Shown: piece by piece, positions 1 to 64,000 of the stretch | Position numbering within the stretch: position 1 is the stretch's first letter | Layout: each line of letters starts with the position of its first letter | The notes under the pieces: generated by a model | Seen by the model: the letters and a program-made list of their open reading frames with translations, nothing else | Told to the model about the DNA's origin: nothing | Database searches by the model: none | Program-made: the position numbers and the translations under genes | Assembly (NCBI GenBank): GCA_963702005.1 | Contig: OY969696.1 | Location: 713,680 to 777,679 of the forward strand | Origin: Candidatus Aminicenantes bacterium | GTDB lineage: Bacteria > Acidobacteriota > Aminicenantia > Aminicenantales > JAFGBC01 | DNA: 64,000 bases | Reading direction: 5' to 3'

Positions 1-21
1 ACGAAGTATTTGTAAAAGACC

Positions 22-51
22 GGGGTCAAACCTACACTTTGTCACAAAGTG
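22..51. repeat. REP-like palindromic element (ggggtcaaacctacaCTTTGTcaCAAAGtg), inverted orientation, copy 1 of 4
   Basis: Sequence read directly. It is the reverse complement of the copies at 1074-1105, 4043-4071 and 63411-63433 and contains the palindrome CACTTTGT-CA-CAAAGTG. Confidence 0.7.
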
Positions 52-75
52 CAACTTAAGGAAGAAAAGGCGGTT

Positions 76-1014
76 TTATTTCGTCAGATTCTTTGTGATT
101 TCTTCAACAGCCTGACGGAGAACGTTGTTCTCACGAATGAGTGTTTTCATTCGGATTGAAATTTTCGCGATGCCGGATTGGCTGAGGTTGAAATAGTCGG
201 CCACGTCCTTGAGTGAATACCCCGCTTTCTTGCCTGCAATCCATATGACCGCATCTCTATTGAATTTGTTGTTCCGTCCCAAGACTCGATCCGATTCCGA
301 TTGAATCCGGTTCAGCGGGGGCTTTTCTATCAAACTCCGCAAAGCCGGAAGCTCCCGGTCTTTATGACGATCTGGATTTATCCGGCTCGTGATTTTCTCG
401 ACAAACTCAGGGCACCCCAGGATGGCCGTGCGTATGAAGTCCTGGCGGAGAGATTCGGGATTTCGGCCGGCTTGGCTCAGGACGAAAGAAGCGTAGAGGC
501 GTCTGGCTTGGGTTCTGTCTTGGCTGAATAGCCCGAGAACGAACTCGATTTTCAGCCAGGGAGGTGGTTTTCGAAGTCCGACATAGTCTCTATAGCTCGA
601 CCAGCAATATTGATCCGGCAGCTCCGCTATATCGGCGCGGACGGGATTTAAATGAATATAACTGGTAAGCAGTTGGGCGTAGGATTCCGCTTCGATCAAG
701 ATGCTTTTAAAACGGCCCTGGAAGAGGTGACCCACTCGTTTCTGCCTCTTGTTGAGATAAATGGAATAAGCGGAATTGATAAACTGCATGATTTGCGAGA
801 GGTTGCCTCTGGGCGTCTCGATCATGAAATGAAAATGATTCTCCATGAGGCAATAGGCGTGGAACTGTGCGGCATGCGTCTCGTAAGCCTCTTCAAGGAA
901 ATCCAGGAAGCGCAAATAATTCAAATTGTTGAAAAAGATCGGTTGTTTCTGATTCCCCCTGGAGGTTACATGATAAAAAGCGCCTTCGTATTCAATCCTG
1001 AACTGTCGTGCCAC
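76..1014 (-). CDS. REP-associated tyrosine transposase (RAYT, IS200-like Y1 HUH transposase) with C-terminal DnaA-C-like HTH
   Basis: ORF translation has the motifs FYHVTSRGN and YCLMENHFHFM (HUH/Y1 transposase fold) and a C-terminal segment AGYSLKDVADYFNLSQSGIAKI that resembles a DnaA C-terminal HTH. It is flanked by inverted REP copies. Confidence 0.75.
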   Translation of the reverse strand: MARQFRIEYEGAFYHVTSRGNQKQPIFFNNLNYLRFLDFLEEAYETHAAQFHAYCLMENHFHFMIETPRGNLSQIMQFINSAYSIYLNKRQKRVGHLFQGRFKSILIEAESYAQLLTSYIHLNPVRADIAELPDQYCWSSYRDYVGLRKPPPWLKIEFVLGLFSQDRTQARRLYASFVLSQAGRNPESLRQDFIRTAILGCPEFVEKITSRINPDRHKDRELPALRSLIEKPPLNRIQSESDRVLGRNNKFNRDAVIWIAGKKAGYSLKDVADYFNLSQSGIAKISIRMKTLIRENNVLRQAVEEITKNLTK

Positions 1015-1073
1015 ATGAATAGAGACTTGAGTCCCCGTCGATCTTTCTCACGATCGGATCTACGCTTGAATTA

Positions 1074-1105
1074 CACTTTATGACAAAGTGTAGGTTTGAC
1101 CCCGG
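1074..1105. repeat. REP-like palindromic element, copy 2
   Basis: cactttatgacaaagtgtaggtttgaccccgg has the same core as 22-51 in opposite orientation, forming a REP-RAYT-REP unit. Confidence 0.7.
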
Positions 1106-1695
1106 TCGACGTCTTTAGACAAAATCCCGGCTTTTTAAGGTCTTTATTTATGAAGAGAGCGCGTTCCGCTCGGTGTATCATAAAGACGGCTTTGAGGCCG
1201 GACGTAAAAGTGGATTTAGGAAGGATCTACGACCGGTTCGGGGAGAGGATGTTCCATTATCTGTCTGTCAAGCTCGGCTCGGCCCAGGACGCCGAGGACG
1301 TCCTCCAAGAGGTCTTTTATCGCTTGCTGAAGAATCCCTTAAGGCTCCGGCTCGTGCGCGATCAGGCCGCCTACATCTTCCGGACGGCCCGCAACGAGGC
1401 CCTTAGGTTCTTGGGCGGGAAAATCCGCGATCGGAAGATCTCCAGCCGGGCGCTCGAGCTCCAGGGCGTCATTAGGGAGTCCCTGACCGGGGTCGGCCGG
1501 GACGAGGAAGACAGCGCGGCCCGCGCTTTAGCGGGAATCCCCGAGGAACAGCGTGAGGTCATCATCCTCAAGATTTTCGAGGAGTTGACCTTCAAAGAGA
1601 TCGCTTCCGTTTGCGGCATTTCCATCAATACGGCGGCCAGCCGTTACCGGTACGGATTGGAGAAGCTCCGCGAGATCCTGGAGGAGAGACGATGA
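1096..1695 (+). CDS. ECF-type RNA polymerase sigma factor (sigma-70 family group 4). The true start may be the internal Met near 1150.
   Basis: Sigma region 2 and 4 character (DAEDVLQEVFYRLL; C-terminal LTFKEIASVCGISINTAASRYRYGLEKLR HTH). The stop overlaps the next start (ATGA). Confidence 0.7.
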   Translation: MTPVDVFRQNPGFLRSLFMKRARSARCIIKTALRPDVKVDLGRIYDRFGERMFHYLSVKLGSAQDAEDVLQEVFYRLLKNPLRLRLVRDQAAYIFRTARNEALRFLGGKIRDRKISSRALELQGVIRESLTGVGRDEEDSAARALAGIPEEQREVIILKIFEELTFKEIASVCGISINTAASRYRYGLEKLREILEERR

Positions 1696-2114
1696 ACGAT
1701 GTTCGTAAGACCGAGGAATTTCTGGAAAGGTTCCAGCGGAAGCCCGCGCCTCCCGGCCTGCGGGCGAAGCTCCTGGAGAGGGCCGGGCAGAGGAGGAGGG
1801 ATTCAAGGCTGCTTGGTCCGGCGGGCTGGGGAGTGCTCGGCGCGAGCCTCGTCCTGTTAACGCTGGCCTGGGCTTGCGACGGCTTACTATCTAAGCCCCT
1901 GGATCGACGGGTGTCGTCTGCTCTGGGCCGGTCCGGTTCCGAGCGGAATCCGGAAGAACAAGCCTGGAGTGAGCTAGAGAATGAGGTCCGTTTATCGAAC
2001 GCCGACCTTAAAATGTCTCCTTGGCTGGTCCGTCCGCCTGACGGCGAGAACAGCGTCGATCGGGAAACGATTCTTCTGCTCAAAACGATGAAGGAGGATT
2101 TTGATGAGCTCTAA
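1692..2114 (+). CDS. Putative anti-sigma factor (single-pass membrane protein)
   Basis: Translationally coupled to the ECF sigma gene (ATGA overlap). One predicted TM segment (GWGVLGASLVLLTLAWA). The size is typical for an anti-sigma factor. Confidence 0.45.
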   Translation: MNDVRKTEEFLERFQRKPAPPGLRAKLLERAGQRRRDSRLLGPAGWGVLGASLVLLTLAWACDGLLSKPLDRRVSSALGRSGSERNPEEQAWSELENEVRLSNADLKMSPWLVRPPDGENSVDRETILLLKTMKEDFDEL

Positions 2115-3414
2115 AACAGTGAGAATTCTGGCTCGGATCGGGGTTGGGGCGCTGGCCCTTCTCGCCGTCGGCCTCGCCCTTCGCGCCGTCCTTAATTATT
2201 CCTACGGAAAGAAGCTGGAGTCTTTGCTTGCGGAGATGAAAGCGTCCGGGGCGCCCATGACGCCTAAGGACGTAGAGCCGACCTGCCCGGCCGGGGATAA
2301 CGGCGCCCCTCTCTGGAATGCGGCCTCGGCCCTGCTGAATCTGGAGAACGAGGATAGAAGCCTCCTGGCCAACGGCTTCCTGGCTCTGAGATCTCGAAAC
2401 GTGCCGGGTAACGATCTCAGGAGTTCCCTGGAATCGATCATCGCCAAGAATCAAAAAGCCATTCAGATGCTGTTGGAGGCGTCCCGGAAGCCTTGCTTCA
2501 AAGACGAGGAAAAATGGCTGGATCCCAACAGGGACGGCTTCGCCGCCCGCTTGGTCAAAATCATCGGCGCCTCGAGGCTTTTGGCGCTGGACTCCGTTCT
2601 TAAGGCGGAGCAAGGCCGTAGCGAGGAGGCCGTCGCCGAGTGCCTGGCCGGCTTTCGCCTGATGAGAAGCGGCTTGGAGGACGCCTTCATGATCAACGAC
2701 CTCGTTTTGGTGGCCTGTGCCAAGCAGCTCGTTCTTGCCCTGCAGGTCATCGCTTCGGGTCGGGAGCTTCCCGCTCCCCTTCTGTCACAGATCATCGCCG
2801 AACTCGACGGCTCGGTATGGCATGACGGCATGATCCGGGCTTTGCGTATCGAACGCTTATTAATCCAGGACCACGGTCTTCGGGCGATTCGGGGGGAGGA
2901 GAAAAGCTCTTGGTCATGGCTTCTCCGGCCCATCATAAAATCCGAAATTATCTGGATGTCGTCTGTTTGGGACCGGATTATCCGGGACGCGCAGCGCCCT
3001 TATTATGAGAGCGATGGGCTGCGTCCTGCCATGGAGGATATCGAGAAGGACACTCCTTGGTATTTTCGGATGGCCGGGCTCCTCATCCCGAATGCGGCGT
3101 CCTTTGTTTTAAAAGAAGCAACCCTCGAAGCCCTTCTGGATGTAACCCGCCTGGGGATCGCCTGCAAGATCTACAAGGCCAAACACGGCGTTTTCCCGGA
3201 TTCGTTGACTCAGCTCGTCCCCGCCGTCCTGCCGGACCTCCCCGTAGATCCGTTCAGCGGGAAACCCTTCGTTTATAAAAAATCCGACTCCGGCTTCATC
3301 CTCTACAGCCTGGGGTCGAATAAAAAGGATGACGGCGGACGGGAAACCTGGGACATCACCCAATTAGTTATGGACAAGGATGACGACTGGGCTTGGCGCG
3401 AAACGGCCCGCTGA
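2101..3414 (+). CDS. Hypothetical membrane-anchored protein (third gene of the ECF sigma operon)
   Basis: 437-aa ORF with an N-terminal TM helix (ILARIGVGALALLAVGLAL). I recognised no family; coding-like composition. Confidence 0.5.
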   Translation: MMSSKTVRILARIGVGALALLAVGLALRAVLNYSYGKKLESLLAEMKASGAPMTPKDVEPTCPAGDNGAPLWNAASALLNLENEDRSLLANGFLALRSRNVPGNDLRSSLESIIAKNQKAIQMLLEASRKPCFKDEEKWLDPNRDGFAARLVKIIGASRLLALDSVLKAEQGRSEEAVAECLAGFRLMRSGLEDAFMINDLVLVACAKQLVLALQVIASGRELPAPLLSQIIAELDGSVWHDGMIRALRIERLLIQDHGLRAIRGEEKSSWSWLLRPIIKSEIIWMSSVWDRIIRDAQRPYYESDGLRPAMEDIEKDTPWYFRMAGLLIPNAASFVLKEATLEALLDVTRLGIACKIYKAKHGVFPDSLTQLVPAVLPDLPVDPFSGKPFVYKKSDSGFILYSLGSNKKDDGGRETWDITQLVMDKDDDWAWRETAR

Positions 3415-3439
3415 GCCGGACCCCTCCTTGAATTGCACG

Positions 3440-4040
3440 AAAGCTTTACAGGCTGCCCCGTGGCTTGCCACGGGGTGGAATGTATGCCTTGCCGAGGGGG
3501 TGATAAGGGGGACCGGAAAGTCCCCCTTATCCACAAAGGCCCTTGCTCGGGAGTGTGGTAAAGTATATGGGTGACGCTGAAACGGACGAGTCATTCGGTC
3601 TACGACACGTCCTACCATCTGGTCTGGTGTCCGAAGTACCGGAAGAAGATTTTCGAGCGGGTGGAAGTCCGGGAACGAGCGAAACAGATCGTGGGAGAGA
3701 TTTGCGAATCGTACGATATTGAAATCATCGAGATGGAAATTACCGAAGATCATATTCATTTGCTAGTATCATTTCCGCCATCGCGATCGATCGGGGAGGT
3801 CGTCAGGATCATAAAGAGCATGAGTGGGAGGGGGTTGTTTCGCGAGTTTGCGGGCTTGAAAAAGAAGCTGTGGGGCGGGGAAGTGTGGGAGGACGGATAT
3901 TTCGCAAGGACGGTCGGAGACCGGATGACGAGGGATGTGATCGCGAAGTACATCGTCAGTCACCGAGAACTGGAGCAAGGGCCTGCGCAGCTGGCCTTGA
4001 AGCTGCGCTCCTAATGCCCCGCGGCTTGCCGCGGGGATCT
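3440..4040 (+). mobile_element. IS200/IS605-family insertion sequence (tnpA only) with subterminal hairpins
   Basis: Left-end hairpin ccccgtggcttgccacgggg (about 3457-3476) and right-end hairpin ccccgcggcttgccgcgggg (about 4017-4036) flank the tnpA ORF. Confidence 0.65.
3571..4014 (+). CDS. tnpA: IS200/IS605 family transposase TnpA (Y1 HUH)
   Basis: Motifs YHLVWCPKYRKKIF and HIHLLVSFPP (HUH). The size of 147 aa is typical for TnpA. Confidence 0.85.
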   Translation: MTLKRTSHSVYDTSYHLVWCPKYRKKIFERVEVRERAKQIVGEICESYDIEIIEMEITEDHIHLLVSFPPSRSIGEVVRIIKSMSGRGLFREFAGLKKKLWGGEVWEDGYFARTVGDRMTRDVIAKYIVSHRELEQGPAQLALKLRS

Positions 4041-4042
4041 TT

Positions 4043-4071
4043 ACTTTGTGACAAAGTGTAGGTTTGACCCC
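4043..4071. repeat. REP-like palindromic element, copy 3 (abutting the IS200 right end)
   Basis: actttgtgacaaagtgtaggtttgacccc; same core as 1074-1105. Confidence 0.7.
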
Positions 4072-4079
4072 GAGCAGGA

Positions 4080-6290
4080 TCAGCGGAACAGGCCGGCCAG
4101 GTAGGGGCCGAGGCCGGTCTGCGTCGCGATCTTGAGCGCTTCCTCGGGCGGAACCGGACTTTTCCGGCGCAACGACTCGAGGATGCGGATGATGGAGTAA
4201 GCGACTTCGGCCGTCTGTCCCGCTTCTTTCCTCTTCGTCTTGAGATAGCCGATGGCGTCGAACAAGACGGCGTTGGCCTCCCCGTAGCCGACGGGCTTCC
4301 GGCGGCCGTAAAGGCGGACCCATTGGGGTTGGCTCAAAACGTCGTTGACGTGCATCAGGATGAGCGAGGTCGCCCGGCCGATCAGCTTGAGGTTGCTCGG
4401 GCTGACGTTGACCATCGTGTTCCCGATGACCCTGCCCAGCCGGGCCATGACGGCCGTCGAGTGGGCGTTGAGGAGCATTTTGAGCCCGACCTGCTCCCCG
4501 AGCCGGAGCGGGTCATCCTCGGTCTCGGCCGCGATCTGAACGAAAGGCGAGGACTTGGACAAAAGGCCCTTCTGGACCAGGGCCTCGCGGAGCCCGGCCG
4601 CACCTTGAACGGATCCGCCGGCCAGGATGAGGGCCGTCCCGGCGTCCTTTTTCGCGAAGAGTCCGAGGAACGCGCGGGAAGGAGACGTTTCATTCTTCAA
4701 CTCCTCGACCTCCGGTCCGAGAGCGATGGCAACCCCAAGGTCGTCCCGGCCGGGCCCCCGCTTGACGATGTTCGGCTCGGCGAATGAGAAGTCGTATTGG
4801 TACTGCTGATCGTCGCCGGCCCGCTTCAGGCTTTCCAGCGCGGCCGTCCGCAGGTAAGGATCCTCGATCTCCTCCTCGAACGGCTTTTGATAGAGGCCGG
4901 CCGAGAGTCCTCGAAATGGCCTCCCTAAAAATGCCCTCCAAGCGGCCCCCAGATCCGGCGCCGGAGTCCAGACCTGGATCCAGCATTTCCGCTTCGGCTC
5001 GTAGACGGTATCAAGGGGATAGAGCCGGAAGGTCGGGCTTCGTTCCGTGCCGTCTATGAAGACGGTGATCAGGCCGTCTGCGGCGAAATAAGTCGAGAAG
5101 CGGCCGGCGGCGTAGGCGTCGGATTCGCGCAACGTGAGGTCCGCCAGCGCCGGGATGCTCGATTGGACCGCCTCGTGGAGAGGGGCGAACCTCAGGAGCC
5201 TGTCGCTGAGTGGCGTCTCGTCCAAGGCAAAGCCGAGCCTCGCCATCTCCTTGGGCGCCAGGACCGTCCTCAGAGCCCTGTCCAGGGCGGTTTCCAGGAC
5301 CGTCCCGATGACCCAGGTTTCGATCGTCGTGGCCTGCATTCGGGTCGAGCCCGTGATGGCCTGGGGGCCGGTCGTCAGGTTGATCTTGGTGATGCCCGGG
5401 TCCTGGAGGACTTTCCGGCTCCGTTCGAGAGGGAGGAGCTTATCGTCGGGGTTGTTGTAGATGAAGTACAGGCTGAACCGGCTTTCGCCGGCGTCGACGG
5501 CTCCCGGCGCCGTCCAGTCTCCGCGCGCGGCCAGGATGGTCCCGATGACCGACGAGGTCTCCCCGCCCTCCGTGACGCAGATGACGACATCGCCTTTTTT
5601 GATCCCTCGGTCCCGGAGCTGGAGCCGGCCGATGAGTTGAAGATCTTCGAAGCCTTCGAGAGAGCTGATCAGGGCCCGGTCGCCGCCCGTCATCTCTCCG
5701 ATCAGGCGCCCCTCGGCATCCCCGCCGAAGCGGGCTCCGAGCTTGGCCCCGACCTTGGTTTCGGCCGCGGCCTTCCTCCAGAACGGCCTCCACAGGCCGC
5801 TTTCCATCTGCTTGGCCAGCCGGCCCGTGGCGCCGCAGCCGTAGATGTAGACGGAGCGGCCTTGGAGGAGGGCTCCCTCGACGGCCCGGGCCATCTGCTC
5901 GAGCCCGGCCGGGTCGGCGGCGAGGCTGTCGAGCTTGTCGACGATGTCCTGGTCGACCGAGACGATCATCCGGAGTCCGGCCGCCGCGTCCTTTCCGACC
6001 CGCTCGCTCAGGTTCCACGTCTTAGGATGCCGCTGCTCGGTCAGAAGGTCGTGGAGCTGGAATTGGGTTTTGTTCTGGACGTAGTCGATCGATTCGGCCG
6101 AGGCCTCGATGCCCAGGAATTTGAGGAGGCTCGTCTCGACCGAAGGCGGAGCCGTCTGTTCCTGGCCTCGCCCGGCCGCCAGGAAACCCGGCCGGCCCGG
6201 AGCGCAGACGAAGAGGGCGAGAATCAGCAACGAACCCAGGATGCGGGCGGTCCGGACGGCGCCCTCCTCATCCGTACTGATGCTGGTCAT
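4080..6290 (-). CDS. Exported protein with SIS (sugar isomerase, MurQ/GckR-like) domain motifs
   Basis: N-terminal signal peptide. Motifs IYGCGATGRLAKQ and DVVICVTEGGETSSVIGT resemble SIS-fold proteins. 736 aa. Confidence 0.4.
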   Translation of the reverse strand: MTSISTDEEGAVRTARILGSLLILALFVCAPGRPGFLAAGRGQEQTAPPSVETSLLKFLGIEASAESIDYVQNKTQFQLHDLLTEQRHPKTWNLSERVGKDAAAGLRMIVSVDQDIVDKLDSLAADPAGLEQMARAVEGALLQGRSVYIYGCGATGRLAKQMESGLWRPFWRKAAAETKVGAKLGARFGGDAEGRLIGEMTGGDRALISSLEGFEDLQLIGRLQLRDRGIKKGDVVICVTEGGETSSVIGTILAARGDWTAPGAVDAGESRFSLYFIYNNPDDKLLPLERSRKVLQDPGITKINLTTGPQAITGSTRMQATTIETWVIGTVLETALDRALRTVLAPKEMARLGFALDETPLSDRLLRFAPLHEAVQSSIPALADLTLRESDAYAAGRFSTYFAADGLITVFIDGTERSPTFRLYPLDTVYEPKRKCWIQVWTPAPDLGAAWRAFLGRPFRGLSAGLYQKPFEEEIEDPYLRTAALESLKRAGDDQQYQYDFSFAEPNIVKRGPGRDDLGVAIALGPEVEELKNETSPSRAFLGLFAKKDAGTALILAGGSVQGAAGLREALVQKGLLSKSSPFVQIAAETEDDPLRLGEQVGLKMLLNAHSTAVMARLGRVIGNTMVNVSPSNLKLIGRATSLILMHVNDVLSQPQWVRLYGRRKPVGYGEANAVLFDAIGYLKTKRKEAGQTAEVAYSIIRILESLRRKSPVPPEEALKIATQTGLGPYLAGLFR

Positions 6291-6777
6291 CGAGGATGTC
6301 TCCTTCGCGCCAGGACTTGGCCCAGTCCTCGACCTTGGAGACGAGGAAGCGTCCGTCGGCCGTGGAGCAGACCACTCGGATCAGGCCCGCGTTGATGAGC
6401 ATTTTCTTGCAGATGAAGCAGGGGAAGGCGTCGATGACCGCCCCGCTCTCCGGGACGGTCCCGAAAATATACATGTCGCCGCCCAGGAGGCTCACGCCGG
6501 CCCGGGCCGCGTTGATGATGGCGTTCTGCTCGGCGTGGACGCTCCGGCACAGCTCGTAGCGCTGGCCGTGGGGAATGCCGAGCTTATCGCGAAGGCAGGA
6601 GCCGTGCTCGAGACTGTCGCGGGTTTTGCGGGGAGCCCCGGCGTAGCCGGTCGAGACGATCTGGTCGTCGCGGACGATCAGGGCGCCGATCGAACGCCGG
6701 TAGCAGGTGCTGCGGCGGGCGACCTCCCGGGCGATCCCGAGATAGTACTCGTCCTTGGAGATCCGTGGAGCCGTCAT
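6268..6777 (-). CDS. dCMP (deoxycytidylate) deaminase
   Basis: Zinc-binding motifs HAEQNAI and PCFICKKML (CDA fold, ComEB/dCMP deaminase family). Confidence 0.8.
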   Translation of the reverse strand: MTAPRISKDEYYLGIAREVARRSTCYRRSIGALIVRDDQIVSTGYAGAPRKTRDSLEHGSCLRDKLGIPHGQRYELCRSVHAEQNAIINAARAGVSLLGGDMYIFGTVPESGAVIDAFPCFICKKMLINAGLIRVVCSTADGRFLVSKVEDWAKSWREGDILDDQHQYG

Positions 6778-7319
6778 GCGAACACCTCCAGCTTGCGATA
6801 TAGGTTCTCGAGCGTGCCGTCGTTGATGACGAGGGCATCGGCGAGCTCCCGGCAGCGCCGGAGTTGCTGGCCGGTCGGCGAGCCCTCCATCTCCTCACGC
6901 TCTTTGGCGATGAACTCGTCCAAGGTCCGGGCCGATTCGTCCCGCCCCCGCTTCCGGACGCGCTCGTAGCGGACCTTGACCGGCGCGTCAACGGCCAGGA
7001 GGCGGAAGTCCGGCCGGGTTCGGAAAAAGGCGATCTCATCGGGATTCCTGATGCTGTCGATGACCGATCGCCCCGCGAGGACGGCCATGATCCGGCGGGC
7101 CAGGACGTCGGCGCCCTGGGAGGCTCGAAGGGCGTTCCCGATCCGGATGAGGTTGTCCCTGGTGACGGCTTCGCCCCGGGCCGAGAGCTCGGCGCGGAGG
7201 ACGTCGGACAGGGAGTGGTAGGCGAAACCCTTCCGGATGAAATAGGCGGCGACCTCGCCCTTGCCGGCTCCGTTGGTTCCGGTCAGGCCGATCAGACGAA
7301 CGTCCGGCTTGTCGATCAT
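6774..7319 (-). CDS. P-loop nucleoside/nucleotide kinase-like protein
   Basis: Walker A motif GLTGTNGAGKG. 181 aa. Overlaps the dCMP deaminase gene by 4 nt (operon). Confidence 0.5.
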   Translation of the reverse strand: MIDKPDVRLIGLTGTNGAGKGEVAAYFIRKGFAYHSLSDVLRAELSARGEAVTRDNLIRIGNALRASQGADVLARRIMAVLAGRSVIDSIRNPDEIAFFRTRPDFRLLAVDAPVKVRYERVRKRGRDESARTLDEFIAKEREEMEGSPTGQQLRRCRELADALVINDGTLENLYRKLEVFA

Positions 7320-7337
7320 GGATTCATCGGCGATGTT

Positions 7338-8129
7338 TTATCCGGCCGGGTCGCTCCCGGTCGCGCCCTTGCCGGCTTTGCGCGCCCGGCGCTCCTTCCG
7401 TTCTTTTCCGAACAGGAAGGCGATTAGAATGCCCAGGGCGTAGAGGATCAGCATGGGGAGGGCGAGAATCGTCTGGTTGACCGGATCGGGAGTCGGCGTG
7501 ATGACGGCGGCGATGATGAAGACGGCCAAGATCGCATACTGGAAATTCTTGAGCATCCAGCGCGACGTCACGATCCCCATTCGCGACAGGAAGAAGATCA
7601 GGGTCGGCGTCTCGAAGACCGCCCCGATGCCCAGCAGGAGTTTGATGATCAGGCCGAAATATTCGTCCACCTTGATGACGGCCTGAAAATCCCGGCCCAT
7701 CTGGAGGAAAAAGCGGCAGGCGTAGGGGAAGACGATGAAATAGCCGAACAGAGCTCCCAGCAGGAAGAACGCCGTCGTGAACAGGACGAACGGCAAGACG
7801 TATTTCTTTTCTTTTTGGTAAAGGCCGGGGGCGATGAAGTACCAGAGCTGGAGGAAGACGACGGGCGCAGCCAGGAATGCCGCCGTCAGGAAGGCGACCT
7901 TCATGTAAAGGACGAACGGCGCCGTCAGGGCCGTGAAGGCCAGCTTCTGTCCGGGGGGCAGATATTTGGTGACCGGCCGGGCCAGGATGGTGAAGATGTC
8001 CTTGGCGAAGATCGCGCTGGGGATGACGGCGATGACGATCGCGATGAGCGCGTAAAAAATTCTTTTGCGGAGATCCTCGAGGTGCTCGAGGAAGGTCATC
8101 TCGTCAGGAGGTTTTTTGGCCTTCCCCAT
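7338..8129 (-). CDS. tatC: Twin-arginine translocase subunit TatC
   Basis: N-terminal FLEHLEDLRKRI motif. Six predicted TM segments. The size is typical for TatC. Confidence 0.8.
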   Translation of the reverse strand: MGKAKKPPDEMTFLEHLEDLRKRIFYALIAIVIAVIPSAIFAKDIFTILARPVTKYLPPGQKLAFTALTAPFVLYMKVAFLTAAFLAAPVVFLQLWYFIAPGLYQKEKKYVLPFVLFTTAFFLLGALFGYFIVFPYACRFFLQMGRDFQAVIKVDEYFGLIIKLLLGIGAVFETPTLIFFLSRMGIVTSRWMLKNFQYAILAVFIIAAVITPTPDPVNQTILALPMLILYALGILIAFLFGKERKERRARKAGKGATGSDPAG

Positions 8130-8430
8130 CCGCCTGATCGTCCTTCTTAGGGGAGTCTCCGACGGGGCGTGGGGAATCCTCCCCGGCGAGGGCCGTCGGG
8201 ATGCTCTTAATGTCCTGGAAATCCTTGCGGAGGTCGTCCGCGACGCCCTTGATCTCCGAGGCTTGAATCTCGTCCTCGATCCGCCCCCGGATCTCCTCCG
8301 AGGTTTTCTTGAACTCTCTCATGGCTTTGCCCAAGGATTTCCCGACTTCGGGGAGCTTCTTCGGTCCGAAGACAAGCAGGGCGACGGCCAGGATGATTAA
8401 AAGTTCCGGAATACCGATGCTGCCGAACAT
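8104..8430 (-). CDS. tatA: Twin-arginine translocase TatA/TatB family protein (start at internal Met MFGSIGIPELLIIL)
   Basis: N-terminal TM helix plus amphipathic helix (FGPKKLPEVGKSLGKAMREFKK), characteristic of TatA/E. Confidence 0.75.
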   Translation of the reverse strand: MFGSIGIPELLIILAVALLVFGPKKLPEVGKSLGKAMREFKKTSEEIRGRIEDEIQASEIKGVADDLRKDFQDIKSIPTALAGEDSPRPVGDSPKKDDQADGEGQKTS

Positions 8431-8529
8431 GTTTCGCTCTCGTGACAACAGCCACTATAAACCCTCGTTTTCCCGAAGTCAATACGGGCGGCCGCCGGCG
8501 ACTTTACAAGGCGCGGCCCCTTTGGTAAG

Positions 8530-10119
8530 ATGTTCATTCAACGGCGACCCATGACAAAGAAACTCGCGCTGACGGCGGTCCTGCTCGCCTCCTTCCTCCA
8601 CCTGGCGGCCGGGGGGAAGGGCGATTGGACCGCGGCCGTCGATAAGGCGGAATCGATCGCCGCCCTCGTCGAGAAGAACTATGTCCAGCCTCTGGAGCCC
8701 CAAAAGCTGGCCTTCGCCTCGATCCGGGGCGCCCTGGAAACCCTGGACCCCCACTCCTATTTTGTGGACCCGGAGATGCGTTCCCGGATGACGGAGGAAT
8801 ACACCGGGAAGTTCTACGGGCTGGGGATCCAGATCACAAAGCAGGAGGACCGGCTGGTCGTCATCGCCTGCATCGAGGGGACCCCGGCCTCGCGGCTGGG
8901 CATCCAGCCGGGGGACGTCATCGCCACCATCGACGGCGAAAGCACCAAGCCATTGACCAGCTTCGACGCCATGCAGAAGCTGCGCGGTCTCAAGGGGACC
9001 AAGGTCACCATCACGATCGTCCGCGAAGGCTTCGCCGAGCCGTTCGAGCTCACCGTCATCCGCGAGGAGATCCCCCTTCGCAGCGTCTCCTACGCCTTCC
9101 TGCTCGACGAAAAGGTCGGCTATATCTACCTCAGGTCGTTCAGCGAAACGACGGTCCCCGAGGTCGAGGCCAAGATAAGCGAGCTCCTGGCTCAGGGCAT
9201 GGAGAGCCTCATCCTGGATCTTCGCTGGGACCAGGGCGGCCCCTTTTTCCCGTCCCTGGAGCTGGCCGACGAGTTCTTGCCGAAAGGTTCGCTGATCGTG
9301 TCCATCCGGGGCCGCAACAAGGGCTACGACCGCGAGTTCCGGGCCCTCCGGGACGGCCAGCATGAACGGCTTCCGCTGGTCGTCCTGGTCAATCAAATCA
9401 GCGCCAGCGCTTCGGAAATCGTGGCCGGGGCGATCATGGACAACGACCGCGGCCTTATCGTCGGCGAGGACTCTTGGGGCAAGGGGCTTGTCCAGACCGT
9501 TTTCATGCTCGGGCCGAACAGGGACATGGCCGTCGCCCTGACCACGGCGAAATATTACACGCCGAGCGGCCGCTCAATCCAGCGGGACTACAGCCGGATC
9601 GAGGACTACTACATGAACACGGGAGTTCCCGTCGAATCGCGCGAGGTTCGCTTCACGTCGCGGGGCCGCAAGGTCCTCGGCCAGGGCGGCATCACGCCCG
9701 ACTATAAAGTCCCGCTGACCCTGAAGGCCTTGACAGCGGAGTTGACCTTCCGCGGGGCCTTTTTCAGCTACGGCCGCAAGTTCGTCGCCCACCAGACCCC
9801 CCTGTCCAAATCTTACATCCTTCCCCAAGATAAGGGGACGCCCGAGGAGGCGGCCGGCCGGACGATCGTTCTGGACAAGTCCTTCACGGCCGGACCCGAG
9901 GTCGTCAACGATTTCAAGGACTATCTCCAGTCCCTGAAGATCGAATACAGCCCCGAGAGGTTCGCCGAGGCCGAGGACGAAATAAAAAAGGAGATCGAGC
10001 GCGAGGTCGTGTCCTCTGCCTGGAACCTCGAGGAGGGGATGCGGGTTTACCGGCGGAAGGACCCCGTCGTCCAAAAGGCCATCGCGGCTATGCCCGAAGC
10101 CGCCGGGTTCCTCCGCTGA
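8530..10119 (+). CDS. Carboxyl-terminal processing protease (S41 family, Ctp/Prc)
   Basis: Signal peptide; PDZ domain (GLGIQI...GIQPGDVIATIDG); S41 catalytic region (VLVNQISASASEIVAGA...GKGLVQT). Confidence 0.8.
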   Translation: MFIQRRPMTKKLALTAVLLASFLHLAAGGKGDWTAAVDKAESIAALVEKNYVQPLEPQKLAFASIRGALETLDPHSYFVDPEMRSRMTEEYTGKFYGLGIQITKQEDRLVVIACIEGTPASRLGIQPGDVIATIDGESTKPLTSFDAMQKLRGLKGTKVTITIVREGFAEPFELTVIREEIPLRSVSYAFLLDEKVGYIYLRSFSETTVPEVEAKISELLAQGMESLILDLRWDQGGPFFPSLELADEFLPKGSLIVSIRGRNKGYDREFRALRDGQHERLPLVVLVNQISASASEIVAGAIMDNDRGLIVGEDSWGKGLVQTVFMLGPNRDMAVALTTAKYYTPSGRSIQRDYSRIEDYYMNTGVPVESREVRFTSRGRKVLGQGGITPDYKVPLTLKALTAELTFRGAFFSYGRKFVAHQTPLSKSYILPQDKGTPEEAAGRTIVLDKSFTAGPEVVNDFKDYLQSLKIEYSPERFAEAEDEIKKEIEREVVSSAWNLEEGMRVYRRKDPVVQKAIAAMPEAAGFLR

Positions 10120-10163
10120 ACCGGGACCGAGGGGGCCGGGATGCTCGACCGTTCGGAGCCGTT

Positions 10164-10631
10164 TTGGACATGGAGGCCGAGATGAAAATCGTCCTGGCAT
10201 CGGATCATGCCGGGTATGACTTGAAGATGGGAATCGCGGACTTCCTGGCCGGGCGGGAGATCGAGATCCTCGACGTCGGCTGCGGGCCGGGGGAGTCCGT
10301 CGACTACGTCGATTTCGGGGCCAAGGCTGCGGCTAGTCTCGCTCGGGGGGAGCAGAACCTGGCGATCCTCTTCTGCGGGACGGGTATGGGCATGGCCGTC
10401 GTCGCCAATAAGTTCAAGGGCGTCCGGGCGACCCCGTGCTGGAGCGTCTATACGGCCGAGATGAGCCGGAAGCACAACGACGCCAATTGCCTGACGATGG
10501 GCGGGCGCGTCCTGAGCCTTGAAGAAGCCAAGGCCATCGTCACCACCTGGCTGAGGACGGCTTTCGAGGGTGGGCGCCACGGCCGGCGGGTCGATAAAAT
10601 CCGCCTCCTGGAAAGCGGAAACTTCAAATGA
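10164..10631 (+). CDS. rpiB: Ribose-5-phosphate isomerase B (RpiB/LacAB family)
   Basis: MKIVLASDHAGYDLK and CGTGMGMAVVANKFKGVRA motifs. Confidence 0.8.
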   Translation: MDMEAEMKIVLASDHAGYDLKMGIADFLAGREIEILDVGCGPGESVDYVDFGAKAAASLARGEQNLAILFCGTGMGMAVVANKFKGVRATPCWSVYTAEMSRKHNDANCLTMGGRVLSLEEAKAIVTTWLRTAFEGGRHGRRVDKIRLLESGNFK

Positions 10632-12112
10632 TCCGAGACGCGTCCGCCGCGGAGCAGGGCAGGGAGGCAGACATGGCGGCGCTGCGCGCAAAGATGGAGA
10701 CGCTGGTCGGCAGGATCGAAGACAACAACGTCTGGCGTCAGGCGGATTCTTTCAACCTCATTCCGTCCGAGTCAACTCCGTCCCTTCTCGTCAAAATGTG
10801 CGAAATTTCTGACCCGTCGGGCCGCTACGCCGAGCACAGGACCATGAAGGGCGAAGAGGTCTATTTCTATCAAGGCACCGACTTCATCCGGGACGTCGAG
10901 GTCGAGGCGCAGAAAGAGCTGGCGGCCTTCTTCGGCTGCCGGGACCTCGAACTCCGGCCCATCTCAGGCCAGATGGCCAACGAGGTCGTCTTCAAGGGGC
11001 TGGTCCGGTTCCTCAACCGGAACAAGCCCCCCGGGTCCCAGCCCCGCAAGCTGCGGCTCGTCCTCAACAACGATCTCAACAAAGGCGGCCACCTGAGCGC
11101 CCAGCCGATGGGCGCCCTGTTCAATTACGTCGAGGAAGATCCCGGGACGGGCAAGGAGCGGGTCATCCATTTCCCCGTCTTGAAGGATAATCCCTACAAG
11201 GTCGATGGCGCGGCCCTCGCCGAGCTCTTGGAGGGTCCGAGGCCGGAGCTCATCGTATTCGGGAAGAGCATGTTCATCTATGCCGAGCCGGTCCGGCTCG
11301 TGGCCGAGATCGTCAAGAGCTGGACCGAGCGTCCCCTCCTCATGTTCGACATGGCCCACGTCCTGGGTCTGTATGGCGCATTCCAGACGCCCCTGGCCGA
11401 GGGCGCCGACATCGTGACCGGGAGCACCCACAAGACGTTCTTCGGTCCCCAGCGGGGGGTCATCGCCGGCAGCTTCCCCAAGGAGAGCCCCCTCCATTCG
11501 TTCTGGCTGGACGTCAAAGGCCGCGCCTTCCCCGGCTCGACCTCGAACCACCATCTGGGCACGCTGCTCGGTCTGCTGGCCGCCGCCTACGAGATGAACG
11601 CCTTCAAATCCGAGTTCGCGGAGAAGGTCCGGGCCAACGCCAAAGCCTTCGCCCGCGCCCTTAAAGACGAGGGCGTCCCGGTCGAAGGCGACCCGGCGGA
11701 CGGCTACACGGAGACGCACCAGGTCCTCATCCGGGTCAAGGCCTTCGGGTCCGGCCAGGTGATCGCCCGCCGGCTCGAGGAGAACAATATCCTGACCAAC
11801 TACCAGGCCCTCCCGGACGACGAGACCTTTTTGGCCTCGAGCGGCATCCGGCTCGGCGTTCAGGAAATGACGCGGTTCGGGATGGAGGCCGAGGATTTCG
11901 ATACGCTGGCGGGATTGATGGCGGACTGCATCGTTCGCGATAAAAGCGTCAAAAACGAGGTCCGGGCCTTCCGCCGGAACTTTCTGGAGATGCGATACTG
12001 TCTTCCCGAGCGGGAAGCGGCCGGCTTAGCCGCCCGCGTTCTCCGCAGCGTATTCCCCCAGGGCGGCGTCGTGGAGGCCCTGATCGACGGGCTCCGCAAG
12101 GCCGGCCGTTGA
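10628..12112 (+). CDS. Serine hydroxymethyltransferase-family PLP enzyme (divergent GlyA-like)
   Basis: FNLIPSESTPSLLV matches the SHMT N-terminal motif LxLIASEN. GSTHKTFFGPQRGVIAG matches the SHMT PLP-lysine motif TTHKTLRGPRGG. Confidence 0.55.
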   Translation: MIRDASAAEQGREADMAALRAKMETLVGRIEDNNVWRQADSFNLIPSESTPSLLVKMCEISDPSGRYAEHRTMKGEEVYFYQGTDFIRDVEVEAQKELAAFFGCRDLELRPISGQMANEVVFKGLVRFLNRNKPPGSQPRKLRLVLNNDLNKGGHLSAQPMGALFNYVEEDPGTGKERVIHFPVLKDNPYKVDGAALAELLEGPRPELIVFGKSMFIYAEPVRLVAEIVKSWTERPLLMFDMAHVLGLYGAFQTPLAEGADIVTGSTHKTFFGPQRGVIAGSFPKESPLHSFWLDVKGRAFPGSTSNHHLGTLLGLLAAAYEMNAFKSEFAEKVRANAKAFARALKDEGVPVEGDPADGYTETHQVLIRVKAFGSGQVIARRLEENNILTNYQALPDDETFLASSGIRLGVQEMTRFGMEAEDFDTLAGLMADCIVRDKSVKNEVRAFRRNFLEMRYCLPEREAAGLAARVLRSVFPQGGVVEALIDGLRKAGR

Positions 12113-12152
12113 GGGGCGGGAGGGCGGCGGACTCGAACAAGGGAGGACGAGG

Positions 12153-13433
12153 ATGAGAGTCTTGATCATAGGCTCCGGGGGCCGGGAGCACGCCCTAGCC
12201 TGGAAGATCAGCCAGAGCCCGCTCCTCAAGAAGCTCTTTTGCGCCCCGGGCAATCCCGGGACGGCCCAAGTCGCCGAGAACGTCCCCATCCGCGAAACGG
12301 ATCTTCCCGGCCTGGCCGAATTCGCCAGCCGGGAGAGGATCGACCTAACGGTCGTGGGTCCCGAGCTGCCCTTGACGATGGGAATCGCGGACGAGTTCGA
12401 GTCTCAGGGGCTGCGGATCTTCGGCCCGTCCAAGAAGGCGGCCGAGCTCGAGGGGAGCAAGATCTTCGCCAAGCAGTTCATGGAGCGGCACCGGATCCCG
12501 ACGGCCCGCTTCAAGATCGCCGAGACGGACGACCAGGCCATGAAGATCCTCAACTCGGGCGCGTTCAGCTTTCCCCTCGTCATCAAGGCGGACGGTCTGG
12601 CCGGCGGCAAGGGCGCCGTCGTCTGTCCGAACATGAAGAAGGCCGAGGAGACGATCCAGTCGATCATGGTCAAGAAGCAGTTCGGCGAGGAGAACACCCG
12701 GGTCGTCATCGAGGAGTTCCTGCGCGGCCGCGAAGCTTCCTTCATCGTCATCTCCGACGGGACCCAGGTCCAGCCCCTCGTCACGGCCATGGACCACAAG
12801 GCCGCGTACGAGGGTGACCGGGGCCCGAACACGGGCGGGATGGGCGCCGTCTCGCCGTCGCCCTTCATCACCAAGGAGCTCTTCATGCAGGTGGCGAGTT
12901 CCATCATCTTCCCGACCATCACCCGGATGCTCGAGGAGGGCCGGCGCTTGCGGGGCGTCCTCTACGCCGGCCTGATGCTGACCGACCAGGGACCCAAAGT
13001 CCTCGAGTTCAACTGCCGGTTCGGAGATCCGGAAACCCAGGCCCAGCTCCTCAGGATGGAAAGCGACTTCCTGGAAATCCTCCTTTCGGCCGTGTTCGAG
13101 AACGTCCTGAGCCGCAAAGTCCGCTGGAGCGCCAAGGTATCCGGTTGCGTCGTCCTGGCCTCGGGCGGCTATCCCCTCCGCTACGAGACGGGAAAGCCGA
13201 TCGAGGGCCTTGAGCAAGCCGAAGCCATCCCCGGCGTCACCGTCTTTCATGCCGGGACCCGGATGGAAAACCGAGCGCTGCTGACGAACGGAGGCCGGGT
13301 CCTCAACGTCTGCGCGCTCGACACGAACCTGGCCGGGGCCATGGACAAAGCCTACGAGGCCGCTTCGGCCGTCCGCTTCGAAGCCATGCATTATCGCCGC
13401 GATATCGGCTGCGAACGGGAGGAGGCGGAATGA
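12153..13433 (+). CDS. purD: Phosphoribosylamine--glycine ligase
   Basis: MRVLIIGSGGREHALAWK N-terminus; ATP-grasp body; size matches PurD. Confidence 0.9.
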   Translation: MRVLIIGSGGREHALAWKISQSPLLKKLFCAPGNPGTAQVAENVPIRETDLPGLAEFASRERIDLTVVGPELPLTMGIADEFESQGLRIFGPSKKAAELEGSKIFAKQFMERHRIPTARFKIAETDDQAMKILNSGAFSFPLVIKADGLAGGKGAVVCPNMKKAEETIQSIMVKKQFGEENTRVVIEEFLRGREASFIVISDGTQVQPLVTAMDHKAAYEGDRGPNTGGMGAVSPSPFITKELFMQVASSIIFPTITRMLEEGRRLRGVLYAGLMLTDQGPKVLEFNCRFGDPETQAQLLRMESDFLEILLSAVFENVLSRKVRWSAKVSGCVVLASGGYPLRYETGKPIEGLEQAEAIPGVTVFHAGTRMENRALLTNGGRVLNVCALDTNLAGAMDKAYEAASAVRFEAMHYRRDIGCEREEAE

Positions 13434-13921
13434 AGGTCGTCATTTTTCTGGGCAGCGAATCCGATTTCGACGTCATCCAGGAAGCCCTGGAGGTCCTCAA
13501 GGAGTTCGGCGTCCCCTTCCGGCTCGAAGTCAGCTCGGCCCACCGCAGCCCGGAGCGGACCTTGCGCCTTGTCCGGGAGACGGAGGCGGCCGGGGCCGAG
13601 GTCTACATCGCCGTGGCCGGGAAGGCGGCTCATCTGGCCGGCGCCGTGGCCGCCCAAACCGTCCGCCCCGTCATCGGCGTGCCCGTCGACAGCGCCGCCC
13701 TGAGCGGTCTCGACGCCCTCCTCTCGACCGTCCAGATGCCGAAGGGCATCCCGGTCGCGACGATGGGGCTCGGCAAAATGGGCGGCACGAACGCCGCGCT
13801 GCTGGCGATCGCCATCCTGAGCCTGAGCGATCCCGGCTTGAAGGACAAGCTCCTCGCCTACCGGGCCCGGATGGCCGCCCAGGTCGAAGCGGGCTCGGCC
13901 AAGCTCCGGCGGAAGTTATGA
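13430..13921 (+). CDS. purE: N5-carboxyaminoimidazole ribonucleotide mutase
   Basis: VVIFLGSESD...SSAHRSPER...YIAVAGKAAHLAG motifs. Start overlaps the purD stop. Confidence 0.9.
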   Translation: MKVVIFLGSESDFDVIQEALEVLKEFGVPFRLEVSSAHRSPERTLRLVRETEAAGAEVYIAVAGKAAHLAGAVAAQTVRPVIGVPVDSAALSGLDALLSTVQMPKGIPVATMGLGKMGGTNAALLAIAILSLSDPGLKDKLLAYRARMAAQVEAGSAKLRRKL

Positions 13922-13988
13922 CCCGTTCGCCGATACTAACCCCCGCTTTTCAAAGCGGGGATGAGAAGCGAGGCTCAGGGTTAACCCC
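13922..13988 (+). repeat. Conserved ~65-nt structured intergenic element, copy 1 (hairpin ccccgcttttcaaagcgggg + gagaagcgaggctcagggttaa)
   Basis: About 85% identical to 28570-28632; both lie immediately 3' of a + strand gene stop. Confidence 0.5.
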
Positions 13989-14034
13989 CTACAAGACCGG
14001 GCAATCATGTCGGGGAGTTGAGGGGTTGACCTCC

Positions 14035-15273
14035 GTCCTCATTCACAACTTCGGCTGCCGGGTCAATCAAGCCGAGGCCTTCGGCTGGGCGGAAGAGCTC
14101 CAGAGCCGCGGGCTGAGACTTGAAAAGGACATAGCCCGGAGCGACCTCGTCGTCGTCAACACCTGCACCCTGACGAATCGGGCCGAGAGCGATGTCCGCC
14201 GCTACCTGCGCCGGGTGACGCGACTCAACCCGTCCGCCCGCCTCGTCCTGACCGGTTGTTCGGTCGCGTTGGACCGTGCGCGCTTCGAAGGGGGACCGCA
14301 GGTCTGGCTGGTCGTTCCCAACGAGGACAAGGCGCATCTCGCGGACCGGGTCCTGGCTTTGGTCGGCGCGGCCCCGGCGCGGCCGATCGAGCCTTTCCGG
14401 TCACGCGCCCTGATCAAGATCCAGGACGGCTGTGATTTTCGTTGCGCCTTCTGCATCATCCCGGCCGTCCGGGGCGGAGGACGGAGCCTCGCGGCCGCCG
14501 AAATCCTGTCCAAGGTCCGGGGTTTCGCGGAGCGGGGCTTCGCCGAGGTCGTCCTTTCCGGAGTTCAGCTGGGCTCGTACGGGACCGACCTCGTCCCGCG
14601 AACGTCCCTCCTCGAACTCCTGGAGACGTTGGAGAAGGCGGCGGGCGGAATCCGCCTCCGGCTGAGTTCGCTCGATCCAAGGTTCATGACGGCCGGGCTC
14701 CTGGATTTCTTCGCGGCGAGCAGGGCCGTCTGTCCCCATTTCCATCTTTCCCTCCAGTCCGGCTCGGACACGGTCCTGGAGAGGATGGGCCGGCGGATCG
14801 GCGCCACCCGTTATTGCGAAATCCTGACGCGGCTGGCGGAGGGCGTGCCGGGCGCGGCGCTGGGCGCGGACATCATCGTAGGGTTTCCGGGCGAGACCGA
14901 GGAAGAATTCGATCGGACCCGCCGCTTCGTCGAGGCCTCGCCGCTGACATACCTCCATGTCTTTTCTTATTCGCCGCGGGCCGGGACGCCGGCCGCCGTC
15001 CTCCCCCAGTTGGATGCGAAGGTCAAGAAGCGGCGTTCGGCTTCCCTGCGAGCCCTTGCCAAGGACAAGAATCTCGCTTTCCGTCGAACGTTTGTAGGGC
15101 GGGAATCCGAGGCCGTCGTCATCAAGCGCGGCGGCGCCCTGGGCGAAGTCCTCACTCCGAATTACATCAAGGTTCTCGTCGCTGGCGGACTCCCCCAAGC
15201 CGGGGCCTGTGTCCGGGTCCGGATCAGCCGCGCAACTCCCGCCGTGACCGAGGGACGCGTTTGCCCGCCCTGA
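14035..15273 (+). CDS. mtaB: tRNA methylthiotransferase (MiaB/MtaB/RimO radical-SAM family, MtaB-like). Start uncertain, likely TTG near 14035.
   Basis: IKIQDGCDFRCAFCIIP radical-SAM CxxxCxxC motif; N-terminal MTTase domain (IHNFGCRVNQ); C-terminal TRAM-like region. The 5' part of the annotated ORF overlaps the conserved intergenic element, so the true start is downstream. Confidence 0.75.
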   Translation, partial: VLIHNFGCRVNQAEAFGWAEELQSRGLRLEKDIARSDLVVVNTCTLTNRAESDVRRYLRRVTRLNPSARLVLTGCSVALDRARFEGGPQVWLVVPNEDKAHLADRVLALVGAAPARPIEPFRSRALIKIQDGCDFRCAFCIIPAVRGGGRSLAAAEILSKVRGFAERGFAEVVLSGVQLGSYGTDLVPRTSLLELLETLEKAAGGIRLRLSSLDPRFMTAGLLDFFAASRAVCPHFHLSLQSGSDTVLERMGRRIGATRYCEILTRLAEGVPGAALGADIIVGFPGETEEEFDRTRRFVEASPLTYLHVFSYSPRAGTPAAVLPQLDAKVKKRRSASLRALAKDKNLAFRRTFVGRESEAVVIKRGGALGEVLTPNYIKVLVAGGLPQAGACVRVRISRATPAVTEGRVCPP

Positions 15274-16940
15274 CCAAGATCCATCGTCTTCCCGCGGCGG
15301 TCGCTCAGAAGATCGCGGCCGGTGAAGTCATCGAGCGGCCCGCGTCGGTCGTCAAGGAGCTCGTCGAGAACGCTCTCGACGCCGGCGCCCGCGAAATCCG
15401 GATCGAGCTCCAGGACGGCGGGAAGTCCATGATCCGTGTCCAGGACGACGGGCAGGGGATGGGGCGCGAAGACGCCCTTCTCTGCTGCGAACGGCACGCC
15501 ACCAGCAAGCTCGCCGACGAAGAGGACCTGGCCCGGATCGCGACCCTGGGATTCCGGGGCGAAGCGCTGGCCAGCATCGCGGCCGTGGCCGGGGTCGTTC
15601 TCAAGACGTCGGACGATACGGGCCGTCCCGGAACGGCCGTCGAGCAGGAAGCCGGCGAACAAATAAGCGTTTCCGACATTCCCTTTCCGCGGGGGACCAG
15701 CGTCGAGGTCAGGGACCTTTTCTTCAACCTGCCGGCCCGCCGCAAGTTCCTCCGGTCCGGATCGTCCGAACTGACGGTCATCGCCAAACAGATGACGCTC
15801 GTCGCTCTCGGCCGTCCCGGCGTCCGCTTCCATGTTCTCCACGGCAAGCGGGAGGTCCTGAACGCTCCGGCCGTGGCCGGCCTACGAGAGCGGGTGTTCC
15901 AGCTCTTCGGGAAGACCGTTCTCGACCGGCTCGCCGAAGTCAACTTTGAGGAGGGAGGCTGCCGGCTCAGCGGGCTCGCTTCGCGCCCGCCCCAAGGCAA
16001 GGCGGACCGGGCTCACCAGTTTTTCTTCGTGAACGGCCGGCCGGTCCGCGACCGCCTCCTCCAGGCGGCCCTCAACCAAGGATACCGGGGGCTCCTGGAA
16101 AAAGATTCTTACCCCGAGGCCTTTTTATTCTTGACGCTTCCCTTCGAGGAGGTGGACGTCAACGTTCATCCGGCCAAATCCGAGGTCCGTTTCAAGGACT
16201 CCCAGAGGGTTTTCGCCGCGGTCGTTCGGGGGCTCGAGACGTCGCTCCGGCGAGGTCCCAGGATCAAGGAAATGATCCCGGAGCGGGCCGGAACGCTTAG
16301 GGTCGAGGAAAGCCGCCAGGACTCTCTGTTCGGAGCCCCCGAGCCCGGCCCGTCCGGGTCCGAAAGGCCGCTCTTTCCCCAAGTTCTAGGACAGTTCCTG
16401 ACGACCTACATAGTCGCGGCGGCCGAGGAAGGCGTCTATATTATCGATCAGCACAACGCCCATGAGCGGATCCTGTTCGACCGCTTCAAGGAGGCCAAAG
16501 GCCGCGGCCGTCTGCCCCGGAAAACGGCTCTCCTCCCGGTTCTTGTCGAGCTTTCCCCCGCTCAGATCTTGAGCCTGGAAGCGGAAAGAGAATCCCTGGA
16601 CGAAACGGGCTTTCGGGTCGAGGAGATGGGAGGACGAACCGTCGTCCTCAAGGAATACCCCGACCTGTTCGGTCCCGACGGGGCCAGAGAGGCCTTCTTG
16701 GCCGTCCTCGAGGAGATGGGAAAGGACCAAACCGGGGACCGGCTGGATCGGATCCTAAGGACATTGGCCTGTAAATCGGCCATCAAGGCCGGAGAGCCGC
16801 TTCTTCGGGAGAAGATGGAGTATCTCGTAGCTGAACTTTTCCGGCTTGAAGACAGGGCGCTCTGTCCCCACGGCCGCCCGATCATGATCTTGATCGAAAG
16901 AGGCCAGGTCGAAAAGGGCCTCAAGAGACACCCAAATTGA
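15261..16940 (+). CDS. mutL: DNA mismatch repair protein MutL (probable TTG start overlapping the mtaB stop)
   Basis: LPAAVAQKIAAGEVIERPASVVKELVENALDAGA (GHKL ATPase N-terminus of MutL); C-terminal dimerisation domain. The long ORF from 14442 is an upstream open-frame artefact overlapping mtaB. Confidence 0.85.
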   Translation: MPALTKIHRLPAAVAQKIAAGEVIERPASVVKELVENALDAGAREIRIELQDGGKSMIRVQDDGQGMGREDALLCCERHATSKLADEEDLARIATLGFRGEALASIAAVAGVVLKTSDDTGRPGTAVEQEAGEQISVSDIPFPRGTSVEVRDLFFNLPARRKFLRSGSSELTVIAKQMTLVALGRPGVRFHVLHGKREVLNAPAVAGLRERVFQLFGKTVLDRLAEVNFEEGGCRLSGLASRPPQGKADRAHQFFFVNGRPVRDRLLQAALNQGYRGLLEKDSYPEAFLFLTLPFEEVDVNVHPAKSEVRFKDSQRVFAAVVRGLETSLRRGPRIKEMIPERAGTLRVEESRQDSLFGAPEPGPSGSERPLFPQVLGQFLTTYIVAAAEEGVYIIDQHNAHERILFDRFKEAKGRGRLPRKTALLPVLVELSPAQILSLEAERESLDETGFRVEEMGGRTVVLKEYPDLFGPDGAREAFLAVLEEMGKDQTGDRLDRILRTLACKSAIKAGEPLLREKMEYLVAELFRLEDRALCPHGRPIMILIERGQVEKGLKRHPN

Positions 16941-17037
16941 CACCCCCCGGCCGTTTTGTTAAGATGGGCTGGCTCGCGAGACAGGGTCGGCCGGATCCGG
17001 GTCGTTTCTCGAAATGCCATCGCCTCCGCCGCGGGAC

Positions 17038-17112
17038 CGGGGAGTAGCGCAGCCTGGTTAGCGCGCCTGCCTTGGGAGCAGGAGGTCGTCGGTTCAAATC
17101 CGATCTCCCCGA
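17038..17112 (+). tRNA. tRNA-Pro (anticodon TGG)
   Basis: Manual cloverleaf: 7-bp acceptor CGGGGAG/CTCCCCG, D-stem GCGC, anticodon loop CTTGGGA, T-loop TTCAAAT. CCA is not encoded. Confidence 0.8.
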
Positions 17113-17177
17113 TTGTACTTCAAGGCAGGCGGCCGGGCGATCACGCGCCGAACGGCCGCGAGCTGGTCTGGCCTTAA

Positions 17178-17251
<74 letters not shown>

Positions 17252-17535
17252 TTCTCCCTCCTTCTTATAAGTGACAATAATTGCCCAGAGAGTGCGTGCC
17301 CGAGGATTCTATATAGCCTTTGAAGGTGAGGCGCTTCACCAAAAATTCACCTTGCCAATCCCCCTGAGGGGTGATTGACGCCTGCCAAGGGCTGGGATAG
17401 GTTTGAAAAGCGTCAGACAATTTTTGGCTTGGATGAAGCAGGCATCGAGAAAAGAGCCAGAGAAGACCGTCTTGTTAGTAGAGGCGAAAAGCTTGACGAA
17501 AATTGTCAGGGTAAGTCCTAAGCGACGGAGTCGAG

Positions 17536-19260
17536 ATGGCGTCTAACTTAGGGGAACTCCTGCTCCGCGAAAAGGCGATCACGGCCGAACAGCTCAGGTC
17601 CGCCCTCGAACACGAACGAAAACACAGCCTTCCGCTCGGGACATCCCTGGTCAGCCTCGGCTTAATCTCCGAAGAGGAGATCGCTCAAGCCCTGAGCCGG
17701 CAGCTCGGCTACCCGTTCATCGACCTCGACCAGTTCGAGGTCTATCCCGACGTCATCAACCTCATTCCCGTCGAGATCGCCAAGAAATACATGATCATGC
17801 CGATCCACCGGATCCGTTCCTTCCTGACCCTGGCCATGGTCGACCCGACCGACCTCGAGATCACCGAGGACATCCGGTTCCGGACCGGGCTCAGCATCCA
17901 GCCGGTCATCGCCTCGGAGTCGGGGGTCCTGAGCGCCATCAACAAGTATTACGGGACGTCGAGCGACATCCGGGTCAAGAAGATCATCGACGACATCGAG
18001 CTGGCCCAGGATACGACCGTCAACATCATCGAGGAGGAGAAGGAAGACTACACGATCGAGGAGCTCGTCCACTCGACCGAAGAGGCCCCGATCATTACCC
18101 TCGTCAACACGATCTTCATCGACGCCATCAAGAAGGGGGCCAGCGACGTTCACTTCGAGCCCTACGAGAAGACCTTCCGGATCCGCTACCGGATCGACGG
18201 CACCCTCTACGAAGTCCAGAGCCTCCCGCTCAAGTTCAAGAACCCGGTCGTGTCCCGGGTCAAGATCTTATCCAACATGGACATCGCCGAGAAGCGGCTC
18301 CCCCAGGACGGCCGGATCCGGATGCGGGCCAAGCTCGAGAACGGCGGCCGCAAGGAAGTCGACCTCCGCGTCTCGGCCCTGCCGACCATGTTCGGCGAGA
18401 AGGTCGTCGCCCGTATTTTGGATAGGGAGATGCTCAAGCTCGACCTGACCGAGCTCGGGTTCGAGCCGGAGTCCCTCGAGGTTTTCCAGGAGGGCATCCG
18501 CCGGCCCTGGGGTATCATCCTGGTCACCGGGCCGACCGGGAGCGGCAAAACGAACACCCTTTACTCGGCCATCCAGAACCTCAATACGGTCGAGAAAAAT
18601 ATCCTGACGGCCGAGGACCCGGTCGAGTTCTACTTGTCCGGGATCAACCAGGTCAACATCAAGGAAGAGATCAAGCTCGATTTTCCGACCTGCCTCCGCT
18701 CCTTCCTCCGTCAGGACCCGGACATCATGCTCGTGGGCGAGATGCGCGACCACGAGACGGTGGACGTCGCCATCAAGGCCGCGTTGACCGGCCACCTCGT
18801 CTTCTCGACCGTCCACACCAACGATGCCGCGAGCACGGTCACCCGTCTCGTCAACATGGGGATCGAGCCCTTCCTGGTCGCCGATTCGGTCTTCCTGATC
18901 GTCGCCCAGAGGCTGGTCCGGCGCCTGTGCAAGAAGTGCGCCATCGACCACAGGATGCCGCCCCATGCGCTCGAGGAGACGGGGTTCACTTCGGAGGAGG
19001 CGAGCCGGGCCCGGGTCTTCAAGCCCAAGGGCTGCGAGGGCTGCAATAACACCGGCTACAAAGGCCGAATCGCGCTTTACGAAGTCCTGCGAGTCACCGA
19101 CGATATCAAGGACATGATCCTCAACCGGGCGCAGTCCAAGGACATCAAGAGAAAGGCCATTGAGCAGGGGATGCTGACCCTGCGCCGGAGCGGCATCATC
19201 AAGATCCTGAACGGCATCACCTCCATGGAGGAGGTCTTGCGGGAGACGATCCGAGACTAG
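17536..19260 (+). CDS. pilB: Type IV pilus assembly ATPase PilB (GspE family)
   Basis: N-terminal GSPII domain; Walker A GPTGSGKT; tetracysteine motif (CKKC...CEGC). Confidence 0.9.
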   Translation: MASNLGELLLREKAITAEQLRSALEHERKHSLPLGTSLVSLGLISEEEIAQALSRQLGYPFIDLDQFEVYPDVINLIPVEIAKKYMIMPIHRIRSFLTLAMVDPTDLEITEDIRFRTGLSIQPVIASESGVLSAINKYYGTSSDIRVKKIIDDIELAQDTTVNIIEEEKEDYTIEELVHSTEEAPIITLVNTIFIDAIKKGASDVHFEPYEKTFRIRYRIDGTLYEVQSLPLKFKNPVVSRVKILSNMDIAEKRLPQDGRIRMRAKLENGGRKEVDLRVSALPTMFGEKVVARILDREMLKLDLTELGFEPESLEVFQEGIRRPWGIILVTGPTGSGKTNTLYSAIQNLNTVEKNILTAEDPVEFYLSGINQVNIKEEIKLDFPTCLRSFLRQDPDIMLVGEMRDHETVDVAIKAALTGHLVFSTVHTNDAASTVTRLVNMGIEPFLVADSVFLIVAQRLVRRLCKKCAIDHRMPPHALEETGFTSEEASRARVFKPKGCEGCNNTGYKGRIALYEVLRVTDDIKDMILNRAQSKDIKRKAIEQGMLTLRRSGIIKILNGITSMEEVLRETIRD

Positions 19261-19270
19261 GAGGCGGCCG

Positions 19271-20389
19271 ATGGCCATTCCGATCCAAGAGTTGCTCAAG
19301 ATTTGCGTCGACGAAGATTCCAGCGACCTCCACATCACCACCTACGTCCCGCCCCGCATCCGGGTCCACGGCACCCTCCGCTCGATCGAGCATCCGCCCC
19401 TGACGCCGGCCGAGACGAAGCAGCTCGTCTACAGCATCCTGTCCGACAAGCAGAAGAAGACCTTCGAAGAAAAGCTCGAGCTCGATTTCTCGTTCGGAAT
19501 CAAGGACCTGGGCCGATTCCGGGTCAACGTCTTCATGCAGAAGGGCTCGGTGGCGGCCGCCTTCCGCCGCTTCCTGCCGACGATGTGGAGCTTCTCGCAG
19601 CTCGGCATTCCCCAGCGGATCGCCCAGCTGTGCTACCTCCCACGCGGCCTCATCCTGGTCACCGGCCCGACCGGCTGCGGGAAGTCGACCTCGCTCGCCT
19701 GCATGATCGACCACATCAACCACGAGCGGCCCGTCCACATCGTCACGATCGAGGACCCGATCGAATATTATTTTTCGCCCAAGAAGGCCATCATCAACCA
19801 GCGGGAGCTCCTGGTCGACACCCTGTCCTACGCGAACGCGCTGCGCTCCGTCCTCCGCGAAGATCCCGACGTCGTCCTGGTCGGCGAGATGCGGGATTTG
19901 GAAACGGTCGAGGCGACCCTCCGGGTCGCCGAGACGGGCCACTTGACCTTCTCGACCCTTCACACCAACTCAGCCTCGGAGACGATCTCGCGGATCGTCG
20001 ACATCTTCCCCAGCCAGTACCAGAGCCAGGTCCGGATCATGCTGTCCATGACCCTCGAGGCCGTCTTGACCCAAGCCCTCCTCCCCCGGGCCGACGGGAA
20101 GGGGCGGGCCTTGACCATGGAGATCCTCATCCCCAACCCGGCCATCCGGAACCTGATCCGGGAGAATAAAATCCACCAGATCTATTCGGCCATGCAGATG
20201 GGCCAAGAGAAGTTCGGGATGCAGACCTTTAATCAATCCCTGGCCAACCTCTACACCAAGGGGATCATCACCCTGGACACGGCCATGAGCGTCACCTCCT
20301 TCCCCGAGGAGCTGACGGATATCCTCCAGCGCCGGGAGGGCCTCAAGGCCGGATCGGGCGGCGCGACGGCGGGGACCGGCCGAAAGTAA
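19271..20389 (+). CDS. pilT: Twitching motility ATPase PilT
   Basis: GPTGCGKST Walker A. 372 aa. PilT-type C-terminus. Confidence 0.9.
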   Translation: MAIPIQELLKICVDEDSSDLHITTYVPPRIRVHGTLRSIEHPPLTPAETKQLVYSILSDKQKKTFEEKLELDFSFGIKDLGRFRVNVFMQKGSVAAAFRRFLPTMWSFSQLGIPQRIAQLCYLPRGLILVTGPTGCGKSTSLACMIDHINHERPVHIVTIEDPIEYYFSPKKAIINQRELLVDTLSYANALRSVLREDPDVVLVGEMRDLETVEATLRVAETGHLTFSTLHTNSASETISRIVDIFPSQYQSQVRIMLSMTLEAVLTQALLPRADGKGRALTMEILIPNPAIRNLIRENKIHQIYSAMQMGQEKFGMQTFNQSLANLYTKGIITLDTAMSVTSFPEELTDILQRREGLKAGSGGATAGTGRK

Positions 20390-20413
20390 CGAGAGGCGAA
20401 AAAGGGGACAACC

Positions 20414-21616
20414 ATGCCACTCTACAGCTGGAAAGGCACGAACAGGTACGGGGACGAAGTCCAGGGCGAGCGAATGGCGGCTACCCAGGATGAACTCCTC
20501 AGGACGCTCCAGAAAGAGCAGATCACGGTCTCGAACGTCACCATTAAAAGGCGGGGCTTCTCGATCCCCTTTATTAAGCGGGAGAGGGTCAAGCTCAAGG
20601 AGTTGGCCATCTACAGCCGCCAGCTCTCGGTCCTGATCGACGCCGAGCTCCCCCTCATCCAGAGCCTCAACATCCTGACCGAGCAGACCCGAAACAAGTA
20701 TTTCAAGGGGATCATCGCCCAGGTCCGGGAGGACGTCGAGGCCGGCTCTTCCTTGAACCAAGCCAAGCGCAAGCATCCCAAAGCCTTCGACGACCTCTAC
20801 TGCAACCTGATCGCTTCGGGCGAACAGAGCGGCTCCCTCGACATCATGCTCCGCCGGCTCTCGGAATTCATCGAGAAGATCGTCCGCCTCCGGTCCAAGG
20901 TCCGCCAGGCCATGATCTACCCCGCCGCCATCATCACTTTCGCGATCGTGGTTGCCATCTTCCTCCTCTGGAAGGTCATCCCCATCTTCGCCTCCATCTT
21001 CCAGGAGCTCGGGGCGTCCCTTCCCTTCCTGACCGTCATCGTCATGAAGCTGAGCAATTTTACCCAGAACTATATCGTTTTCATCTTTCTGGGGCTGATC
21101 GGCCTCGTCTTCTCATTCCGTTATTTTCGGAACTCGCCCCGGGGCCGGGTCATCGTCGACCGGACCCTCCTCCGCATCCCCCTCGTCGGCAAGATCCTGG
21201 AGAAGGTCGCCGTGTCGCGGATTACCCGGACGTTGTCGACCCTCCTCTCGGGCGGCGTCTCCATGCTCGAGAGTCTCCGGATCACCTCGAGCACGGCCGG
21301 GAACGTCATCCTCGAGGGCTGGGTCATGGAATCCCGCCGCCTGGTCGCCGAGGGCAAGAGCCTGACCGACGGCCTCCGCGAGGCCGGGGCCTTCCCGTTC
21401 ATGATGACCCAGATGGTCAGCGTCGGCGAAGCGACCGGAACCCTGGACGAGATGCTCAGCAAGCTGGCCGATTTCTACGACGAGGAAGTGGACACTTCGG
21501 TCGCCTCGATGCTGTCGATCCTTGAGCCCGTCATGCTCATTCTCGTCGGCGGACTCGTCGGGTCGCTGGTCATATCCATGTACCTCCCCATCTTCAGCCT
21601 CCTCCAGCAGTTCTAA
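20414..21616 (+). CDS. pilC: Type IV pilus inner-membrane platform protein PilC (GspF family)
   Basis: Two GspF repeats. 400 aa. Follows pilB and pilT. Confidence 0.85.
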   Translation: MPLYSWKGTNRYGDEVQGERMAATQDELLRTLQKEQITVSNVTIKRRGFSIPFIKRERVKLKELAIYSRQLSVLIDAELPLIQSLNILTEQTRNKYFKGIIAQVREDVEAGSSLNQAKRKHPKAFDDLYCNLIASGEQSGSLDIMLRRLSEFIEKIVRLRSKVRQAMIYPAAIITFAIVVAIFLLWKVIPIFASIFQELGASLPFLTVIVMKLSNFTQNYIVFIFLGLIGLVFSFRYFRNSPRGRVIVDRTLLRIPLVGKILEKVAVSRITRTLSTLLSGGVSMLESLRITSSTAGNVILEGWVMESRRLVAEGKSLTDGLREAGAFPFMMTQMVSVGEATGTLDEMLSKLADFYDEEVDTSVASMLSILEPVMLILVGGLVGSLVISMYLPIFSLLQQF

Positions 21617-21637
21617 GCCCGGCCGGAGCCCGGCGCC

Positions 21638-22918
21638 ATGAAGATAGACAGGAAGAGCATTCTTTGGCTCATCATTCTCCGTCTCGTCATCATGGTGACC
21701 CTTCTGCTTTCGACGATCATCATCCAGTCGGCCGCCCCCTTCTTCATGCCGATCATTCCTTTTTACATCCTCGTCCTCGCCTCGCTCCTCATGTCGGCGG
21801 GCTATTTCTTCCTTTACCGCGTCTCGCGGAACACGACCTTTCAAGCCTATCTTCAGATCATCCTGGACCTCTTCCTGATCACGGGCCTCGTCTACATCTC
21901 GGGCGGATTGTCCGGGTCGTTCTACTTCCTGTACGTTTTTGTCATCCTGGCCGGCGGGGTCATCCTGCCCAAACGGGCGGCCTACCTGGTCGCCGCCCTG
22001 GCCGGGATTTGGTTCGGGATGATGGTCGACGGCATCTACTACGGCCTCATCCCGAGCTTGAACCCCGATCAGGGCGGGAAAATCGCGCCCGGTTATGTCC
22101 TGTTCACGGTGTTGATGGCCTGGGCCGTCTTCTTCGTCGTCGCCTTCCTGATCGACCACCTGATGCGGAAGCTCCGCCTGGCCGGGGAGAATCTTCGCCT
22201 GGCCCAGAAAGAGCTCGAGATCAAAGAACGCTTGGCCGCCGCCGGACAGCACGCGGCCACCCTGGCCCATGAGATTCGCAACCCTCTGGCCGCCATCGCC
22301 GGCTCGGTCCAGTTCCTGAGGGGGGAGCTCAGTCTCAACCGGGAACAGGGGCGCCTCATGGACATCGTCCTCAACGAGTCGAACCGGGTCTCGCAGACGA
22401 TCGAGCAATTCTTGACCCTAGCCTCTCCTGAGCGAGTCGCCTTCACGGTCCTGAACCTTTCCGAGCTTTTCCAGGAGACGCTGACCATCCTCCGGGCGGG
22501 CGGCGAGTTGGACGGCGGGATCCGGATCGAAGGGAACTTCACGGAGGGCGGCGTCTATTACTATGGAAACAGCAACCAGTTCAAGCAGATTTTATGGAAT
22601 CTGACCAAGAACGCCGTCAAGGCCATGCCCCAGGGCGGAAGCCTGACGATCGACTTCCTGCGCCCCCGGGAGACCGAGCTCCAGATTCGGTTCTCCGACA
22701 CGGGGCGAGGCATGACCGACCAGGAACGGGCCCGCATGTTCCTGCCCTTCCAGTCCGGGTTCGATACGGGCTGGGGCTTGGGCATGGCCCTCGTCCGGCG
22801 GATCGTCGAAGACTATGAGGGGACGATCGACGTCGTCTCGAGTCCCGGCCGGGGGACCGTCATCTCGATCATCCTGCCCGTCCGGGGGAGAGCGGCCCGC
22901 GAGGCGGCCGCTTCCTGA
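21638..22918 (+). CDS. pilS: Sensor histidine kinase (PilS-like)
   Basis: Six N-terminal TM helices; HisKA (ATLAHEIRNPLAAI); HATPase_c (GWGLGMALVRRIV). Confidence 0.75.
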   Translation: MKIDRKSILWLIILRLVIMVTLLLSTIIIQSAAPFFMPIIPFYILVLASLLMSAGYFFLYRVSRNTTFQAYLQIILDLFLITGLVYISGGLSGSFYFLYVFVILAGGVILPKRAAYLVAALAGIWFGMMVDGIYYGLIPSLNPDQGGKIAPGYVLFTVLMAWAVFFVVAFLIDHLMRKLRLAGENLRLAQKELEIKERLAAAGQHAATLAHEIRNPLAAIAGSVQFLRGELSLNREQGRLMDIVLNESNRVSQTIEQFLTLASPERVAFTVLNLSELFQETLTILRAGGELDGGIRIEGNFTEGGVYYYGNSNQFKQILWNLTKNAVKAMPQGGSLTIDFLRPRETELQIRFSDTGRGMTDQERARMFLPFQSGFDTGWGLGMALVRRIVEDYEGTIDVVSSPGRGTVISIILPVRGRAAREAAAS

Positions 22919-22925
22919 GGATGCC

Positions 22926-24335
22926 ATGGAAACGATCATCATCCTCGACGACGAGAAGAGCATCGTCGAGCTGTTGACCATGGTCTTCGGCAAGGAGGGC
23001 TACGCCGTCAAGTCCTTCGTCCCCTCGGCCCGGGTCATGGACAGCCTCGAGAAGGAGGATTTCGACCTCCTCATCACCGACATCCGGATGCCCCAGATCA
23101 GCGGGATGAAGATCCTCAAACACATGCGGGCGGCCAAGCCGGATGTCCCGGTCATCGTCATCACGGCCTACGGCAGCATCCCCCAGGCCGTCGAGGCCCT
23201 CAAGGAAGGAGCCCTCGACTACGTCGTCAAGCCCTTCAATATGGATGAGCTCAAGATCATCGTCCAGAACGGCCTCGAAAAAAAGCGGCTCAAGGATGAG
23301 AACGTCCTCCTCAAGAAAGACCTCCAGGAAATCTACAGCTTCGAGCAGATGATCGGGAAGAGCAAGGTCATGAAGGAGATCTACACGCTCATCGAGAAGA
23401 TCGCGACGACGGACTCGACCGTCCTCATCTCGGGCGAGAGCGGGACGGGCAAGGAACTGGCCGCCCGGGCCCTTCACTTCCAGAGTCGGCGCCGCAACGG
23501 CTCGTTCGTCTCCTTGAACTGCGCGGCCCTTCCCGAGAACCTCCTCGAATCGGAGCTGTTCGGCCATATCCGGGGGGCCTTCACCGGAGCGGTCGTCGAC
23601 AAGCGCGGCATGTTCGAGGTCGCCCAACGGGGGACTTTGTTCCTGGACGAGATCGGGGAAACGACGCCCTGGACGCAGGTCAAGATCCTGCGGGCCCTCC
23701 AGGACCGGAAGATCCGCCGCGTCGGCGGGACCGAGGAGATCCCGATCGACGTCCGGATCATCTGCGCCACCAACCTGGACCTCAAAAAAAGAATCGAGGA
23801 GGGCAAGTTCCGGGAGGAGCTCTTCTACCGGATCAACGTCATCTCGTTCGAGATGCCCGCCCTGCGCCGGAGGATCGAGGACATCCCCCTCCTCGTCTCC
23901 CACTTCCTCCAGAAGTATTGCCAGCGGATGAACAGGCGCATGAAGCGGGTCGCGCCCGAGGTCATCGGCTTATTCGAGGCCTACGGCTGGCCCGGCAACG
24001 TCCGGGAGCTTGAAAACGCCGTCGAGAGGATCGTGGCCATCGAGGATCGGGAGACGATCACCCCGACCTGTCTGTCGCCCGAGATCCTCCATCCCGGCCA
24101 GCCGGCCGAAGCGCCGACCGGGCTCGAGGCCGGCTTCAACTTGACGGCCCACATCGACGAGATCTCCAAGAGGTACCTCCTCCAGGCCCTCCAGGCGGCA
24201 GGATCCAACTTGAAAAAGGCGGCCGACCTGCTCGGCCTCAGCTACCGCTCCCTCCGCTACCTGATCGACAAATACGGCCTCAAAGACCATCCGGAAGAGC
24301 CCCAGGCGGGGAAGACCGCGGAGGGGGCCAGATGA
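22926..24335 (+). CDS. pilR: Sigma-54-dependent response regulator (NtrC family, PilR-like)
   Basis: REC domain (IIILDDE...DIRMP); AAA+ sigma-54 activator (GESGTGKELAARALH, GAFTGA); C-terminal Fis-type HTH. Confidence 0.85.
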   Translation: METIIILDDEKSIVELLTMVFGKEGYAVKSFVPSARVMDSLEKEDFDLLITDIRMPQISGMKILKHMRAAKPDVPVIVITAYGSIPQAVEALKEGALDYVVKPFNMDELKIIVQNGLEKKRLKDENVLLKKDLQEIYSFEQMIGKSKVMKEIYTLIEKIATTDSTVLISGESGTGKELAARALHFQSRRRNGSFVSLNCAALPENLLESELFGHIRGAFTGAVVDKRGMFEVAQRGTLFLDEIGETTPWTQVKILRALQDRKIRRVGGTEEIPIDVRIICATNLDLKKRIEEGKFREELFYRINVISFEMPALRRRIEDIPLLVSHFLQKYCQRMNRRMKRVAPEVIGLFEAYGWPGNVRELENAVERIVAIEDRETITPTCLSPEILHPGQPAEAPTGLEAGFNLTAHIDEISKRYLLQALQAAGSNLKKAADLLGLSYRSLRYLIDKYGLKDHPEEPQAGKTAEGAR

Positions 24336-24440
24336 CCAAATATCGGCACGTTGAGACATTTATTGTCACAATGCAGAAGGGAAGAAGGATTCCGAAGTTT
24401 TTAAAATTAGATTTATCAACGAGTTACGTTATATTGCTTT

Positions 24441-24456
24441 TGGCACGGGGATTGCA
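24441..24456 (+). promoter_or_regulatory. Sigma-54 (RpoN) promoter TGGCAC-N5-TTGCA upstream of pilA
   Basis: Exact -24/-12 consensus, tggcacggggattgca, about 77 nt upstream of the pilA ATG. It follows a PilR-type activator gene and lies in an unusually AT-rich spacer. Confidence 0.75.
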
Positions 24457-24532
24457 TAAAATAGGTGCGTCTGCACTGATTCTAAATAGTATCCTTGCTC
24501 GATGAGAAGTCAGCAAGGAAAAGGAGGTTTCA

Positions 24533-25096
24533 ATGTTTAAGCGGATGAGAGGATTCACCCTCATCGAGCTGCTGATCGTCGTCGCGATCATCGGGATTCT
24601 GGCCGCTCTCCTTATCCCCAACGCCATCACGGCCATCCAGAAGGCCAAGCAGAAGAGCACCATGAAGGACATCAACACGATGTCGACCGGATGCGCCGAC
24701 TACATCACGGACCATGGCTCTTGGGATGCCTTCACCCAGGACGGGCAGCTGACGGCCAACAACGAGTGGTTGCAAGCCATCGCGCCCTTCTACGTCAAGA
24801 TCCTTCCCGTGGGCGACGGCTGGGGCAACGGGTTCTATGTCTATGTCGGCCAGACCGCTGTCCAGGGCAACGGCGCCATCACCAGCCTGAACTCCGGGGA
24901 CGTGGGCGAGGATGACTTCGTCTGCGCTTCGGCCGGCCGCGACAAGACGCTCGAGGGCTTTGCTTTCGATGAGACCAATCCCGAGAGCGGTTTCTACGAA
25001 GTCAACAGCCTCGCCGATTTCCAGAACGACCTGGTTCAGTGGAGCGGCTCTTGGGTTCGTTGCCCCAGAATCGCTCGGGCCATCGCGGGCACCTGA
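24533..25096 (+). CDS. pilA: Type IV major pilin PilA
   Basis: Class III signal and N-methylation motif MRGFTLIELLIVVAIIGILAA. Confidence 0.9.
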   Translation: MFKRMRGFTLIELLIVVAIIGILAALLIPNAITAIQKAKQKSTMKDINTMSTGCADYITDHGSWDAFTQDGQLTANNEWLQAIAPFYVKILPVGDGWGNGFYVYVGQTAVQGNGAITSLNSGDVGEDDFVCASAGRDKTLEGFAFDETNPESGFYEVNSLADFQNDLVQWSGSWVRCPRIARAIAGT

Positions 25097-25132
25097 TCCT
25101 GAACTGATCGCAGTCTGAAGACAGGCCAAACG

Positions 25133-25170
25133 GAAGGGGCGAACCGCCCAGGGCGGTTCGCCCCTATTTT
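25133..25170 (+). terminator. Rho-independent terminator after pilA
   Basis: ggggcgaaccgcccagggcggttcgcccc followed by tatttttttacc. Confidence 0.75.
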
Positions 25171-25193
25171 TTTACCCCGATCTTAATCTCGGC

Positions 25194-27147
25194 TTAGAAT
25201 CCCCGCTCGGGGAGGATATCGTAATACTTCTTAGGGTTGTATCCGCTGTCCATCATCCTGCGCCGGATCCGGTCGGCCTCTTTACGGAAGCCGAGCTTGA
25301 AGTAGCAGGACAGAAGCCGGTTGAGAAGCGTATCCCGCCAGAGGGGGTCCGTTTCGACCTGAAGGGCCGCCTCGTAGGAATAGGCGGCCCTTCGGTAATC
25401 GAGCCCCTTCATATAGGCGAGGCCGCGCTCGATGAGATGGGGGACGTCCCAGGCCGTCCAGTCCGCGGAACGAGCCACCTCGTCGAGAAAAGACTGGAAG
25501 TCTTTAGAGTAGAGCTTAAACAGATCTTGGGGGCGACCGACGAGCCGGACCCGGCCCCGTCGGTCCGGATTGAAGATCAAGGGCGGGCCGGCCGATACGG
25601 CTGAGCCGCTTCGCTCCAGGGGGATTAGCAGGCCGCGCTCCAGAGTTCCTAGATAGATGAAGAAGCGGCGGTCCGGGTGGCAATCCAGGAGACGGACGTT
25701 GTCGGCGCCCTGGTCTCGGGCGTAAATAATGTCGGCTTTAAGGTCGGGATCATTGAAGAGAAACCCCGAGCTCCAAACTCCGGCCGGATAGAACCGGCTC
25801 GGCGAACGGAGGATGCGCATGAATACGACGGCCCGCCCAAGGGAAAGCGAGCGGAGGGTGCGGCCGATGGCCGGGGACGTGCCGGCCAGGTCGTGACCGA
25901 TCGTGTCCAGGGGATAGCCCGAATCTTTGGGCCATATCCAGCGTGGGAAACGGACGAAGAAACCGTGGCCGATGAAGAGAATGAGGAGGCCGGCCGTCAG
26001 GGCTTGGACCGCCCGGGGCTTGAGCCCCCCTCCCGAGCGGAGGAAGCGCTGGAATTCGAGAACGCCGCGCGCGCTGAGGAGAACGAGAAGGACGACGGTC
26101 TCGAACATGAGCCTGGGCCCGAGGGCGATAAGCGTTCCCCAGAAGAAGAAAAGGCCGACGAGCATCGAGAGAATCCCCGAGGCCAGGAGCAGGTCTTTGC
26201 GTCGCTCCTCGGCGGGGCGCTTGAGAACGACCAAGGGGAGAAGCGCCCACAGGGACGAGAGGGGCCATCCGAACAAGTCCCGGTTGAGCGCCTTGAGATA
26301 GGCGAAGATATTGTCCCAGCCCTGCAGCATGGTGAAGGCAGTGCCGGCCAAGCCCGTGTTTCCGAAGCCGGGAAGGATCTTGTCGCCGAATACGACCGAA
26401 TATCCCATCCTGAACGGAGAACCGTTGGTGATCTGATTGTAGGCGCCCAGGACGGCGATGAAGAAGGCCGCCCCGCCGGCGGCGGCCAGGATATTTCCCG
26501 CTCGCGACTTCAGCTCGGGCAGGGTCTTCCAGGCGTAGCTGAGAAGAAAAAGGAAGCCCGAAAATGAGGGCATTGTAAGGACGAATCATGATCATGAAGC
26601 CGAGACCGACTCCGGCCAGGAGCCCGTTGAGGAGGGTCGGCTTTGAAAGCGAGCGGATGAAAAAGACAAGGAACAGGGACGCGAAAAAGAGGCTGCTGGT
26701 GTGGTTCATGAAGCTCGAGGACATCAGCAGAAACCAGATCGAGGCTGCGCCCAGGACGGCCGCCAGGGTTCCGGTTCGGCGGTCATAAAGCTCTACGCCC
26801 AACGCGTAGAAAAGGAGGATGGTAAGGGCCGCCAGCAGGGGGTTGACTATCCAGGGCGCGCCCAGGATGATGCCGATGGCCAGCAGGAGGGGATAGCCCG
26901 GCGTGTACATGCTGTACCAGCGGCCGTTGTTGATCGTGTGCGGGAAGGCAAAAAAATCCCTGGCGCAGGGCGATGGGGCGTAGAGGCGGCCCGACGCGAA
27001 CAGACGGGCCTGGAACAGATAATCGATCTCGTCGTGGATACGGGGCGTGTGTTCGAAAACGACCCAGGAGAAGACGTTGCTGAAAATGAGCACGAAGGCG
27101 GCGGCCGCCAGGACCGGCCAAGGGATCTTATTCCATCCGTGAACCAT
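25194..27147 (-). pseudogene. GT-C fold glycosyltransferase (family 39/83, ArnT/PMT-like) with TPR-like C-terminal region, interrupted by a frameshift near 26570-26600
   Basis: Two overlapping ORFs (25750-27147 and 25194-26573) in different frames. The first reads as protein only for its N-terminal ~190 aa, with an HDEIDY loop motif and multiple TM helices. The second continues the membrane protein. The junction is at an A/T homopolymer run (gaaaaaggaagcccgaaaatgaggg). Confidence 0.6.
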
Positions 27148-27277
27148 CGGTCCCTTTATAGTTCAAATCCGTATCCGTTTCAATCCCCTTCGCGGGATCC
27201 CACGGACGTAAGTCCGTGGAGCTTCAGGCCGGAGTCGCCGGCGCGGTCATTTGTGCTATAATCAAAAACCGGACCCG

Positions 27278-27979
27278 ATGAGAACGATCGTTTGTCTTGG
27301 CGTCTATGTGCTGGCCGTCCTGATCATCATTCCCTTTCTCCTCGTTTGCTTTGTCTTCGGGCTGCGGGAGCCGGTCGCGGCGGCCGGGAAGGCGGCCCTC
27401 AAGCTGGGGCGGCCCATCCTCGGCCTCAAGCTCAAGGTCGCGGGCCTGCAACGCCTCGACCCGGGGACGCCCTACGTTTACATGGCCAATCACCTGAGCT
27501 TACTGGACGGGCCGATCCTGTTCGCCGTCATCCCCCGCCTGGTCCGGGTCATCCTCAAGAAGGAAGTCTTCCGGATTCCGGTCATCGGCCAGGGCATGCG
27601 CTTCGTCGATTTCGTGCCCGTCGACCGTAAGGGCTTCAAGGCCGGGAAGAAGAGCATTGAAAGGGCCGTCCGGCTCATGGCTGAGCGGAGATATTCTTTC
27701 CTCGTCTTTCCGGAGGGGACGCGGAGCCGGGACGGGCGCCTCCAGGCCTTCAAACGGGGGGGATTTTTCCTGGCGCTGGCTGGCGGCGCCCCGATCGTCC
27801 CCATCACCATTCGGGGCAGCTACGAGCTCATGCCCCGCGGCCGATTCTTCGTCAAGAAGGGCCCCGTCGGGGTCGAATTCCATGAACCCGTACCGGTCGC
27901 AGGATACGGGCCGGAAACCCTGTCCGCCCTCGTGGACAGGATTAGGGACATCATCCGATCAGAGGGAGGGGAGGATTAG
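27278..27979 (+). CDS. plsC: 1-acyl-sn-glycerol-3-phosphate acyltransferase
   Basis: NHLSLLDGP (HxxxxD) and FPEGTRS motifs; N-terminal TM. Confidence 0.8.
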   Translation: MRTIVCLGVYVLAVLIIIPFLLVCFVFGLREPVAAAGKAALKLGRPILGLKLKVAGLQRLDPGTPYVYMANHLSLLDGPILFAVIPRLVRVILKKEVFRIPVIGQGMRFVDFVPVDRKGFKAGKKSIERAVRLMAERRYSFLVFPEGTRSRDGRLQAFKRGGFFLALAGGAPIVPITIRGSYELMPRGRFFVKKGPVGVEFHEPVPVAGYGPETLSALVDRIRDIIRSEGGED

Positions 27980-27981
27980 CG

Positions 27982-28545
27982 ATGAACTACATGGCGGCGA
28001 TCGAAAACCTGGGCCTGGTCGCTCAGGGCTTTTTCGAGACCAAGCAGGGACCGTTTGAAAAGGTCGTCGACGTCTGCGTCCGGAGTCTGCTGGCCGGGGG
28101 GAAGATCCTTCTGTTCGGGAACGGCGGGAGCGCCGCCGAGGCCCAGCATTTCGCGGCCGAGCTCGTCAACAAATTCTACCGGATCCGCTCCGCCCTGCCC
28201 GCCCTGGCCTTGACGACGGACGGCTCGATTTTGACCTCGATCGCCAACGACAGCTCCTACGACAAAGTTTTCAGCCGCCAGGTCGAGGCCCTGGGGATGC
28301 CCGGGGATGTCGCCATCGGCCTTTCGACGAGCGGGACGTCGGCCAATGTCGTGGAGGGGCTGCGCACGGCCAAGGCGAGGGGCCTGGTGACCGTGGCCTT
28401 GACCGGGAAGGGCGGCGCCGAGATGGCCGAGCTCGCCGACCATCTCCTCGACGTGCCCAGTAAAACGACTCCCCGCATCCAGGAGGTTCATCTGATCATC
28501 CTGCACCTTCTGGCCGAGCTGCTCGAGGAGAGACTTTCGAGTTGA
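27982..28545 (+). CDS. gmhA: D-sedoheptulose-7-phosphate isomerase (phosphoheptose isomerase, SIS domain)
   Basis: ILLFGNGGSAAEAQHFAAEL and DVAIGLSTSGTSANV motifs. 187 aa. Confidence 0.8.
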   Translation: MNYMAAIENLGLVAQGFFETKQGPFEKVVDVCVRSLLAGGKILLFGNGGSAAEAQHFAAELVNKFYRIRSALPALALTTDGSILTSIANDSSYDKVFSRQVEALGMPGDVAIGLSTSGTSANVVEGLRTAKARGLVTVALTGKGGAEMAELADHLLDVPSKTTPRIQEVHLIILHLLAELLEERLSS

Positions 28546-28569
28546 GATAGGCGGGAGGGCCGGCTCACC

Positions 28570-28632
28570 CGTTCGCCGACGCTACCCCGCCATGAAAGGC
28601 GGGGACGAGAAGCGTGGCTCAGGGTTAAACCT
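28570..28632 (+). repeat. Conserved ~65-nt structured intergenic element, copy 2
   Basis: cgttcgccgacgctaccccgccatgaaaggcggggacgagaagcgtggctcagggttaaacc; homologous to 13922-13988. Confidence 0.5.
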
Positions 28633-28689
28633 GATCAAGCCCAGCCTTGCAGTACACACGAACCGGGAACGGTTCGTGGGTGCCGGCAT

Positions 28690-28911
28690 TCAGCACTCAT
28701 AAGCCGTAAACGGCTTATGAGTACAGTCGCTCCAATGCCTGTAATGCGCGGTTCCCACAGAATTGAGTCCATGGAGCTCCGGGCCGGCGAGCAGCCTTGC
28801 AGCACTCATGACCCATAAACGGGCCATGAGTACTGCGAAACGCCTGCACTCATGACCCATAAACGGGCCATGAGTACTGCGAAACGCCTGCACTCATGGC
28901 TTCCATGAGTG
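28690..28911. repeat. Array of about four hairpin-containing ~44-nt repeats (two perfect tandem copies at 28802-28845 and 28846-28889) between convergent genes
   Basis: Unit gcactcatgacccataaacgggccatgagtactgcgaaacgcct, with variants cagcactcataagccgtaaacggcttatgagtac and cactcatggcttccatgagtg. Each contains a ctcatg...catgag stem. Confidence 0.7.
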
Positions 28912-31263
28912 TCGAGGGTTTGACTTTCCGGAGGTCACGATCTCCTTGATTTTATCGGCGCCGGCGACCCCGCTGTTGAGCCAGATACAAACGGTTTTTT
29001 CCAGAAGCTTCCGGAAGAACGCCCTGTGCGCTTCCAGCCTGTCGGGCGTCCCCGGAAGAAGGTGGGGGTTGAAGAAAGGCTGGTTCCTGGACGGCGTCAG
29101 GTGTTTCCCCGCTCCCGAGGTCTCGCCGGTTTCAAGGATGCGGAGGGCCTCTTCGGCCGGAAGCGTGACGGCCTCGGGCGAGAAGGCGTCTCGGCGCAGG
29201 ATGAACAGCCAGCGGAGGGTGGTTCGTTTGGCGTAGGCCGCGCTACCGCCCAGCCAATGGGGGTCGAGGAGGGCGTGGGCGTCTTTGGAGGCTTTGTAGC
29301 AGAACCCCGTCCCCCGGTCGAGCCGGCATTCCTGGAGCCGCTGGCAGTCCGCGTCCTGACAGTCCTCCTTGCGGATGATCACGTTCTCGCACTTGGAATT
29401 GTCGAAGAGGGAGGCGAGCCGGGGGAAAGCCTCGACAGCCGCGGTCGGGAGATAGAGCTTGCGCTCGACGTTGTCCGATTGGGGTTCGCCGTCGCTCATC
29501 CGGACGAAGGCGAGGTCGGTCGCGTGGAGCCGGAAGCGGGGGTCTCCGAGGAGTCCGAAGAAAAGCTCGGTCTTGGCGGTCCCCTTGGGGCCGATCAGGA
29601 TGAGCCCCTTCCCCCCGCAATCGGCCGCCATGCCGCGGACGGACTGCGCGCCCGACAGCCGTTCCGCGATGTCGGCGACCAGGCCGAGGGCCAGGCTCCG
29701 GAGCGGACCGTAGCCGTCGCTGTTGACGAGGACGCCCGTCTGAGTTTCGGCGTTGGTGAAGGCGCGCGGCTCCCGGCCCGGAATCCCGTCGACGGCATAG
29801 ATGACGGCGTGGGGTTTCACGTCGGCGTCCAGCTGGGCCGGCGACCAGTTGTCCATCCAGAAGTCGTAGAGATGGGCGACGTTGGTCCGGAGCCGAACGA
29901 TCAGGCCGTTGATGTTCGCGTTCCACTCGAAATCGCGGCCGGGACCGAGCCGGCTCTCCGCCTCGGCGACCAGGCCTTCGCGGACCGGAAGCGGAACGGC
30001 CGCTTCGACGGGGACGGGCTTCCGGACCCGGGTCAGGACGTTGTCGAGGGCGATCCGCTTGACCTTCTTGGCCGCCCTGAGCCTGGACATGGCTTCGACG
30101 ATGCGGTCCATGCCCTTCTCCAGGTTCTCCATGGACGTCGCGTAGGAGAAGCGGATGTAGTCATCCGCCCCGAAGGCGTCGCCCGGGATAAGGGCGACCC
30201 GGGCCTGCTTGAGGAGATAGTACGACAGCCCGTACGAGTTCCGGATCGCCAAGCCGTCGCATTCCTTGTCGTAGTAGGCCGAGACGTTGGGAAACAGGTA
30301 GAACGCGCCCTGGGGCTTGAAGCAGGAGACCTGGGGGACGGCCTGAAGGCGCATCAGGCAGTAATTCCGGCGACGCTGGAATTCGGCGACCATCCGCGAG
30401 ACCTCATGCTGAGGTCCGGCCAAGGCTTCCACGCTCGCCTTTTGGGAAATCGAGCAGGCGTTGGACGTGCTGTGGCTTTGGATCTTGGCCATTCCGGCGA
30501 TGACGTCGGCGGGTCCGGCCGCGTAGCCGATCCGCCAGCCCGTCATCGAATAAGCCTTTGAGACGCCGTTGATCAGGATCGTCTTTTTCTTGACGGCCTC
30601 GCCCAGGGCGGCGAAGCTCGTGAACTTGAATTCGTCGTAGACGAGGGCGGCATAGATCTCGTCGGCGATGACATAGATGTCCTCGTCCTTGATGACCGCG
30701 GCCAGGGCCTCGAGCTCCTCCCGGCTGTAAGCGGCGCCGGTCGGGTTCGAGGGGTTATTGAGGAGGAGGGCCTTGGTCGCCGGCGTGATGGCGGCCTTGA
30801 GCTCCTCGGCGGTCAGCCGGAATCCGTTCTCCTCGCGAGTCGGGACGATGACCGGCTTCCCCAGGGCCAGGGCGACGGATTCGGGATAGGTCACCCAGTA
30901 GGGCGCCGGGATGATGACTTCGTCGCCTTCATTGACGAGAGCCTGGATAAGATGGTAGAGGGAGCTTTTTGCGCCGGAGGACACGATGACCTGATTCATC
31001 TCGTATCCGAGCCCGCAGTCCTCCTTGAGCCGGGCCAGGACGGCCTTCTTGAGGGCCGGAATCCCCTCGTTCTCGGTGTACTTGGTGAAGTTCTGCTCGA
31101 TGGCCTTGATGCCGGCCGCCTTGACGTTGGCCGGGGTCGGGAAGTCGGGTTCGCCCAGGCTCAGGTCGACGACGTCGATGCCCTCGGCCTTCATGGCCAT
31201 GGCCTTGGCCGAGATCTTCAGGGTCGGGGATGATCCGATCTTGCTGGCCTTGTCGGAGATCAT
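28894..31263 (-). CDS. Bifunctional-looking protein: N-terminal class I aminotransferase (aspartate aminotransferase family) fused to a C-terminal P-loop (HprK-C/PEPCK-like) domain of unknown function
   Basis: N-terminal 400 aa: LSLGEPDFPTP, NNPSNPTG, SKAYSMTGWRIGY (the PLP lysine motif of AspAT). C-terminal ~390 aa: GKGLILIGPKGTAKTELFFGLL Walker-like loop plus a Cys-rich segment (CQDADCQRLQEC). Confidence 0.6.
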   Translation of the reverse strand: MISDKASKIGSSPTLKISAKAMAMKAEGIDVVDLSLGEPDFPTPANVKAAGIKAIEQNFTKYTENEGIPALKKAVLARLKEDCGLGYEMNQVIVSSGAKSSLYHLIQALVNEGDEVIIPAPYWVTYPESVALALGKPVIVPTREENGFRLTAEELKAAITPATKALLLNNPSNPTGAAYSREELEALAAVIKDEDIYVIADEIYAALVYDEFKFTSFAALGEAVKKKTILINGVSKAYSMTGWRIGYAAGPADVIAGMAKIQSHSTSNACSISQKASVEALAGPQHEVSRMVAEFQRRRNYCLMRLQAVPQVSCFKPQGAFYLFPNVSAYYDKECDGLAIRNSYGLSYYLLKQARVALIPGDAFGADDYIRFSYATSMENLEKGMDRIVEAMSRLRAAKKVKRIALDNVLTRVRKPVPVEAAVPLPVREGLVAEAESRLGPGRDFEWNANINGLIVRLRTNVAHLYDFWMDNWSPAQLDADVKPHAVIYAVDGIPGREPRAFTNAETQTGVLVNSDGYGPLRSLALGLVADIAERLSGAQSVRGMAADCGGKGLILIGPKGTAKTELFFGLLGDPRFRLHATDLAFVRMSDGEPQSDNVERKLYLPTAAVEAFPRLASLFDNSKCENVIIRKEDCQDADCQRLQECRLDRGTGFCYKASKDAHALLDPHWLGGSAAYAKRTTLRWLFILRRDAFSPEAVTLPAEEALRILETGETSGAGKHLTPSRNQPFFNPHLLPGTPDRLEAHRAFFRKLLEKTVCIWLNSGVAGADKIKEIVTSGKSNPRHSWKP

Positions 31264-31292
31264 GGCAGACTATTCCGTCGGAGTCCGGGCCC

Positions 31293-32708
31293 TCAGCCGG
31301 CTTTCTCGCCTTTCTTAGGCTCGGGCGTGAGCTTGTCCTTGAGGAACTTCTGGAAGTCGACCCCGGTCAGGGTTTTGACGACCTCGGGCATTTGGGCCAG
31401 GATCTGGCCGACCTGGGCCGTCAGCTTGGTCGTGCCTAATTCTTTGTCTCCGCCGACGATAACGATCTTGTCGACCTTGGACAGGGGCTCGGCGATGGAC
31501 TTGGCGAGCTGGGGCAGGACGCGGAGGTACATTTCGAGCAGGGCCGCATCGTTGTATTGCTTCCAGGCCTTGGACTTCTCGACCATGGCCTCGGCTTCGG
31601 CCAGGCCCTTCTGGCGGATCTTATCGGCCTCGATCCCGCCCTCGAGCCGCAGGGCCTCGGCCTTGCCGCGGGCTTCGGCCTGGATCCGGAACTCCTCGGC
31701 CTCGGCCTCGGCCCGGATCTGGTACTTGCGGGCGTCGGCCGTCCGGATGACGCTCGCTTCGAGTTCCTTCTCCTTGCGGCTGATCTCGAGGGTTTCGATC
31801 TGGATGGCCTGCTCCTTCTCGATGATCAGGACCTTGGCCTCCTCCTTCTTGATCTCCTGGTTGAGCCGATGGCGCTCGAGCTCGTAGGCGAAGTCGGCCT
31901 GGGCCTTTTTCTGGTTGACGGCGGTTTGGGACTCGGCTTTCTTGGCCTCGTTCTCCCACTGGGCCTTGGCGATATGGGCGTCGGACTGGAGGCGGGCGAC
32001 CTCGGCTTCCTTACGGGCCTGGCTGGACCGGATGACGGCCTCTTTCTCCGTCTCGGCCTCGGCGACCGCGGCGTCGCGCTTGGCGGCCGAGATGAGGGGC
32101 CGGGATAGGGAGTCGATATAACCCTGGGTGTCGCTGATCCCCATCAGGGAGAAGGACATCAGGGTCAGGCCCATCCGGGACAGGTCGTGAAGGGCGGCCT
32201 GGATGACGCGGTTTGCAAACTCTTGCCGTCCCCGATAGATTTCTTCGACGCTCATCGTCCCGATGACCTCGCGCATCTTGCCCTCGAGGATCGCCATCGA
32301 GATGTGACGGATGCCGTCTTTGCCCAGGCCGAGAAACTGTTCGGCGGCCAGGCGAATGCCCTGGTCCGAGGAGTCGACCTTGAGCTGGGCAACCCCTTCG
32401 GCCATGACCGGGACGCCGCCGTGGGTCAGGACCTCGGGCGTCTTGATCGTGAGGGGGATGACCTCCAGGGGCAGGACGTTGACGATCTCCAATAAGGGCC
32501 AGACAAAAGTCCCTCCGCCCAGCCGGCAACGGTAGCCGACCTTGCGCTTGGCGCCGTCCGGTCCGACGACCGTCCGTTTCCGGCCGCCCGAGACGATCAG
32601 GGCCTCGTTGGGGCCGACCTTCCGGTACTGTTTGGACATGACGAGGGCGATCAGGATCAGGACGACGAGTATGATACCGGCGATGATAAGCTTGGCTACG
32701 ATGGTCAT
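31293..32708 (-). CDS. Flotillin-like SPFH/band-7 family protein
   Basis: N-terminal TM helix, SPFH domain and a long EA-rich coiled coil, typical of FloT/YuaG. Confidence 0.8.
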   Translation of the reverse strand: MTIVAKLIIAGIILVVLILIALVMSKQYRKVGPNEALIVSGGRKRTVVGPDGAKRKVGYRCRLGGGTFVWPLLEIVNVLPLEVIPLTIKTPEVLTHGGVPVMAEGVAQLKVDSSDQGIRLAAEQFLGLGKDGIRHISMAILEGKMREVIGTMSVEEIYRGRQEFANRVIQAALHDLSRMGLTLMSFSLMGISDTQGYIDSLSRPLISAAKRDAAVAEAETEKEAVIRSSQARKEAEVARLQSDAHIAKAQWENEAKKAESQTAVNQKKAQADFAYELERHRLNQEIKKEEAKVLIIEKEQAIQIETLEISRKEKELEASVIRTADARKYQIRAEAEAEEFRIQAEARGKAEALRLEGGIEADKIRQKGLAEAEAMVEKSKAWKQYNDAALLEMYLRVLPQLAKSIAEPLSKVDKIVIVGGDKELGTTKLTAQVGQILAQMPEVVKTLTGVDFQKFLKDKLTPEPKKGEKAG

Positions 32709-32804
32709 GACAACCTCCTAAACGCGTCTCCCCGTGACGAGAAGAAACCTAATCTATTCTAAACCTGCCCCGTTCGTCAAGCGACCGGCCCGGACGGCCC
32801 CGCC

Positions 32805-33548
32805 TCATCCGTAGGCCATGAACAGGATGCTTTTCTTCTTGAGGATCTCCCGCTGGGCCTGGATGAGCTTGGCGATCCCATCGTCGGCCAGCTTGAGAAG
32901 GTTTCCCAGCTCCTTGCGGGTGAAGGGGTTCCGCTCGGCGCCGGCTTGGATCTCCACGAGCTGGCCCCGATCGGTCTCGACGACGTTCATGTCCAAGTCG
33001 GCCCGGGAATCCTCGCCGTAGTCCAGGTCGAGGAGGGTCTGGCCGGCCACGATCCCGACGCTGACCCCGGCGACCAGGTGGCGGAGGGGCATCTGGTCGA
33101 TGACCTTGTCGTCCATCATCTTCTTAAGGGCCAGGGCCAGGGCGACGCAGCCGGCCGTGACCGAAGCCGTCCGGGTCCCGCCGTCGGCCTGGATGACGTC
33201 GCAGTCGACGATGATCGTCCGTTCCCCCAGGACGGAAAGCTCCGTGACCGATCTCAGGACCCGCCCGATCAGGCGCTGAATCTCCTGGCTGCGTCCCGAC
33301 ATCCGCCCCTGGTTCCGCTCCCGCTGGGTTCGTTTTTCGGTCGAGCGGGGAAGCATGGAGTACTCGGCCGTGACCCAGCCCTGTCCGCTGCCCTTGAGGA
33401 AGGGCGGGACCTTATCGTCGACCGAAGCGGCGGCCACGACCCTCGTCTTCCCGACCTCGATATAAGCCGACCCCTCGGCAAAGTCGAGGTAGTCCGTCTT
33501 GATCCTGAAAAGCCGGAGCTCGTCGTCGGCCCGGTTGTTGAGTCTCAT
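32805..33548 (-). CDS. rph: Ribonuclease PH
   Basis: DGRTRTASVTAG-like motif (ADGGTRTASVTAG). 247 aa. RNase PH fold signature. Confidence 0.85.
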   Translation of the reverse strand: MRLNNRADDELRLFRIKTDYLDFAEGSAYIEVGKTRVVAAASVDDKVPPFLKGSGQGWVTAEYSMLPRSTEKRTQRERNQGRMSGRSQEIQRLIGRVLRSVTELSVLGERTIIVDCDVIQADGGTRTASVTAGCVALALALKKMMDDKVIDQMPLRHLVAGVSVGIVAGQTLLDLDYGEDSRADLDMNVVETDRGQLVEIQAGAERNPFTRKELGNLLKLADDGIAKLIQAQREILKKKSILFMAYG

Positions 33549-33569
33549 GACCGTCCTTCCTTCGCGCCG

Positions 33570-34466
33570 TCAGGGCGCTCCGGCCGGCCGCGACTTCCAG
33601 CGATTGTGAAACCAGAGCCACTGGGCCGGCCGCTCGCTTATCTCGGCCTCGATAATCTTAGTGCAGAGCTGGGTTATTTTCAACACGTCCCGGTCGAAGT
33701 CGCCCTCGGAACGGACCCGGACCGGAGGATGGATCTTCAGGCGGTAGCCGCGCGGCGGGTCGGACGCGCAGAAGACGGGGAGGAGGGGGGCGCGGGTCCT
33801 GAGATGGAGGGCGGCCAGGGCCGGGGTCGTGGCGGCGGCCTTGCCGAAGAAGTCAACGAACACGGCCTGGCTGCGGAGGACGTTCTGGTCGATGAGAATG
33901 GCCACCATCTCGTTTCGACGTAGGGCCTGGAGGATCGGCCGCGACGCCCATGTCTTGTAGATAACCTCGGCGCCGAGCGCGGCGCGGACGGCGGCCAACT
34001 CCTTTTCCAAGAGCGCGTTATCGAGTGCGCGGGCCACGACCTTGAGCCGTCCCCGCCGAGAGATCGAGGCGGCTCCGACCTCCCAATTTCCGAAATGGGC
34101 CGTGAAGAGTAAAACCCCTTTCCCTTCCCCGAGGGCGGCATCGAGATGCTCGGCGCCCTCGACCGAAATGCGCTTGGCGACTTCGTCGGGTCCGAGCTCG
34201 GCCAGCTTGAGGATGTCGAACAGGATCGCGCCGAAATGCCGGAAGGAAGCGCGGGCGATCCGGTCGCGCTCGGGGACGGCCAGATCTCGGCCGAAGGCCG
34301 TCCGGAGGTTGTCCTTGGCGAGCCGGCGATGCCGGGCGTCCAGGCCGTAGGCCAGCAGGCCGAGGCCGCGGCCAAGAGCCAAGCAGATCGGCCTGGGCAG
34401 GATACGGATGAGGCCCCTCAAGGCCCTGAAGGCTAATAACTCGAACGGGCTTCGCTTTTGGGCCAT
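33570..34466 (-). CDS. Lipid A biosynthesis (Kdo2)-lipid IVA acyltransferase (LpxL/HtrB family)
   Basis: TAHFGNWE (HX4D-type acyltransferase motif) and ILIDQN motifs. 298 aa. Confidence 0.7.
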   Translation of the reverse strand: MAQKRSPFELLAFRALRGLIRILPRPICLALGRGLGLLAYGLDARHRRLAKDNLRTAFGRDLAVPERDRIARASFRHFGAILFDILKLAELGPDEVAKRISVEGAEHLDAALGEGKGVLLFTAHFGNWEVGAASISRRGRLKVVARALDNALLEKELAAVRAALGAEVIYKTWASRPILQALRRNEMVAILIDQNVLRSQAVFVDFFGKAAATTPALAALHLRTRAPLLPVFCASDPPRGYRLKIHPPVRVRSEGDFDRDVLKITQLCTKIIEAEISERPAQWLWFHNRWKSRPAGAP

Positions 34467-34469
34467 GAT

Positions 34470-35465
34470 TCAGGTCCGCGGAAAGAAGGGCTTCAAGGCC
34501 GTCTTGACCCGCTCGAAAAATCCGCTCTCGAGCTCGATCCTGATCTTGAGGGCGAAGACGGGAAGCCCCGCCAGGAGTTCGCCCGGGGGATCAAGCTTGA
34601 CGGCGTCTTTTTCGGTCGTGACCGCAAGTTCCGCCCCCGATTCTTCGTACGCAGCGCGGAGGTTCTTTCGGCCGGGCGGCGGATAGCTGAAATGGTCGGG
34701 AAAGGCGAGGCGGCGCCGGATGAGGGCCCCCGATTGCTCCAAAAGCTCGAAGAACCGCTCCGGCCCGGCAATACCGCAGAAGGCCAATACCTTTTTCCCG
34801 TTAAGCCGGTTCGCCGGGAGCGTTTCCTTCCCGTCCAAGCTCACGAGCCCGTCGGGACGGACCCGATAGGGCAGAACCTTTTCCGGCGCCAAGAGTTCGT
34901 CGGCTTTGCCGAGCCGGAGGCGGTTTCGGACGAGGACCAGATCGGCTCTTTTCAGGGAGGAGAGAGGTTCCCGGAGGATCGGGGACCCCGCCGGGTTGAC
35001 CAGGACGATATCCAGATCGCGGTGAAGGCGGCGGTGCTGGAAGCCGTCGTCGAGAACCGCGACCTGAAATCCCATTTCTCGAGCCTTCCGGCAGGAGTCG
35101 AGGCGGCGCTTGCCGACGAAGACCCCCGCTGCGGGAAGCTTGCGGGCGACCAGGGCGGGTTCGTCGCCGCCCTCCCGCCAGCCGGCCGGGAGTCCCTTGC
35201 CGGCCGACACGACCCCCCCAGGTCCTTCCCAGCGGCCTTTATACCCCCTGGAGATAAGCGCGGGCCTTAGGCCGAGGCCGAGGAGCCAGGACAGCAGCTC
35301 TATGGCCAGGGGTGTCTTTTCCGTTCCTCCGAACGAGATATTTCCGACGCTGATAACGGGAATGGAGGACCGGGCCGGCCGCCTGATGCCCCAGGCGTAG
35401 AGCCTGTTCTTGATCCGGCAGCCAGTCTGGTGAAGGAAGGAAAAGAGACCCCGAAGAACGACCAT
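34470..35465 (-). CDS. lpxK: Tetraacyldisaccharide 4'-kinase
   Basis: VISVGNISFGGTEKTP matches the LpxK P-loop GNLTVGGTGKTP. 331 aa. Confidence 0.8.
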   Translation of the reverse strand: MVVLRGLFSFLHQTGCRIKNRLYAWGIRRPARSSIPVISVGNISFGGTEKTPLAIELLSWLLGLGLRPALISRGYKGRWEGPGGVVSAGKGLPAGWREGGDEPALVARKLPAAGVFVGKRRLDSCRKAREMGFQVAVLDDGFQHRRLHRDLDIVLVNPAGSPILREPLSSLKRADLVLVRNRLRLGKADELLAPEKVLPYRVRPDGLVSLDGKETLPANRLNGKKVLAFCGIAGPERFFELLEQSGALIRRRLAFPDHFSYPPPGRKNLRAAYEESGAELAVTTEKDAVKLDPPGELLAGLPVFALKIRIELESGFFERVKTALKPFFPRT

Positions 35466-35579
35466 TCAGAGGGGACTATACATCATTCCCCTCCCTGATT
35501 CAACCGATCCCGGCCCTTTACATCTCGCTTGTATTTTCCTATAATACGTCGGTAGTTTTTCGTTGAACGAGGAGGAACT

Positions 35580-36446
35580 ATGAGGAGTAAGGCACTTATC
35601 GCGCTTCTCGCCGTCGGGATGGCGCTCACCTTCATCTCGTGCCAGAAAAAGGCCAAGGTCGAGGGCGTCGATCTGGCCGTCAGCTTCGCCGATCAGCCCC
35701 TGACCGACAACCTGATGACGAACGTCACCTACGCCTGGAAGACGGCCGCGGGCTTCAAGAAGATGTCCCAGGACTTCATGGTTTTCGTCCACTTTTGGCA
35801 CAACAACAACCTTCTGGTCCAAGACGATTATAGCCTTGAGGTTCCGACGACCAAATGGGAGCCCGGGAAGGAATACAAGACGACCCGGCGGATCTACATC
35901 CCCCGCTTCATAGACGAATTCGATCCCCAGTTCAAAGGCCAGGAAAACTTGGTTCTGGCCGTAGGCCTCTATAATCCCTATGACCGGACCGGCAAGTCCG
36001 AGCTCGAAGTCTACCGCAAGAAGCTCGATGTCCTACCGCCCCCCGTCGACACGCCCGAAATCATCTACGAGGACGGCTGGTACGACAAGGAGACCAACGC
36101 CGAAGCCGCCCTCAAGGAATGGCGCTGGACCGGCAAGGAAGCCAAGTGCCTGATCGATAATCCTCACCGCGACGCCCTTCTCGTCATCCAGGGCGGGGTC
36201 AACCTCGAGGCCGTGCCGGGCCAAAAGATCATCTTCAAGATCAACGACACGGTCCTTGATGAGTTCGCCCCTTCCTCGAGCGCCTTCGACAAGACCTACC
36301 GGATTAAAAAGGAAGCGCTCGGCGACAAAGACGACTTCGTCCTGACCATAGGCGTCGATAAAACCTTCGTCCCCGGAAAAATCTTTCCCCAAGCGGGAGA
36401 TCAGAGGGAATTGGGCGCCCAGGTCTCTTTCATCTATTTCCGCTGA
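35580..36446 (+). CDS. Hypothetical lipoprotein
   Basis: Signal peptide with lipobox (LTFISC). I recognised no family. Confidence 0.6.
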   Translation: MRSKALIALLAVGMALTFISCQKKAKVEGVDLAVSFADQPLTDNLMTNVTYAWKTAAGFKKMSQDFMVFVHFWHNNNLLVQDDYSLEVPTTKWEPGKEYKTTRRIYIPRFIDEFDPQFKGQENLVLAVGLYNPYDRTGKSELEVYRKKLDVLPPPVDTPEIIYEDGWYDKETNAEAALKEWRWTGKEAKCLIDNPHRDALLVIQGGVNLEAVPGQKIIFKINDTVLDEFAPSSSAFDKTYRIKKEALGDKDDFVLTIGVDKTFVPGKIFPQAGDQRELGAQVSFIYFR

Positions 36447-36464
36447 GCTGAATCGACTTTTAAG

Positions 36465-36506
36465 GCCGGCCTCCCGCCCGGAGCGGGAGCCGGCTTTTTT
36501 TTATCT
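36465..36506 (+). terminator. Rho-independent terminator
   Basis: ggccggcctcccgcccggagcgggagccggc followed by tttttttt. Confidence 0.75.
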
Positions 36507-36588
36507 CAGGCAAGACAAGACAAGATGAATGGAAAACAAGTCGGCGATAAAGGGCGAATAAGCTTAAAAACCTTGAAGGTCAGCGGAT

Positions 36589-37167
36589 TCAGAGAGGCGG
36601 CGCGTTCTCTTTCCCGACCCGGGCGATATAGTCGTCGAGCTCTTTTTTAACGGCGTTTTCTTCCCCCCGGGCCTTTTCCATCTTGTCGAAGGTCAGGGCG
36701 ATCTCCTGTTGGATCGTATCCCGGGGCGTCATATCATCGAGGCTGTAAAATTGCTGCCAGAGGGCGGCTATTTTCAGCTCCAAGAGGTCGGCGTATTCCT
36801 TAGCCTGGGCGTATCTGGCCTCGAGGTTGGTCCGATAGCCGTCCGCCATCCCGGGAATCGCGCCCGGTTCCGAATCCAAGGGAGGCCCGTTAAGAGCCTG
36901 CTCGGCCTCTCCCTGGCGATATTCCGTGGACTGCTCCCCTTCAGGGGCGGATTGGCCCGCCGTTTCCGTCTGGGGCGGGGCCGGCGGAGTTTCCAACCCG
37001 GCCTTCTTCTTATTTTTGCCCAAGTCGGCATTCGTTATGGCGACGGGCCGTTTTCCCTTGAGGCCGTCGCGACGTTCCTTCTCCTTCTTGGAGAGCTCGG
37101 ACAGGCTTTGGGCGGCAAGGATCGAAACAAGGAATAGGGGCAGGATCAGCATAATAAACGCTTTTTT
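36589..37167 (-). CDS. Hypothetical secreted protein (start at MKKAFIMLILPL)
   Basis: Signal peptide; low-complexity basic/acidic middle region; coding-like. Confidence 0.5.
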   Translation of the reverse strand, partial: KKAFIMLILPLFLVSILAAQSLSELSKKEKERRDGLKGKRPVAITNADLGKNKKKAGLETPPAPPQTETAGQSAPEGEQSTEYRQGEAEQALNGPPLDSEPGAIPGMADGYRTNLEARYAQAKEYADLLELKIAALWQQFYSLDDMTPRDTIQQEIALTFDKMEKARGEENAVKKELDDYIARVGKENAPPL

Positions 37168-37229
37168 CATTCCCATATCGCCTATAGAAATTATAGGCAT
37201 GCCTCCGGTCTTTGTCAATCCGCCCCGCG

Positions 37230-37314
37230 AATTCGGGGGACACACGACTTAATTCCGGACTCCTTCTTTATCGACAATAGCAGCTTGAGAATTAAGTCGT
37301 GTGTCCCCCGAATT
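37230..37314. repeat. Perfect 26-bp inverted repeat (aattcgggggacacacgacttaattc / gaattaagtcgtgtgtcccccgaatt) with a 33-nt spacer, overlapping the comEC stop codon
   Basis: Read directly: left arm 37230-37255, right arm 37289-37314. Confidence 0.8.
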
Positions 37315-39684
37315 TTCATGGGTGCGGATGGAGACGGACCGGCCGTCAGCCGTGATCTCGACGGCGCCGTCAAGGTCGGTCCGGTACAAGCGCACGCTGG
37401 CGTTTCTATACCTGGCCAAGACGTCCTCATTGGGCAGGCCGTAGCGGTTGCCGCTCCCTACCGACAGGACTGCGATTTGGGGCCGGACCGCCTCTAAAAA
37501 AAGCGGGGAGCTCGAGGACCGGCTTCCATGGTGGGGGATCTTTAGAACCAGGCTGGCCAGATCGGGAAAGGCCTTGACGATGCCTTCCTCGGCCGCCGTG
37601 CCGACGTCGGCTGCCAGCAGGCAGGAAAAACCGGTCATTTTAAGCCTTAGGACCATGGATAGGTCGTTGTCAGCCGGAGCCGTTTCAGGAAGCGGCTCCG
37701 CCGGATGAAGGACTTCGACCAGGACGGCCCCTTCTCGAAGAGTCTTCCCCCTCGACCAAACGGTCTGCACGGTTCCGGGCGAGAGAAGCCGTTTGAATTC
37801 CGCGTAGGAAGGATCGCCGGCCGACCGGACCGCTTCATGGAACTCCTTGACCTTGAAGTTGCGGACCACGGCTTTGAGTCCTTCCAGGTGATCGGGATGG
37901 GCGTGGGTCAGGACAACATGGTCGAGGGTCTTGATCCCCTTCCTCCACAGGAAGGGCGAGACGATCCGCTCTCCGATGTCGAATCCGTCCCCCGGGATGC
38001 CCCCTCCGTCCACGAGCATCTTCCTGCGGCCGGGGAATTCGACCAGGATGGAGTCGCCCTGGCCGACGTCGAGGAAGGTGATCCGCAGCCCGGGCGAGTA
38101 AGCCGGCGGGAACGGATAGGTGACGATGAGGATGAAAAAAACCGCGAACCCGGTTAAAATCGCGGCCTTGGCCCTCTTGCTTTTCAGGGGCGCCAGGAGG
38201 GCCAGAAGCAGGAGGTAATAGGCGATGATGAGAAGGGGATGGGGCGCGGGGATGCGGTAGGACATGAAATGGACCGGGTCGAGGAGGCCGGCGATCCAAA
38301 CGAACCCTTTCAAGCCGAACCGGAGGGCGGCGGCCAGCCACCCGGCCAGCGCAGTTGAGACAAAGGCCGTCAGGAAAAAGACGTAACCGGCCGCCATCAG
38401 TGCGGCGACCAGGGGGATGGCCGGCAGGTTGAGGAGGAAAGATGAGAACGTGACTCGGTTGAACGATGCCGCGATGACGGGAAGGACTCCGAGCTGGGCC
38501 GCCGTCGTCAGGGCCGTCATTTCCCCGAGTTTGAATGGGAGACGAGGCATCCGCTTGAGGAGAGGCTTGTAGAATAAAAGAATGCCTAAGGTGGCGAGAT
38601 AGGTCAGCTGAAACCCGGCGTCGAAGACCTGGAAGGGATTGAAGAGGAGGATGGCCAGGGCGCTGGCCGCGATCGTGTTGAGGAGGTGGACGTCCTTCCA
38701 GAGGAGCTTCCCGATGAAGAAGGCGGCGGCCATGACCGTGGCCCTGACGACCGATGCGTTTCCTTCGACGAGAAGGGCATAGCCGGCCAGAATCACGGTC
38801 AGGATTAGGTAGGAGGGGCGGGGAGAGACGCGAATGAGGCGGAGCAGGAAAAAGAGCAGGACCGCGATAATCCCGATATGGGCGCCCGAGATGGCCAGGA
38901 GATGGTAGAGCCCGGAGCGCTGGAGGACGAGGTTGACGGATTCGTCGAGACGTCCCCTCTCGCCGATGAGCAACGCCTCGAGAACGCCCCCTTCGGTCGA
39001 GAGGCCGGGCGGAGGGCCTTCGCCGAAATGCGCCTCGACCTTGCGTTGGAGGGCTTGCCGGGCCGATGAGATGGGCCCGAAGAAAAACGCCCAGGGTCCG
39101 GTCCCGATCTTCTTGACGAGAAGAGGGCTCTTGGAGAAGGCCGAGGCGTGGATCTTCCGGTTGCGCAGGATCCGGAGGTAGGGAGGAACCCTGAAGTTTC
39201 GGTCGGACGATGATACGCCGAGCTGGGCCGAAACCATGATGCGATCGCCGGTCCGGAGGGGAGGGAGCGGGTTCTCGGCCGAGAACGGAACGGTAACCCT
39301 CAAGGTTCCGCTGACGGCCGACTTGTCCGTCCCGGCCACGACCTCATCGACCTTGAGGTATAGCGTATCTTTGTCCTTGCCCCTTCCCGGCGATTGGGTC
39401 AAGGTTCCGTAGAAATCCGCAAACGCCGCGAGACGCAGCCGGTGCAGGCCGTTTTCCTCGTAGTTGCGCTCCTGCCAGACGAAGAGCAGCCCGCCCAGGA
39501 CGAGCGAAGCGGCCCAGATCATCCCCAGGCAGGCCTTGTCCTTCTTTCGCCAAGAAAAAATCCAGGCCGCGGCCAGGGAAACGCCCAGGGCGCCGGCCCA
39601 AGCTTGGAGGGGAAGAGGAACGGATGAGGCCGTCACGATTCCGAGAACGACGGCCGCCGCGACGAAGAGAAGGGGGAAAGCCAT
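37249..39684 (-). CDS. comEC: DNA internalisation-related competence protein ComEC/Rec2
   Basis: Multi-TM competence domain plus C-terminal metallo-beta-lactamase domain (VLTHAHPDHLEGL). 811 aa. Confidence 0.8.
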   Translation of the reverse strand: MAFPLLFVAAAVVLGIVTASSVPLPLQAWAGALGVSLAAAWIFSWRKKDKACLGMIWAASLVLGGLLFVWQERNYEENGLHRLRLAAFADFYGTLTQSPGRGKDKDTLYLKVDEVVAGTDKSAVSGTLRVTVPFSAENPLPPLRTGDRIMVSAQLGVSSSDRNFRVPPYLRILRNRKIHASAFSKSPLLVKKIGTGPWAFFFGPISSARQALQRKVEAHFGEGPPPGLSTEGGVLEALLIGERGRLDESVNLVLQRSGLYHLLAISGAHIGIIAVLLFFLLRLIRVSPRPSYLILTVILAGYALLVEGNASVVRATVMAAAFFIGKLLWKDVHLLNTIAASALAILLFNPFQVFDAGFQLTYLATLGILLFYKPLLKRMPRLPFKLGEMTALTTAAQLGVLPVIAASFNRVTFSSFLLNLPAIPLVAALMAAGYVFFLTAFVSTALAGWLAAALRFGLKGFVWIAGLLDPVHFMSYRIPAPHPLLIIAYYLLLLALLAPLKSKRAKAAILTGFAVFFILIVTYPFPPAYSPGLRITFLDVGQGDSILVEFPGRRKMLVDGGGIPGDGFDIGERIVSPFLWRKGIKTLDHVVLTHAHPDHLEGLKAVVRNFKVKEFHEAVRSAGDPSYAEFKRLLSPGTVQTVWSRGKTLREGAVLVEVLHPAEPLPETAPADNDLSMVLRLKMTGFSCLLAADVGTAAEEGIVKAFPDLASLVLKIPHHGSRSSSSPLFLEAVRPQIAVLSVGSGNRYGLPNEDVLARYRNASVRLYRTDLDGAVEITADGRSVSIRTHENSGDTRLNSQAAIVDKEGVRN

Positions 39685-39687
39685 GCG

Positions 39688-41019
39688 CTAAGAGCCGATT
39701 TTGGAAGGGGCGGGCTCGACCCTGCTTTGGAGCTCGAGGCCGTCGAGAACGAGATGGCAGAGGAGCTTGATGGCCAGGGGGAGACTACGTTCGTCGGGGT
39801 TGAACAAGGCGCTGTTGAGAGGGGCCGCGCTCGAGAGTCGCGGATTCCGGACGCCGAGGAGGAAGAAGAAGCCGGGAGCCTTCTGGGTGTAGAAGCCGAA
39901 ATCGTCCGAGATCGTCTGGGGGATGAGCGGAAGGACGTTGTCCTGTCCTTGGAGATCGACCAGGGTCGGCAGGAGGCTTCGAACGAGGTCGGCCAGGTTG
40001 ACGACGGGAGGGATCACCGGCTTGATATCGAAGGCATAATCCGCGCCGAAGGGAGTCACGACGCCCCTGACGATGCTTTCGATCAGGCGGGGCATCCGGC
40101 GCCGGTTGGCCTCGCTCAGGGTTCGGACCGTGCCCTCCAGCACCGCCTTGTCGGCGACCATCCCGGCGCTCGTCCCGCCTTCGATAAGGCCGACCGTCAG
40201 GACGATTGGGTCCTGAGGATCGGCCGTCCGGCTGGCGATGGACTGGAGGGCGACGACGATTTGGGCGGCCAGGACGATCGCGTCGATCCCTTCATAGGGG
40301 CGGGCGCCGTGGGCCGTCCGGCCCTTGACGGTGATTTGGAACCAGTCGGCGCCGGCCAGGACGGGGCCGCTCGAGACGAAGACTTGTCCGAGCTGCTCGG
40401 GCCAGACATGAAAGCCGACGATGGCCCTGACGGTCGGGTTTTCGAGAACGCCCTCGGCGATCATGGCCGCCGCCCCCGATTCGCCCCCGTCCGTTCCTCC
40501 CTCAGAGGCCGGCTGGAAGATGAACTTGACGTTTCCCGGAATGATATCCTTAAGGCCGGCCAGGACCATGGCCGTCCCCAGGACGGCCGAGATATGGATA
40601 TCGTGGCCGCAGGCGTGCATGATGCCGGGATTCAGGGATTTATAAGGAAGGTCATTGGCCTCCTGGATGGGGAGGGCGTCCAGGTCGGCCCGCAGGGCAA
40701 GCGTGCTCCCGTGGTCGCGGCCCCGGAGAAGGGCGACGACGCCGGTCTTGGCGACGCCGGTCTTGACTTCGAGGCCGAGCGAGACGAGCTTGGCCGCGAC
40801 GAGCTTGGCCGTCTCGACTTCCTCCCCGGCCAGCTCGGGATTCATATGAATGAAGCGGCGGATCTTGATGATTTCGGCCCGGCCTCGCTCGACGGCCTCG
40901 TCGATCCGCTGGGCGGTCGGCTTGTCGACGGCCCGGGCCGGTCCGGCCGCGAGGGCGCACACGGCCAGGGCCGATAGCATGGACGGAAGAATCGCCGCCG
41001 CTTTCCCATTCCCTCTCAT
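39688..41019 (-). CDS. M20 family amidohydrolase (aminoacylase/hippurate hydrolase-like), exported
   Basis: Signal peptide; HACGHD metal-binding motif; M20D-like size. Confidence 0.75.
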   Translation of the reverse strand: MRGNGKAAAILPSMLSALAVCALAAGPARAVDKPTAQRIDEAVERGRAEIIKIRRFIHMNPELAGEEVETAKLVAAKLVSLGLEVKTGVAKTGVVALLRGRDHGSTLALRADLDALPIQEANDLPYKSLNPGIMHACGHDIHISAVLGTAMVLAGLKDIIPGNVKFIFQPASEGGTDGGESGAAAMIAEGVLENPTVRAIVGFHVWPEQLGQVFVSSGPVLAGADWFQITVKGRTAHGARPYEGIDAIVLAAQIVVALQSIASRTADPQDPIVLTVGLIEGGTSAGMVADKAVLEGTVRTLSEANRRRMPRLIESIVRGVVTPFGADYAFDIKPVIPPVVNLADLVRSLLPTLVDLQGQDNVLPLIPQTISDDFGFYTQKAPGFFFLLGVRNPRLSSAAPLNSALFNPDERSLPLAIKLLCHLVLDGLELQSRVEPAPSKIGS

Positions 41020-41083
41020 AGACGCCTCTTGCGCCGCCCGGTGGCCCGGGCGGAATCCGAAACCGAAGCCGGACGCGCCGGCG

Positions 41084-41404
41084 CTATTTGGGCTCGTCCT
41101 TGGCGGGGCCCGGGGTCTTGGTCATCTCGTCGCGCTTTTTCTCGATGAAATCGCGGATGGCCTCGACGCCGTCCTGGGTCTTTTCCTTCACATACTGGAC
41201 GCCCTTCTCGGCCTCCCGGGCGATCTTCTCGTAGTTCTCCTTGGCCTTTTCGCCGGTCTTGACGGCTTGCTCCTTGAGCTTCTTCCGGGTCTCCTTGCCG
41301 CTGGCGGGGGCGAACAGGACGCCGAGCACGAAGCCGGCGGCGGCCCCGATCAGGAACGAAACGGCGACTTCAAGGGCGCCCGACCCTTTGTGATCGTCTG
41401 CCAT
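41084..41404 (-). CDS. YtxH-like protein
   Basis: N-terminal TM (LIGAAAGFVLGVLFAPASGKETRKKL) followed by a charged helical region. Confidence 0.55.
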   Translation of the reverse strand: MADDHKGSGALEVAVSFLIGAAAGFVLGVLFAPASGKETRKKLKEQAVKTGEKAKENYEKIAREAEKGVQYVKEKTQDGVEAIRDFIEKKRDEMTKTPGPAKDEPK

Positions 41405-41405
41405 T

Positions 41406-41765
41406 TCACTTCTCCTTTCGCTTCTTGAATTGCTGCCACCCCATGCGAAGGAGCGGGAAGAGGAACGGCCACCACTTCGAGGAGGGGCGGATGACTTTGG
41501 TCGTCACGAACAGGGCGATCTCCGAAGCGGACTCCGTCATCTTCCGGGTGGCTTGGATGGTCCCGGCCAGGTCCTCGACGGCCAGGTTGACCTTGCGCTC
41601 GGTCTCCTGGAGGTTCCGGAGGAGGGCCGTCGCCTCGGCCATGGCTTTTTGGGCCTCCCGGGCCGTCCGGCTGAGCTGGAGGAAGAGCCGGGCCAGGAAG
41701 GCGAGGGCCACGACGGCCGCGACGGTCAAGACCAGCCACAGGGCCTGGCTGAGGGTGATCTGCAT
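41406..41765 (-). CDS. DUF948-like membrane protein
   Basis: N-terminal TM plus coiled coil. Commonly paired with YtxH. Confidence 0.5.
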   Translation of the reverse strand: MQITLSQALWLVLTVAAVVALAFLARLFLQLSRTAREAQKAMAEATALLRNLQETERKVNLAVEDLAGTIQATRKMTESASEIALFVTTKVIRPSSKWWPFLFPLLRMGWQQFKKRKEK

Positions 41766-41811
41766 GGTAACCTCAAAAATAGACCAAAAAGGGGGGCTTT
41801 GTCAATCGACG

Positions 41812-42429
41812 TCAGACGGCAGGCTCGGAAGGGACCGGTGTTTTTTTGCCGGGCGGCCAGAGCACCTTGTTGAGGCCGGTCAGGCCGAAGGCGGCCTCCA
41901 TCCGTTCCAGGAGGTTGGGGTATAGGCCCTCGGCTCCGGCCTTGACCGCGTCCTCCCACTCGGCGAGGAGCTCGGAAACCTCGAAGTCGTGCCCCTTGCG
42001 GCCGAGATGCTGGAGGCCCCGCAGGGCCTGCCAGTGGGTGATCATGATAAGGGCCAGGGCGCCGAAGAAGACGTTGGGGCCGGGGAGAAGCGTGGCCAGG
42101 CCGCTCAAGGGGAGGAGCAGGGTTTCTCCGACGAGGAGCAGGATATGGCGGGTCCGCTGCTTCTGGAGGAACAGGAAGAAGCGGAAGCGGACCTTCTTAT
42201 CCTCGGTCCGGGCGGAGACGAGGATGCGGACCGAAGGACCCTCGAGCCGGGCGACCCGGGCCAGGGCCTGCTCCTGACGCAGGGAGCGCTGAGGGAGGAG
42301 GAGAAGCTTGGCTTTGGCTTTGTCCCAAAGCCTTCGCCAGCGGGTGGTACGGACTTCGATCGGCCGAACGGGCTCGGTCGAGAAGAAGCTGTACTTATGG
42401 CCGGCGTCTCGGACGAAGAAGAATGTCAT
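41812..42429 (-). CDS. Hypothetical membrane protein (real start at MTFFFVRDAGHKY; the upstream Arg-rich ORF part is an artefact)
   Basis: Coding-like only from the internal Met. Two predicted hydrophobic helices. Confidence 0.4.
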   Translation of the reverse strand: MTFFFVRDAGHKYSFFSTEPVRPIEVRTTRWRRLWDKAKAKLLLLPQRSLRQEQALARVARLEGPSVRILVSARTEDKKVRFRFFLFLQKQRTRHILLLVGETLLLPLSGLATLLPGPNVFFGALALIMITHWQALRGLQHLGRKGHDFEVSELLAEWEDAVKAGAEGLYPNLLERMEAAFGLTGLNKVLWPPGKKTPVPSEPAV

Positions 42430-42470
42430 GCATTCTCTGGTACGCGCCGCCGCCGCGAAAGTTGGCCGGC

Positions 42471-44505
42471 TCAGAAGCTCCGCGCGCAGATCCCGCCGCC
42501 CGCGGTCCCGACGTAGATCTTGCGGGCGGCGCCGTCGACCTGGATCGAGTTCACGCTCTTGACCGGCAGGTCGCCGGAGAGGTCCGTCCAGGTCGCCCCC
42601 TTGTCGGCGCTGTGCCAGAGGCCGTTCCAGTTCCCGACAAAAAGCTCGTTCGGATTGAGCTTGTTGACGGCCAGGCAATCGCCGGAATAGGGCGCGTTGG
42701 CGAGCTTGGTCCAGGAGCCGCCGCCGTCCGTGGAGGCGAAAATGCCTTCCCACCCGGTCGCGGCATAGACCGTGGCGGGAGAGCCGCCGGACACGGCCAG
42801 GGCGTCGATCGGGCACCCGGTCGAGGGCGGGCTCAACGAGGTCCAGTTGGCCCCGCCGTCCGTGCTTTTATGCAGGACCGGCGAGCCGGAGGAGGTCGTG
42901 CCGGCGACATAGATCGTCCGGGTATTGGAGGGGTCGAACGCGGCGGCGCAAGCCTGGCTGTTTTCATCGGTCCGAATCCGGACCTGGGTCCAAGTCAGGC
43001 CGCCGTCGGTCGAGATGAAAACGCCCATGTAATTTTTGCCGCCGACCACGATGTATCCCGCCGCCAGGACGCGGTTGGGAACGGCCGGGTCGACGACCAG
43101 GATCAGCCCCTGGCAGCCGGCGCCGGGAAGAAGCTGTTGAAAGTTGGCGCCTCCGTCTACAGACCTGTAGACGCGGGGGGTGCTTCAGCCGTAGGTCGAG
43201 AGATAAACCCGGTTCGGGTCCGCGCTGGGGACGGCCAGGTCGGCGATGTTGTCGCTCCCCAGGAAATCGGGGAGCTTCGTCCAGCTCGCGCAGGCGTTCG
43301 CGCTCTTGAAAACCCCGACCGACGTCGCCGCCGCGTACGCCGTGGCCGGAGCGATCGCCGAGGACGAAGAGCCGGGCATCCGGAACCCCCCGATGTTCGT
43401 CGCCAGGATCCCCGCCTGGGACGGCAGGAAGGTTTTCCCGGCGCTGGTGCTTTTAAAGACCCCCGCCGTCGCGGAGACGTGAACCGTGCTTCCCGAGATC
43501 AAGACCTTCGACGCGAGTCCGGCGAAGCCGGTCCCGCATTTGGTCCAATCCGTTCCGCCGTTCGTGCTCTTCCAGACTTCCTTGGACCCGCCGCCGTACA
43601 CGATGCTGGGATGGACCTTGTTCGAAGGCCAGGGACTCCAGGTAAGCGATATAAGACGGGCTGTTCTGCTTCTTCCAAGTGGTCCCGGAGTTGGCCGATA
43701 TCGCCACCCCCGCTACCGTGTTTTGGTAGGACACCAAGATCCGGGAGGGATTCGAGGGGTCGATGGCGACCGTGTAAGCATAGTTGACTATGGTGTGGAG
43801 ATCGTTCATGAATGCGGGCGTGACGTTCTTCCAGGCCCCCCCGCCGTTCGTGGAGCGGAAGACGCGGGCGCGATAATTCGAGCCGTCGTAGAAGTACCCG
43901 CAGAAGAAAATGGTGGACGGATTCTTGGGGGAGATGGCGATATCGCGGCCGTAGGCGTAGCTCGACGTCGCCTCCATCGTCTTATGGCTCCAGGTTTGGC
44001 CGCCGTTCGTCGTCATGAAGACGGCGAGGCATGTCTTCCAACTGGACGTGTCATAGGTATAACTCCCCGCGACGAAAATGACCTTGGGATTTTGGGGGTT
44101 GATGGCGATCCTCCCGGAATAGCCCTGCCGGTATTGGCCGAACGGAAGCTTCGTGAAGGTCGACCCTTGATCGACCGATTTATAAAGTCCGTCCGAGGCC
44201 AGGATATAGATCGTCCGCGGATTTTTAGGGTCCAGGACGAAATCGTAAGCGTAATCGCCGAGGATGGACTTGAGGGTCCAGCTCTTGCCGTTGTTGACGG
44301 ACCGGTACACCAGCCCGCGCTCGGACACCGCATAAAGCTCGGAGGGCGATTTGAGGTTGCGGGCGATGCCCATGATGTTGCCGCCGGTGGGGCCGAGCTG
44401 GGTCCAGACCGCCGCTTGATCCACAGGGCGGGCGGCGCGCATGCCGGGGCCGCCGATGAGAAGGGCGCCAAGGATTGCCCAGATATAAACGGCCGGTCTT
44501 TTCAT
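42471..44505 (-). pseudogene. BNR/Asp-box repeat beta-propeller protein, paralog D: frameshift near 43450-43600 plus in-frame TGA at 43185-43187
   Basis: Three ORF pieces (43453-44505, 43185-43601, 42471-43049) with a signal peptide and repeated S-x-D-x-G-x-T-W motifs. The last two pieces are in the same frame, separated by one TGA. Confidence 0.6.
43154..43187 (-). other. In-frame TGA plus SECIS-like hairpin (CGUCUACA-GGUC-UGUAGACG) of paralog D
   Basis: The hairpin starts 11 nt 3' of the UGA on the coding strand. The loop is GGUC. It is coded by VYRSVD using the rare codons GUA, AGG and UCU. Confidence 0.6.
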
Positions 44506-44547
44506 TCTCCCTCCTCCGGAAAAATCCGCATTTTCCCTTCTCGGCCA

Positions 44548-44575
44548 TTATAGCGGGGGGTGTCCCGGCGGTCAA
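44548..44575 (-). promoter_or_regulatory. Sigma-70-like promoter of paralog D (TTGACC-N17-TATAAT)
   Basis: The same arrangement is conserved upstream of paralogs A, B and C. Confidence 0.45.
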
Positions 44576-44644
44576 CAGAGGTTGAGGCTCGGCGTCCGAG
44601 CCGCTGGGAGGCGACTGGTCGTCACCCCGGCGCCGGCCCGCTCC

Positions 44645-46666
44645 CTAAAACGTCCGCTTCCAGATGCCTCCACCTTGGGTCCCGACGTAGAGGGTGTGGT
44701 TCGTCGCGTTGAAAACGAGCTGATTTACGTACGGAACGGGCAGTCCCTGGCTGACGTCGGTCCAGGTCAGGCCCCGGTTCTGGCTGTAAAAAACGTTCTG
44801 GTTGTTTCCGACGAACACTTGGTTGGGATTGTTCTTGTTGACGGCCACGGCCCGGAAACCGTAGCTGTATGTTGTGAAGGTGCACTTGGTCCAGGAGGTC
44901 CCGCCGTTCGCACTCCGCCAGAGCTCACTGTTGGTCCCGACATAGACGATATTCGAGTCCTGGGGATCGACGGCGATCGCCTGGGGCGGGTATTGAATCC
45001 CGTTCGTGATCGCGGTCCAGTTGACCCCCCCATCCGCGCTCCTATACACGAGAGCGCTAGAGTTGGAGGTATATCCGCCGACGTAGAGGATGTTCGCGTC
45101 GCCCGGCGCGACCGCCACCACGGTCGATTGGCTGCCCTCTTGGGTGCTGATCCGGATGGGCGTCCAGTTCGTCCCCCCGTCCTTGGAGACGACGATTCCC
45201 ATCGACGTGACGCTCCCTTGTTTGACTGATCCGGTAATGATAAGTTGGCTGAAGTTCTGGGGATTCGCGTAGAGGCTTCCGTATCGGCACTCGTAGAGAT
45301 CGTAAATCTGTTGGAACGTCCGTCCTCCGTCTACAGACCTGTAGACGAATTCGCCCTGCGGTCAGCCGCTGGGCTTGACATAGATGGTATTGGGATTCGT
45401 GGGGTGAACGACGATGCTGGCGACGAGCGTGCTGCCCACGAATGTTCCGCAGGTCGTCCAGGCCGATCCCCCATTGGCCGTCTTAAAGAGGGCATATCCC
45501 GTGATCCCGGCGTAGATGGTGCTCGGCGAAGAAGGCGAGACGCCTAAAGCCGCGATGTTCGAGCCGCGGATGCCGGCGTGGCTGGGATTCCAGGTGGAGC
45601 CGCCGTTCTTGCTCAGGAAAATCCCAACCTGGCTTGCCAGGTGGACATTGGACCCGGCGGCCAGGATTATGCGGCTCTCTCCATGGATGCCGTCGCTGTA
45701 AGCTTTCCAGGTGATCCCGCCGTCCGTGCTCTTGAGGACGCTGTAGACGTAATCGAGCTCGCCTCCGGCATAAAGGATCTTGGAGTTGGCGGAATCGGCC
45801 GTGATGGAGTACACATACGTGATCCCTGGAGTCTGTTGGGCCTTCCAGCTTCCGCCGGCGTTCGTCGTCCGGGCGATGCCGTTGTTGTGGGCCACCCAGG
45901 CTTTTTTCGGGTCGTGGGCGTCTACATAGATGGCGTTACAGGCGGGATAGGTTCCGTCGAAAATCGCGGCGCCGCCGACGCTCGTCCAGGTGCTTCCTCC
46001 GTTCTTCGAAACGTAGGCGCGGCCGGTATCGACGCTGTTCTTATAGTCGTAGCCGCATAGATAAATGTAATTGGGGTTGGCCTTGGCAAAAACGACGTCA
46101 TATCCATAGCCGGAATCGGCCGAGTTCGGGAACCTCTTGACGGTCCAAGACGCGCCGCCGTTCGTCGTTTTAGCGACGGCGATATCGCTTTTGTAGTTCA
46201 CGTTGTCATACCGGTATGACCCGGCGATCATAATGATCTGGGGATTGGCCGGGTGGACGGCGATCCGGCCGTACCAGCCGGTAAATCCGGCCGGGAATGC
46301 GCGAACCGTGAAATTTTTGCCCTTGTCCGTGCTCTTGTGAAGATAGCCGTAGCTGAGGACGTAGATCGTGCTCGGGGTCTTGGGATCGACAGCGAGGTCG
46401 TAGATCGCCTGGGAGACGATGGATTGGCGCGTCCAGCTCGCGCCGCTGTTCGTGGATCTCCAAACCTGACTCGGCCAGCTCGAGCTCGCGGCATAGAGCT
46501 CGGCCGCCGACTTGGGATTCCGGGCCAGGCCGCGGATATCCCCTCCGTAGGGGCCGACCGGGGTCCAGGAACCGGCCCGGTCGGGCCGCTCGATCGGGGC
46601 GGAGCCGCGCCCGAAGAGGAAGACGGCGCACAGGACCGCCAGGATGATGACGACGGCTTTTTTCAT
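44645..46666 (-). CDS. Secreted BNR/Asp-box repeat beta-propeller protein, paralog A; single in-frame TGA at 45362-45364 (candidate selenocysteine or read-through)
   Basis: The N-terminal ORF (signal peptide MKKAVVIILAVLCAV) ends at TGA. The next 53 codons have no stop and read PQGEFVYRSVDGGRTFQQIY, a canonical BNR motif. They are in the same frame as the C-terminal ORF 44645-45202. Confidence 0.65.
45328..45364 (-). other. In-frame TGA plus SECIS-like hairpin (CGUCUACA-GGUC-UGUAGACG) of paralog A
   Basis: Perfect 8-bp stem with GGUC loop, 14 nt 3' of the UGA. Confidence 0.6.
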
Positions 46667-46708
46667 AGGCCCTCCTCCGGGGTTCGAGCTCGTTGCATCC
46701 GTGACCGG

Positions 46709-46738
46709 ATTATAGGCAATTTCCCGCCCGGCGGTCAA
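46709..46738 (-). promoter_or_regulatory. Sigma-70-like promoter of paralog A (TTGACC-N18-TATAAT); RBS GGAGGAGGG before the ATG
   Basis: ttgaccgccgggcgggaaattgcctataat on the coding strand. Confidence 0.45.
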
Positions 46739-46762
46739 TACAAAGGGTTGAAGGGGGGCTGC

Positions 46763-48784
46763 TTAAAACGTCCGCTTCCAGATGCCTCCACCTTGGGTCC
46801 CGACGTAGAGGGTGTGGTTCGTCGCGTTGAAAACGAGCTGGGCTACGTACGGAACGGGCAATCCCTGGCTGACGTCGGTCCAGGTCAGGCCTCGGTTCTG
46901 GCTGTAGAAAACGCCCTGGCTGGACCCGACAAACACCTCGTTGGGGTTGTTGTTGTTGACGGCCACAGCATCGAAATTGTAGGCGTTGGTCGGGAACGTG
47001 CATTTCGTCCATGAGGCCCCGCCGTTCGAACTCCGCCAAACTTCCCAAAAGGTCCCAACATAGACGATGTTCGGATCCTGGGGATCGATGGCGATAGATT
47101 GGGGCACGTATTGGATTCCGTTCGTGACGGAGGTCCAGTCAACCCCTCCGTTCACGCTCTTATAGACAAGCCCGGTATAGGTAGCGCTCTGGCCGCCGAC
47201 ATAGAGGAGGTTAGCGTTGCTGGGCGCGACCGCCGCGACGTTCGATTGGCTGCCGTCCTGGCTGCAGATTTTGACCGGCGTCCAACTCGACCCCCCGTTC
47301 GTCGAGAACACGATTCCCATCGAGGTTACGCCCCCCTGCTTGACCGAGCCCGTGATCAGGAGGAAGTTGATGTTCTGGGGGTTCGCGTAAAGGTTTCCGT
47401 ACCGGCATTCGTAGAGATCGTAAATCTGCTCGAATTTCCGTCCTCCGTCTACAGACCTGTAGACGAATTCGCCCTGGGGTCAGCCGCTGGGCTTGACGTA
47501 GATGGTGTTCGGGTTCGAGGGATGGACGACCACGCTGGCGACGAGATCGCTGCCGTAGAATTCGGTACAGGGCGTCCAGGCGGAACCCCCGTTGACCGTC
47601 TTGAGCAGAGCGTAGCCTTGGATTCCGGTGTAAATCGTGTTCGGCGAGGAAGGGGCGATGGCGAAGGCTTTGATATTTGCCGCCCGGATTCCGTTGTGGC
47701 CGGGGTTCCAGGTCGTGCCGCCGTTCTTGCTCAAGAAGATTCCCGCTTGCGTCGCCTGGTGGACCTTGGAGCCGGCGGCCAATATTTGGCGACATTCTCC
47801 GTAGAGGCCGGTGCTCGAAGCCTTCCAGGCATTACCCCCGTCGGTGCTCTTGAGGCTGCTGTAGACCAAATTGTACTTGCCGCCCGCGTAGAGGATATTC
47901 GGGTTGGAGGAATCGGCCGCGATGGCCGTAACATGCGTGATCTGGGGCGTCTGCTGGGCCTTCCAGCTCCCGCCGGCGTTCGTGGTCCGGGCGATGCCGC
48001 TGTCATGGCCCACCCAGGCTTTTTTCGGGTCGCGGGGATCGACGTGAATGGAGTAGCAGGCAGGGTAGCTGTTGTTGAAGACGGCCGACGAGCCGACGCT
48101 CGCCCAGGTGCTCCCGCCGTTCTTGGAAACGAAGACCCGCGCGGCTGTGACGCTGTTTTTCTGATCATACCCACAGAGATAAATGTAATTGGGGTTGCTT
48201 TTGGCGAATACGATGCCGCGGCCATAACCATAGTCGGTCAGATTGGAAAGTCTTTTGAGCGTCCAGGTCGCGCCGCCGTTCGTCGTCTTGGCGACGGCGA
48301 TTTCGGAATGCCAATCGGCGGTGTTGTAATAATAAGACCCGACGACCATGATAATCTTGGGATTAGCCGGGTGGACGGCGATCCGGCCGTTGTAGGACTG
48401 GAAATCGTCCGGGAACCGATGGTTCGAGAAGGTCTTGCCTTTATCCGTGCTCGTGTAGAGATAACTTTCGCTGAGGAGGTAAATCGTGCTCGGGGTCTTG
48501 GGGTCGATGGCGAGGTCGTAAATCCATTGCATGACGATCGATTGGCGCGTCCAGCTGGCGCCGCTGTTCGTGGATCTCCAAATCTGGCTCGGAGAACTCG
48601 AGCTCACGGCGTAGAGTTCGGCCGCCGACTTGGGATTCCGGGCCAGGCCTTGGATATCCCCTCCGTAGGGGCCGAGCGGGGTCCAGGAACCAGCCCGGTC
48701 GGGCCTGTCCGCCGGGCCGGGGCTGCGCCCGAATAGAAAGACGGCGCACAGGACCGCCAGGATGATGACGACGGCTTTTTTCAT
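46763..48784 (-). CDS. Secreted BNR/Asp-box repeat beta-propeller protein, paralog B; in-frame TGA at ~47480-47482
   Basis: Same architecture as paralog A, about 85% identical. The N-terminal and C-terminal ORFs are in the same frame, 53 codons apart. Confidence 0.65.
47445..47482 (-). other. In-frame TGA plus SECIS-like hairpin of paralog B
   Basis: cctccgtctacagacctgta on the plus strand gives the coding-strand GUCUACA-GGUC-UGUAGAC hairpin. The exact base coordinates are ±1. Confidence 0.55.
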
Positions 48785-48826
48785 GGGCCCTCCTCCGGGG
48801 TTCGAGCTCGTTGCATCCGCGACGGG

Positions 48827-48856
48827 ATTATAGGCAATTTCCCGGCCGGCGGTCAA
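48827..48856 (-). promoter_or_regulatory. Sigma-70-like promoter of paralog B
   Basis: ttgaccgccggccgggaaattgcctataat. Confidence 0.45.
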
Positions 48857-48963
48857 GAAACCGCGGTAAAAAGGCCATCCTCAGAACTTCCTCCACCAGA
48901 TCCCCGCCCCCTCGGTCGCGGCAAAAACTCTCCGGCCGGCCGCGGAATCGGCGTCAGCGCCGA

Positions 48964-51000
48964 TTAAAAATCCCTCCGCAGAATGCCGCCCCCCGATGTT
49001 CCGACGTAGACCTGGCGGGCGGCGCCGTCGATCTCTATCGATGTCACGCCCCTGACGGGAAGACCCTCCGAAATGTCCGTCCAGGTTGCTCCTTTGTCGT
49101 TGCTGTAGGAAAAGAAGCTCCAGTTCCCCGCGAATATTTCGTTTGGGTTGGACTCATTGATGGCGATGCAATTGCATCCCCAGGGGCCGTTCTCGAGCTT
49201 GGTCCAGGTGTCCCCGCCGTTCGTGGAGACGAAAATACCCGCCCAGGAGGTTCCCAGATAGATCGTGCCCGAGACGCTCGGATCTACGGCGATGGCCTCG
49301 ATCCTGGCTGAGGACGAGGGAGGAGTCAGCTCGGTCCAGCTCGCGCCCCCGTCCGTGCTCTTGTGCAGGGCCGGGGCATAGGAGGATTTATAGCCGGCGA
49401 CATAGATCGTATTCCTGTTCGAAGGGTCGAACGCCGCGACTTCCAGGCAGCTGCCCGTATCGTTCCTGATCTTGATTTGTTTCCAATCGGATCCGCCGTC
49501 CGTCGACAGGAAAATCCCCATTACATATTGACTGCCGCTGACGACATATCCTCCCGCTATGATGTGCTTCGGATCCGCGGGATCGGTCAGGAGGATGAGT
49601 CCTTGGCAGCCGGCTCCGGGCAGAAGTTGCTTAAAGCTTTTGCCTCCGTCTACGGAACTGTAGACGCGGGGGTTGCTTCAGCCGTAGGTCGAGAGGTAGA
49701 CCCTGTTCGGGTCCGCGTTCGGAACGGCGAGATGAGCGATGCTGTCGCTTCCCGCGAAATTGCCGAGCTTCGCCCAGCTCCTGAAGCCGTTCTCGGTTCT
49801 AAAGATGCCGTAATTGGTGACCGCGGCATAGGCTGTGTTTGCGGAGGCGGCGCTCGCCGATGAGCGGGGATATTGGAAATCCGCTATTTCGGCGGCTTGA
49901 ATTCCCGCGTGGGAGGCTTTAAAAGAGCGGCCCGCGTTCGTGCTCTTGAAGACGCCCGCCGTGGACGTGACCTGAAGCGTATTCCCCGAGGCAATGATCC
50001 TCGATACGGTGCCGCAGAGGACGTTCGAGAATGGCGTCCAATGATGTCCGCCGTCCTTGCTTTGATAGATCGTTTTATAGGCTCCTCCGTAGAGGACATT
50101 GGGATTGGTTTTGTCGAGGGAAAGGGACTGGATATTATAAAGGCTCTGAGGATTCGTCTGGTTCTGCCAACTGACCCCGGCGTCGGCCGTAAAGGCCACT
50201 CCGCCATAATACGGGACGAACAATCTCGCGGCGTTCGAGGGGTCGACGGCGACGGCGTAGGCCTGGCCGTAAAATCCCGAGCCCGCGTTCATGAAGGCGG
50301 GAGTGATGTCCTTCCAGGTCCCGCCCGTATTCGTGGAGCGGTAGATGCGGGCGATGCAGCCCGTGCCGGCCCAATAATAGCCGCAGAAATAGACCGTGGA
50401 CGGAGCCTGGGCGGGAATGACGATGTCGCGCGCGCAGCCCGAATCCGAAGTCGTGTCCATCGTCTTCTGGGTCCAGCTTTTGCCTCCGTTCGTCGATTTG
50501 AAGACGGCCAGGCACGATTTGTTGGCGCTTGAATTGGTGGTATAGCTTCCCGAAACGAAGACGATATTCGGATTTTGGGGGTGGACCGCGATTCGGCCCA
50601 GAAAGGCGTATCGATGGCCGCCGAGCGGGAATTTCGTGAATGTTGTTCCTCTATCGGCGGACTTATAGAACGCTTCCGAGGATAGGACATAGACTGTCCG
50701 CGGATTCTTCGGGTCCAGCGCTATATCGGAAGCATCGATGTCGAGGTGGGACTGGCGTGTCCAACTCCCGCAGCCGTCGGCTGACCGGAAGACTTGCCCC
50801 TGCTTGGTTAGGACGTATAGTTCGCTCGGAGATTTCGGGTGGCGCGCGATGGAGATGATATTTCCGCCGTTCGGCCCGAGTCCGGTCCAGACCGAAGCGG
50901 CCTCCGGAGACGACGATGGAGAGGGCTCCGGTCCGCGAAGGCGGCCGTAGAGCACGGCGGCGCAGAAGACGGCTAAGATGACCCCCATGGCTTTTTTCAT
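48964..51000 (-). CDS. Secreted BNR/Asp-box repeat beta-propeller protein, paralog C; in-frame TGA at 49678-49680
   Basis: N-terminal ORF (MKKAMGVILAVFCAAVLYG signal peptide) and C-terminal ORF in the same frame. The read-through sequence is SNPRVYSSVDGGKSF. Confidence 0.65.
49647..49680 (-). other. In-frame TGA plus SECIS-like hairpin of paralog C (CGUCUAC-AGUUCC-GUAGACG; the loop differs from GGUC)
   Basis: Hairpin 11 nt 3' of the UGA; 7-bp stem conserved; loop variant. Confidence 0.5.
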
Positions 51001-51041
51001 GGACCCTCCGTCGGAAGCCGCGTTCCTTTTATCCTGGCTGA

Positions 51042-51071
51042 ATTATAGGGAATTCTCCGCCCGGCGGTCAA
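51042..51071 (-). promoter_or_regulatory. Sigma-70-like promoter of paralog C
   Basis: ttgaccgccgggcggagaattccctataat. Confidence 0.45.
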
Positions 51072-51140
51072 GAAACCGCGGAAAAAAGCCGTTCTCTCCT
51101 CTTGACAAGCCGCGGGGGTTTCAATAACTTAGGTAAAGCC

Positions 51141-51707
51141 ATGAGAACCAAGACAGTCCTATCCACCCTGTTCTTTTTCGCGGTTTTCTGCCTTTTGTCC
51201 TCGGCCCTCGCCTCGGCCCAGCTCGAAGTCCCCAAGGTCGTGACCGCGCGGGCCGTCTTGTCCAAGAGCGCAGTCCACGCCGGTGAGACGGTCAAAATCG
51301 CCGTCGTCCTCAAGATCGAGAAGGGCTGGCACATCAACTCGGATGATCCCGGCGACGAGTTCCTGTTCCCCTCGTCCCTCGCCCTTGACGAGGTCGCCGG
51401 CTTCGAGGTCAAGGCTTTGGCCTTCCCCAAGCCCAAGCAGGCCAAGTTCGAGTACTCCGACTTCGAGCTCCGCGTCTACGAAGACGAGGCCGTCGTGGGG
51501 GCGCTCCTCCAGGTCGCGGAGAGCGTTAAAGCCGGCGCCTACAGCCTGACGGGAGTGTTCAAGTACCAGGCCTGCAACAATACGTCGTGCATTATGCCCC
51601 AGGACCTCCGCCTCGAGATCCCGGTCGAGGTCGTGGCGGCGGGCGTCGAGACCAAGGACGTCGAGCCCGACCTCTTCGCCAAGATCGAATTCAAGGACAA
51701 AAGCTGA
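51141..51707 (+). CDS. Exported DsbD-N-terminal (alpha-domain)-like protein with C-x4-C pair
   Basis: Signal peptide. KYQACNNTSCIMPQ resembles the redox Cys pair region of the DsbD alpha / thiol:disulfide interchange N-terminal domain. Confidence 0.4.
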   Translation: MRTKTVLSTLFFFAVFCLLSSALASAQLEVPKVVTARAVLSKSAVHAGETVKIAVVLKIEKGWHINSDDPGDEFLFPSSLALDEVAGFEVKALAFPKPKQAKFEYSDFELRVYEDEAVVGALLQVAESVKAGAYSLTGVFKYQACNNTSCIMPQDLRLEIPVEVVAAGVETKDVEPDLFAKIEFKDKS

Positions 51708-51753
51708 GGCGCGGGCCGCGATCGGAGGCTCGGTCGGCTCCGAACGGAGACGC

Positions 51754-53163
51754 ATGAAAGAATCTCTTTTTCGGCTGATCCCATCTGTGGACGCCCTCCT
51801 CAATCATCCGGAGGCGCGCCGGCTCGCCGAGGCGTACGGGCGGCCCTTGGCCTTGGACGCCGTCCGCGACGAGCTCGAGGCGGTCCGGGCCGAAATCCAA
51901 ACGGCCGGCGCCGCATCATCCTTGGCCGAGAAAGACCTTGCCCCGGAGGCCTTGCTCGACCGAGTCCGGGCGCGGCTCGAGCGGAAGCTCGCCCCCTCGC
52001 TGGGACGCACGATCAACGCGACCGGGATCGTCATCCATACCGGGCTGGGGCGGGCCGTCCTGGCTCCCGAGGCGCGGGAGGCCCTGGCGCGCGTGTCCCA
52101 AGGATACTCGCAGCTCGCCGTGGATCTTGAGACAGGTCAGCGCGGCCATCGCGACGTCCATTACGCCTCCCTTCTCCGCGAGCTGACCGGCGCCGAGGCC
52201 GGTTTCGCCGTCAACAACAACGCCGCGGCGACCGTCCTCCTTCTCAACACCCTGGCCAAAGGCAAGGAGGTCATCCTCTCGCGCGGCCAGCTTGTCGAGA
52301 TCGGGGGTTCGTTCCGGATGCCCGACGTCATGGAGACGTCGGGGGCCGTCCTGCGCGAGGTCGGGACGACCAACAAGACCCATCTCCGCGACTACGAGGC
52401 GGCGATCTCGGACCGGACCGGCATCCTCCTTCGCGTCCACCACTCGAACTACCGGATCATGGGCTTCGCCGAGGAGCCGGGGATCGAGGAGCTGGTCGAG
52501 CTCGGCCGCAAGCACGGCCTCCCCGTCGTCGACGATATCGGAAGCGGGGCGCTGGTTGACCTCAAAGATTACGACCTCGAGACCGAGCCACTCGTCCAGC
52601 GGAGCGTCCGGGCCGGCGCCGACGCCGTCTGCTTCTCGGGCGACAAGCTCATCGGCGGGCCCCAGTCGGGGATCATCGTCGGCAGGGCCAAGGTCGTCGG
52701 GCGCGTCAAGAAAAACCCGCTGGCCCGCGCTTTCCGGATCGGGAAGCTGACCGCGGCCGCCCTCGAAGCGACCCTCAAGCTCTTCCTGGACCCGGACCGG
52801 CTGAGGGACCGGCATCCCGTCTACCGGATGCTGGGGCTGGACGCGAAGGAGATCGAACGGCGGGCGCGCGCCGCGTCGGATACGCTGGCGCTCGGCCTGG
52901 CCGGGCGGGCCCGCGTTTCGGTCGTAGAGGACCGGTCCCAGGTCGGAAGCGGCTCGGTCCCGGTTGAGACCCTCCCGACCTTCGTCCTCAAAATCGAATC
53001 CGCGTCTCTTCCGGCCGAGGAGCTGGCCCGCCGGCTGCGGCGCGGCGCCCCGCCCGTCTTCGGCCGCGTCCACAAGGACGCGCTCCTTCTCGACTTTCGG
53101 ACCGTCTTCCCCGAAGAGGACGGCATCGTCATCGACGCCGTCCGGGCGGCCGTCGAACCTTAA
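51754..53163 (+). CDS. selA: L-seryl-tRNA(Sec) selenium transferase (selenocysteine synthase)
   Basis: [18 protein letters not shown] matches the SelA PLP-lysine motif SGDKLLGGPQAGII. 469 aa. Confidence 0.85.
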
Positions 53164-53178
53164 GGGAGAGAACCGGCC

Positions 53179-54384
53179 ATGGTCGACCTCGAAAAGCGCC
53201 GCCGGATCATGGGGCGCTCCATCAAGCTCGGGCACTGCATCTGCAACCCCAAGGACCCCTGTCCCTGCGACCTGTTCAAGCGGAAGAACGTCTGCCTCTG
53301 CGCGGGCGAGCGCGAAGAGGAGGCGGCCGAGGACGTCGCCCTGACCAAGCTCGTCGAGAACGCGGGCTGCGCCTCCAAGGTCTCCCAGGAATTTCTCAAA
53401 CAGGCCCTCGAGGGGCTGCCCGCCGTCTTCGACCCGCGGGTGCTCGTCAGCTCCTCGACTTGCGACGACGCCGGGATCTTCAAGCTCAACAATACGACCG
53501 CGCTCGTCCAGACGGTCGACGTCTTCTCGCCCTGCGTCGACGACCCCTACGTCTTCGGCCAGATCGCCGCGGCCAACTCCGTGAGCGACGTCTATGCCAT
53601 GGGCGGAAAACCCCTGACGGCCCTGTCCATTATCGGATTCCCCTCGGACCGGCTCTCGCCCCGGATCATGAACAAGATGCTCCAGGGCGGAATCGACAAG
53701 CTCGGCGAGGCCGGGGTCCCCGTCCTAGGCGGCCACAGCATCAAGGACGCCGAAGTCAAATTTGGGTTCGCCGTCACCGGGGTCGTCCGGCCCGATCGCA
53801 TCCTGACCAACGACAAGGCCCGGCCCGGGAACGTCCTTGTCCTGACCAAGCCGATCGGGACGGGGCTGGCCTGCTTCGCCCAACAGCTCGGGAAGGCGGA
53901 CGCGGCGCTCCTCGAGGCGACCGCCCGCTCCATGACCGAGCTCAACGGCCCCGCCGCCGAGGAGGCCGTCAGAGCCGGCGTGCGGGCCGCGACCGACGTG
54001 ACCGGATTCGGTCTCCTCGGCCACTTGGCCGAGATGGCTGTCCAGAGCCGGGTCACGGCCGAAATCTGGGCCGAGGAAGTGCCCCTGTTCAAGGGCGTCC
54101 TCGACCTCGCCCGCAAGGGGGTCGTCTCGGGCGCCGTCGAGCGGAACCGGGAATACGCGATGCGCTTCGTGACCAAGGCCCCGGACGTCGGCGAAGAGTG
54201 GGAGGCGGTCCTCCTCGATCCCCAGACCTCGGGCGGTCTTCTTCTTGCCGTTTCCCGGGCGCGCGCGGCCGGGCTCCTCAAGAGGCTCGCGGCGCGGGGG
54301 ATCGCGTCGGCGCGGATCATCGGGCGCATCGCAGAGTCGTCCGAGGGAGCGATCCGTGTCCGACTCCGGCCGGAGGGTTCTTAA
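53179..54384 (+). CDS. selD: Selenide, water dikinase (selenophosphate synthetase), Cys-type, with a Cys-rich ~45-aa N-terminal extension
   Basis: [11 protein letters not shown] corresponds to the SelD active-site (G)C/U motif. PurM-like body (DDAGIF...GGHSI...). The extra N-terminus is [26 protein letters not shown]. Confidence 0.85.
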
Positions 54385-54395
54385 GGGGAGAGGTC

Positions 54396-56319
54396 ATGGC
54401 CGGGCTCGACAAAGACCACGTCATCTTCGGCACGGCCGGCCACATCGACCACGGCAAGAGCTCGCTGGTCAAGGCCCTGACCGGGACCGATCCCGACACG
54501 CTTCCTGAAGAAGAAGCTCCGGGGGATGACGATCGAGCTCGGGTTCGTATTCCTGGACCTCCCCGACTACGAGAAGCAGATCGTCTTCATCGACGTCCCC
54601 GGCCACGAGCGGTTCGTCAAGACGATGGCGGCCGGGGCCTCGAACATCGACGCCGCCCTCCTGGTCATCGCCGCCGACGAGGGCGTATCGGTCCAAACCC
54701 GCGAGCACTTCGACATCCTCCGTCTCCTCGACGTCCCGCTCGGGATGGTCGTCCTGACCAAGGCCGACCTGGTCGACGCGGACCGGATGGCCGAAGTCCG
54801 CGGCGACGTCGTCCGTTTCGTCGCGGGCTCCTTCCTCGAGGGCGCTCCCCTTCTGGCCGTCTCGTCCGTGACCGGCGCCGGGATCCCCGAGCTCAAAGCG
54901 GCCCTGGTTGAGATGGGGCGGAAAGTGCGGCGGCGGAGCGACACGGGCTTCTTCCGGATGCCGGTCGACCGCGTCTTCACCATCCAGGGCTTCGGCACGG
55001 TCGTGGCGGGAACGGTCCTGGGCGGCGCGGTCGGCGTCGGCGACCGGATCGAGGTTTTTCCCGATCGGCTTCCGGCCCGGGTCCGGGGCGTTCAAGTCCA
55101 CGGCCGCGGCGCCGAGCGGAGCGGGATCGGGACACGGACGGCCCTCAACCTGATGGACGTCAAGAAGGAGGATCTGCGGCGGGGACAATGCGTCGCCGCG
55201 GCCGGCAGCCTGACGCCGACCAACCGGCTCGACACGGAGCTTCTCTTGCTGGCCGACGCCGGCAAGGAGCTCAAGCACCGCGAGCGGGTCCGCCTCCACG
55301 TCGGGACGGACGAGGTCATCGCCCGAGTCGTCCTTCTCGACCGGGCCGCGGTCCAGCCGGGCGAGAAGGGCTTTGTCCAGTTCGTCCTAGAGGCGCCGAC
55401 CGTGGCGCTTCCCGGCGACCGGTTCGTCATCCGGACCTTCTCGCCGCTGATGACGATCGGAGGAGGCCGGGTCCTCGACCCGACGCCGGGCCGGCACAAA
55501 CGGTTCGACGATCAGGTCATCCAGGGGTTGGGCCGGCTCGAAGGGAGCCTCGACGAGGTCGTCGAACAGCTTTTAGTCAAGGCCCGTTTCGCGCCCCAAT
55601 CTCTGAGCGAGCTGGAGTTGAGCCTGGGCGGCCGCGCCAAGGAGGTCAAGGAATCCGTCGCCGCGCTCGTCGCGGCGGGGAAGACCGTCGCCGTCCCGTT
55701 CGAGAAGGAGGAGCGCTACCTTCACGCCGGCGCCGCGGCCGAGCTCGCCGGGAGGCTCGTCGGACTCGTCAAGGACTACTTCGAGAAGTTCCCCCACAAG
55801 CTGTCGATGCCCCTCGGCGACCTCCGCTCCCAGTTCCTGAAGCTGAGCGAGGCGGCCGTCTTCCGGAAACTCCTGGAGGAGCGGGCGGCCCAAGGCGCCT
55901 TGGACGCCCAGGGGACCGAGGTCCGCCTCCCCGAGCGCGGCGTTCGGATGACGGCCCGCGAGCAGGAACTGGCCCGCCGGATCGAGGAGGCCTATCTCAA
56001 GGCCGGCTACGACAGTCCGCTCGATGACGAGCTGTGCCGGACGTTGGGCGCCGAGCCGCCCCTGTTCGAGAAGGTCCTGTTCAGCCTCTACGACCAGAAA
56101 AAGCTGATCCGTCTCAACCCCAAGGTCACCTACCACGTCGATACGGTCGCCAGCATGAAGGCGCTCGTCCAGGAGCACCTCAAACGGAAAGGGGGCATCA
56201 CGATCGCGGAGCTCCGGGATACGATCAAGCTTTCGCGCAAGTACGCGCAGGCCGTCCTCGAGTATTTCGACCGGGTCGGGTTGACCCGGCGCGTCGAGGA
56301 CCGCCATGTGCTAAAATAG
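54396..56319 (+). CDS. selB: Selenocysteine-specific elongation factor SelB, with an apparent +1 frameshift at the GAAGAAGAAG run (~54505-54520)
   Basis: Frame 0 from ATG 54396 reads [39 protein letters not shown] (SelB G1 motif). Frame 1 from 54514 reads [15 protein letters not shown]...DVPGHERF and carries the remaining G-motifs and the C-terminal winged-helix SECIS-binding domains. Confidence 0.8.
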
Positions 56320-56331
56320 ACGACGACCCGC

Positions 56332-56427
56332 GGGAGGGTATAGGTTCCGGTGGGCCTTCTGGACTTCAAATCCAGCACGGGGCCGTGAAACGTCCCGGGT
56401 GGGTTCAACTCCCACACCTTCCCGCCA
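56332..56427 (+). tRNA. selC: tRNA-Sec (selC), anticodon TCA
   Basis: 96 nt. 8-bp acceptor stem (GGGAGGGU/ACCUUCCC, one G·U). Anticodon loop CUUCAAA. Long extra arm. T-loop GGGTTCAACTCCCAC. CCA encoded. Lies 12 nt after the selB stop. Confidence 0.85.
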
Positions 56428-56455
56428 CAGCCTCTCTCAGGGGGTAGGGGGGAGC

Positions 56456-56860
56456 TCATCCGGCCAGAAAACGGGCCGGGGACAGGGCCGTGTCGGGGAA
56501 GCTCTTGAGGAGGGCCTTGTCCGTCGTGACCAGGCGGACGTCCAGTCCCCGGGCGAGCGCGACGAACTCGCAGTCGTAGGCGGAGCATTCCGATCCGGCC
56601 GCCAGGCTCAACACGTCGAAGGAATCCACGGCGAACTCGTTGCCCTTCATCAGGGACTCAGCTTCCTTCATAATCCGGGCCGCGTCATCCAGCCCGAAGA
56701 ATCTCTTTCCGAGGCAGGCGGCCAGGACGCTCCGGAATTCGCTCCGCCATAGAGGGGGAGCCGCCCAGATCGGATCCTTGCGCAAAACCTTTTCGGCCGC
56801 GCCGCTGTGCTCCCCTTTGATGAACAGATAGGCGACCAGGTTCGTGTCGACGGCGATCAC
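56456..56860 (-). CDS. vapC: PIN-domain toxin VapC
   Basis: MIAVDTNLVAYLF... PIN acidic residues. 134 aa. Overlaps the upstream antitoxin gene by 4 nt. Confidence 0.75.
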   Translation of the reverse strand: MIAVDTNLVAYLFIKGEHSGAAEKVLRKDPIWAAPPLWRSEFRSVLAACLGKRFFGLDDAARIMKEAESLMKGNEFAVDSFDVLSLAAGSECSAYDCEFVALARGLDVRLVTTDKALLKSFPDTALSPARFLAG

Positions 56861-57102
56861 GGGCGCCCCCGTCGCTTGGCCCGGTCGATAAAGTCTTGGT
56901 CCAGGACGCGGCCGGCGGTTTTATTCCTAAGGACCCGTGCTCTGGCCAGGACATCGTCCGGCTCCAGGCGGCGGGCGGTCAAGGTCTCCTCGAAGATCGA
57001 GAGGATTTCGCCGTTGATGCTCCGGCGGTTCCGACCCGCCCGGGCCCTGATCTTGTCGAACAGCTCCTGGGGGATATTCTTGACGGTGAAGTTCGCTGGC
57101 AT
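56857..57102 (-). CDS. vapB: Antitoxin (ribbon-helix-helix/Arc-like, VapB/FitA-type)
   Basis: MPANFTVKNIPQELFDKIRARA, typical of the RHH antitoxin N-terminus. Coupled to vapC. Confidence 0.65.
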   Translation of the reverse strand: MPANFTVKNIPQELFDKIRARAGRNRRSINGEILSIFEETLTARRLEPDDVLARARVLRNKTAGRVLDQDFIDRAKRRGRP

Positions 57103-57223
57103 CGCTCCGGACCGTTGGTTGTAATCTGGTTCCATTATGGTTCTTTCAAGACTAAAAGTCAATACGGATCTCCAGCGGTTGTCGATCTCCGGGAGATGTC
57201 CTCTTCAGGAATGACGCTTCGAG

Positions 57224-58585
57224 TCAGGGGGCCGTCTCGCCGCCAAGGTAGCTTCCGACGATCTCCCGCCCCGCCCGCATCAGCTCGTGGATCCAGGAGT
57301 AGGCGAAGCGGCCGCCGCGGCCGGCGAGCCTCAGGTTGCCGAACCGCCCCAAGTAGGAGAGGACGGTCTCGACGTTCTTCGCGCTCTCCCTCTCCAGGAT
57401 GGGATAGGCATGAGAGAGCCGGCTGACCTCGGCGTCGATCGGATCGCCGCTTCCGAGCCAGCCGATATTGCGGAGGAGCGACGCCGTGCGCTCGACCAGG
57501 GACCCGTCCCCTGAATTCCAAATTTCGTCCCCCCGCTGGCAGGGGATCTCGGCGACGAGCGAAGTCCTGCCGGCGGGCGCCATGCGCGCGCTCCGGTTCT
57601 TCGGTTCATAGACCCGCGTGAACGGGAATTCTTTGTCCGGGAAATAAACGGTCGCCGCCTTCGTCACGGAATCGCAGCCGAGAAACAGGGCGACCAGGAC
57701 GAGATCCCTGAAGCGCAAGAGAGAGGCGCTCCGCAGGACTCCGTCGGGCGGCCGGGGCGCCATCATCCGGATGAATTCGGGGAGCGGGAGGGAGCTTATA
57801 AACTCGTCGGCTTGGACGGTTGCGCCGCCCCCGGTTTCGACGGCCATAATCCGTACGCCGTCGTGGATGACCCGCGTCACGGGAGCGTTTGTCCGGATTC
57901 GCTCCTTTCCGCAGAATTCGACCAGACGCTCGGCGAGGGCGCCGATACCCGGACGCGGATAATAAAAAGAGCCGTCGACGTGCTTGGTGCCCGCCTTCCG
58001 GCCCAGGAAGGCCTCGATCAGGACGGTGCCAAGGGTCAGCCCGTTCATGCGCCGGCCGGAGACCTCGGGAGACAGCTGCCGGCAGGGGACGCCCCAAAGC
58101 TTCTCGGAATAATTCAACAGGAAGCGCTCGCTGATCGTGTCGCCGTACTTGTTCCGGGCGAACGACTCGAAGTCGTCGCTCCGCCGGGCGGCTTTGAGCC
58201 GGCCGGACATGACCTGGACCCCGGATGAAAGGAAGGCCGCGGGACCCAGGCTCCTCATCAAGTTGAGCGGCAGGAAGGGGAAGTCGATCAGGATCCCCCG
58301 CCGGTAGATCTTGCTGGGGACGTGGATCATTTCCAGCTCTCCGTCAAGCAGGGATCGAATCTCCGCCGTCGCTACGGGGTCCTTGTCGTGAATGCGGTGC
58401 GCCCCCGTGTCGTACAGGAATTCCGTATGCTTCAGGGTCCGGGCGTTTCCCCCGCAGCGATCGCGGGCTTCGAGGACGATGAAGGGCAGTCCATTCTTCC
58501 TGGCGTAAAAGGCCGCCGACAGTCCGGCGACTCCGCCGCCCAAGATGGCGATCAGCCCCGGCCTTTGTCTCCGTCCGTCCTGCAT
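57224..58585 (-). CDS. FAD-dependent oxidoreductase (amine oxidase/protoporphyrinogen oxidase-like)
   Basis: Rossmann motif IAILGGGVAGLSAAFYA...VLEARDRCGG. 453 aa. Confidence 0.65.
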   Translation of the reverse strand: MQDGRRQRPGLIAILGGGVAGLSAAFYARKNGLPFIVLEARDRCGGNARTLKHTEFLYDTGAHRIHDKDPVATAEIRSLLDGELEMIHVPSKIYRRGILIDFPFLPLNLMRSLGPAAFLSSGVQVMSGRLKAARRSDDFESFARNKYGDTISERFLLNYSEKLWGVPCRQLSPEVSGRRMNGLTLGTVLIEAFLGRKAGTKHVDGSFYYPRPGIGALAERLVEFCGKERIRTNAPVTRVIHDGVRIMAVETGGGATVQADEFISSLPLPEFIRMMAPRPPDGVLRSASLLRFRDLVLVALFLGCDSVTKAATVYFPDKEFPFTRVYEPKNRSARMAPAGRTSLVAEIPCQRGDEIWNSGDGSLVERTASLLRNIGWLGSGDPIDAEVSRLSHAYPILERESAKNVETVLSYLGRFGNLRLAGRGGRFAYSWIHELMRAGREIVGSYLGGETAP

Positions 58586-58688
58586 TGTCGCCCCGCAGCT
58601 CCCTTGCTTGGGACGCCTTGCGCTCGTTCGTTTGACAATAGATGATAGACGGCCCGCGGCGAGTTGTCAAACGCGTCCCGGACTCAGC

Positions 58689-61154
58689 TTATCGTATGGT
58701 CACGGTCGCGGGCGGGCCCTCGCGGCCCGTTTCCGGATCGACCGCGACAAGCCGGTACGTGTAGGCCTTGGTCTTGTCCACGCCGCGCTCCCGATACTCG
58801 AATGTCGCCGCGTCGAGCGAAGCGACGAGGCGCGGCGTCGTCCCCTCGACCAGGTAGAGCCGGTAGGTCAGCCCGGCGTCGTTGGCAGGATTCCGCCGCC
58901 AGTTCAGGACGTTGACGTACTCGACGAAGAGGAGCGAGCGGTTTTCTTTCTTCGTGCCTTTGAAGTCGAGCGGTTCGTAGATGGTCCGCTGGAATTCGGC
59001 CCGGACGGCCAGGTCGCGGTCGACGGTGACGGTCAAGGGATTCGTCGTCCCCGATGCGTCTCCGCTCCAACCCATGAAATGATAGTTCGAGGCCGCCGTC
59101 GCCGTGATGGTCACTTGACTTCCCGGGCTATGTTTATAGGTTCCGGGAGCGGGCGTCGTCGTGCCGCCCGAGGTCGCGCTGATGACGAGGGCGTACTGGC
59201 CGCCCGGCCGGATTTGGCAGAGGCCTCCGCCCGGGGTCGCGGCGACGAGCGTGCCGGTCCCCTTGACGAAGTCGAGGGCGCTGACCGTTTTCACGATCAG
59301 GCCCAGGCTGTAATCGGACCAGGAACTCCCGAAATCCACGCTCTTCCGGACGCCGGCCCAGCCGCCCGCGTAAACCTGGTTGGGGAGGGCCGGATTGACC
59401 GCGATGGCCGTCGTCGAGGCGGTCAGGCAATGGGTCCAGGTCGCGCCGGAGTCCTCGCTGCGGAAGACGCCGTCGTCGGACGCGGCGTAAATACGGAAGG
59501 GCGAGACGGGATCGAGGACGAGGGCGGTGATGGGAGCCGAAAATACGTTGGTCCCCAGCCCCGTCCAGGTTTCGCCTCCGTCCGATGTCCGGCAAACCGA
59601 GCCCAGGCTGTTCTGAGTGCCTCCGACATAGATGATCTGCTCGTTCGTAGGATGCACCGCGATGGCGCAGACCATCCCGGGATCGGGCAGGAGCTTGGAC
59701 GCCCAATTGGCCCCTCCATCCGTCGAGATATACAAGGTGACATTGCTGCCCGGCGGACTGCCTCCCGCGTAAAGATGATCGAAGTTCTGGGAATGAACGA
59801 CCAGAACATCGAGCTGGCCCTGCTGCAACAGGCTCGTCCAGCTGTTGCCTCCATCTACAGACCTGTAGATGTAGTCTCCGGACCCTCAGCCCTGGCCGGG
59901 CGCGATCATATAAACGGTCCGGGGGTTGCCGGGATCGACGGCCGCGATATAACCCTGATCGTCGCAGCTGTAAAAATAGGGGAGGAGGGACCAGGTCCGG
60001 CCGAAGCTGTCGCTCCGATAGAATCCGCAGTTGGAAACATTGGCATAAAGGACGTTGGGGTAAGAGGCCGGTACATAGAAGGACGGGACCCGGCAGGCCC
60101 GAACCCCGGTTTGACTGGCCGCCCAGGTCGCGCCCGCGTCCGTGCTGCGGTAGACTCCGGCGTCCGAGCCGAAGAAAACCGAGCTTCCCGCCACGGCCAT
60201 GCGGCGGCAGTCGCCGAGAAGACCCGTTTCGGCGGACGTCCAGTCGATGCCGCCGTCCGTGCTCTTGTAGACCCTTTTCTGATAGCCGGCATAGAGGACG
60301 GAGGAATTCGCCGGGTCGATGGCCAGCCCGTAAGCGCAGCTGGTGTTGGCGCTGCTCTGCCAGGTCTGTCCCGAGTCCGAGGAGCGATAGACGCCCCCTT
60401 CGGTCGCGGCGAAGACCCGGGAGGGATTGTTCGGATCCGTTGCCAGGTCGTAGATCTGGGTTGAGAGCCCGCCCGTGATGTCTTGCCAGGAATCGCCGCC
60501 GTTCGTCGTCCGGTAGACGAAGAATTTAGCCGTCGTGGCGGTCCGGTAAATCCCGCTGACATAAATGACGGCCGGATTCCCGAAATTGACGCAGAGGCTG
60601 TGGCTCTCGGCGAGATCCGCGCCGGGCGAGATTCGCTTGGACGTCCAGGTTTGGCCGCCGTCCGTCGTGCGGGCTAATCCGACCGAGGCCGTCTCGGACG
60701 TTATCTGGCCGAGGATGAACAGGCTGTCGGGATCGCTGGGATGGGCGGCCAGCCGTTCGAAGCTGGTGAAGCCGCGCGGATTCGTGAGCTGCGTCCAGGA
60801 CGAGCCGCCGTTTCGGGATTTGAAAAGGGAGAGCCAGCTCATGGCATAGAGGCCGCCGCTTCCCGGAGGGCCGAAGGCGAGGTCCGTGATGGGATCATTG
60901 AATAACCCGATCCTCTTCCAGGTTTTGCCTTCGTTCGCGCTCCGGTAGACCTGGGCCGGCGTCGAATCGAAGACGGCCATGAGATCGTTGGCGTTCGCGG
61001 GATTCACGGCCAGGTCGCGCAGGCCGCCGCCGTCGGGACCGATCGATTTCCAAGCGGGGTTGTCCGCCCCGGCCGGCCGCGGCCGGGTTGGAGCGGCGGG
61101 AGGGCCGAGGATGAGCGCGGCTATCAGGATCGAGAATCCAATTCCTTTTTTCAT
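58689..61154 (-). CDS. Secreted BNR/Asp-box repeat beta-propeller protein, paralog E; in-frame TGA at ~59886-59888
   Basis: N-terminal ORF (signal peptide MKKGIGFSILIAALILG) and C-terminal ORF 58689-59828 in the same frame, 19 codons apart. Read-through reads GSGDYIYRSVDGGNSW. Confidence 0.65.
59853..59888 (-). other. In-frame TGA plus SECIS-like hairpin of paralog E (AUCUACA-GGUC-UGUAGAU)
   Basis: 7-bp stem with GGUC loop, 14 nt 3' of the UGA. Coordinates ±1. Confidence 0.55.
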
Positions 61155-61371
61155 AAAAACACCCTCCGCCTGGAATCAGCAGGGTCCGAATCTGATTCCC
61201 GATTATTTTATATAGGAGGGCGGTCGGGGAGTCAACCTTTCGACACCCATAGCCGTTTCCGGCTTAGTATGAGTGCTGCAAGGCTGCTCCCCGGCCCCGG
61301 ATTGATTTGTGGAAGCTTTTCTGGTAAACAAGGGAGACAGGAACCGACATCGCGGGAAGGAGGTAGGGCTC

Positions 61372-63354
61372 ATGCAGGCTTGGAAGCGCCGATTCCCGGC
61401 GGCCCTCATCAAGATCCTGATCCTCGGCGCGCTCGCCTTTCTTTCGGTCAAGCCGGCCGCCGCCCAGAATCCGATCGACTTTACCCTCAAGGACGCGGAC
61501 GGCAATGACGTCCACCTCCGCGACTTCCTGGGCAATAAGGTCGTCCTGGTCGATTTCTGGGCGACCTGGTGCGTCCCCTGCGTCAAGGAGCTGTCCCACT
61601 TCCAGCGCTTCTACGAGTCCTATAAGGACAAGGGTTTGGTCGTCCTGGCCATTTCCGAGGACGGCCCCGAGACCGTGGCCATGGTCAAGCCCTTCCAGCG
61701 GCGCTACAAGTACACCTTCACCATCCTCCTCGACTCCGAATCCAAGGTCCTGGCCCTCTACAACCCGAGGGTCGTCTTGCCCTACACGCTCCTCATCGGC
61801 CGCGACGGCCGGATCGCCAAGATCCACCAGGGCTACAGCCTGGGCGACGAGAAAATGCTCGAGCAGGAGATCGTCGAGCTTCTCGAGCCCAAGGCGGAAG
61901 TCAAGGCGAGCCGGATGTCGCTGAGCGCCAGCGAATCCTTCCTGTACCGCCATTTCACCGACAAGGATTATGTCGACGACTCGCGCGAGGGCCGGCCCAA
62001 CCAAATCCTCAACAAGTTCGACCTGACCCTTAACGCGGGCGATCTCCTGGTCGGGATCAGGGCCGACGCGAACCTCGACTTCTCGCCGATGCGGCACGAT
62101 TACAGCCTGGCCAAGCGGTTCGTCGAGTTCAACAAATGGAACTTCAGCCTGCGGGCCGGGGATTTCTATTACTCGGTGGGGCGGGGGCTCGCCTTCAGCC
62201 TGCTCAAGATCTTCGAGAAGGAGGGCCTCGAGTACATCATCGACACGACCATCGAGGGCGGGAAGCTCAGCTACGGCGGGAACAAGTTCGAAGCCTGGGG
62301 GGGCTGGGTCGAACGCGAGCGGACGTCGCGGGAGGCGCCGATCGTCCGGGACCTGGTCGGGGGGCTGAGCGTCGGGACCCGCGTCTTGAGCTTCGCCGAC
62401 GTCAACCTCAACGTCGTCGGGGCGCGGCTCGAGCCGGGCTCCGCGTTGGGGAGCCGGAACGTCTCCATGGAAACCCTGACCTTCTCGGCGGCCAAGATCG
62501 GCAATTTCGCCAAGTTCTACGGCGAGGGCCTCCTCATCCAGAAGGAAAAATTCTATGTCCCGAACACGATCTACGGCCACGGCGTTTATCTCGAGTCGGG
62601 GCTGTTCTTCGGGAACCTGACTCTTTTATTCGAGTTCAAGGATTACCAGGACCTCGACTTCGAATACAACCGGCCGCCCCTGCTTGAGAGCGAGCAGCTG
62701 GCCGTCGTCGCCAACCAGTTCGTGACCTCGGCCAAGGACTCGACCGGCGCCGCGATCCGGGCCGATTGGTATTTCCCGGGGGCCTCGACCCTTCTCTTTG
62801 CCAAGGGCAGCTGGATCGACGACCTGCCCGGCCACTTTCCGCGGACGATCACCCATTTTTTCGGGGGCGTCGAGAAGAAGTTCAAGGAGACGGGCTGGCT
62901 GACCCTGATCGGCGGCTACCGAAACGAGCAGGCGAGCTCCCTGGTTTTTTACTATACGGCGGGCCGGACCTTCCATTGGCAGGGGAATCTCAGCTATCCC
63001 CTGACCAGGCGTCTGAGCCTCGAGCTCGACATCGAGGCCAAGGACTTCGACGGAACGGTCCCCTTCGGAGGGAGGTTTACCGATTATTTCGAACGGCGCT
63101 CGTACCTGTCCTTGAGCTACTCCCCCCGTCTCATCCTGACCGTCCTCTACGACCGGACGGACGACCCCGAGATCCTGGCCGTCAAGAACAAGAAGGATTG
63201 GTGGGGGACGCAGCTCGAGATCAAACTATCCCACGCCAAGTCGATCCGGATCTTCTACGGGTCCAACAAGGGGGGCGTCAAGTGCGCGGGCGGCGTCTGC
63301 AAATTCTTCCCGCCCTTCGAAGGGTTGAGGATCGACGGCGTCCTTAGGTTCTGA
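61372..63354 (+). CDS. TlpA/ResA-like thioredoxin (WCVPC) fused to a ~500-aa C-terminal domain ending in Phe (outer-membrane beta-barrel-like)
   Basis: Signal peptide; VVLVDFWATWCVPCVKE thioredoxin-fold active site. The C-terminal region has alternating-hydrophobic strands and ends ...GLRIDGVLRF. Confidence 0.55.
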   Translation: MQAWKRRFPAALIKILILGALAFLSVKPAAAQNPIDFTLKDADGNDVHLRDFLGNKVVLVDFWATWCVPCVKELSHFQRFYESYKDKGLVVLAISEDGPETVAMVKPFQRRYKYTFTILLDSESKVLALYNPRVVLPYTLLIGRDGRIAKIHQGYSLGDEKMLEQEIVELLEPKAEVKASRMSLSASESFLYRHFTDKDYVDDSREGRPNQILNKFDLTLNAGDLLVGIRADANLDFSPMRHDYSLAKRFVEFNKWNFSLRAGDFYYSVGRGLAFSLLKIFEKEGLEYIIDTTIEGGKLSYGGNKFEAWGGWVERERTSREAPIVRDLVGGLSVGTRVLSFADVNLNVVGARLEPGSALGSRNVSMETLTFSAAKIGNFAKFYGEGLLIQKEKFYVPNTIYGHGVYLESGLFFGNLTLLFEFKDYQDLDFEYNRPPLLESEQLAVVANQFVTSAKDSTGAAIRADWYFPGASTLLFAKGSWIDDLPGHFPRTITHFFGGVEKKFKETGWLTLIGGYRNEQASSLVFYYTAGRTFHWQGNLSYPLTRRLSLELDIEAKDFDGTVPFGGRFTDYFERRSYLSLSYSPRLILTVLYDRTDDPEILAVKNKKDWWGTQLEIKLSHAKSIRIFYGSNKGGVKCAGGVCKFFPPFEGLRIDGVLRF

Positions 63355-63410
63355 AGCCGGGAACGGGCCGGACGTTATCGCCTATCCGTTCCAGGGGGGA
63401 TTTGAAAAAG

Positions 63411-63433
63411 TGACAAAGTGTAGGTTTGACCCT
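63411..63433. repeat. REP-like element, copy 4 (partial palindrome)
   Basis: tgacaaagtgtaggtttgaccct. Confidence 0.6.
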
Positions 63434-64000
63434 CACAAGTATTTTTGGATGATGTTATCGACCTCGGCTTTGATGTAACCCTCCCGCTTGTAGCGGATGG
63501 TCCGGTTCCGGTCCATGATGTGGGGGAGGGGGATCGAATTCCGCCGGAATTGATCATAGATGGCGTGGCTGTTGTCGTCCAGGACCGGGAAGGTCAGTTT
63601 ATAAGTCTCGGACCAGGTCTTGGCGCTCCCCTCGATGACGCATAGGATGTACATGAATCCCTTGCCCTTGAGGCTCTGATAGAAGGACTCGGCCGTTTCG
63701 GCCTTCTCCCGGCAGGGGCCGCACCAGTCGGCCGAGAAATCGAGCAGGATGACCTTGCCGTGGTAGGCCGAGAGAGTCACGTCGGCGCCGTTCTGGTCCT
63801 TGGCAGTGAAATCGAGGGCGATAGACCCTTCCTCGGTCCCGTAGGTCGCGGCCGAGGCCGTGAAGGCCAGGTCGCTCCGCGAAGCCGACCCGACCTCATA
63901 GTCGGAGGGGCTGAAGGCGTAGCCGAGCCGCGAAGGCGTGATGATGTACCCTCCGCCGGGAAGATCGCTGAAGCTGAACCGTCCGTCGCTTCCCGTCGTC
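63433..64000 (-). CDS. TlpA-like thiol:disulfide oxidoreductase (WCGPC), 5'-partial at the window edge, with an upstream beta-sandwich-like extension
   Basis: ILLDFSADWCGPCRE motif. The open frame continues upstream of the listed Met to the window end (…LDFTAKDQNGADVTLSAYHGK). Confidence 0.6.
   Translation of the reverse strand, partial: TTGSDGRFSFSDLPGGGYIITPSRLGYAFSPSDYEVGSASRSDLAFTASAATYGTEEGSIALDFTAKDQNGADVTLSAYHGKVILLDFSADWCGPCREKAETAESFYQSLKGKGFMYILCVIEGSAKTWSETYKLTFPVLDDNSHAIYDQFRRNSIPLPHIMDRNRTIRYKREGYIKAEVDNIIQKYL

Follow-up and report, generated by a model that had tools for sequence, protein, structure and literature searches.

The window, meaning the whole 64-kb stretch of DNA that was analysed, comes from a Candidatus Aminicenantes bacterium and contains five paralogous genes on the minus strand that code for secreted BNR/Asp-box double-propeller proteins, each with exactly one in-frame UGA. 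Four of the paralogs are adjacent and the fifth lies beyond a selA-selD-selB-tRNA-Sec set (51754-56427), which is flanked by these BNR genes. The genome holds at least six members of the family, five of them flanking the sel genes. The genes of the locus are as follows.

42471-44505, minus strand: paralog A, UGA at 43185-43187, N-terminal part (43453-44505) in another frame
44645-46666, minus strand: paralog B, secreted BNR/Asp-box double propeller, 673 residues (434 aa, the predicted Sec and 238 aa)
46763-48784, minus strand: paralog C, UGA at 47480-47482, N-terminal part 73% identical to B
48964-51000, minus strand: paralog D, UGA at 49678-49680
51754-53163, plus strand: selA, selenocysteine synthase (Pfam SelA, E = 9.9e-143)
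53179-54384, plus strand: selD-like selenophosphate synthetase (AIRS and AIRS_C) of the Cys type (AGCASK motif), with a Cys-rich N-terminal extension
54526-56319, plus strand: selB, Sec-specific elongation factor with winged-helix SECIS-binding domains, aligned over its full length with E. coli SelB (5lzb)
56332-56427, plus strand: tRNA-Sec, anticodon UCA (ARAGORN; Rfam RF01852, 73.8 bits)
58689-61154, minus strand: paralog E, UGA at 59886-59888, double propeller with a C-terminal Flg_new_2 domain

The frame change in paralog A implies a frameshift near 43615-43625, which a pseudogene or an error in the assembly may explain. The true start of selB is probably upstream of 54526; the best solved structural match of its product is E. 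coli SelB (5lzb). No tRNA-Sec was found in 26 related loci, all of which are short. AhpC/TSA- and redoxin-type proteins are conserved neighbours of the E-type genes.

The host protein matches Sortilin-Vps10 and BNR in Pfam, and in NCBIfam only the F510_1955 glycosylhydrolase (above cut-off), Ycf48 and BamI. Structure was assessed on the Cys homolog P0022, standing in for paralog B, whose AF2 model consists of two 7-bladed propellers (pLDDT 90). The best PDB matches are GH74 enzymes (TM ~0.65), with a sequence identity of only 16-18%; GH74 xyloglucanases and other BNR/Asp-box tandem-propeller proteins share the two-7-bladed-propeller fold of the host protein. Paralog B is present in databases as a 434-aa protein (P0001), that is, up to the UGA. 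In all five copies, in-frame homologous propeller sequence continues after the UGA for a further 237-398 codons. The UGA site lies inside the second propeller, past eight Asp-boxes. It does not coincide with a domain boundary, and on this ground a selenium-dependent switch between isoforms at such a boundary was rejected.

A hairpin downstream of each UGA

The initial annotation had described a hairpin of 7-8 bp located 11-14 nt after each UGA of the five paralogs. Pattern search and positions confirmed it in every copy, with the hairpin starting 11 nt after the UGA in A and D and 14 nt after it in B, C and E. The predicted elements are listed below.

45362-45364, minus strand: predicted Sec codon UGA of paralog B, in frame, 14 nt upstream of the hairpin
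45328-45347, minus strand: predicted SECIS hairpin of paralog B, CGUCUACA-GGUC-UGUAGACG, extendable to 10 bp over 45326-45349, covering codons V-Y-R-S-V-D of the Asp-box YRSVDGG
43154-43173, minus strand: predicted SECIS hairpin of paralog A, 11 nt after UGA 43185-43187
47446-47465, minus strand: predicted SECIS hairpin of paralog C, 14 nt after UGA 47480-47482, 10 bp possible
49647-49666, minus strand: predicted SECIS hairpin of paralog D, 7-bp stem with loop AGUUCC, 11 nt after UGA 49678-49680
59852-59871, minus strand: predicted SECIS hairpin of paralog E, CAUCUACA-GGUC-UGUAGAUG, pair 2 A-U (compensatory), 14 nt after UGA 59886-59888

In paralog B, the segment 45328-45364 (minus strand) reads UGA CCG CAG GGC GAA UUC GUC UAC AGG UCU GUA GAC G, and the predicted peptide across the site is ...VKPSG-U-PQGEFVYR. 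The stem sequence proposed as common to all copies holds for A, B and C, which share the 8-bp hairpin CGUCUACA-GGUC-UGUAGACG, but not for E, whose stem is CAUCUACA...UGUAGAUG with an A-U second pair where the others have G-C. Likewise, the GGUC loop was correctly assigned to four of the five copies, whereas the deviating AGUUCC copy, labelled C in the initial annotation, is paralog D (49647-49666, 7 bp). With the U of UGA as position 1, the G-G-U of the loop is at 23-25 in A and 26-28 in B, C and E; the AGUUCC loop of D occupies 22-27 and its G-U-U 23-25. With up to 3 mismatches allowed, CGTCTACANNNNTGTAGACG occurs 5 times in the 64-kb window against 0.10 expected from shuffles, and this copy number was reached in 0 of 100 shuffles.

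Folding of the region downstream of each UGA with RNAfold recovered the hairpin in 5/5 copies, and the bare 20-mer has a minimum free energy (MFE) of -9.6 kcal/mol in A, B and C, -8.7 in D and -8.2 in E. The folding energy of the whole region (51-61 nt after the UGA) is ordinary, with Z of -0.65 to -3.0 relative to dinucleotide shuffles, and 5-52% of synonymous recodings fold equally well or better by total MFE. In two homologs (L090 and L162b) the stem carries a C·A mismatch and the bare 20-mer reaches only -4.5 kcal/mol. Rfam searches of the whole window at the gathering threshold, and of 45200-45450 at E up to 10, returned tRNAs and two chance matches, none of them matching the hairpin.

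The hairpins were compared with the bacterial SECIS consensus of bSECISearch (Zhang and Gladyshev, as relayed in PMC13188914), and they agree with all of its structural constraints. The legend of Fig. 2A of that article gives 3-9 nt for the loop and 4-16 bp for the upper stem; here the loop is 4 nt on 8 bp in A, B, C and E, and 6 nt on 7 bp in D. According to the same source (PMC13188914), loop nucleotide 1 or 2 should be a G, with G or U usually coming next, and GGUC in four copies and AGUUCC in D both have it. The distance from UGA to loop, 16-37 nt in the consensus as presented there, is 19 nt for copies A and D and 22 nt for the other three; the loop G/U at 23-28 are within the bacterial range, as had been claimed. 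The energies of all five copies (-8.2 to -9.6 kcal/mol) are below the consensus limit of -7.5 kcal/mol (PMC13188914). Moreover, each hairpin lies inside the ORF, 3' of an in-frame UGA after which the frame continues (5/5), and selA, a selD-like gene, selB and tRNA-Sec are all found in the same window. The SECIS consensus is variable in sequence, whereas here the 20-mer is almost invariant across subfamilies that are 33-40% identical in protein, partly because it is locked to the Asp-box peptide.

A resemblance to the apical hairpin of E. coli fdhF had also been proposed, and it is borne out. Both have the 8-nt core CAGGUCUG, with a GGUC tetraloop and an A-U closing pair (ACA-GGUC-UGU here versus GCA-GGUC-UGC in E. 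coli fdhF). The loop G22 G23 U24 of fdhF was confirmed in sequence in 5419 of 5426 E. coli genomes; its G/U at 22-24 compare with 23-25 in A and D, while those of B, C and E are 3 nt further out. Like the present hairpins, the fdhF element is intra-ORF and directly 3' of the Sec UGA, and its minimal form (17-nt upper stem-loop) starts 11 nt past the UGA (PMC8659212), exactly as in A and D. E. coli SelB requires a bulged U17 in the upper stem in addition to loop G23 (PMC8659212). The U17-type bulge is without counterpart here, the stem being fully paired over 8-10 bp (7 in D). Hence the hairpin is fdhF-like in loop and spacing, but it is not an fdhF-type SECIS in the strict sense. The hosts are also unrelated, a formate dehydrogenase in E. 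coli and a BNR propeller here. Crystal structures of SelB-SECIS complexes from Moorella thermoacetica reportedly show a regular hairpin devoid of the E. coli-type bulge, as here, and the last winged-helix domain of that SelB is said to read a loop G-U dinucleotide.

Conservation of the site and of its codons among homologs

Homologs, clustered at 90% identity, were found to be annotated as ending exactly at this site in 74 cases, with G just before the stop, and 18 representatives at 50% identity have the same end. The UGA is at the same position in 26 distinct DNA sites of a first clade (clade I) and in 6 of a second one (clade II: WOR-3, Fermentibacteraceae and others), a WOR-3 homolog being deposited in GenBank as a 410-aa hypothetical protein. 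Clade II has the same UGA site and another hairpin, CAGACGG-[C/A]GG[G/U]U-CCGUCUG, with 32 nt between the UGA and a loop that again contains GG(G/U); no covariation was seen in clade II. A contig profile search with the N-terminal alignment gave mostly distant BNR proteins, and its useful results were limited to L001, L002 and a partial L003.

Known selenoproteins as a rule show Sec/Cys pairing. Cys is aligned to the UGA in three full-length homologs (P0022, P0025 and P0034), and at this position some 20 further close homologs of full length carry D, A, T, G, N, E, F, P or S; distant homologs are without the loop around the site altogether. A Cys is present 15-35 residues upstream of the site in 72 of the 74 Sec-type homologs, the conserved upstream Cys being at -29, -24/-23 and -20; there is a Cys downstream as well.

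Codon choice was compared over the 26 distinct DNA sites of clade I, some of which are only 33-40% identical in protein. Within the hairpin, UAC is used at 26/26 sites, AGG at 25/25 Arg, UCU at 25/26 and GUA at 26/26, while Asp is GAC at 23 and GAU at 3; the loop is GGUC at 25/26. The three sequences with GAU are exactly the three that have AUC instead of GUC, changing a G-C pair into A-U. Immediately 3', the two Gly codons use all four synonyms, and codon entropy elsewhere at conserved residues is typically 0.7-1.7 bits. The peptide YRSVD is invariant wherever the hairpin is present. Synonymous variation in orthologues thus does not freely disrupt the stem, and the proposed selection on RNA structure is supported, codons being frozen over 26 sites next to synonymous positions that vary.

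The stem codons had all been described as rare. By local usage this applies to AGG (10-14%), UCU (5%) and GUA (1.6-6%), but GUC, UAC and GAC are the top codons, each taking 60-83% of its amino acid. There are 2304 synonymous encodings of the peptide, and the observed choice has a joint frequency of ~1e-4 under local usage. Because the total-MFE recoding test did not discriminate, it was replaced by a search for SECIS-compliant hairpins, and an 8-bp Watson-Crick hairpin of this kind arose in 9-30 of 20,000 synonymous recodings of each peptide (0.05-0.15%). The CGG...UCG variant, which is fully synonymous, uses commoner codons and would give a C-G closing pair, is never seen. Its absence points to a sequence-specific reading of the A-U-closed GGUC loop, and the unused C-G pair is a hint at what the SelB of this lineage may read.

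Compensatory change affects one of the eight pairs, in three sequences that may reflect a single event, and 5/8 pairs are invariant. This minimal covariation means that sequence is conserved as much as structure; its sparseness is not evidence against the structure, since the protein code blocks most compensatory changes. As the initial annotation stated for other BNR motifs of the same genes, none of the ~50 other Asp-boxes in the five genes forms such a hairpin. DNA of full-length non-Sec homologs was searched at ≥95% identity and none was found, so the non-Sec comparison consists of three usable paralogs from a looser tblastn: the hairpin is absent from those in L170, and only a decayed remnant is seen in one in L089. 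Frozen codons, one compensatory change and the rarity of compliant recodings are the signs of selection expected of a SECIS. The case for a SECIS rests on position, loop sequence and synonymous conservation, stability alone being not discriminating. For method, this means that folding energy is uninformative for SECIS prediction in GC-rich genes and that synonymous-site conservation is decisive.

Proposed selenocysteine decoding and alternative readings

Structure, position, loop, synonymous conservation, Sec machinery, in-frame continuation and homologs ending at the site lead us to propose that each hairpin is a bacterial SECIS within the coding region and that the UGA is read as selenocysteine, with a probability of roughly 0.88. 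This interpretation, already that of the initial annotation, came through every computational test that was run. The hairpin, 11-14 nt downstream, would stand just outside the mRNA channel when the ribosome is at the UGA, and the C-terminal winged-helix domains of SelB, whose gene is 5-11 kb away, would bind its A-U-closed GGUC loop, 19-22 nt from the UGA. The SelB-GTP-Sec-tRNA(Sec) complex would thereby be tethered at the A site and outcompete release factor 2; selenocysteine would be inserted and translation would proceed into the second propeller.

Stop-codon decoding can be modulated by downstream hairpins in general, and an unlikely alternative is that the element acts independently of Sec, by pausing, near-cognate readthrough or termination, and sets the ratio of the 434-residue to the full-length product without selenium. 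The many non-Cys residues tolerated in close homologs fit with this, as they give no proof of a specific chemistry at the site. Bacterial Sec decoding is itself reported to be inefficient (PMC8659212), so that a 434-residue product is expected under either mechanism. However, loop sequence and spacing fit the rules of SelB recognition and not those of a generic stable structure, and stability is not maximised: the commoner choices GUG, UAU and CGG/UCG, which would leave pairing intact or make it stronger, do not occur. Furthermore, Sec machinery adjoins these genes, and a product ending at a UGA in the middle of the second propeller would have an incomplete propeller.

A very unlikely possibility is that the palindrome has no RNA function and is a by-product of the peptide VYRSVDG together with common descent or gene conversion, the UGA being a true stop or a shared inactivating mutation. 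The invariance of YRSVD wherever the hairpin occurs, the five pairs out of eight that never vary and the frameshift in paralog A can be read in this way. Yet three rare codons were chosen out of 2304 possible encodings (joint frequency ~1e-4), these codons are kept in subfamilies 33-40% identical while other synonymous sites are randomised, and such a hairpin appears in only 0.05-0.15% of recodings. The flanks differ, and a conversion tract would need to be exactly 20 nt long. Finally, 74 clusters from several phyla share a stop at this codon and have intact in-frame propeller sequence after it, which is not decay.

Highly improbable is a function of the palindrome as DNA, be it a site for a dimeric protein, a recombination site or a terminator-like element, even though the 20-mer is a near-perfect 20-bp inverted repeat on both strands. 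It is always found inside genes, with one constant register relative to the reading frame and 11 or 14 nt past the UGA; its loop is asymmetric and conserved as GGUC on the coding strand; no T-run follows it 3'; and the distant clade keeps a different hairpin at the same UGA, whose loop again has GG then G/U. We give almost no credence to a genome-wide reassignment of UGA to Trp, Gly or another standard amino acid, with the hairpin irrelevant to decoding: this exists in some bacterial lineages, but here TGA is the commonest ordinary stop and ends 29 of the 44 long ORFs of the window (many of them high in GC3), the window has a G+C of 55-69% throughout, TGAs with a GGU-initial loop after them have long open frames on both sides only at the BNR paralogs, and tRNA-Sec and selB are present.

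Returning to selenocysteine decoding, the element is an example of dual coding, in which the same 18 nt serve as RNA signal and code for the residues V-Y-R-S-V-D in an Asp-box. Codon choice is thereby set by the RNA signal, as is the sequence YRSVD in members that contain Sec. It is a clean natural case of a SECIS embedded in an Asp-box, with codons and peptide alike held constant.

On sequence grounds, the host family is almost certainly a selenoprotein family new to catalogues, its decoding mechanism being an ordinary one. Table 1 of the 119-family catalogue of 2026 (PMC13188914) contains no BNR, GH74, Asp-box or Sortilin-like propeller, and a literature search gave no publication pairing 'selenoprotein' with 'BNR repeat'. 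With it, the ~119 catalogued prokaryotic selenoprotein families would gain a fold and a cellular location (secreted, non-thioredoxin) that few of them have. It would also follow that a widespread family of secreted propellers, spread over candidate phyla (Aminicenantes here, also WOR-3 and Fermentibacteraceae), is mis-annotated as fragments of ~410-460 residues when full length is ~670-820 residues. As for the role of the residue, one tentative and on balance doubtful proposal is a new kind of extracytoplasmic selenoenzyme with a GH74-like tandem propeller (non-thioredoxin) as its scaffold, in which Sec would be a functional residue, pairing as selenol/thiol with the upstream Cys and serviced by the AhpC/TSA- and redoxin-type neighbours. 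A corollary of this proposal would be that SECIS elements can be built anew from Asp-box codons more than once, as the near-invariant A-U-closed GGUC hairpin and, in another register, the hairpin of WOR-3 and Fermentibacteraceae would show, with the RNA signal dictating the protein motif and not the reverse.

No further selenoprotein genes with the same type of hairpin were found in the window. Co-location of selenoprotein genes is a known pattern (PMC13188914, section 9), and the present cluster is similar in this respect to grdA-grdB, the SAO system and the Tso operon, with the addition that it stands beside the Sec machinery. Unlike those clusters, which group different enzymes of one pathway, it represents a tandem expansion of a single family, in which this genome, with its six or more paralogs, has invested heavily.

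UGA codons and hairpins of the BNR paralogs

The frame of paralog B (673 codons, 44645–46666, minus strand) is continuous except for a sole in-frame stop, the UGA at 45362–45364. Its product, which has a signal peptide, contains 13 repeats of the Asp-box (SxDxGxxW); it matched Sortilin-Vps10/BNR in Pfam and, slightly above the cut-off, the F510_1955 glycosylhydrolase in NCBIfam. Read 5' to 3' on the coding (minus) strand, 45328–45364 is UGA CCG CAG GGC GAA UUC GUC UAC AGG UCU GUA GAC G. This layout of UGA and hairpin is common to four further paralogs (A, C, D and E), whose UGA codons are as follows.

43185–43187, minus strand, UGA of paralog A (N-terminal part frameshifted)
47480–47482, minus strand, UGA of paralog C
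49678–49680, minus strand, UGA of paralog D
59886–59888, minus strand, UGA of paralog E

The initial annotation had placed a hairpin 11–14 nt 3' of every UGA. This is borne out: the 20-nt pattern occurs five times in the window versus 0.10 expected by chance, and RNAfold recovered the hairpin downstream of the UGA in 5/5 copies. It starts 11 nt after the UGA in A and D and 14 nt after it in B, C and E, and consists of CGUCUACA-GGUC-UGUAGACG in A, B and C, of CAUCUACA-GGUC-UGUAGAUG in E, and of an AGUUCC loop on a 7-bp stem in D.

In paralog A, the N-terminal two thirds (43453–44505) are out of frame with the remainder and still 51% identical to paralog D, which implies a putative single frameshift at about 43615–43625, by pseudogene formation or assembly error; UGA and hairpin are both intact despite it. 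A sixth Sec-type paralog (LAGG-U-GEDDVYRSVDGA; locus L161, Logan ERR10755944 contig, protein P0043) lies on the same 4.31-Mb source contig outside the window, so that the source genome holds at least six such genes. ComEC, M20 peptidase and Mit_KHE1-like genes adjoin paralog A (37249–42816). This region is syntenic with positions 8044–13222 of L162 (metagenome contig ERZ15185093 NODE_295), beside a Sec-type BNR gene there, so the genomic location of the BNR cluster is conserved among related genomes.

Comparison with bacterial SECIS elements

Consensus bacterial SECIS elements have a loop of 3–9 nt on a stem of 4–16 bp, a G at loop position 1 or 2 and then usually G or U, 16–37 nt from UGA to loop, and an MFE <= −7.5 kcal/mol (2026 review, PMC13188914). 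The five window hairpins satisfy all of these criteria, with loops of 4–6 nt, stems of 7–10 bp, a UGA-loop spacing of 19 or 22 nt and, for the bare 20-nt hairpin, MFEs of −8.2 to −9.6 kcal/mol. The proposed likeness to E. coli fdhF was correct: CAGGUCUG, i.e. the GGUC loop with its A-U closing pair, is common to both elements, and the E. coli sequence UGACACGGCCCAUCGGUUGCAGGUCUGCACC is present in 5419/5426 E. coli genomes. The fdhF minimal element starts 11 nt after the UGA (PMC8659212), as do window copies A and D. Unlike fdhF, the window hairpin has no bulged U17, which E. coli SelB requires, and it is therefore classed as a bacterial SECIS but not as a strict E. coli-type element. We put the probability that the window hairpins are bacterial SECIS elements, as predicted from sequence, at close to nine in ten.

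Several measures do not support this prediction. Overall folding stability is ordinary (Z-scores versus shuffles of −0.65 to −3.0), and 5–52% of synonymous recodings fold as well as or better than the native sequence; GC-rich coding sequence folds anyway. Covariation is minimal, one pair covarying and five being invariant. The residue aligned to the UGA in ~20 close full-length homologs is Cys in three only (D, A, T, G, N, E, F, P or S elsewhere), and so few Cys are atypical of selenoproteins.

Codon evidence for selection on the RNA

The statement that the stem is built of rare codons held in part: AGG, UCU and GUA are rare in local usage (10–14% of Arg, 5% of Ser and 1.6–6% of Val codons, respectively), whereas GUC, UAC and GAC are preferred codons. 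DNA of relatives was gathered without the hairpin as probe, by a protein-pattern scan of metagenomes (loci L081–L090) and by exact look-ups of truncated database proteins (L161–L175), giving 26 distinct sites from at least four subfamilies with a mutual protein identity of only 33–42%. UGA and hairpin were found at 26/26 sites. The hairpin codons were UAC (26/26), AGG (25/25), UCU (25/26) and GUA (26/26), with Asp encoded by GAC at 23 sites and GAU at 3; all four synonyms are in use for the two Gly codons just after the hairpin. Codon entropy in successive hairpin columns was 0, 0, 0.24, 0 and 0.52 bits, compared with mostly 0.7–1.7 bits in other residue-conserved columns (~400 codons).

The GAU trio is exactly the one in which AUC (Ile) replaces GUC (Val), so that a G-C pair becomes A-U, the only compensatory change readily allowed by the protein code. 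The synonymous CGG...UCG (commoner codons, C-G closing pair) was found at none of the 26 sites, nor were GUG and UAU, which would yield G·U wobbles. Given these absences, the A-U-closed GGUC loop and the fully Watson-Crick stem appear to be selected as such. Judged from codon use, selection acts on the RNA in addition to the protein.

That other BNR motifs form no such palindromes was confirmed for ~50 other Asp-boxes of the five genes, among them VYRSADGG, VYRSTDAG and VYKSVNGG, with codons AGC/UCC/UCG, GUG and CGG/CGC. The hairpin was also absent from the homologous Asp-box of non-Sec paralogs adjoining Sec-type genes (two cases, L170), and random synonymous recoding with local codon usage gave a SECIS-compliant 8-bp Watson-Crick hairpin in 9–30/20,000 trials per peptide. 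A non-Sec paralog with Asn at the site (L089, 2184–2402; GUC UCC AGG UCC CUG GAC) retains only a decayed, register-shifted remnant, which suggests descent from a Sec-containing ancestor and subsequent loss of Sec. The Gly codon directly 5' of the UGA (e.g. 45365–45367) is GGC at 23/26 and GGU at 3/26 sites and varies far less than other Gly codons; this constancy may reflect a context effect on UGA decoding.

Predicted Sec decoding, breadth of the family and possible function

UGA reassignment was rejected, UGA being the commonest terminator (29/44 long ORFs in the window). A complete block of selA, selD-like, selB and tRNA-Sec genes (51754–56427) lies between paralogs A–D and E. SelA matched Pfam SelA (E = 1e-142); SelB has winged-helix SECIS-binding domains and aligns over its full length to E. 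coli SelB of ribosome complex 5lzb. From this gene content, the organism is predicted to decode UGA as Sec. When the selB ORF is read from ATG 54526, its alignment to the E. coli protein begins at residue 36 of the latter; the true start is therefore likely upstream and is probably not an ATG. With its AGCASK motif, the SelD-like protein belongs to the Cys type and is no selenoprotein; it has a Cys-rich N-terminal extension of ~60 residues (53179–53360). A scan for TGA with a loop starting GGU found open frames long on both sides at the BNR paralogs only.

A C-terminal Gly exactly at the UGA site is found in 74 database protein clusters (390–480 residues) and, among the top 150 representatives at 50% identity, in 18; one such shortened homolog in GenBank is a 410-residue hypothetical protein. 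In a distant clade (WOR-3, Fermentibacteraceae and other candidate lineages) the UGA occupies the matching position (LEGxG-U-GNAELYKSTDGGSVW) and is followed by another hairpin, CAGACGG-[C/A]GG[G/U]U-CCGUCUG, which is shifted downstream by four codons in the same Asp-box and has a UGA-loop distance of 32 nt. A different sequence obeying the same rules is what the putative SECIS assignment predicts, unlike a protein-driven palindrome. The two variable loop positions co-vary (C..G or A..U). Both this hairpin and a second conserved one, GCUCU-AUA-AGAGC, were seen among the homologs at L001, L002, L176, L177, L179 and L181 (UGA to +48 nt), and both differ from the window hairpin.

A table of 119 prokaryotic selenoprotein families from May 2026 does not list the BNR propeller family, which also matched no NCBIfam selenoprotein model; a literature search found no paper tying selenoproteins to BNR repeats. 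The predicted mechanism is ordinary bacterial Sec insertion; the canonical SECIS would reveal an uncatalogued, predicted selenoprotein family, secreted, of non-thioredoxin fold and expanded beside sel genes. This matters to the selenoproteome field and to genome annotation, and little for RNA mechanism.

The AlphaFold model of a Cys homolog, P0022 (pLDDT 90), shows two 7-bladed propellers in tandem; its best PDB matches are GH74 xyloglucanases (TM ~0.65, identity 16–18%). In this model Cys448, the Sec equivalent, sits in the second propeller, in a loop joining two strands of one blade. An upstream Cys, 15–35 residues before Sec, is found in 72/74 Sec-type homologs, and many have a downstream Cys ~25 residues past it. 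AhpC/TSA-redoxin proteins flank E-type genes (those resembling paralog E) in several genomes, including the window (61309–63354). These Cys and redoxin neighbours make a redox role for a putative Sec/Cys pair plausible, and the recurrent neighbour hints at a redox partnership. The window neighbour (plus strand, divergent from paralog E) is a 681-residue AhpC-TSA/Redoxin and DUF6029 protein. The same pairing is seen beside E-type homologs on metagenomic contigs L164, L167 and L172, and further neighbours of such homologs include an OMP beta-barrel, more redoxins and a 4Fe-4S protein.

Follow-up and report, generated by a model that had tools for sequence, protein, structure and literature searches.

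In E. coli, selenocysteine (Sec) is decoded by four components, SelA, SelD, SelB and tRNA-Sec, and SelB carries C-terminal winged helices. The SECIS element of E. coli fdhF is a hairpin located inside the coding sequence, right after the UGA, with GGUC as its apical loop. The window, i.e., the whole stretch of 64,000 nucleotides analyzed here, encodes the same four components, including a SelB with C-terminal winged helices, but it holds them together with the tRNA-Sec in one operon with a DsbD_N-like gene in first position. The hairpins described below likewise lie within the coding sequence directly after a UGA and share the GGUC loop. Their loop is presumably 1 or 4 nt farther from the UGA than that of fdhF and, in contrast to fdhF, no bulged U is predicted in their stem.

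The proteins that these hairpins accompany resemble the GH74 xyloglucanases (5FKR, 7KN8, 2CN3) and the Sortilin-Vps10 Asp-box propellers, which are likewise tandem seven-bladed propellers, at an identity of only 16–18%. To our knowledge, none of the known GH74 or Sortilin-Vps10 propellers contains Sec.

Neighborhoods with several selenoprotein genes have been described before, e.g., the SAO and Tso operons, grdA-grdB and frhA-frhD-hdrA (PMC13188914, section 9). The present locus likewise appears to carry several selenoprotein genes, yet these are tandem paralogues of a single family, each with its own promoter, whereas the neighborhoods described before combine different enzymes that share a pathway. 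The paralogues also lie next to the genes of the decoding machinery. Most bacterial selenoproteins catalogued so far are redox proteins with a thioredoxin fold (PMC13188914). Extracytoplasmic members in the 2026 catalogue comprise the FCYXU-type TonB-dependent receptor, the GSU2204/MtrB-like barrel, DsbA/DsbG-like proteins and DUF1573. Like the propellers, these proteins reside outside the cytoplasm (secreted or in the envelope), contain one Sec and have Cys homologues, but their folds are unrelated. A Sec-containing Asp-box double propeller would give the catalogue a structurally unrelated secreted family, and this family appears to be undescribed. Table 1 of PMC13188914 lists 119 families, none of them a propeller of the Asp-box, BNR, Sortilin or GH74-like type, and NCBIfam release 20 returns no selenoprotein-specific model but only matches to NF045728 and to the Ycf48 and BamI models. 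The main texts of BSepDB and deep-Sep do not mention a Sec propeller, and our literature search found no paper that joins selenocysteine or selenoproteins with BNR, Asp-box, GH74, Vps10, xyloglucanase or beta-propeller. Our reading as a whole combines an ordinary Sec operon, five hairpin-decoded Sec propellers, a proposed role for the Sec residue and a history of the gene array; we hold it with high confidence.

The selenocysteine operon and its surroundings

The stretch 51141–56427, from an Aminicenantes-like organism, comprises a DsbD_N-like gene, selA, selD, selB and tRNA-Sec and is a Sec-decoding operon of an ordinary bacterial type; the sel locus by itself is not unusual. An earlier note on this DNA had called selA, selD, selB and the tRNA-Sec gene a complete, contiguous and co-oriented set, and so they are: all four lie on the plus strand, gene after gene with gaps of 12–23 nt, and score above their family cut-offs. 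The product of selA (51754–53163), L-seryl-tRNA(Sec) selenium transferase, matches the equivalog model TIGR00474 over its full length with 562 bits (cut-off 267.9). For the selenophosphate synthetase encoded by selD (53179–54384), TIGR00476 gives 363.9 bits (cut-off 125). This SelD is a Cys form with GCASK as active-site loop and a Cys-rich N-terminal extension of around 50 residues. The Sec-specific elongation factor SelB (54408–56319) reaches 278.5 bits for TIGR00475 (cut-off 242.25) and comprises the Pfam domains SelB-wing_2, SelB-wing_3 and SelB beta-barrel. The tRNA-Sec gene, selC (56332–56427), begins 12 nt past selB; its anticodon is UCA according to ARAGORN and it scores 73.8 bits against Rfam RF01852 (threshold 47). 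All domains of SelB are present, but in a broken ORF.

That break went unnoticed when selB was previously taken as one ORF. One extra A near 54508–54512 splits the gene over two frames, with the first 34 codons or so (from the ATG at 54408, including the GHIDHGKS motif) in a different frame from the ORF 54526–56319. The G1 motif of the GTPase in the SelB N-terminus thus lies outside the frame of the main ORF. The close relative L013 lacks the extra A and reads the same segment in a single frame. Because its selB is intact, the extra A is most likely an assembly error; if real, it would disable Sec insertion. A programmed frameshift was considered and rejected, as the extra base is absent from L013 and an extra A of the same kind occurs in a propeller gene (paralogue 1, near 43621). 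This second frameshift points toward an assembly error as well, without proving it.

The operon is headed by the co-oriented gene of a DsbD_N-like secreted protein (51141–51707, plus strand) with a signal peptide, a CNNTSC motif and a match to Pfam PF11412 (E 3.9e-10). It follows the nearest propeller gene and ends 46 nt upstream of selA, a gene between propeller array and selA that had been missed before. Orthologues with 73–78% identity are located directly upstream of selA in L013, L150, L151 and L154. On the other side, 2.3 kb with a PIN/RHH toxin-antitoxin pair and an FAD amine-oxidase-like gene separate the tRNA-Sec from propeller paralogue 5. The sel genes are flanked on both sides by UGA-containing BNR genes, as had been proposed, but other genes intervene both left and right. 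Divergent from paralogue 5, a further plus-strand gene (61309–63354) encodes a secreted AhpC/TSA-redoxin (TlpA-like, WCVPC motif; PF00578, E 3.8e-24) fused to DUF6029 (PF19494). The same divergent pair is present in L156, with a redoxin orthologue that is 63% identical. Classical selenoproteins are absent from the 31 annotated ORFs of the window, in line with the earlier note.

Propeller genes with an in-frame UGA

Five paralogous propeller genes occupy the minus strand on both sides of the sel operon, each with one in-frame TGA. Only four had been counted previously; the additional one is paralogue 1 (42471–44504; TGA at 43185–43187, hairpin core at 43156–43171). Paralogue 2 (44645–46666; TGA at 45362–45364, hairpin core at 45330–45345) and paralogue 3 (46763–48784; TGA at 47480–47482, hairpin core at 47448–47463) both encode 673 amino acids when U is included. 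The former matches Pfam Sortilin-Vps10 with an E-value of 1e-46, and the N-terminal 434 amino acids of the latter correspond to database protein P0001, which ends at the TGA. Paralogue 4 (‘C’ in the earlier note; 48964–51000; 678 amino acids) has its TGA at 49678–49680 and its hairpin core at 49649–49664. Paralogue 5 (‘E’; 58689–61154; 821 amino acids), with TGA at 59886–59888 and hairpin core at 59854–59869, carries additional InlB-B-repeat-like C-terminal domains. The genes encode double propellers of the Asp-box (BNR)/Sortilin-Vps10 type, GH74-like in fold, which score above cut-off for Pfam PF15902 and NCBIfam NF045728. A sigma-70-like promoter (TTGACC-N18-TATAAT, 51042–51071, minus strand) precedes paralogue 4, and near-identical copies precede paralogues 3, 2 and 1 (48827–48856, 46709–46738 and 44547–44575, respectively, same strand), each with 11 of 12 matches. 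The promoter scan yielded 11 sites where 2.7 were expected, and the upstream regions of the paralogues can be aligned.

From their sequences, we consider these five genes to be selenoprotein genes and genuine clients of the Sec machinery, because an in-frame UGA embedded in conserved coding sequence coincides with a hairpin of SECIS consensus and with homologues that carry Cys instead. All five paralogues have the TGA at the same ‘G-U’ column, with the reading frame conserved to either side, and 12 further distinct loci also have an in-frame UGA between conserved coding segments. Cys (G-C) occupies the Sec column in several full-length homologues (P0021, P0022, P0029, P0032 and P0049), and in the others T, S, G or a gap is found there. 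The truncated homologues from databases that were examined, 12 in number and among them proteins from Aminicenantes and KSB1 MAGs, all stop at ...G, exactly before the recoded codon. Recognizing the family would mend the annotation of many truncated proteins from Aminicenantes, KSB1 and related metagenome bins.

In each propeller mRNA, the single UGA is followed by a hairpin of 7–10 bp with a GGUC loop (AGUUCC in paralogue 4) that starts 12 or 15 nt on. Its 16-nt core, TCTACAGGTCTGTAGA, occurs with at most three mismatches at five places in the window, one per TGA, compared to 0.16 in shuffled sequence. We applied the bSECIS criteria of PMC13188914, which constrain loop, stem, UGA-loop distance and minimum free energy (MFE). 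The hairpin fits all four, with a 4-nt loop starting with GG, a stem of 7–10 bp, a UGA-loop distance of 19 or 22 nt and an MFE of −12.5 to −16.8 kcal/mol. It is encoded within the codons of an Asp-box (V-Y-R-S-V-D-G-G). Here, 16 of the 17 distinct paralogues and orthologues share the codons TAC AGG TCT GTA GAC without any change, while neighboring codons vary; the sole exception is paralogue 4 (TAC AGT TCC GTA GAC). None of the 28 other Asp-boxes of the propeller genes uses this codon set. As the hairpin is almost invariant, covariation is minimal: 96% of the cells in the alignment are paired, with one compensatory change from G-C to A-U, the closing pair in paralogue 5. Support for the hairpin was therefore drawn from synonymous-site conservation and the codon control, covariation being nearly uninformative. 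When folded as single sequences, the hairpins reach modest z-scores (−1 to −3.5). In the distant ‘ALEGxG-U-G’ subfamily (L071, L078 and L155), hairpins also fold, albeit in no common register. A SECIS within Asp-box codons would be a clean natural case of dual coding and a handy reporter of SelB specificity in an uncultivated phylum.

Two other explanations of the TGAs have to be weighed. They could be true stops that leave split or decaying pairs of 434 and around 200 residues, the hairpin then being a by-product of Asp-box codons. The public gene calls would agree, since every source examined cuts the propeller genes in two at the TGA, and the frameshifts of selB and paralogue 1 in this assembly also fit decay. 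However, the first 15 codons past the TGA are conserved in frame without any start codon, the break would fall inside a propeller blade and the Cys homologues run continuously at full length. Moreover, the TGA keeps to one column among homologues of 30–75% identity, and no hairpin forms at those 28 other Asp-boxes, which makes true stops very improbable. Alternatively, UGA could be read as Trp, Gly or Cys through a reassigned code or near-cognate suppression. Bacteria can misread UGA as Cys or Trp at a low level, and Cys is what homologues have at this column. Against this, TGA ends 17 of the 31 annotated ORFs and is used more often than any other true stop codon of the window, from which we conclude that the genetic code is standard and not reassigned; the genes for a dedicated tRNA-Sec, SelA, SelD and SelB lie close by and the hairpin fits the consensus for SelB binding. 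Decoding as a standard amino acid is likewise very improbable.

Fold and putative role of the Sec residue

Decoding as Sec would proceed by binding of SelB, with GTP and Sec-tRNA(Sec), to the hairpin via its C-terminal winged helix, so that Sec is delivered at the UGA. The resulting protein would be secreted and consist of two seven-bladed propellers in tandem, GH74-like in fold. The AF2 model of the Cys homologue P0021 (pLDDT 91.6) does show the tandem seven-bladed fold of GH74, and its best matches in the PDB are GH74 enzymes (TM 0.60–0.64, Foldseek E 5e-28).

GH74 enzymes have two catalytic Asp residues, each contributed by a different propeller, and we take the ARxDIGG segment of 2CN2 to hold one of them. 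In a profile alignment to 2CN2, in which the register can slip between repeats, IYARADIGGAYRW falls on an Asp-less, non-acidic loop. Placing Sec relative to the catalytic Asp in this way was dropped, the alignment being out of register between repeats. The Sec loop was instead assigned from the DSSP string together with the known Asp-box topology (PMC2716378), hence from secondary structure and not from coordinates. By this assignment, Sec would belong to a blade of the C-terminal propeller, in the loop that joins strands 2 and 3. This loop would be on the side facing away from the Asp-boxes, the side that bears the active sites in propellers of this kind.

The residue is probably redox-active or ligand-binding, as suggested by the Cys in homologues, a co-varying Cys and the conserved neighboring genes for secreted thiol-disulfide oxidoreductases (the DsbD_N-like protein and the TlpA-like redoxin-DUF6029). 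The co-varying Cys lies around 25 residues downstream of Sec in paralogues 1–4 and is absent from paralogue 5; overall, only 11 of the 22 Sec/Cys members have this candidate partner. As conserved neighbors of the propellers, the sel operon and these oxidoreductase genes offer a testable lead on the function of Sec.

Linkage and dependence in related genomes

L013, L150 and L151, with SelA 83–88% identical, have the same order of divergent propeller array, DsbD_N-like gene and selA-selD-selB. Given this recurrence, the sel-propeller linkage is not an accident of one genome. Synteny in more distant relatives is different. L152 and L153 (SelA 64–65% identical) have the same selA-selD-selB-tRNA-Sec cluster beside unrelated neighbors, without adjacent propellers. 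In L154, a close relative whose SelA shares a 90%-identity cluster with P0123 (itself 88% identical to the SelA of the window), decay has left a single Sec-less remnant of the array, while the sel operon and tRNA-Sec are intact. The earlier note had regarded the BNR genes as the obvious clients of the sel genes. Their UGA, SECIS hairpin and Cys homologues agree with real clients, but in view of L152, L153 and L154 they may or may not be the sole or main reason for keeping the sel genes.

How far the machinery depends on the propellers can be read in two ways. Array, DsbD_N-like gene, redoxin-DUF6029 gene and sel operon may together form a selenium island for extracytoplasmic selenol catalysis or binding on a GH74-like scaffold, with the Sec machinery kept mainly for this family. 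Sec on the active-site face might then cycle with the nearby Cys and be re-reduced by the secreted oxidoreductases. We regard this as a tentative and rather unlikely proposal. Alternatively, the linkage may not reflect dependence: the sel operon would be kept mainly for selenoproteins elsewhere in the genome, with the propellers as opportunistic clients at a duplication-prone site. The sel clusters of L152–L154 fit this, as do the distant TGA-bearing homologues in L071, L078, L155 and L156, which have no sel genes within flanks extending up to 10 kb to either side. On the other hand, array, DsbD_N-like gene and sel operon are adjacent in the window and in three related contigs, the window contains five Sec genes of one family and no other selenoprotein, and the L152–L154 genomes could carry family copies elsewhere. 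Linkage without dependence is accordingly a serious possibility, to which we give somewhat less than even chances. Under our overall reading, the array would stay at a fixed chromosomal site by the sel operon in this clade, growing and shrinking there by tandem duplication, with every copy driven by its own strong promoter.

Relatives were sought in the contig collection with the family alignment, in which generic Asp-box peptides served as patterns; this mostly retrieved relatives of 21–30% identity, the useful ones being L013, L071 and L078. Paralogue 5 is conserved together with the redoxin gene and not with the sel genes (L156). Arrays range from two to seven tandem copies per locus. In those of relatives, paralogues with neither Sec nor Cys occur, which suggests that the Sec residue is dispensable for the fold.

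The sel operon and the propeller genes around it

On the plus strand throughout, the selenocysteine operon consists of selA (51754-53163; TIGR00474, 562 bits against a cut-off of 268), selD (53179-54384; TIGR00476, 364 bits), selB (open reading frame 54526-56319; TIGR00475, 278.5 bits against a cut-off of 242) and a tRNA-SeC with anticodon tca (56332-56427; found by ARAGORN, and by Rfam RF01852 with 73.8 bits, threshold 47), with 12-23 nt between them. The selB frame comprises the SelB beta-barrel and winged-helix domains 2 and 3, and the active-site loop of SelD reads GCASK, the Cys form. These models bear out the coordinates, contiguity and co-orientation described in an earlier note. The arrangement is a textbook one and the locus itself is ordinary. 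SelD carries a Cys-rich N-terminal extension of around 50 residues without a Pfam match (53179-53330), and its orthologue on the related contig L150 (9303-10904; 533 residues) has a C-terminal CMD/AhpD-like domain.

The machinery had been called complete. All four components are indeed present, but a frameshift in selB was overlooked: the first ~34 codons are out of frame with the remainder. Alignment to L013, a contig of a Candidatus Aminicenantes MAG with 88% (SelA) and 94% (SelD) identity to the window, attributes this to one surplus A within GAAGAAGAAG, at about 54508-54512; the corresponding region of L013 is in a single frame. Likewise, the first propeller gene (paralogue 1) is broken by one surplus A in GAACAAGG near 43621, as compared with its orthologue on contig L002. 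In both insertions (54500-54520 and 43615-43625) the surplus base adjoins an A. Because two single-base insertions of identical type occur in genes that are otherwise conserved, they are best read as assembly indels, which suggests a long-read assembly error that may affect further genes of this genome. The database places the proteins of the window on one 4.31-Mb contig.

UGA-containing BNR genes lie on both sides of the operon, as had been noted, yet they number five rather than four. All are on the minus strand: paralogues 1 (42471-44504, TGA 43185-43187), 2 (44645-46666, TGA 45362-45364), 3 (46763-48784, TGA 47480-47482) and 4 (48964-51000, TGA 49678-49680) to the left, and paralogue 5 (58689-61154, TGA 59886-59888) to the right. 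Each has a single in-frame TGA, after which the frame runs on into more Asp-box blades. Pfam assigns them Sortilin-Vps10 (PF15902, E 1e-46 to 7e-36) and BNR repeats, NCBIfam the 'F510_1955 family glycosylhydrolase' (NF045728). Each of the five proteins has a hydrophobic, signal-like N-terminus, and paralogue 5 has additional C-terminal InlB-B-repeat-like domains. Paralogues 1-4 are each preceded by a near-identical, near-consensus sigma-70-like promoter, TTGACC-N18-TATAAT (11 of 12 matches; minus strand, 44547-44575, 46709-46738, 48827-48856 and 51042-51071), and by similar, conserved leaders with GGAGG sites; the duplication unit thus carries its own promoter.

The earlier observation is confirmed overall, and the neighbouring genes account for two further corrections. 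Paralogue 4 and selA are separated by a gene for a secreted, DsbD_N-like protein (51141-51707; PF11412, E 4e-10), and the 2.3-kb interval between tRNA-Sec and paralogue 5 holds a PIN/RHH toxin-antitoxin pair and an FAD amine-oxidase-like gene. The PIN-domain toxin and RHH (FitA/Arc-like) antitoxin (56456-57162, minus strand) directly follow tRNA-Sec; an unrelated PIN/MazE pair is found downstream of the sel operon on contig L153. Divergent from paralogue 5, a secreted AhpC/TSA-redoxin with a WCVPC motif is fused to DUF6029 (61309-63354).

Evidence for recoding of the in-frame UGA codons

TGA is the stop codon of 17 of the 31 ORFs annotated across the window, so the genetic code is standard. 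Every propeller TGA is followed by a hairpin, (G/A)UCUACA-GGUC-UGUAGA(C/U), extendable to 10 bp, which starts 12 nt downstream in paralogues 1 and 4 and 15 nt downstream in paralogues 2, 3 and 5. The 16-nt core is no chance match, as it occurs at five sites with at most three mismatches, against 0.16 expected. The bacterial SECIS consensus specifies an apical loop of 3-9 nt with at least one G in its first two positions, an upper stem of 4-16 bp, a UGA-to-loop spacing of 16-37 nt and an MFE of -7.5 kcal/mol or lower (PMC13188914). The propeller hairpins fall within all of these limits: a loop of 4 nt starting with GG, a stem of 7-10 bp, a spacing of 19 or 22 nt and an MFE of -12.5 to -16.8 kcal/mol.

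The hairpin coincides with the codons of an Asp-box peptide, V-Y-R-S-V-D-G-G. Among the 33 Asp-box-like motifs of the paralogues, only the one following each UGA uses hairpin-forming codons, namely TAC AGG TCT GTA GAC in four paralogues and TAC AGT TCC GTA GAC in paralogue 4. Across 17 distinct paralogues and orthologues from the window and five other loci, these codons are fixed at synonymous sites in 16, with paralogue 4 as the exception, while neighbouring codons vary. This restriction to the post-UGA motif and the synonymous invariance argue that selection acts on the hairpin RNA. In addition, 96% of cells are paired, versus 12-50% in slid controls; covariation is limited to one compensatory G-C to A-U pair, with no variation otherwise.

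Among database homologues, the 19 best matches of paralogue 3 extend over just 64% of it, as do many more remote ones; they are 423-485 residues long. All 12 short homologues that were read, including proteins of one Aminicenantes MAG and one KSB1 MAG (contig L155), end in G exactly before a TGA. Five full-length homologues have Cys at this Sec column (e.g., P0021, LAVGCSDQPVYRS); the others have T, S, G or a gap. More distant relatives on contigs L071, L078 and L155 carry a TGA at this position too, followed by different hairpins. By the standard computational criteria, taken together, the propellers qualify in full as a selenoprotein family. The three distant loci (L071 ~11174, L078 ~2180, L155 3389-3391; ~25-33% identity) share a 'G-U-G' TGA column, and their hairpins have no common register. 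One distant TGA homologue, from a KSB1 MAG, bears a T9SS sorting tail.

None of the 119 prokaryotic selenoprotein families in the May 2026 catalogue (PMC13188914) corresponds to these propellers, nor do the main texts of BSepDB and deep-Sep list them, and they match no selenoprotein-specific model of NCBIfam release 20. In the library searched, we found no paper linking selenocysteine or selenoproteins with BNR, Asp-box, GH74, Vps10, xyloglucanase or beta-propeller. On sequence grounds, the propellers are most aptly regarded as a new family of bacterial selenoproteins relying on the standard SECIS/SelB mechanism. Uncommon traits are the secreted, non-thioredoxin propeller fold, the tandem multi-copy arrays, the SECIS written into a protein motif, and the conserved position next to both the decoding operon and genes for secreted thiol-disulfide oxidoreductases. 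It is this client family, rather than the sel locus, that merits follow-up.

Predicted fold and position of selenocysteine

The Cys homologue P0021 was modelled as a stand-in for the window proteins (pLDDT 91.6, pTM 0.89). Its best Foldseek matches are GH74 xyloglucanases (5FKR, 7KN8, 2CN3 and others; E about 5e-28, TM 0.60-0.64, 16-18% identity), which points to a tandem seven-bladed Asp-box propeller. Cys448, at the Sec column, lies in a short loop (446-450) joining strands 441-445 and 451-456, the latter leading into the Asp-box. Asp-boxes span the strand 3-4 loop and face opposite the active site in glycosidase propellers (PMC2716378); the strand 2-3 loop bearing Sec would therefore, by topology, be on the active-site face. 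The GH74 segment ARADIGG aligns to a non-acidic loop in the propeller family, in a repeat alignment whose register may slip; a GH74 enzyme assignment was not adopted.

Around 25 residues after Sec, a Cys occurs in YDLYEC (paralogues 2 and 3) or PGAGC (paralogues 1 and 4). Eleven of 22 Sec/Cys members have this residue and none of the 12 others does; paralogue 5 lacks it. By topology the Cys would fall in the following loop, again on the active-site face, making it a candidate selenenylsulfide partner of Sec. Arrays on contigs L001 and L002 also include paralogues with neither Sec nor Cys, so Sec-bearing and Sec-free copies coexist in one array; full-length examples are L001 2103-4127 and 10720-12798 and L002 7788-9872 (e.g., STYNNLYSRVSRS).

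Linkage of the array to the sel operon

The earlier interpretation of the linkage is supported in part. Three related contigs share the divergent layout, with Sec-propeller genes on one strand and the DsbD_N-like gene, selA, selD and selB on the other: L013 (SelA 88%), where one propeller gene starts at the contig end and the TGA position lies off the contig; L150 (86%), with two Sec paralogues and tRNA-Sec after selB; and L151 (83%), with an array of ~seven genes, some Sec-less. The far flank (KHE1-like gene, YtxH, M20 peptidase, ComEC) is likewise conserved, indicating an array at a fixed site with varying copy number. Three other contigs, however, have no Sec propellers beside their sel genes. 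On L152 and L153 (SelA 64-65%), selA-selD-selB-tRNA-Sec lies amid unrelated genes. L154, whose SelA falls in the same 90%-identity cluster as P0123 (itself 88% identical to the SelA of the window), retains the flanks, the DsbD_N-like gene, the sel operon and tRNA-Sec, and its array is one 301-residue internal-deletion remnant (4113-5018) without TGA and hairpin. There, inserted DUF6345 genes separate the remnant from the DsbD_N-sel operon.

On L156, the orthologue of paralogue 5 is again accompanied by a divergent redoxin-DUF6029 gene (63% identity) and has the A-U-closed hairpin seen in the window, and no sel genes occur within 10 kb. The divergent pair spans 58689-63354 in the window and 7668-12484 on L156, where a second redoxin gene lies beside it. 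The array-sel linkage is thus not obligatory, and we conclude that adjacency on the left-hand side is conserved within a sub-clade. The BNR genes had been named the obvious clients. We conclude that they are real Sec clients and possibly the chief cause of sel-gene retention; the sel operon nonetheless persists on L152-L154 without adjacent Sec propellers.

As the earlier note stated, no classical selenoprotein gene was found in the window. The remaining genes are housekeeping ones (TatC, PurD, MutL, type IV pilus, LpxK, ComEC and others). The left end carries an IS200-like transposase (76-1014); tRNA-Pro and tRNA-Arg (17038-17251) precede a type IV pilus cluster (17536-24335) with PilB, PilT, PilC, a PilS-like kinase and a sigma-54 response regulator. 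Finally, a 789-residue ORF (28894-31263, minus strand) matches class I/II aminotransferases at residues 30-388 only, and the ~400 residues beyond, at the C-terminus, match nothing in Pfam; it may represent a fused protein or a further indel artefact.

Follow-up and report, generated by a model that had tools for sequence, protein, structure and literature searches.

Does the Candidatus Aminicenantes bacterium from which the 64,000-nt stretch of DNA analysed here (in the following, the window) was obtained still decode UGA as Sec, or has it lost this ability? The question arises from a single gene, selB, which is split between two reading frames in the deposited sequence. The original prediction, which drew attention to the split, offered a sequencing error in a short repeat, a genuine inactivating mutation and a programmed frameshift as possible causes. 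We examined the reading frame of selB, its counterparts in relatives, the neighbouring Sec-related genes and the remainder of the window.

The selB reading frame as deposited

The gene opens at ATG 54396 and ends at TAG 56317-56319 on the + strand, and its span from ATG to stop is 1924 nt (1 mod 3). Translation and alignment with relatives gave the following arrangement:

54396..54512, + strand: selB codons 1-39, in the frame of ATG 54396, with the G1/P-loop, ending in ...DTLPEE
54507..54516, + strand: GAAGAAGAAG, site of the extra base, 10 nt compared to 9 nt in relatives (GAR GAR AAR = E-E-K)
54514..56319, + strand: selB codons 40-640 and the stop codon, in the +1 frame

Beyond codon 39, the frame of ATG 54396 continues as non-homologous sequence for approximately 130 more codons, until the stop at 54909-54911 closes it. 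In the +1 frame, an open stretch starts just past a TGA at 54478-54480; it encodes ...DVPGHERF... and carries the G2-G4 motifs, domains II-III and the C-terminal winged-helix SECIS-binding domains. In the deposited sequence, the P-loop (residues 12-22) is hence found in a different frame from the remainder of the protein. The switch must fall within cttcctGAAGAAGAAGctccggggg (54507-54516). Both the two-frame arrangement and the placement of the switch had been read correctly in the original prediction.

The surplus base is either A 54512 or G 54513, and removal of one of the two yields a product of 640 aa. This repaired SelB scored 343.9 bits with the NCBIfam selB model TIGR00475, above the equivalog cut-off of 242.25, and its residues 10-639 aligned with E. 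coli SelB (PDB 5LZB), unbroken through LPEEK-x-RGMTI. Given this score and this alignment, the likeness to selB is not due to chance and the gene had been named correctly. Like other bacterial SelB proteins, the repaired product is composed of EF-Tu-like domains I-III followed by C-terminal winged-helix domains, whereas the deposited frame is interrupted after codon 39. After the one-base deletion, the P-loop GxxxxGK[ST] and G2-G4 are contiguous in one polypeptide, which they are not as deposited. The lesion is an apparent one-base insertion. A GAA repeat unit has not been gained or lost, since such a change would stay in frame.

In the ORF listing, the +1 frame appears as an ORF at 54526..56319 encoding 597 aa (P0001, 100% identical) with the Pfam domains GTP_EFTU, Beta-barrel_SelB and WHD_2nd/3rd_SelB. 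Could this product, starting at Met-44 (ATG 54526), act as a functional shortened SelB, or join the N-terminal peptide to work as a split protein? The ORF is long, was called as a gene and has GGGGG just upstream of its ATG; however, the GGGGG abuts the start codon directly, with zero spacing. Translational GTPases need the P-loop to bind GTP. P0001 lacks precisely this element (G1, GxxxxGKS, residues 12-22), which all relatives and the solved SelB/EF-Tu structures share without variation, and its match to the selB model begins only at position 36. Without a P-loop, the 597-aa product as predicted from the sequence could not work as a GTPase. Among relatives, such an architecture was encountered only as broken calls in long-contig assemblies, and we regard a functional shortened or split SelB as highly improbable.

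selB in related genomes

A scan of genome collections with the repaired SelB yielded Candidatus Aminicenantes MAGs as nearest named relatives, including the 'MFD' chromosomes of 4.07 and 4.28 Mb. The repaired protein equals three relatives' proteins (P0002-P0004) in length (640 aa) and in local sequence and is 90% identical to them. At the DNA level, the alignment with the relative L001 contains a single 1-nt gap at the selB junction. The comparison with close relatives, proposed as a check when the split was first noticed, gave a uniform result: all 14 relatives inspected have 9 nt at the junction and a single frame, compared to 10 nt in the window.

Whole-gene selB sequences from short-read assemblies of relatives were all intact. 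In two MFD long-read MAGs, selB is broken at other sites: L021 carries one inserted base in a GAAG context, the sole gap relative to the 95%-identical L013, and L027 has approximately four frame changes. In the protein library, short SelB N-terminal pieces were met repeatedly; the contigs concerned range from 73 kb to 2.4 Mb.

Compared to L001-L003, codons 1-39 have a dN/dS of 0.05-0.06 and codons 40-640 a dN/dS of 0.15-0.16, at a dS of ~0.40. These sequence comparisons show purifying selection on both parts of the gene. Neither part of selB holds a second lesion.

One of the three causes offered initially is a programmed frameshift. It would consist of a +1 ribosomal frameshift or quadruplet decoding in GAA GAA G AAG and would regulate full-length SelB in a prfB-like manner. 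Recoding within a gene of the recoding machinery is an attractive regulatory idea, and a +1 shift past the second GAA would give exactly the conserved LPEEKLRG. As in prfB (release factor 2), a +1 frame change would be needed early in a translation-factor gene. However, the prfB shift is shared by most bacteria and relies on a conserved slippery/stop site, CUU UGA C, together with a Shine-Dalgarno-like stimulator located upstream of it; selB shows none of these features. No Shine-Dalgarno-like element was found in the 20 nt upstream of the switch, and folding of the 90 nt downstream gave no stimulatory structure better than shuffled controls (z = −0.49). Neither a stop nor a rare codon is found in the 0 frame at the site (GAA GAA GAA GCU), and the next stop in this frame follows only at 54909. 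According to the rules known from prfB and other +1 programmed frameshifts, a tRNA-Glu on GAA is unable to re-pair with AAG, which makes re-pairing in the +1 frame impossible by the standard rules. The extra base is present in 0/14 relatives, those with 87-94% identity using one frame, and the same kind of single-base insertion is found in two unrelated genes of the window in different contexts (see below). Because the break is not conserved and lacks the signals of frameshifting, including a slippery or slow codon, we reject this explanation, which is strongly disfavoured and to which we assign hardly any probability.

Sec machinery and UGA-containing genes around selB

The gene lies in a cluster of the order selA-selD-selB-tRNA-Sec, the other members of which are intact:

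51754..53163, + strand: selA, 469 aa, TIGR00474 562 bits (model positions 2-454/455), length as in L001
53179..54384, + strand: selD, 401 aa, Cys form, TIGR00476 363.9 bits, length as in L001
56332..56427, + strand: tRNA-Sec, anticodon UCA, detected by ARAGORN and, over its full length, with Rfam RF01852 (73.8 bits, gathering score 47)

In addition, the surroundings of selB contain five BNR/Asp-box repeat genes, four of them in tandem, each with an in-frame TGA followed by a hairpin:

42471..51000, − strand: four tandem BNR/Asp-box repeat genes (p4, p1, p2, p3)
42471-44505, − strand: p4, TGA 43185, hairpin 43154-43173
44645-46666, − strand: p1, TGA 45362, hairpin 45328-45347
46763-48784, − strand: p2, TGA 47480, hairpin 47446-47465
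48964-51000, − strand: p3, TGA 49678, hairpin 49647-49666
58689..61154, − strand: p5, the fifth BNR-repeat gene, TGA 59886-59888, hairpin 59852-59871

All five are located no more than 12 kb from selB and carry the TGA at the same position. The SECIS-like hairpin CGUCUAC-AGGUCU-GUAGACG follows 14-17 nt past the TGA and is paired in 5/5 genes, with a compensatory AUCUAC/GUAGAU change in p5 (one G-C to A-U); covariation of the stem across the five paralogs is not statistically significant, as 98/500 shuffles reach the observed value. We regard p1-p5 as putative selenoprotein genes that would need SelB.

selB is hence associated with selA, selD, tRNA-Sec and a set of UGA/SECIS-like genes. Taking together the intact selA, selD and tRNA-Sec, the purifying selection on selB and the five genes with TGA and hairpin, the genome looks committed to Sec decoding.

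Further frame breaks in the window

The whole 64 kb were scanned for frame breaks, recognised as a switch of the coding signal to another frame with no stop codon in between, on the basis of codon-position GC and a self-trained codon log-likelihood, and candidates were checked against Pfam. Exactly three broken genes emerged among roughly 55-60: selB, a GT39/PMT_2 glycosyltransferase gene and p4. Each is 1 mod 3 in length and is restored by a one-base deletion; all three breaks are insertions, located in A/T runs. This amounts to about one break per 20-21 kb or ~5% of genes, and three single-base insertions in 64 kb of the same assembly exceed the indel rate of a normal genome. The two additional sites are:

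26547..26551, − strand: extra T in a T5 run of the GT39/PMT_2 glycosyltransferase gene (25194-27147); T4 restores a 650-aa ORF
43621..43622, − strand: extra A in GA[A]C of p4; deletion gives ...SLAFDKVHPSIVYGG and restores an Asp conserved in the paralogs

Two groups of further candidates were discarded. Overlapping same-strand ORF pairs at 6.3, 6.8, 8.1, 13.2, 19.2, 22.7, 27.9, 41.4 and 42.4 kb turned out to be separate complete genes, and the same-frame abutting ORFs at 33570, 34470, 37249 and 39688 reflect ordinary gene boundaries.

For the glycosyltransferase gene, the Pfam PMT_2 match crosses the repaired junction. Its counterpart P0121 (650 aa, 99% identical) is uninterrupted on the JGI contig L032. 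The alignment of L032 with window positions 24862-28604 comprises 3,743 nt, is 98.6% identical and contains 52 mismatches and one gap, namely T4 versus T5.

The run ERR10755944 (Logan assembly) contains three contigs of the same population as the window. L038, found via VapC and its antitoxin, is 100% identical over 4,918 nt and stops inside tRNA-Sec, 1.8 kb short of the selB junction; L039 is 99.99% identical over 10,443 nt; L040, found via the acyltransferase, is 100% identical over 946 nt and ends short of the T5 site. An audit of the window against these three contigs, covering 16.3 kb, revealed 1 mismatch and 0 gaps.

The end of L039 falls precisely on 43621 and thereby splits the AA with the extra base of p4. 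A search for repeated 31-mers in the window as the cause of this contig end found none. The position of the end is suggestive, being what a disagreement between reads with GAC and reads with GAAC would give in a de Bruijn graph. A repair of p4 by deletion of a C from GGTCC was also considered and dropped, since it is the deletion of an A from GAAC that restores the conserved Asp and coincides with the contig end.

For the selB junction itself, a metagenome scan with a codon-degenerate pattern allowing 9-12 nt at the junction returned five contigs, none from the same species, the closest (L037) being 87% identical. When the first 141 aa of the repaired protein were used in a protein search for same-species pieces, the identity of the best matches was 81-86%. 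Exact-sequence look-ups of the repaired SelB, two guessed partial SelBs, the frame-0 ORF and an alternative SelD start gave no hit; the exact SelA and SelD sequences are present in the source genome only. Across the metagenome, protein and exact-sequence searches and the ERR10755944 contigs, an independent same-species copy of the selB junction was not found, which counts as a point against an assembly artefact.

Consensus error or genuine null allele?

Two of the initially offered causes thus have to be weighed against each other. We consider it probable that the split in selB is an assembly artefact, i.e. a consensus error, and reflects neither loss of the gene in the organism nor programmed frameshifting; of the causes named in the original prediction, the error in a short repeat is the one best supported.

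According to this explanation, the window would stem from a long-read, single-contig MAG of an uncultured Aminicenantes bacterium that was not polished with short reads. Such a consensus would keep occasional single-base indels, each of which breaks a gene call, and the extra base of selB would have arisen in the deposited consensus and be absent from the organism. In the cell, selB would then consist of 640 uninterrupted codons, reading ...GAA GAG AAG CTC... or ...GAA GAA AAG CTC..., and the intact SelB would carry Sec-tRNA(Sec) to UGA codons with a SECIS hairpin downstream, with at least five such genes within 12 kb.

P0001 is located on a single contig of 4,309,361 bp and in this respect resembles the chromosomes of related Aminicenantes MFD MAGs. 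MFD MAGs were obtained from Nanopore reads with Flye and one round of Medaka, without short reads (PMC12313526), and by analogy we infer that the source assembly is of the Nanopore type. It is known that indels left in a Nanopore consensus lead to frameshifted gene calls, notably when the coverage of a bin is lower than about 40x (Sereika et al. 2022, PMC9262707). The window shares several features with such Nanopore-only MAGs: single-base indels split conserved genes, several are found per 100 kb, and the source contig spans several Mb in one piece and represents an uncultured lineage. An independent assembly departs from the window in the glycosyltransferase gene (T4 in L032), and the contig end at the extra base of p4 is suggestive of a branch. 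A selB defect of like kind, at other positions, is also found in MFD MAGs. The window differs from them in that the selB site lacks a long homopolymer, and the platform is assigned by analogy. The lesion in selB is a single-base indel relative to all close relatives and breaks a conserved ORF under selection, as would be characteristic of an artefact, and it presumably shares its origin with the insertions in the glycosyltransferase gene and p4.

But could the bacterium not have lost selB in reality? This alternative assumes a very recent inactivation, either fixed in the strain or segregating in the population. The cell would then make a 39-residue SelB N-terminus with an out-of-frame tail and at most a P-loop-less fragment besides; UGA would not be decoded as Sec, the selenoprotein genes would be truncated at UGA, and loss of the Sec trait would be under way. 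A precedent exists in Yersinia pestis CO92 and Mediaevalis, in which selB is a confirmed frameshift pseudogene, selA, selC and selD are intact and one formate dehydrogenase gene still has its UGA (Romero et al. 2005, PMC1273633). The parallel to the window extends to the frameshift in selB, the intact selA, selC and selD and the continued presence of UGA-containing selenoprotein genes. In contrast to the window, which is one consensus with other, clearly doubtful single-base insertions, the frameshift in Y. pestis was confirmed by independent sequencing of isolates. With at least five local TGA/SECIS-like genes, a loss would also be more costly here.

Several observations favour a genuine null allele, and most of them are also points against an artefact. 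The deposited sequence itself carries the insertion, and the site offers only AA dinucleotides in a purine-rich run instead of a long homopolymer, the classic context of Nanopore errors. The assembly is otherwise very accurate, as evident from the audit over 16.3 kb. Of the three broken genes, selB and p4 are Sec-related, which would also fit decay of the trait, and the contig end at p4 could be a true polymorphism; if ERR10755944 were an Illumina or other short-read run, the branch at p4 would mean real polymorphism and not read error.

On the other side, selB has neither a second lesion nor relaxed constraint (dN/dS 0.05-0.16), although a very recent event would look alike. The five TGA genes have retained their conserved SECIS-like hairpins, and selA, selD and selC are all without damage. 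With three single-base insertions in 64 kb and ~5% of genes affected, an error process is more plausible than the decay of a single pathway; one of the insertions interrupts an unrelated glycosyltransferase gene and is contradicted by the 98.6%-identical L032. Indel mutation in bacteria is biased towards deletion, and a pattern consisting of insertions only runs against this bias. Finally, selB breaks in related long-read MAGs occur at other sites, and short-read assemblies of relatives have none. On balance, we consider a genuine null allele unlikely, albeit far more credible than a programmed frameshift or a shortened SelB.

Consequences for the Sec trait

If the frameshift were real, selenocysteine would not be inserted, and translation of five or more genes nearby would end prematurely at their UGA. 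The locus would then represent a rare view of the first step of Sec-trait loss in an uncultured lineage, comparable to Y. pestis CO92 but with a much larger set of dependent genes. As the split most probably is an artefact, selB is best read as intact, with a product of 640 aa, and the organism is best counted among the Sec decoders. Before a pseudogene or the loss of a trait is deduced from a frameshifted call in this assembly, the call should be polished or flagged.

The more interesting biology at this locus lies in the BNR/Asp-box repeat proteins with UGA and SECIS-like hairpin, which appear to form an undescribed family. Truncated BNR homologs stop exactly before the U column, and 4/23 full-length homologs have a Cys at this position. 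The counterpart of p5 on L038 was likewise split at the TGA by gene callers.

A candidate selenoprotein family

Based on their sequences, five paralogous genes on the minus strand look like an undescribed bacterial selenoprotein family, and a literature search found no paper linking BNR with selenoprotein. The genes and the starts of their in-frame TGA codons are as follows.

42471-51000 (four genes) and 58689-61154 (one gene), minus strand: secreted BNR/Asp-box beta-propeller proteins
43185, 45362, 47480, 49678 and 59886, minus strand: TGA starts in the five genes

The paralogs match the NCBIfam F510_1955-family glycosylhydrolase-like model (183 bits), and in all five the TGA occupies a shared position in a loop (...G-U-...[VI]YRSVDGG). 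Each also carries a hairpin, CGUCUAC-AGGUCU-GUAGACG, located 14-17 nt downstream of the TGA, which shows one compensatory change in p5 (58689-61154) and is built from A/T-ending codons, atypical in this GC3-rich genome. Homologs were compared using a library of 1.8 billion proteins, from which collinear representatives were sampled. At the alignment position of the TGA (putative Sec), Cys was found in 4 of 23 full-length homologs, and seven sampled collinear representatives stop exactly one residue ahead of it, one of the seven being a fragment of p3 (48964-51000) from the window's own genome.

Single-base insertions and broken selB genes

Besides selB, two further genes of the window are broken by single-base insertions. 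The second insertion, GA[A]C at 43621-43622, lies in the BNR gene p4 (42471-44505, minus strand), and an independent contig from the same population (L039, assembled by Logan from run ERR10755944) terminates exactly at the inserted base. The third affects a GT39/PMT_2 glycosyltransferase gene (25194-27147, minus strand), which reads T5 at 26547-26551 instead of the T4 found in an independent, 98.6% identical JGI contig (L032), in which the gene is intact (650 aa). Frame-broken selB genes were also detected in two related Aminicenantes long-read MAGs, at positions differing from the break in the window.

L021 (MFD04716.bin.2.239), 10755-10800: selB break, single inserted base in GAAG context
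L027 (MFD05674.bin.2.115), 10001-11909: selB breaks, about four frame changes

The tRNA-Sec flank

Directly downstream of tRNA-Sec, the window carries a toxin-antitoxin pair.

56456-57102, minus strand: VapC (PIN) toxin and FitA/Arc-like antitoxin

Two selB-carrying contigs of relatives (L001 and L003) instead hold TIR-domain and AAA genes there and, since the cargo thus differs among relatives, the region flanking tRNA-Sec seems to be variable. An 87%-identical relative (L037) contains an extra copy of the selB 3' end and tRNA-Sec at 6827-7032, matching window positions 56222-56427 with 94.7% identity and located approximately 1.3 kb downstream of the first copy. This repeat suggests either a local duplication or use of tRNA-Sec as an integration site.

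Other genes and repeats

28894-31269, minus strand: 791-aa ORF, complete class I/II aminotransferase domain (residues 32-390)
28802-28854 and 28846-28898, in the intergenic spacer that separates the aminotransferase gene from a SIS-domain gene: repeated 31-mers in two stretches that overlap
61306-63354, plus strand: 682-aa protein, N-terminal ResA/AhpC-TSA-like thiol-disulfide oxidoreductase domain, C-terminal DUF6029 match

The C-terminal ~400 residues of the 791-aa ORF, in the same frame, gave no Pfam match; judged by its predicted product, the ORF is either an unusual fusion or contains an unrecognised C-terminal domain. The repeats at 28802-28898 make up a short tandem or inverted repeat. 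The 682-aa protein, whose gene adjoins p5, weakly matches selenoprotein-related redox families (WAxxUGC_long, SelL-related).
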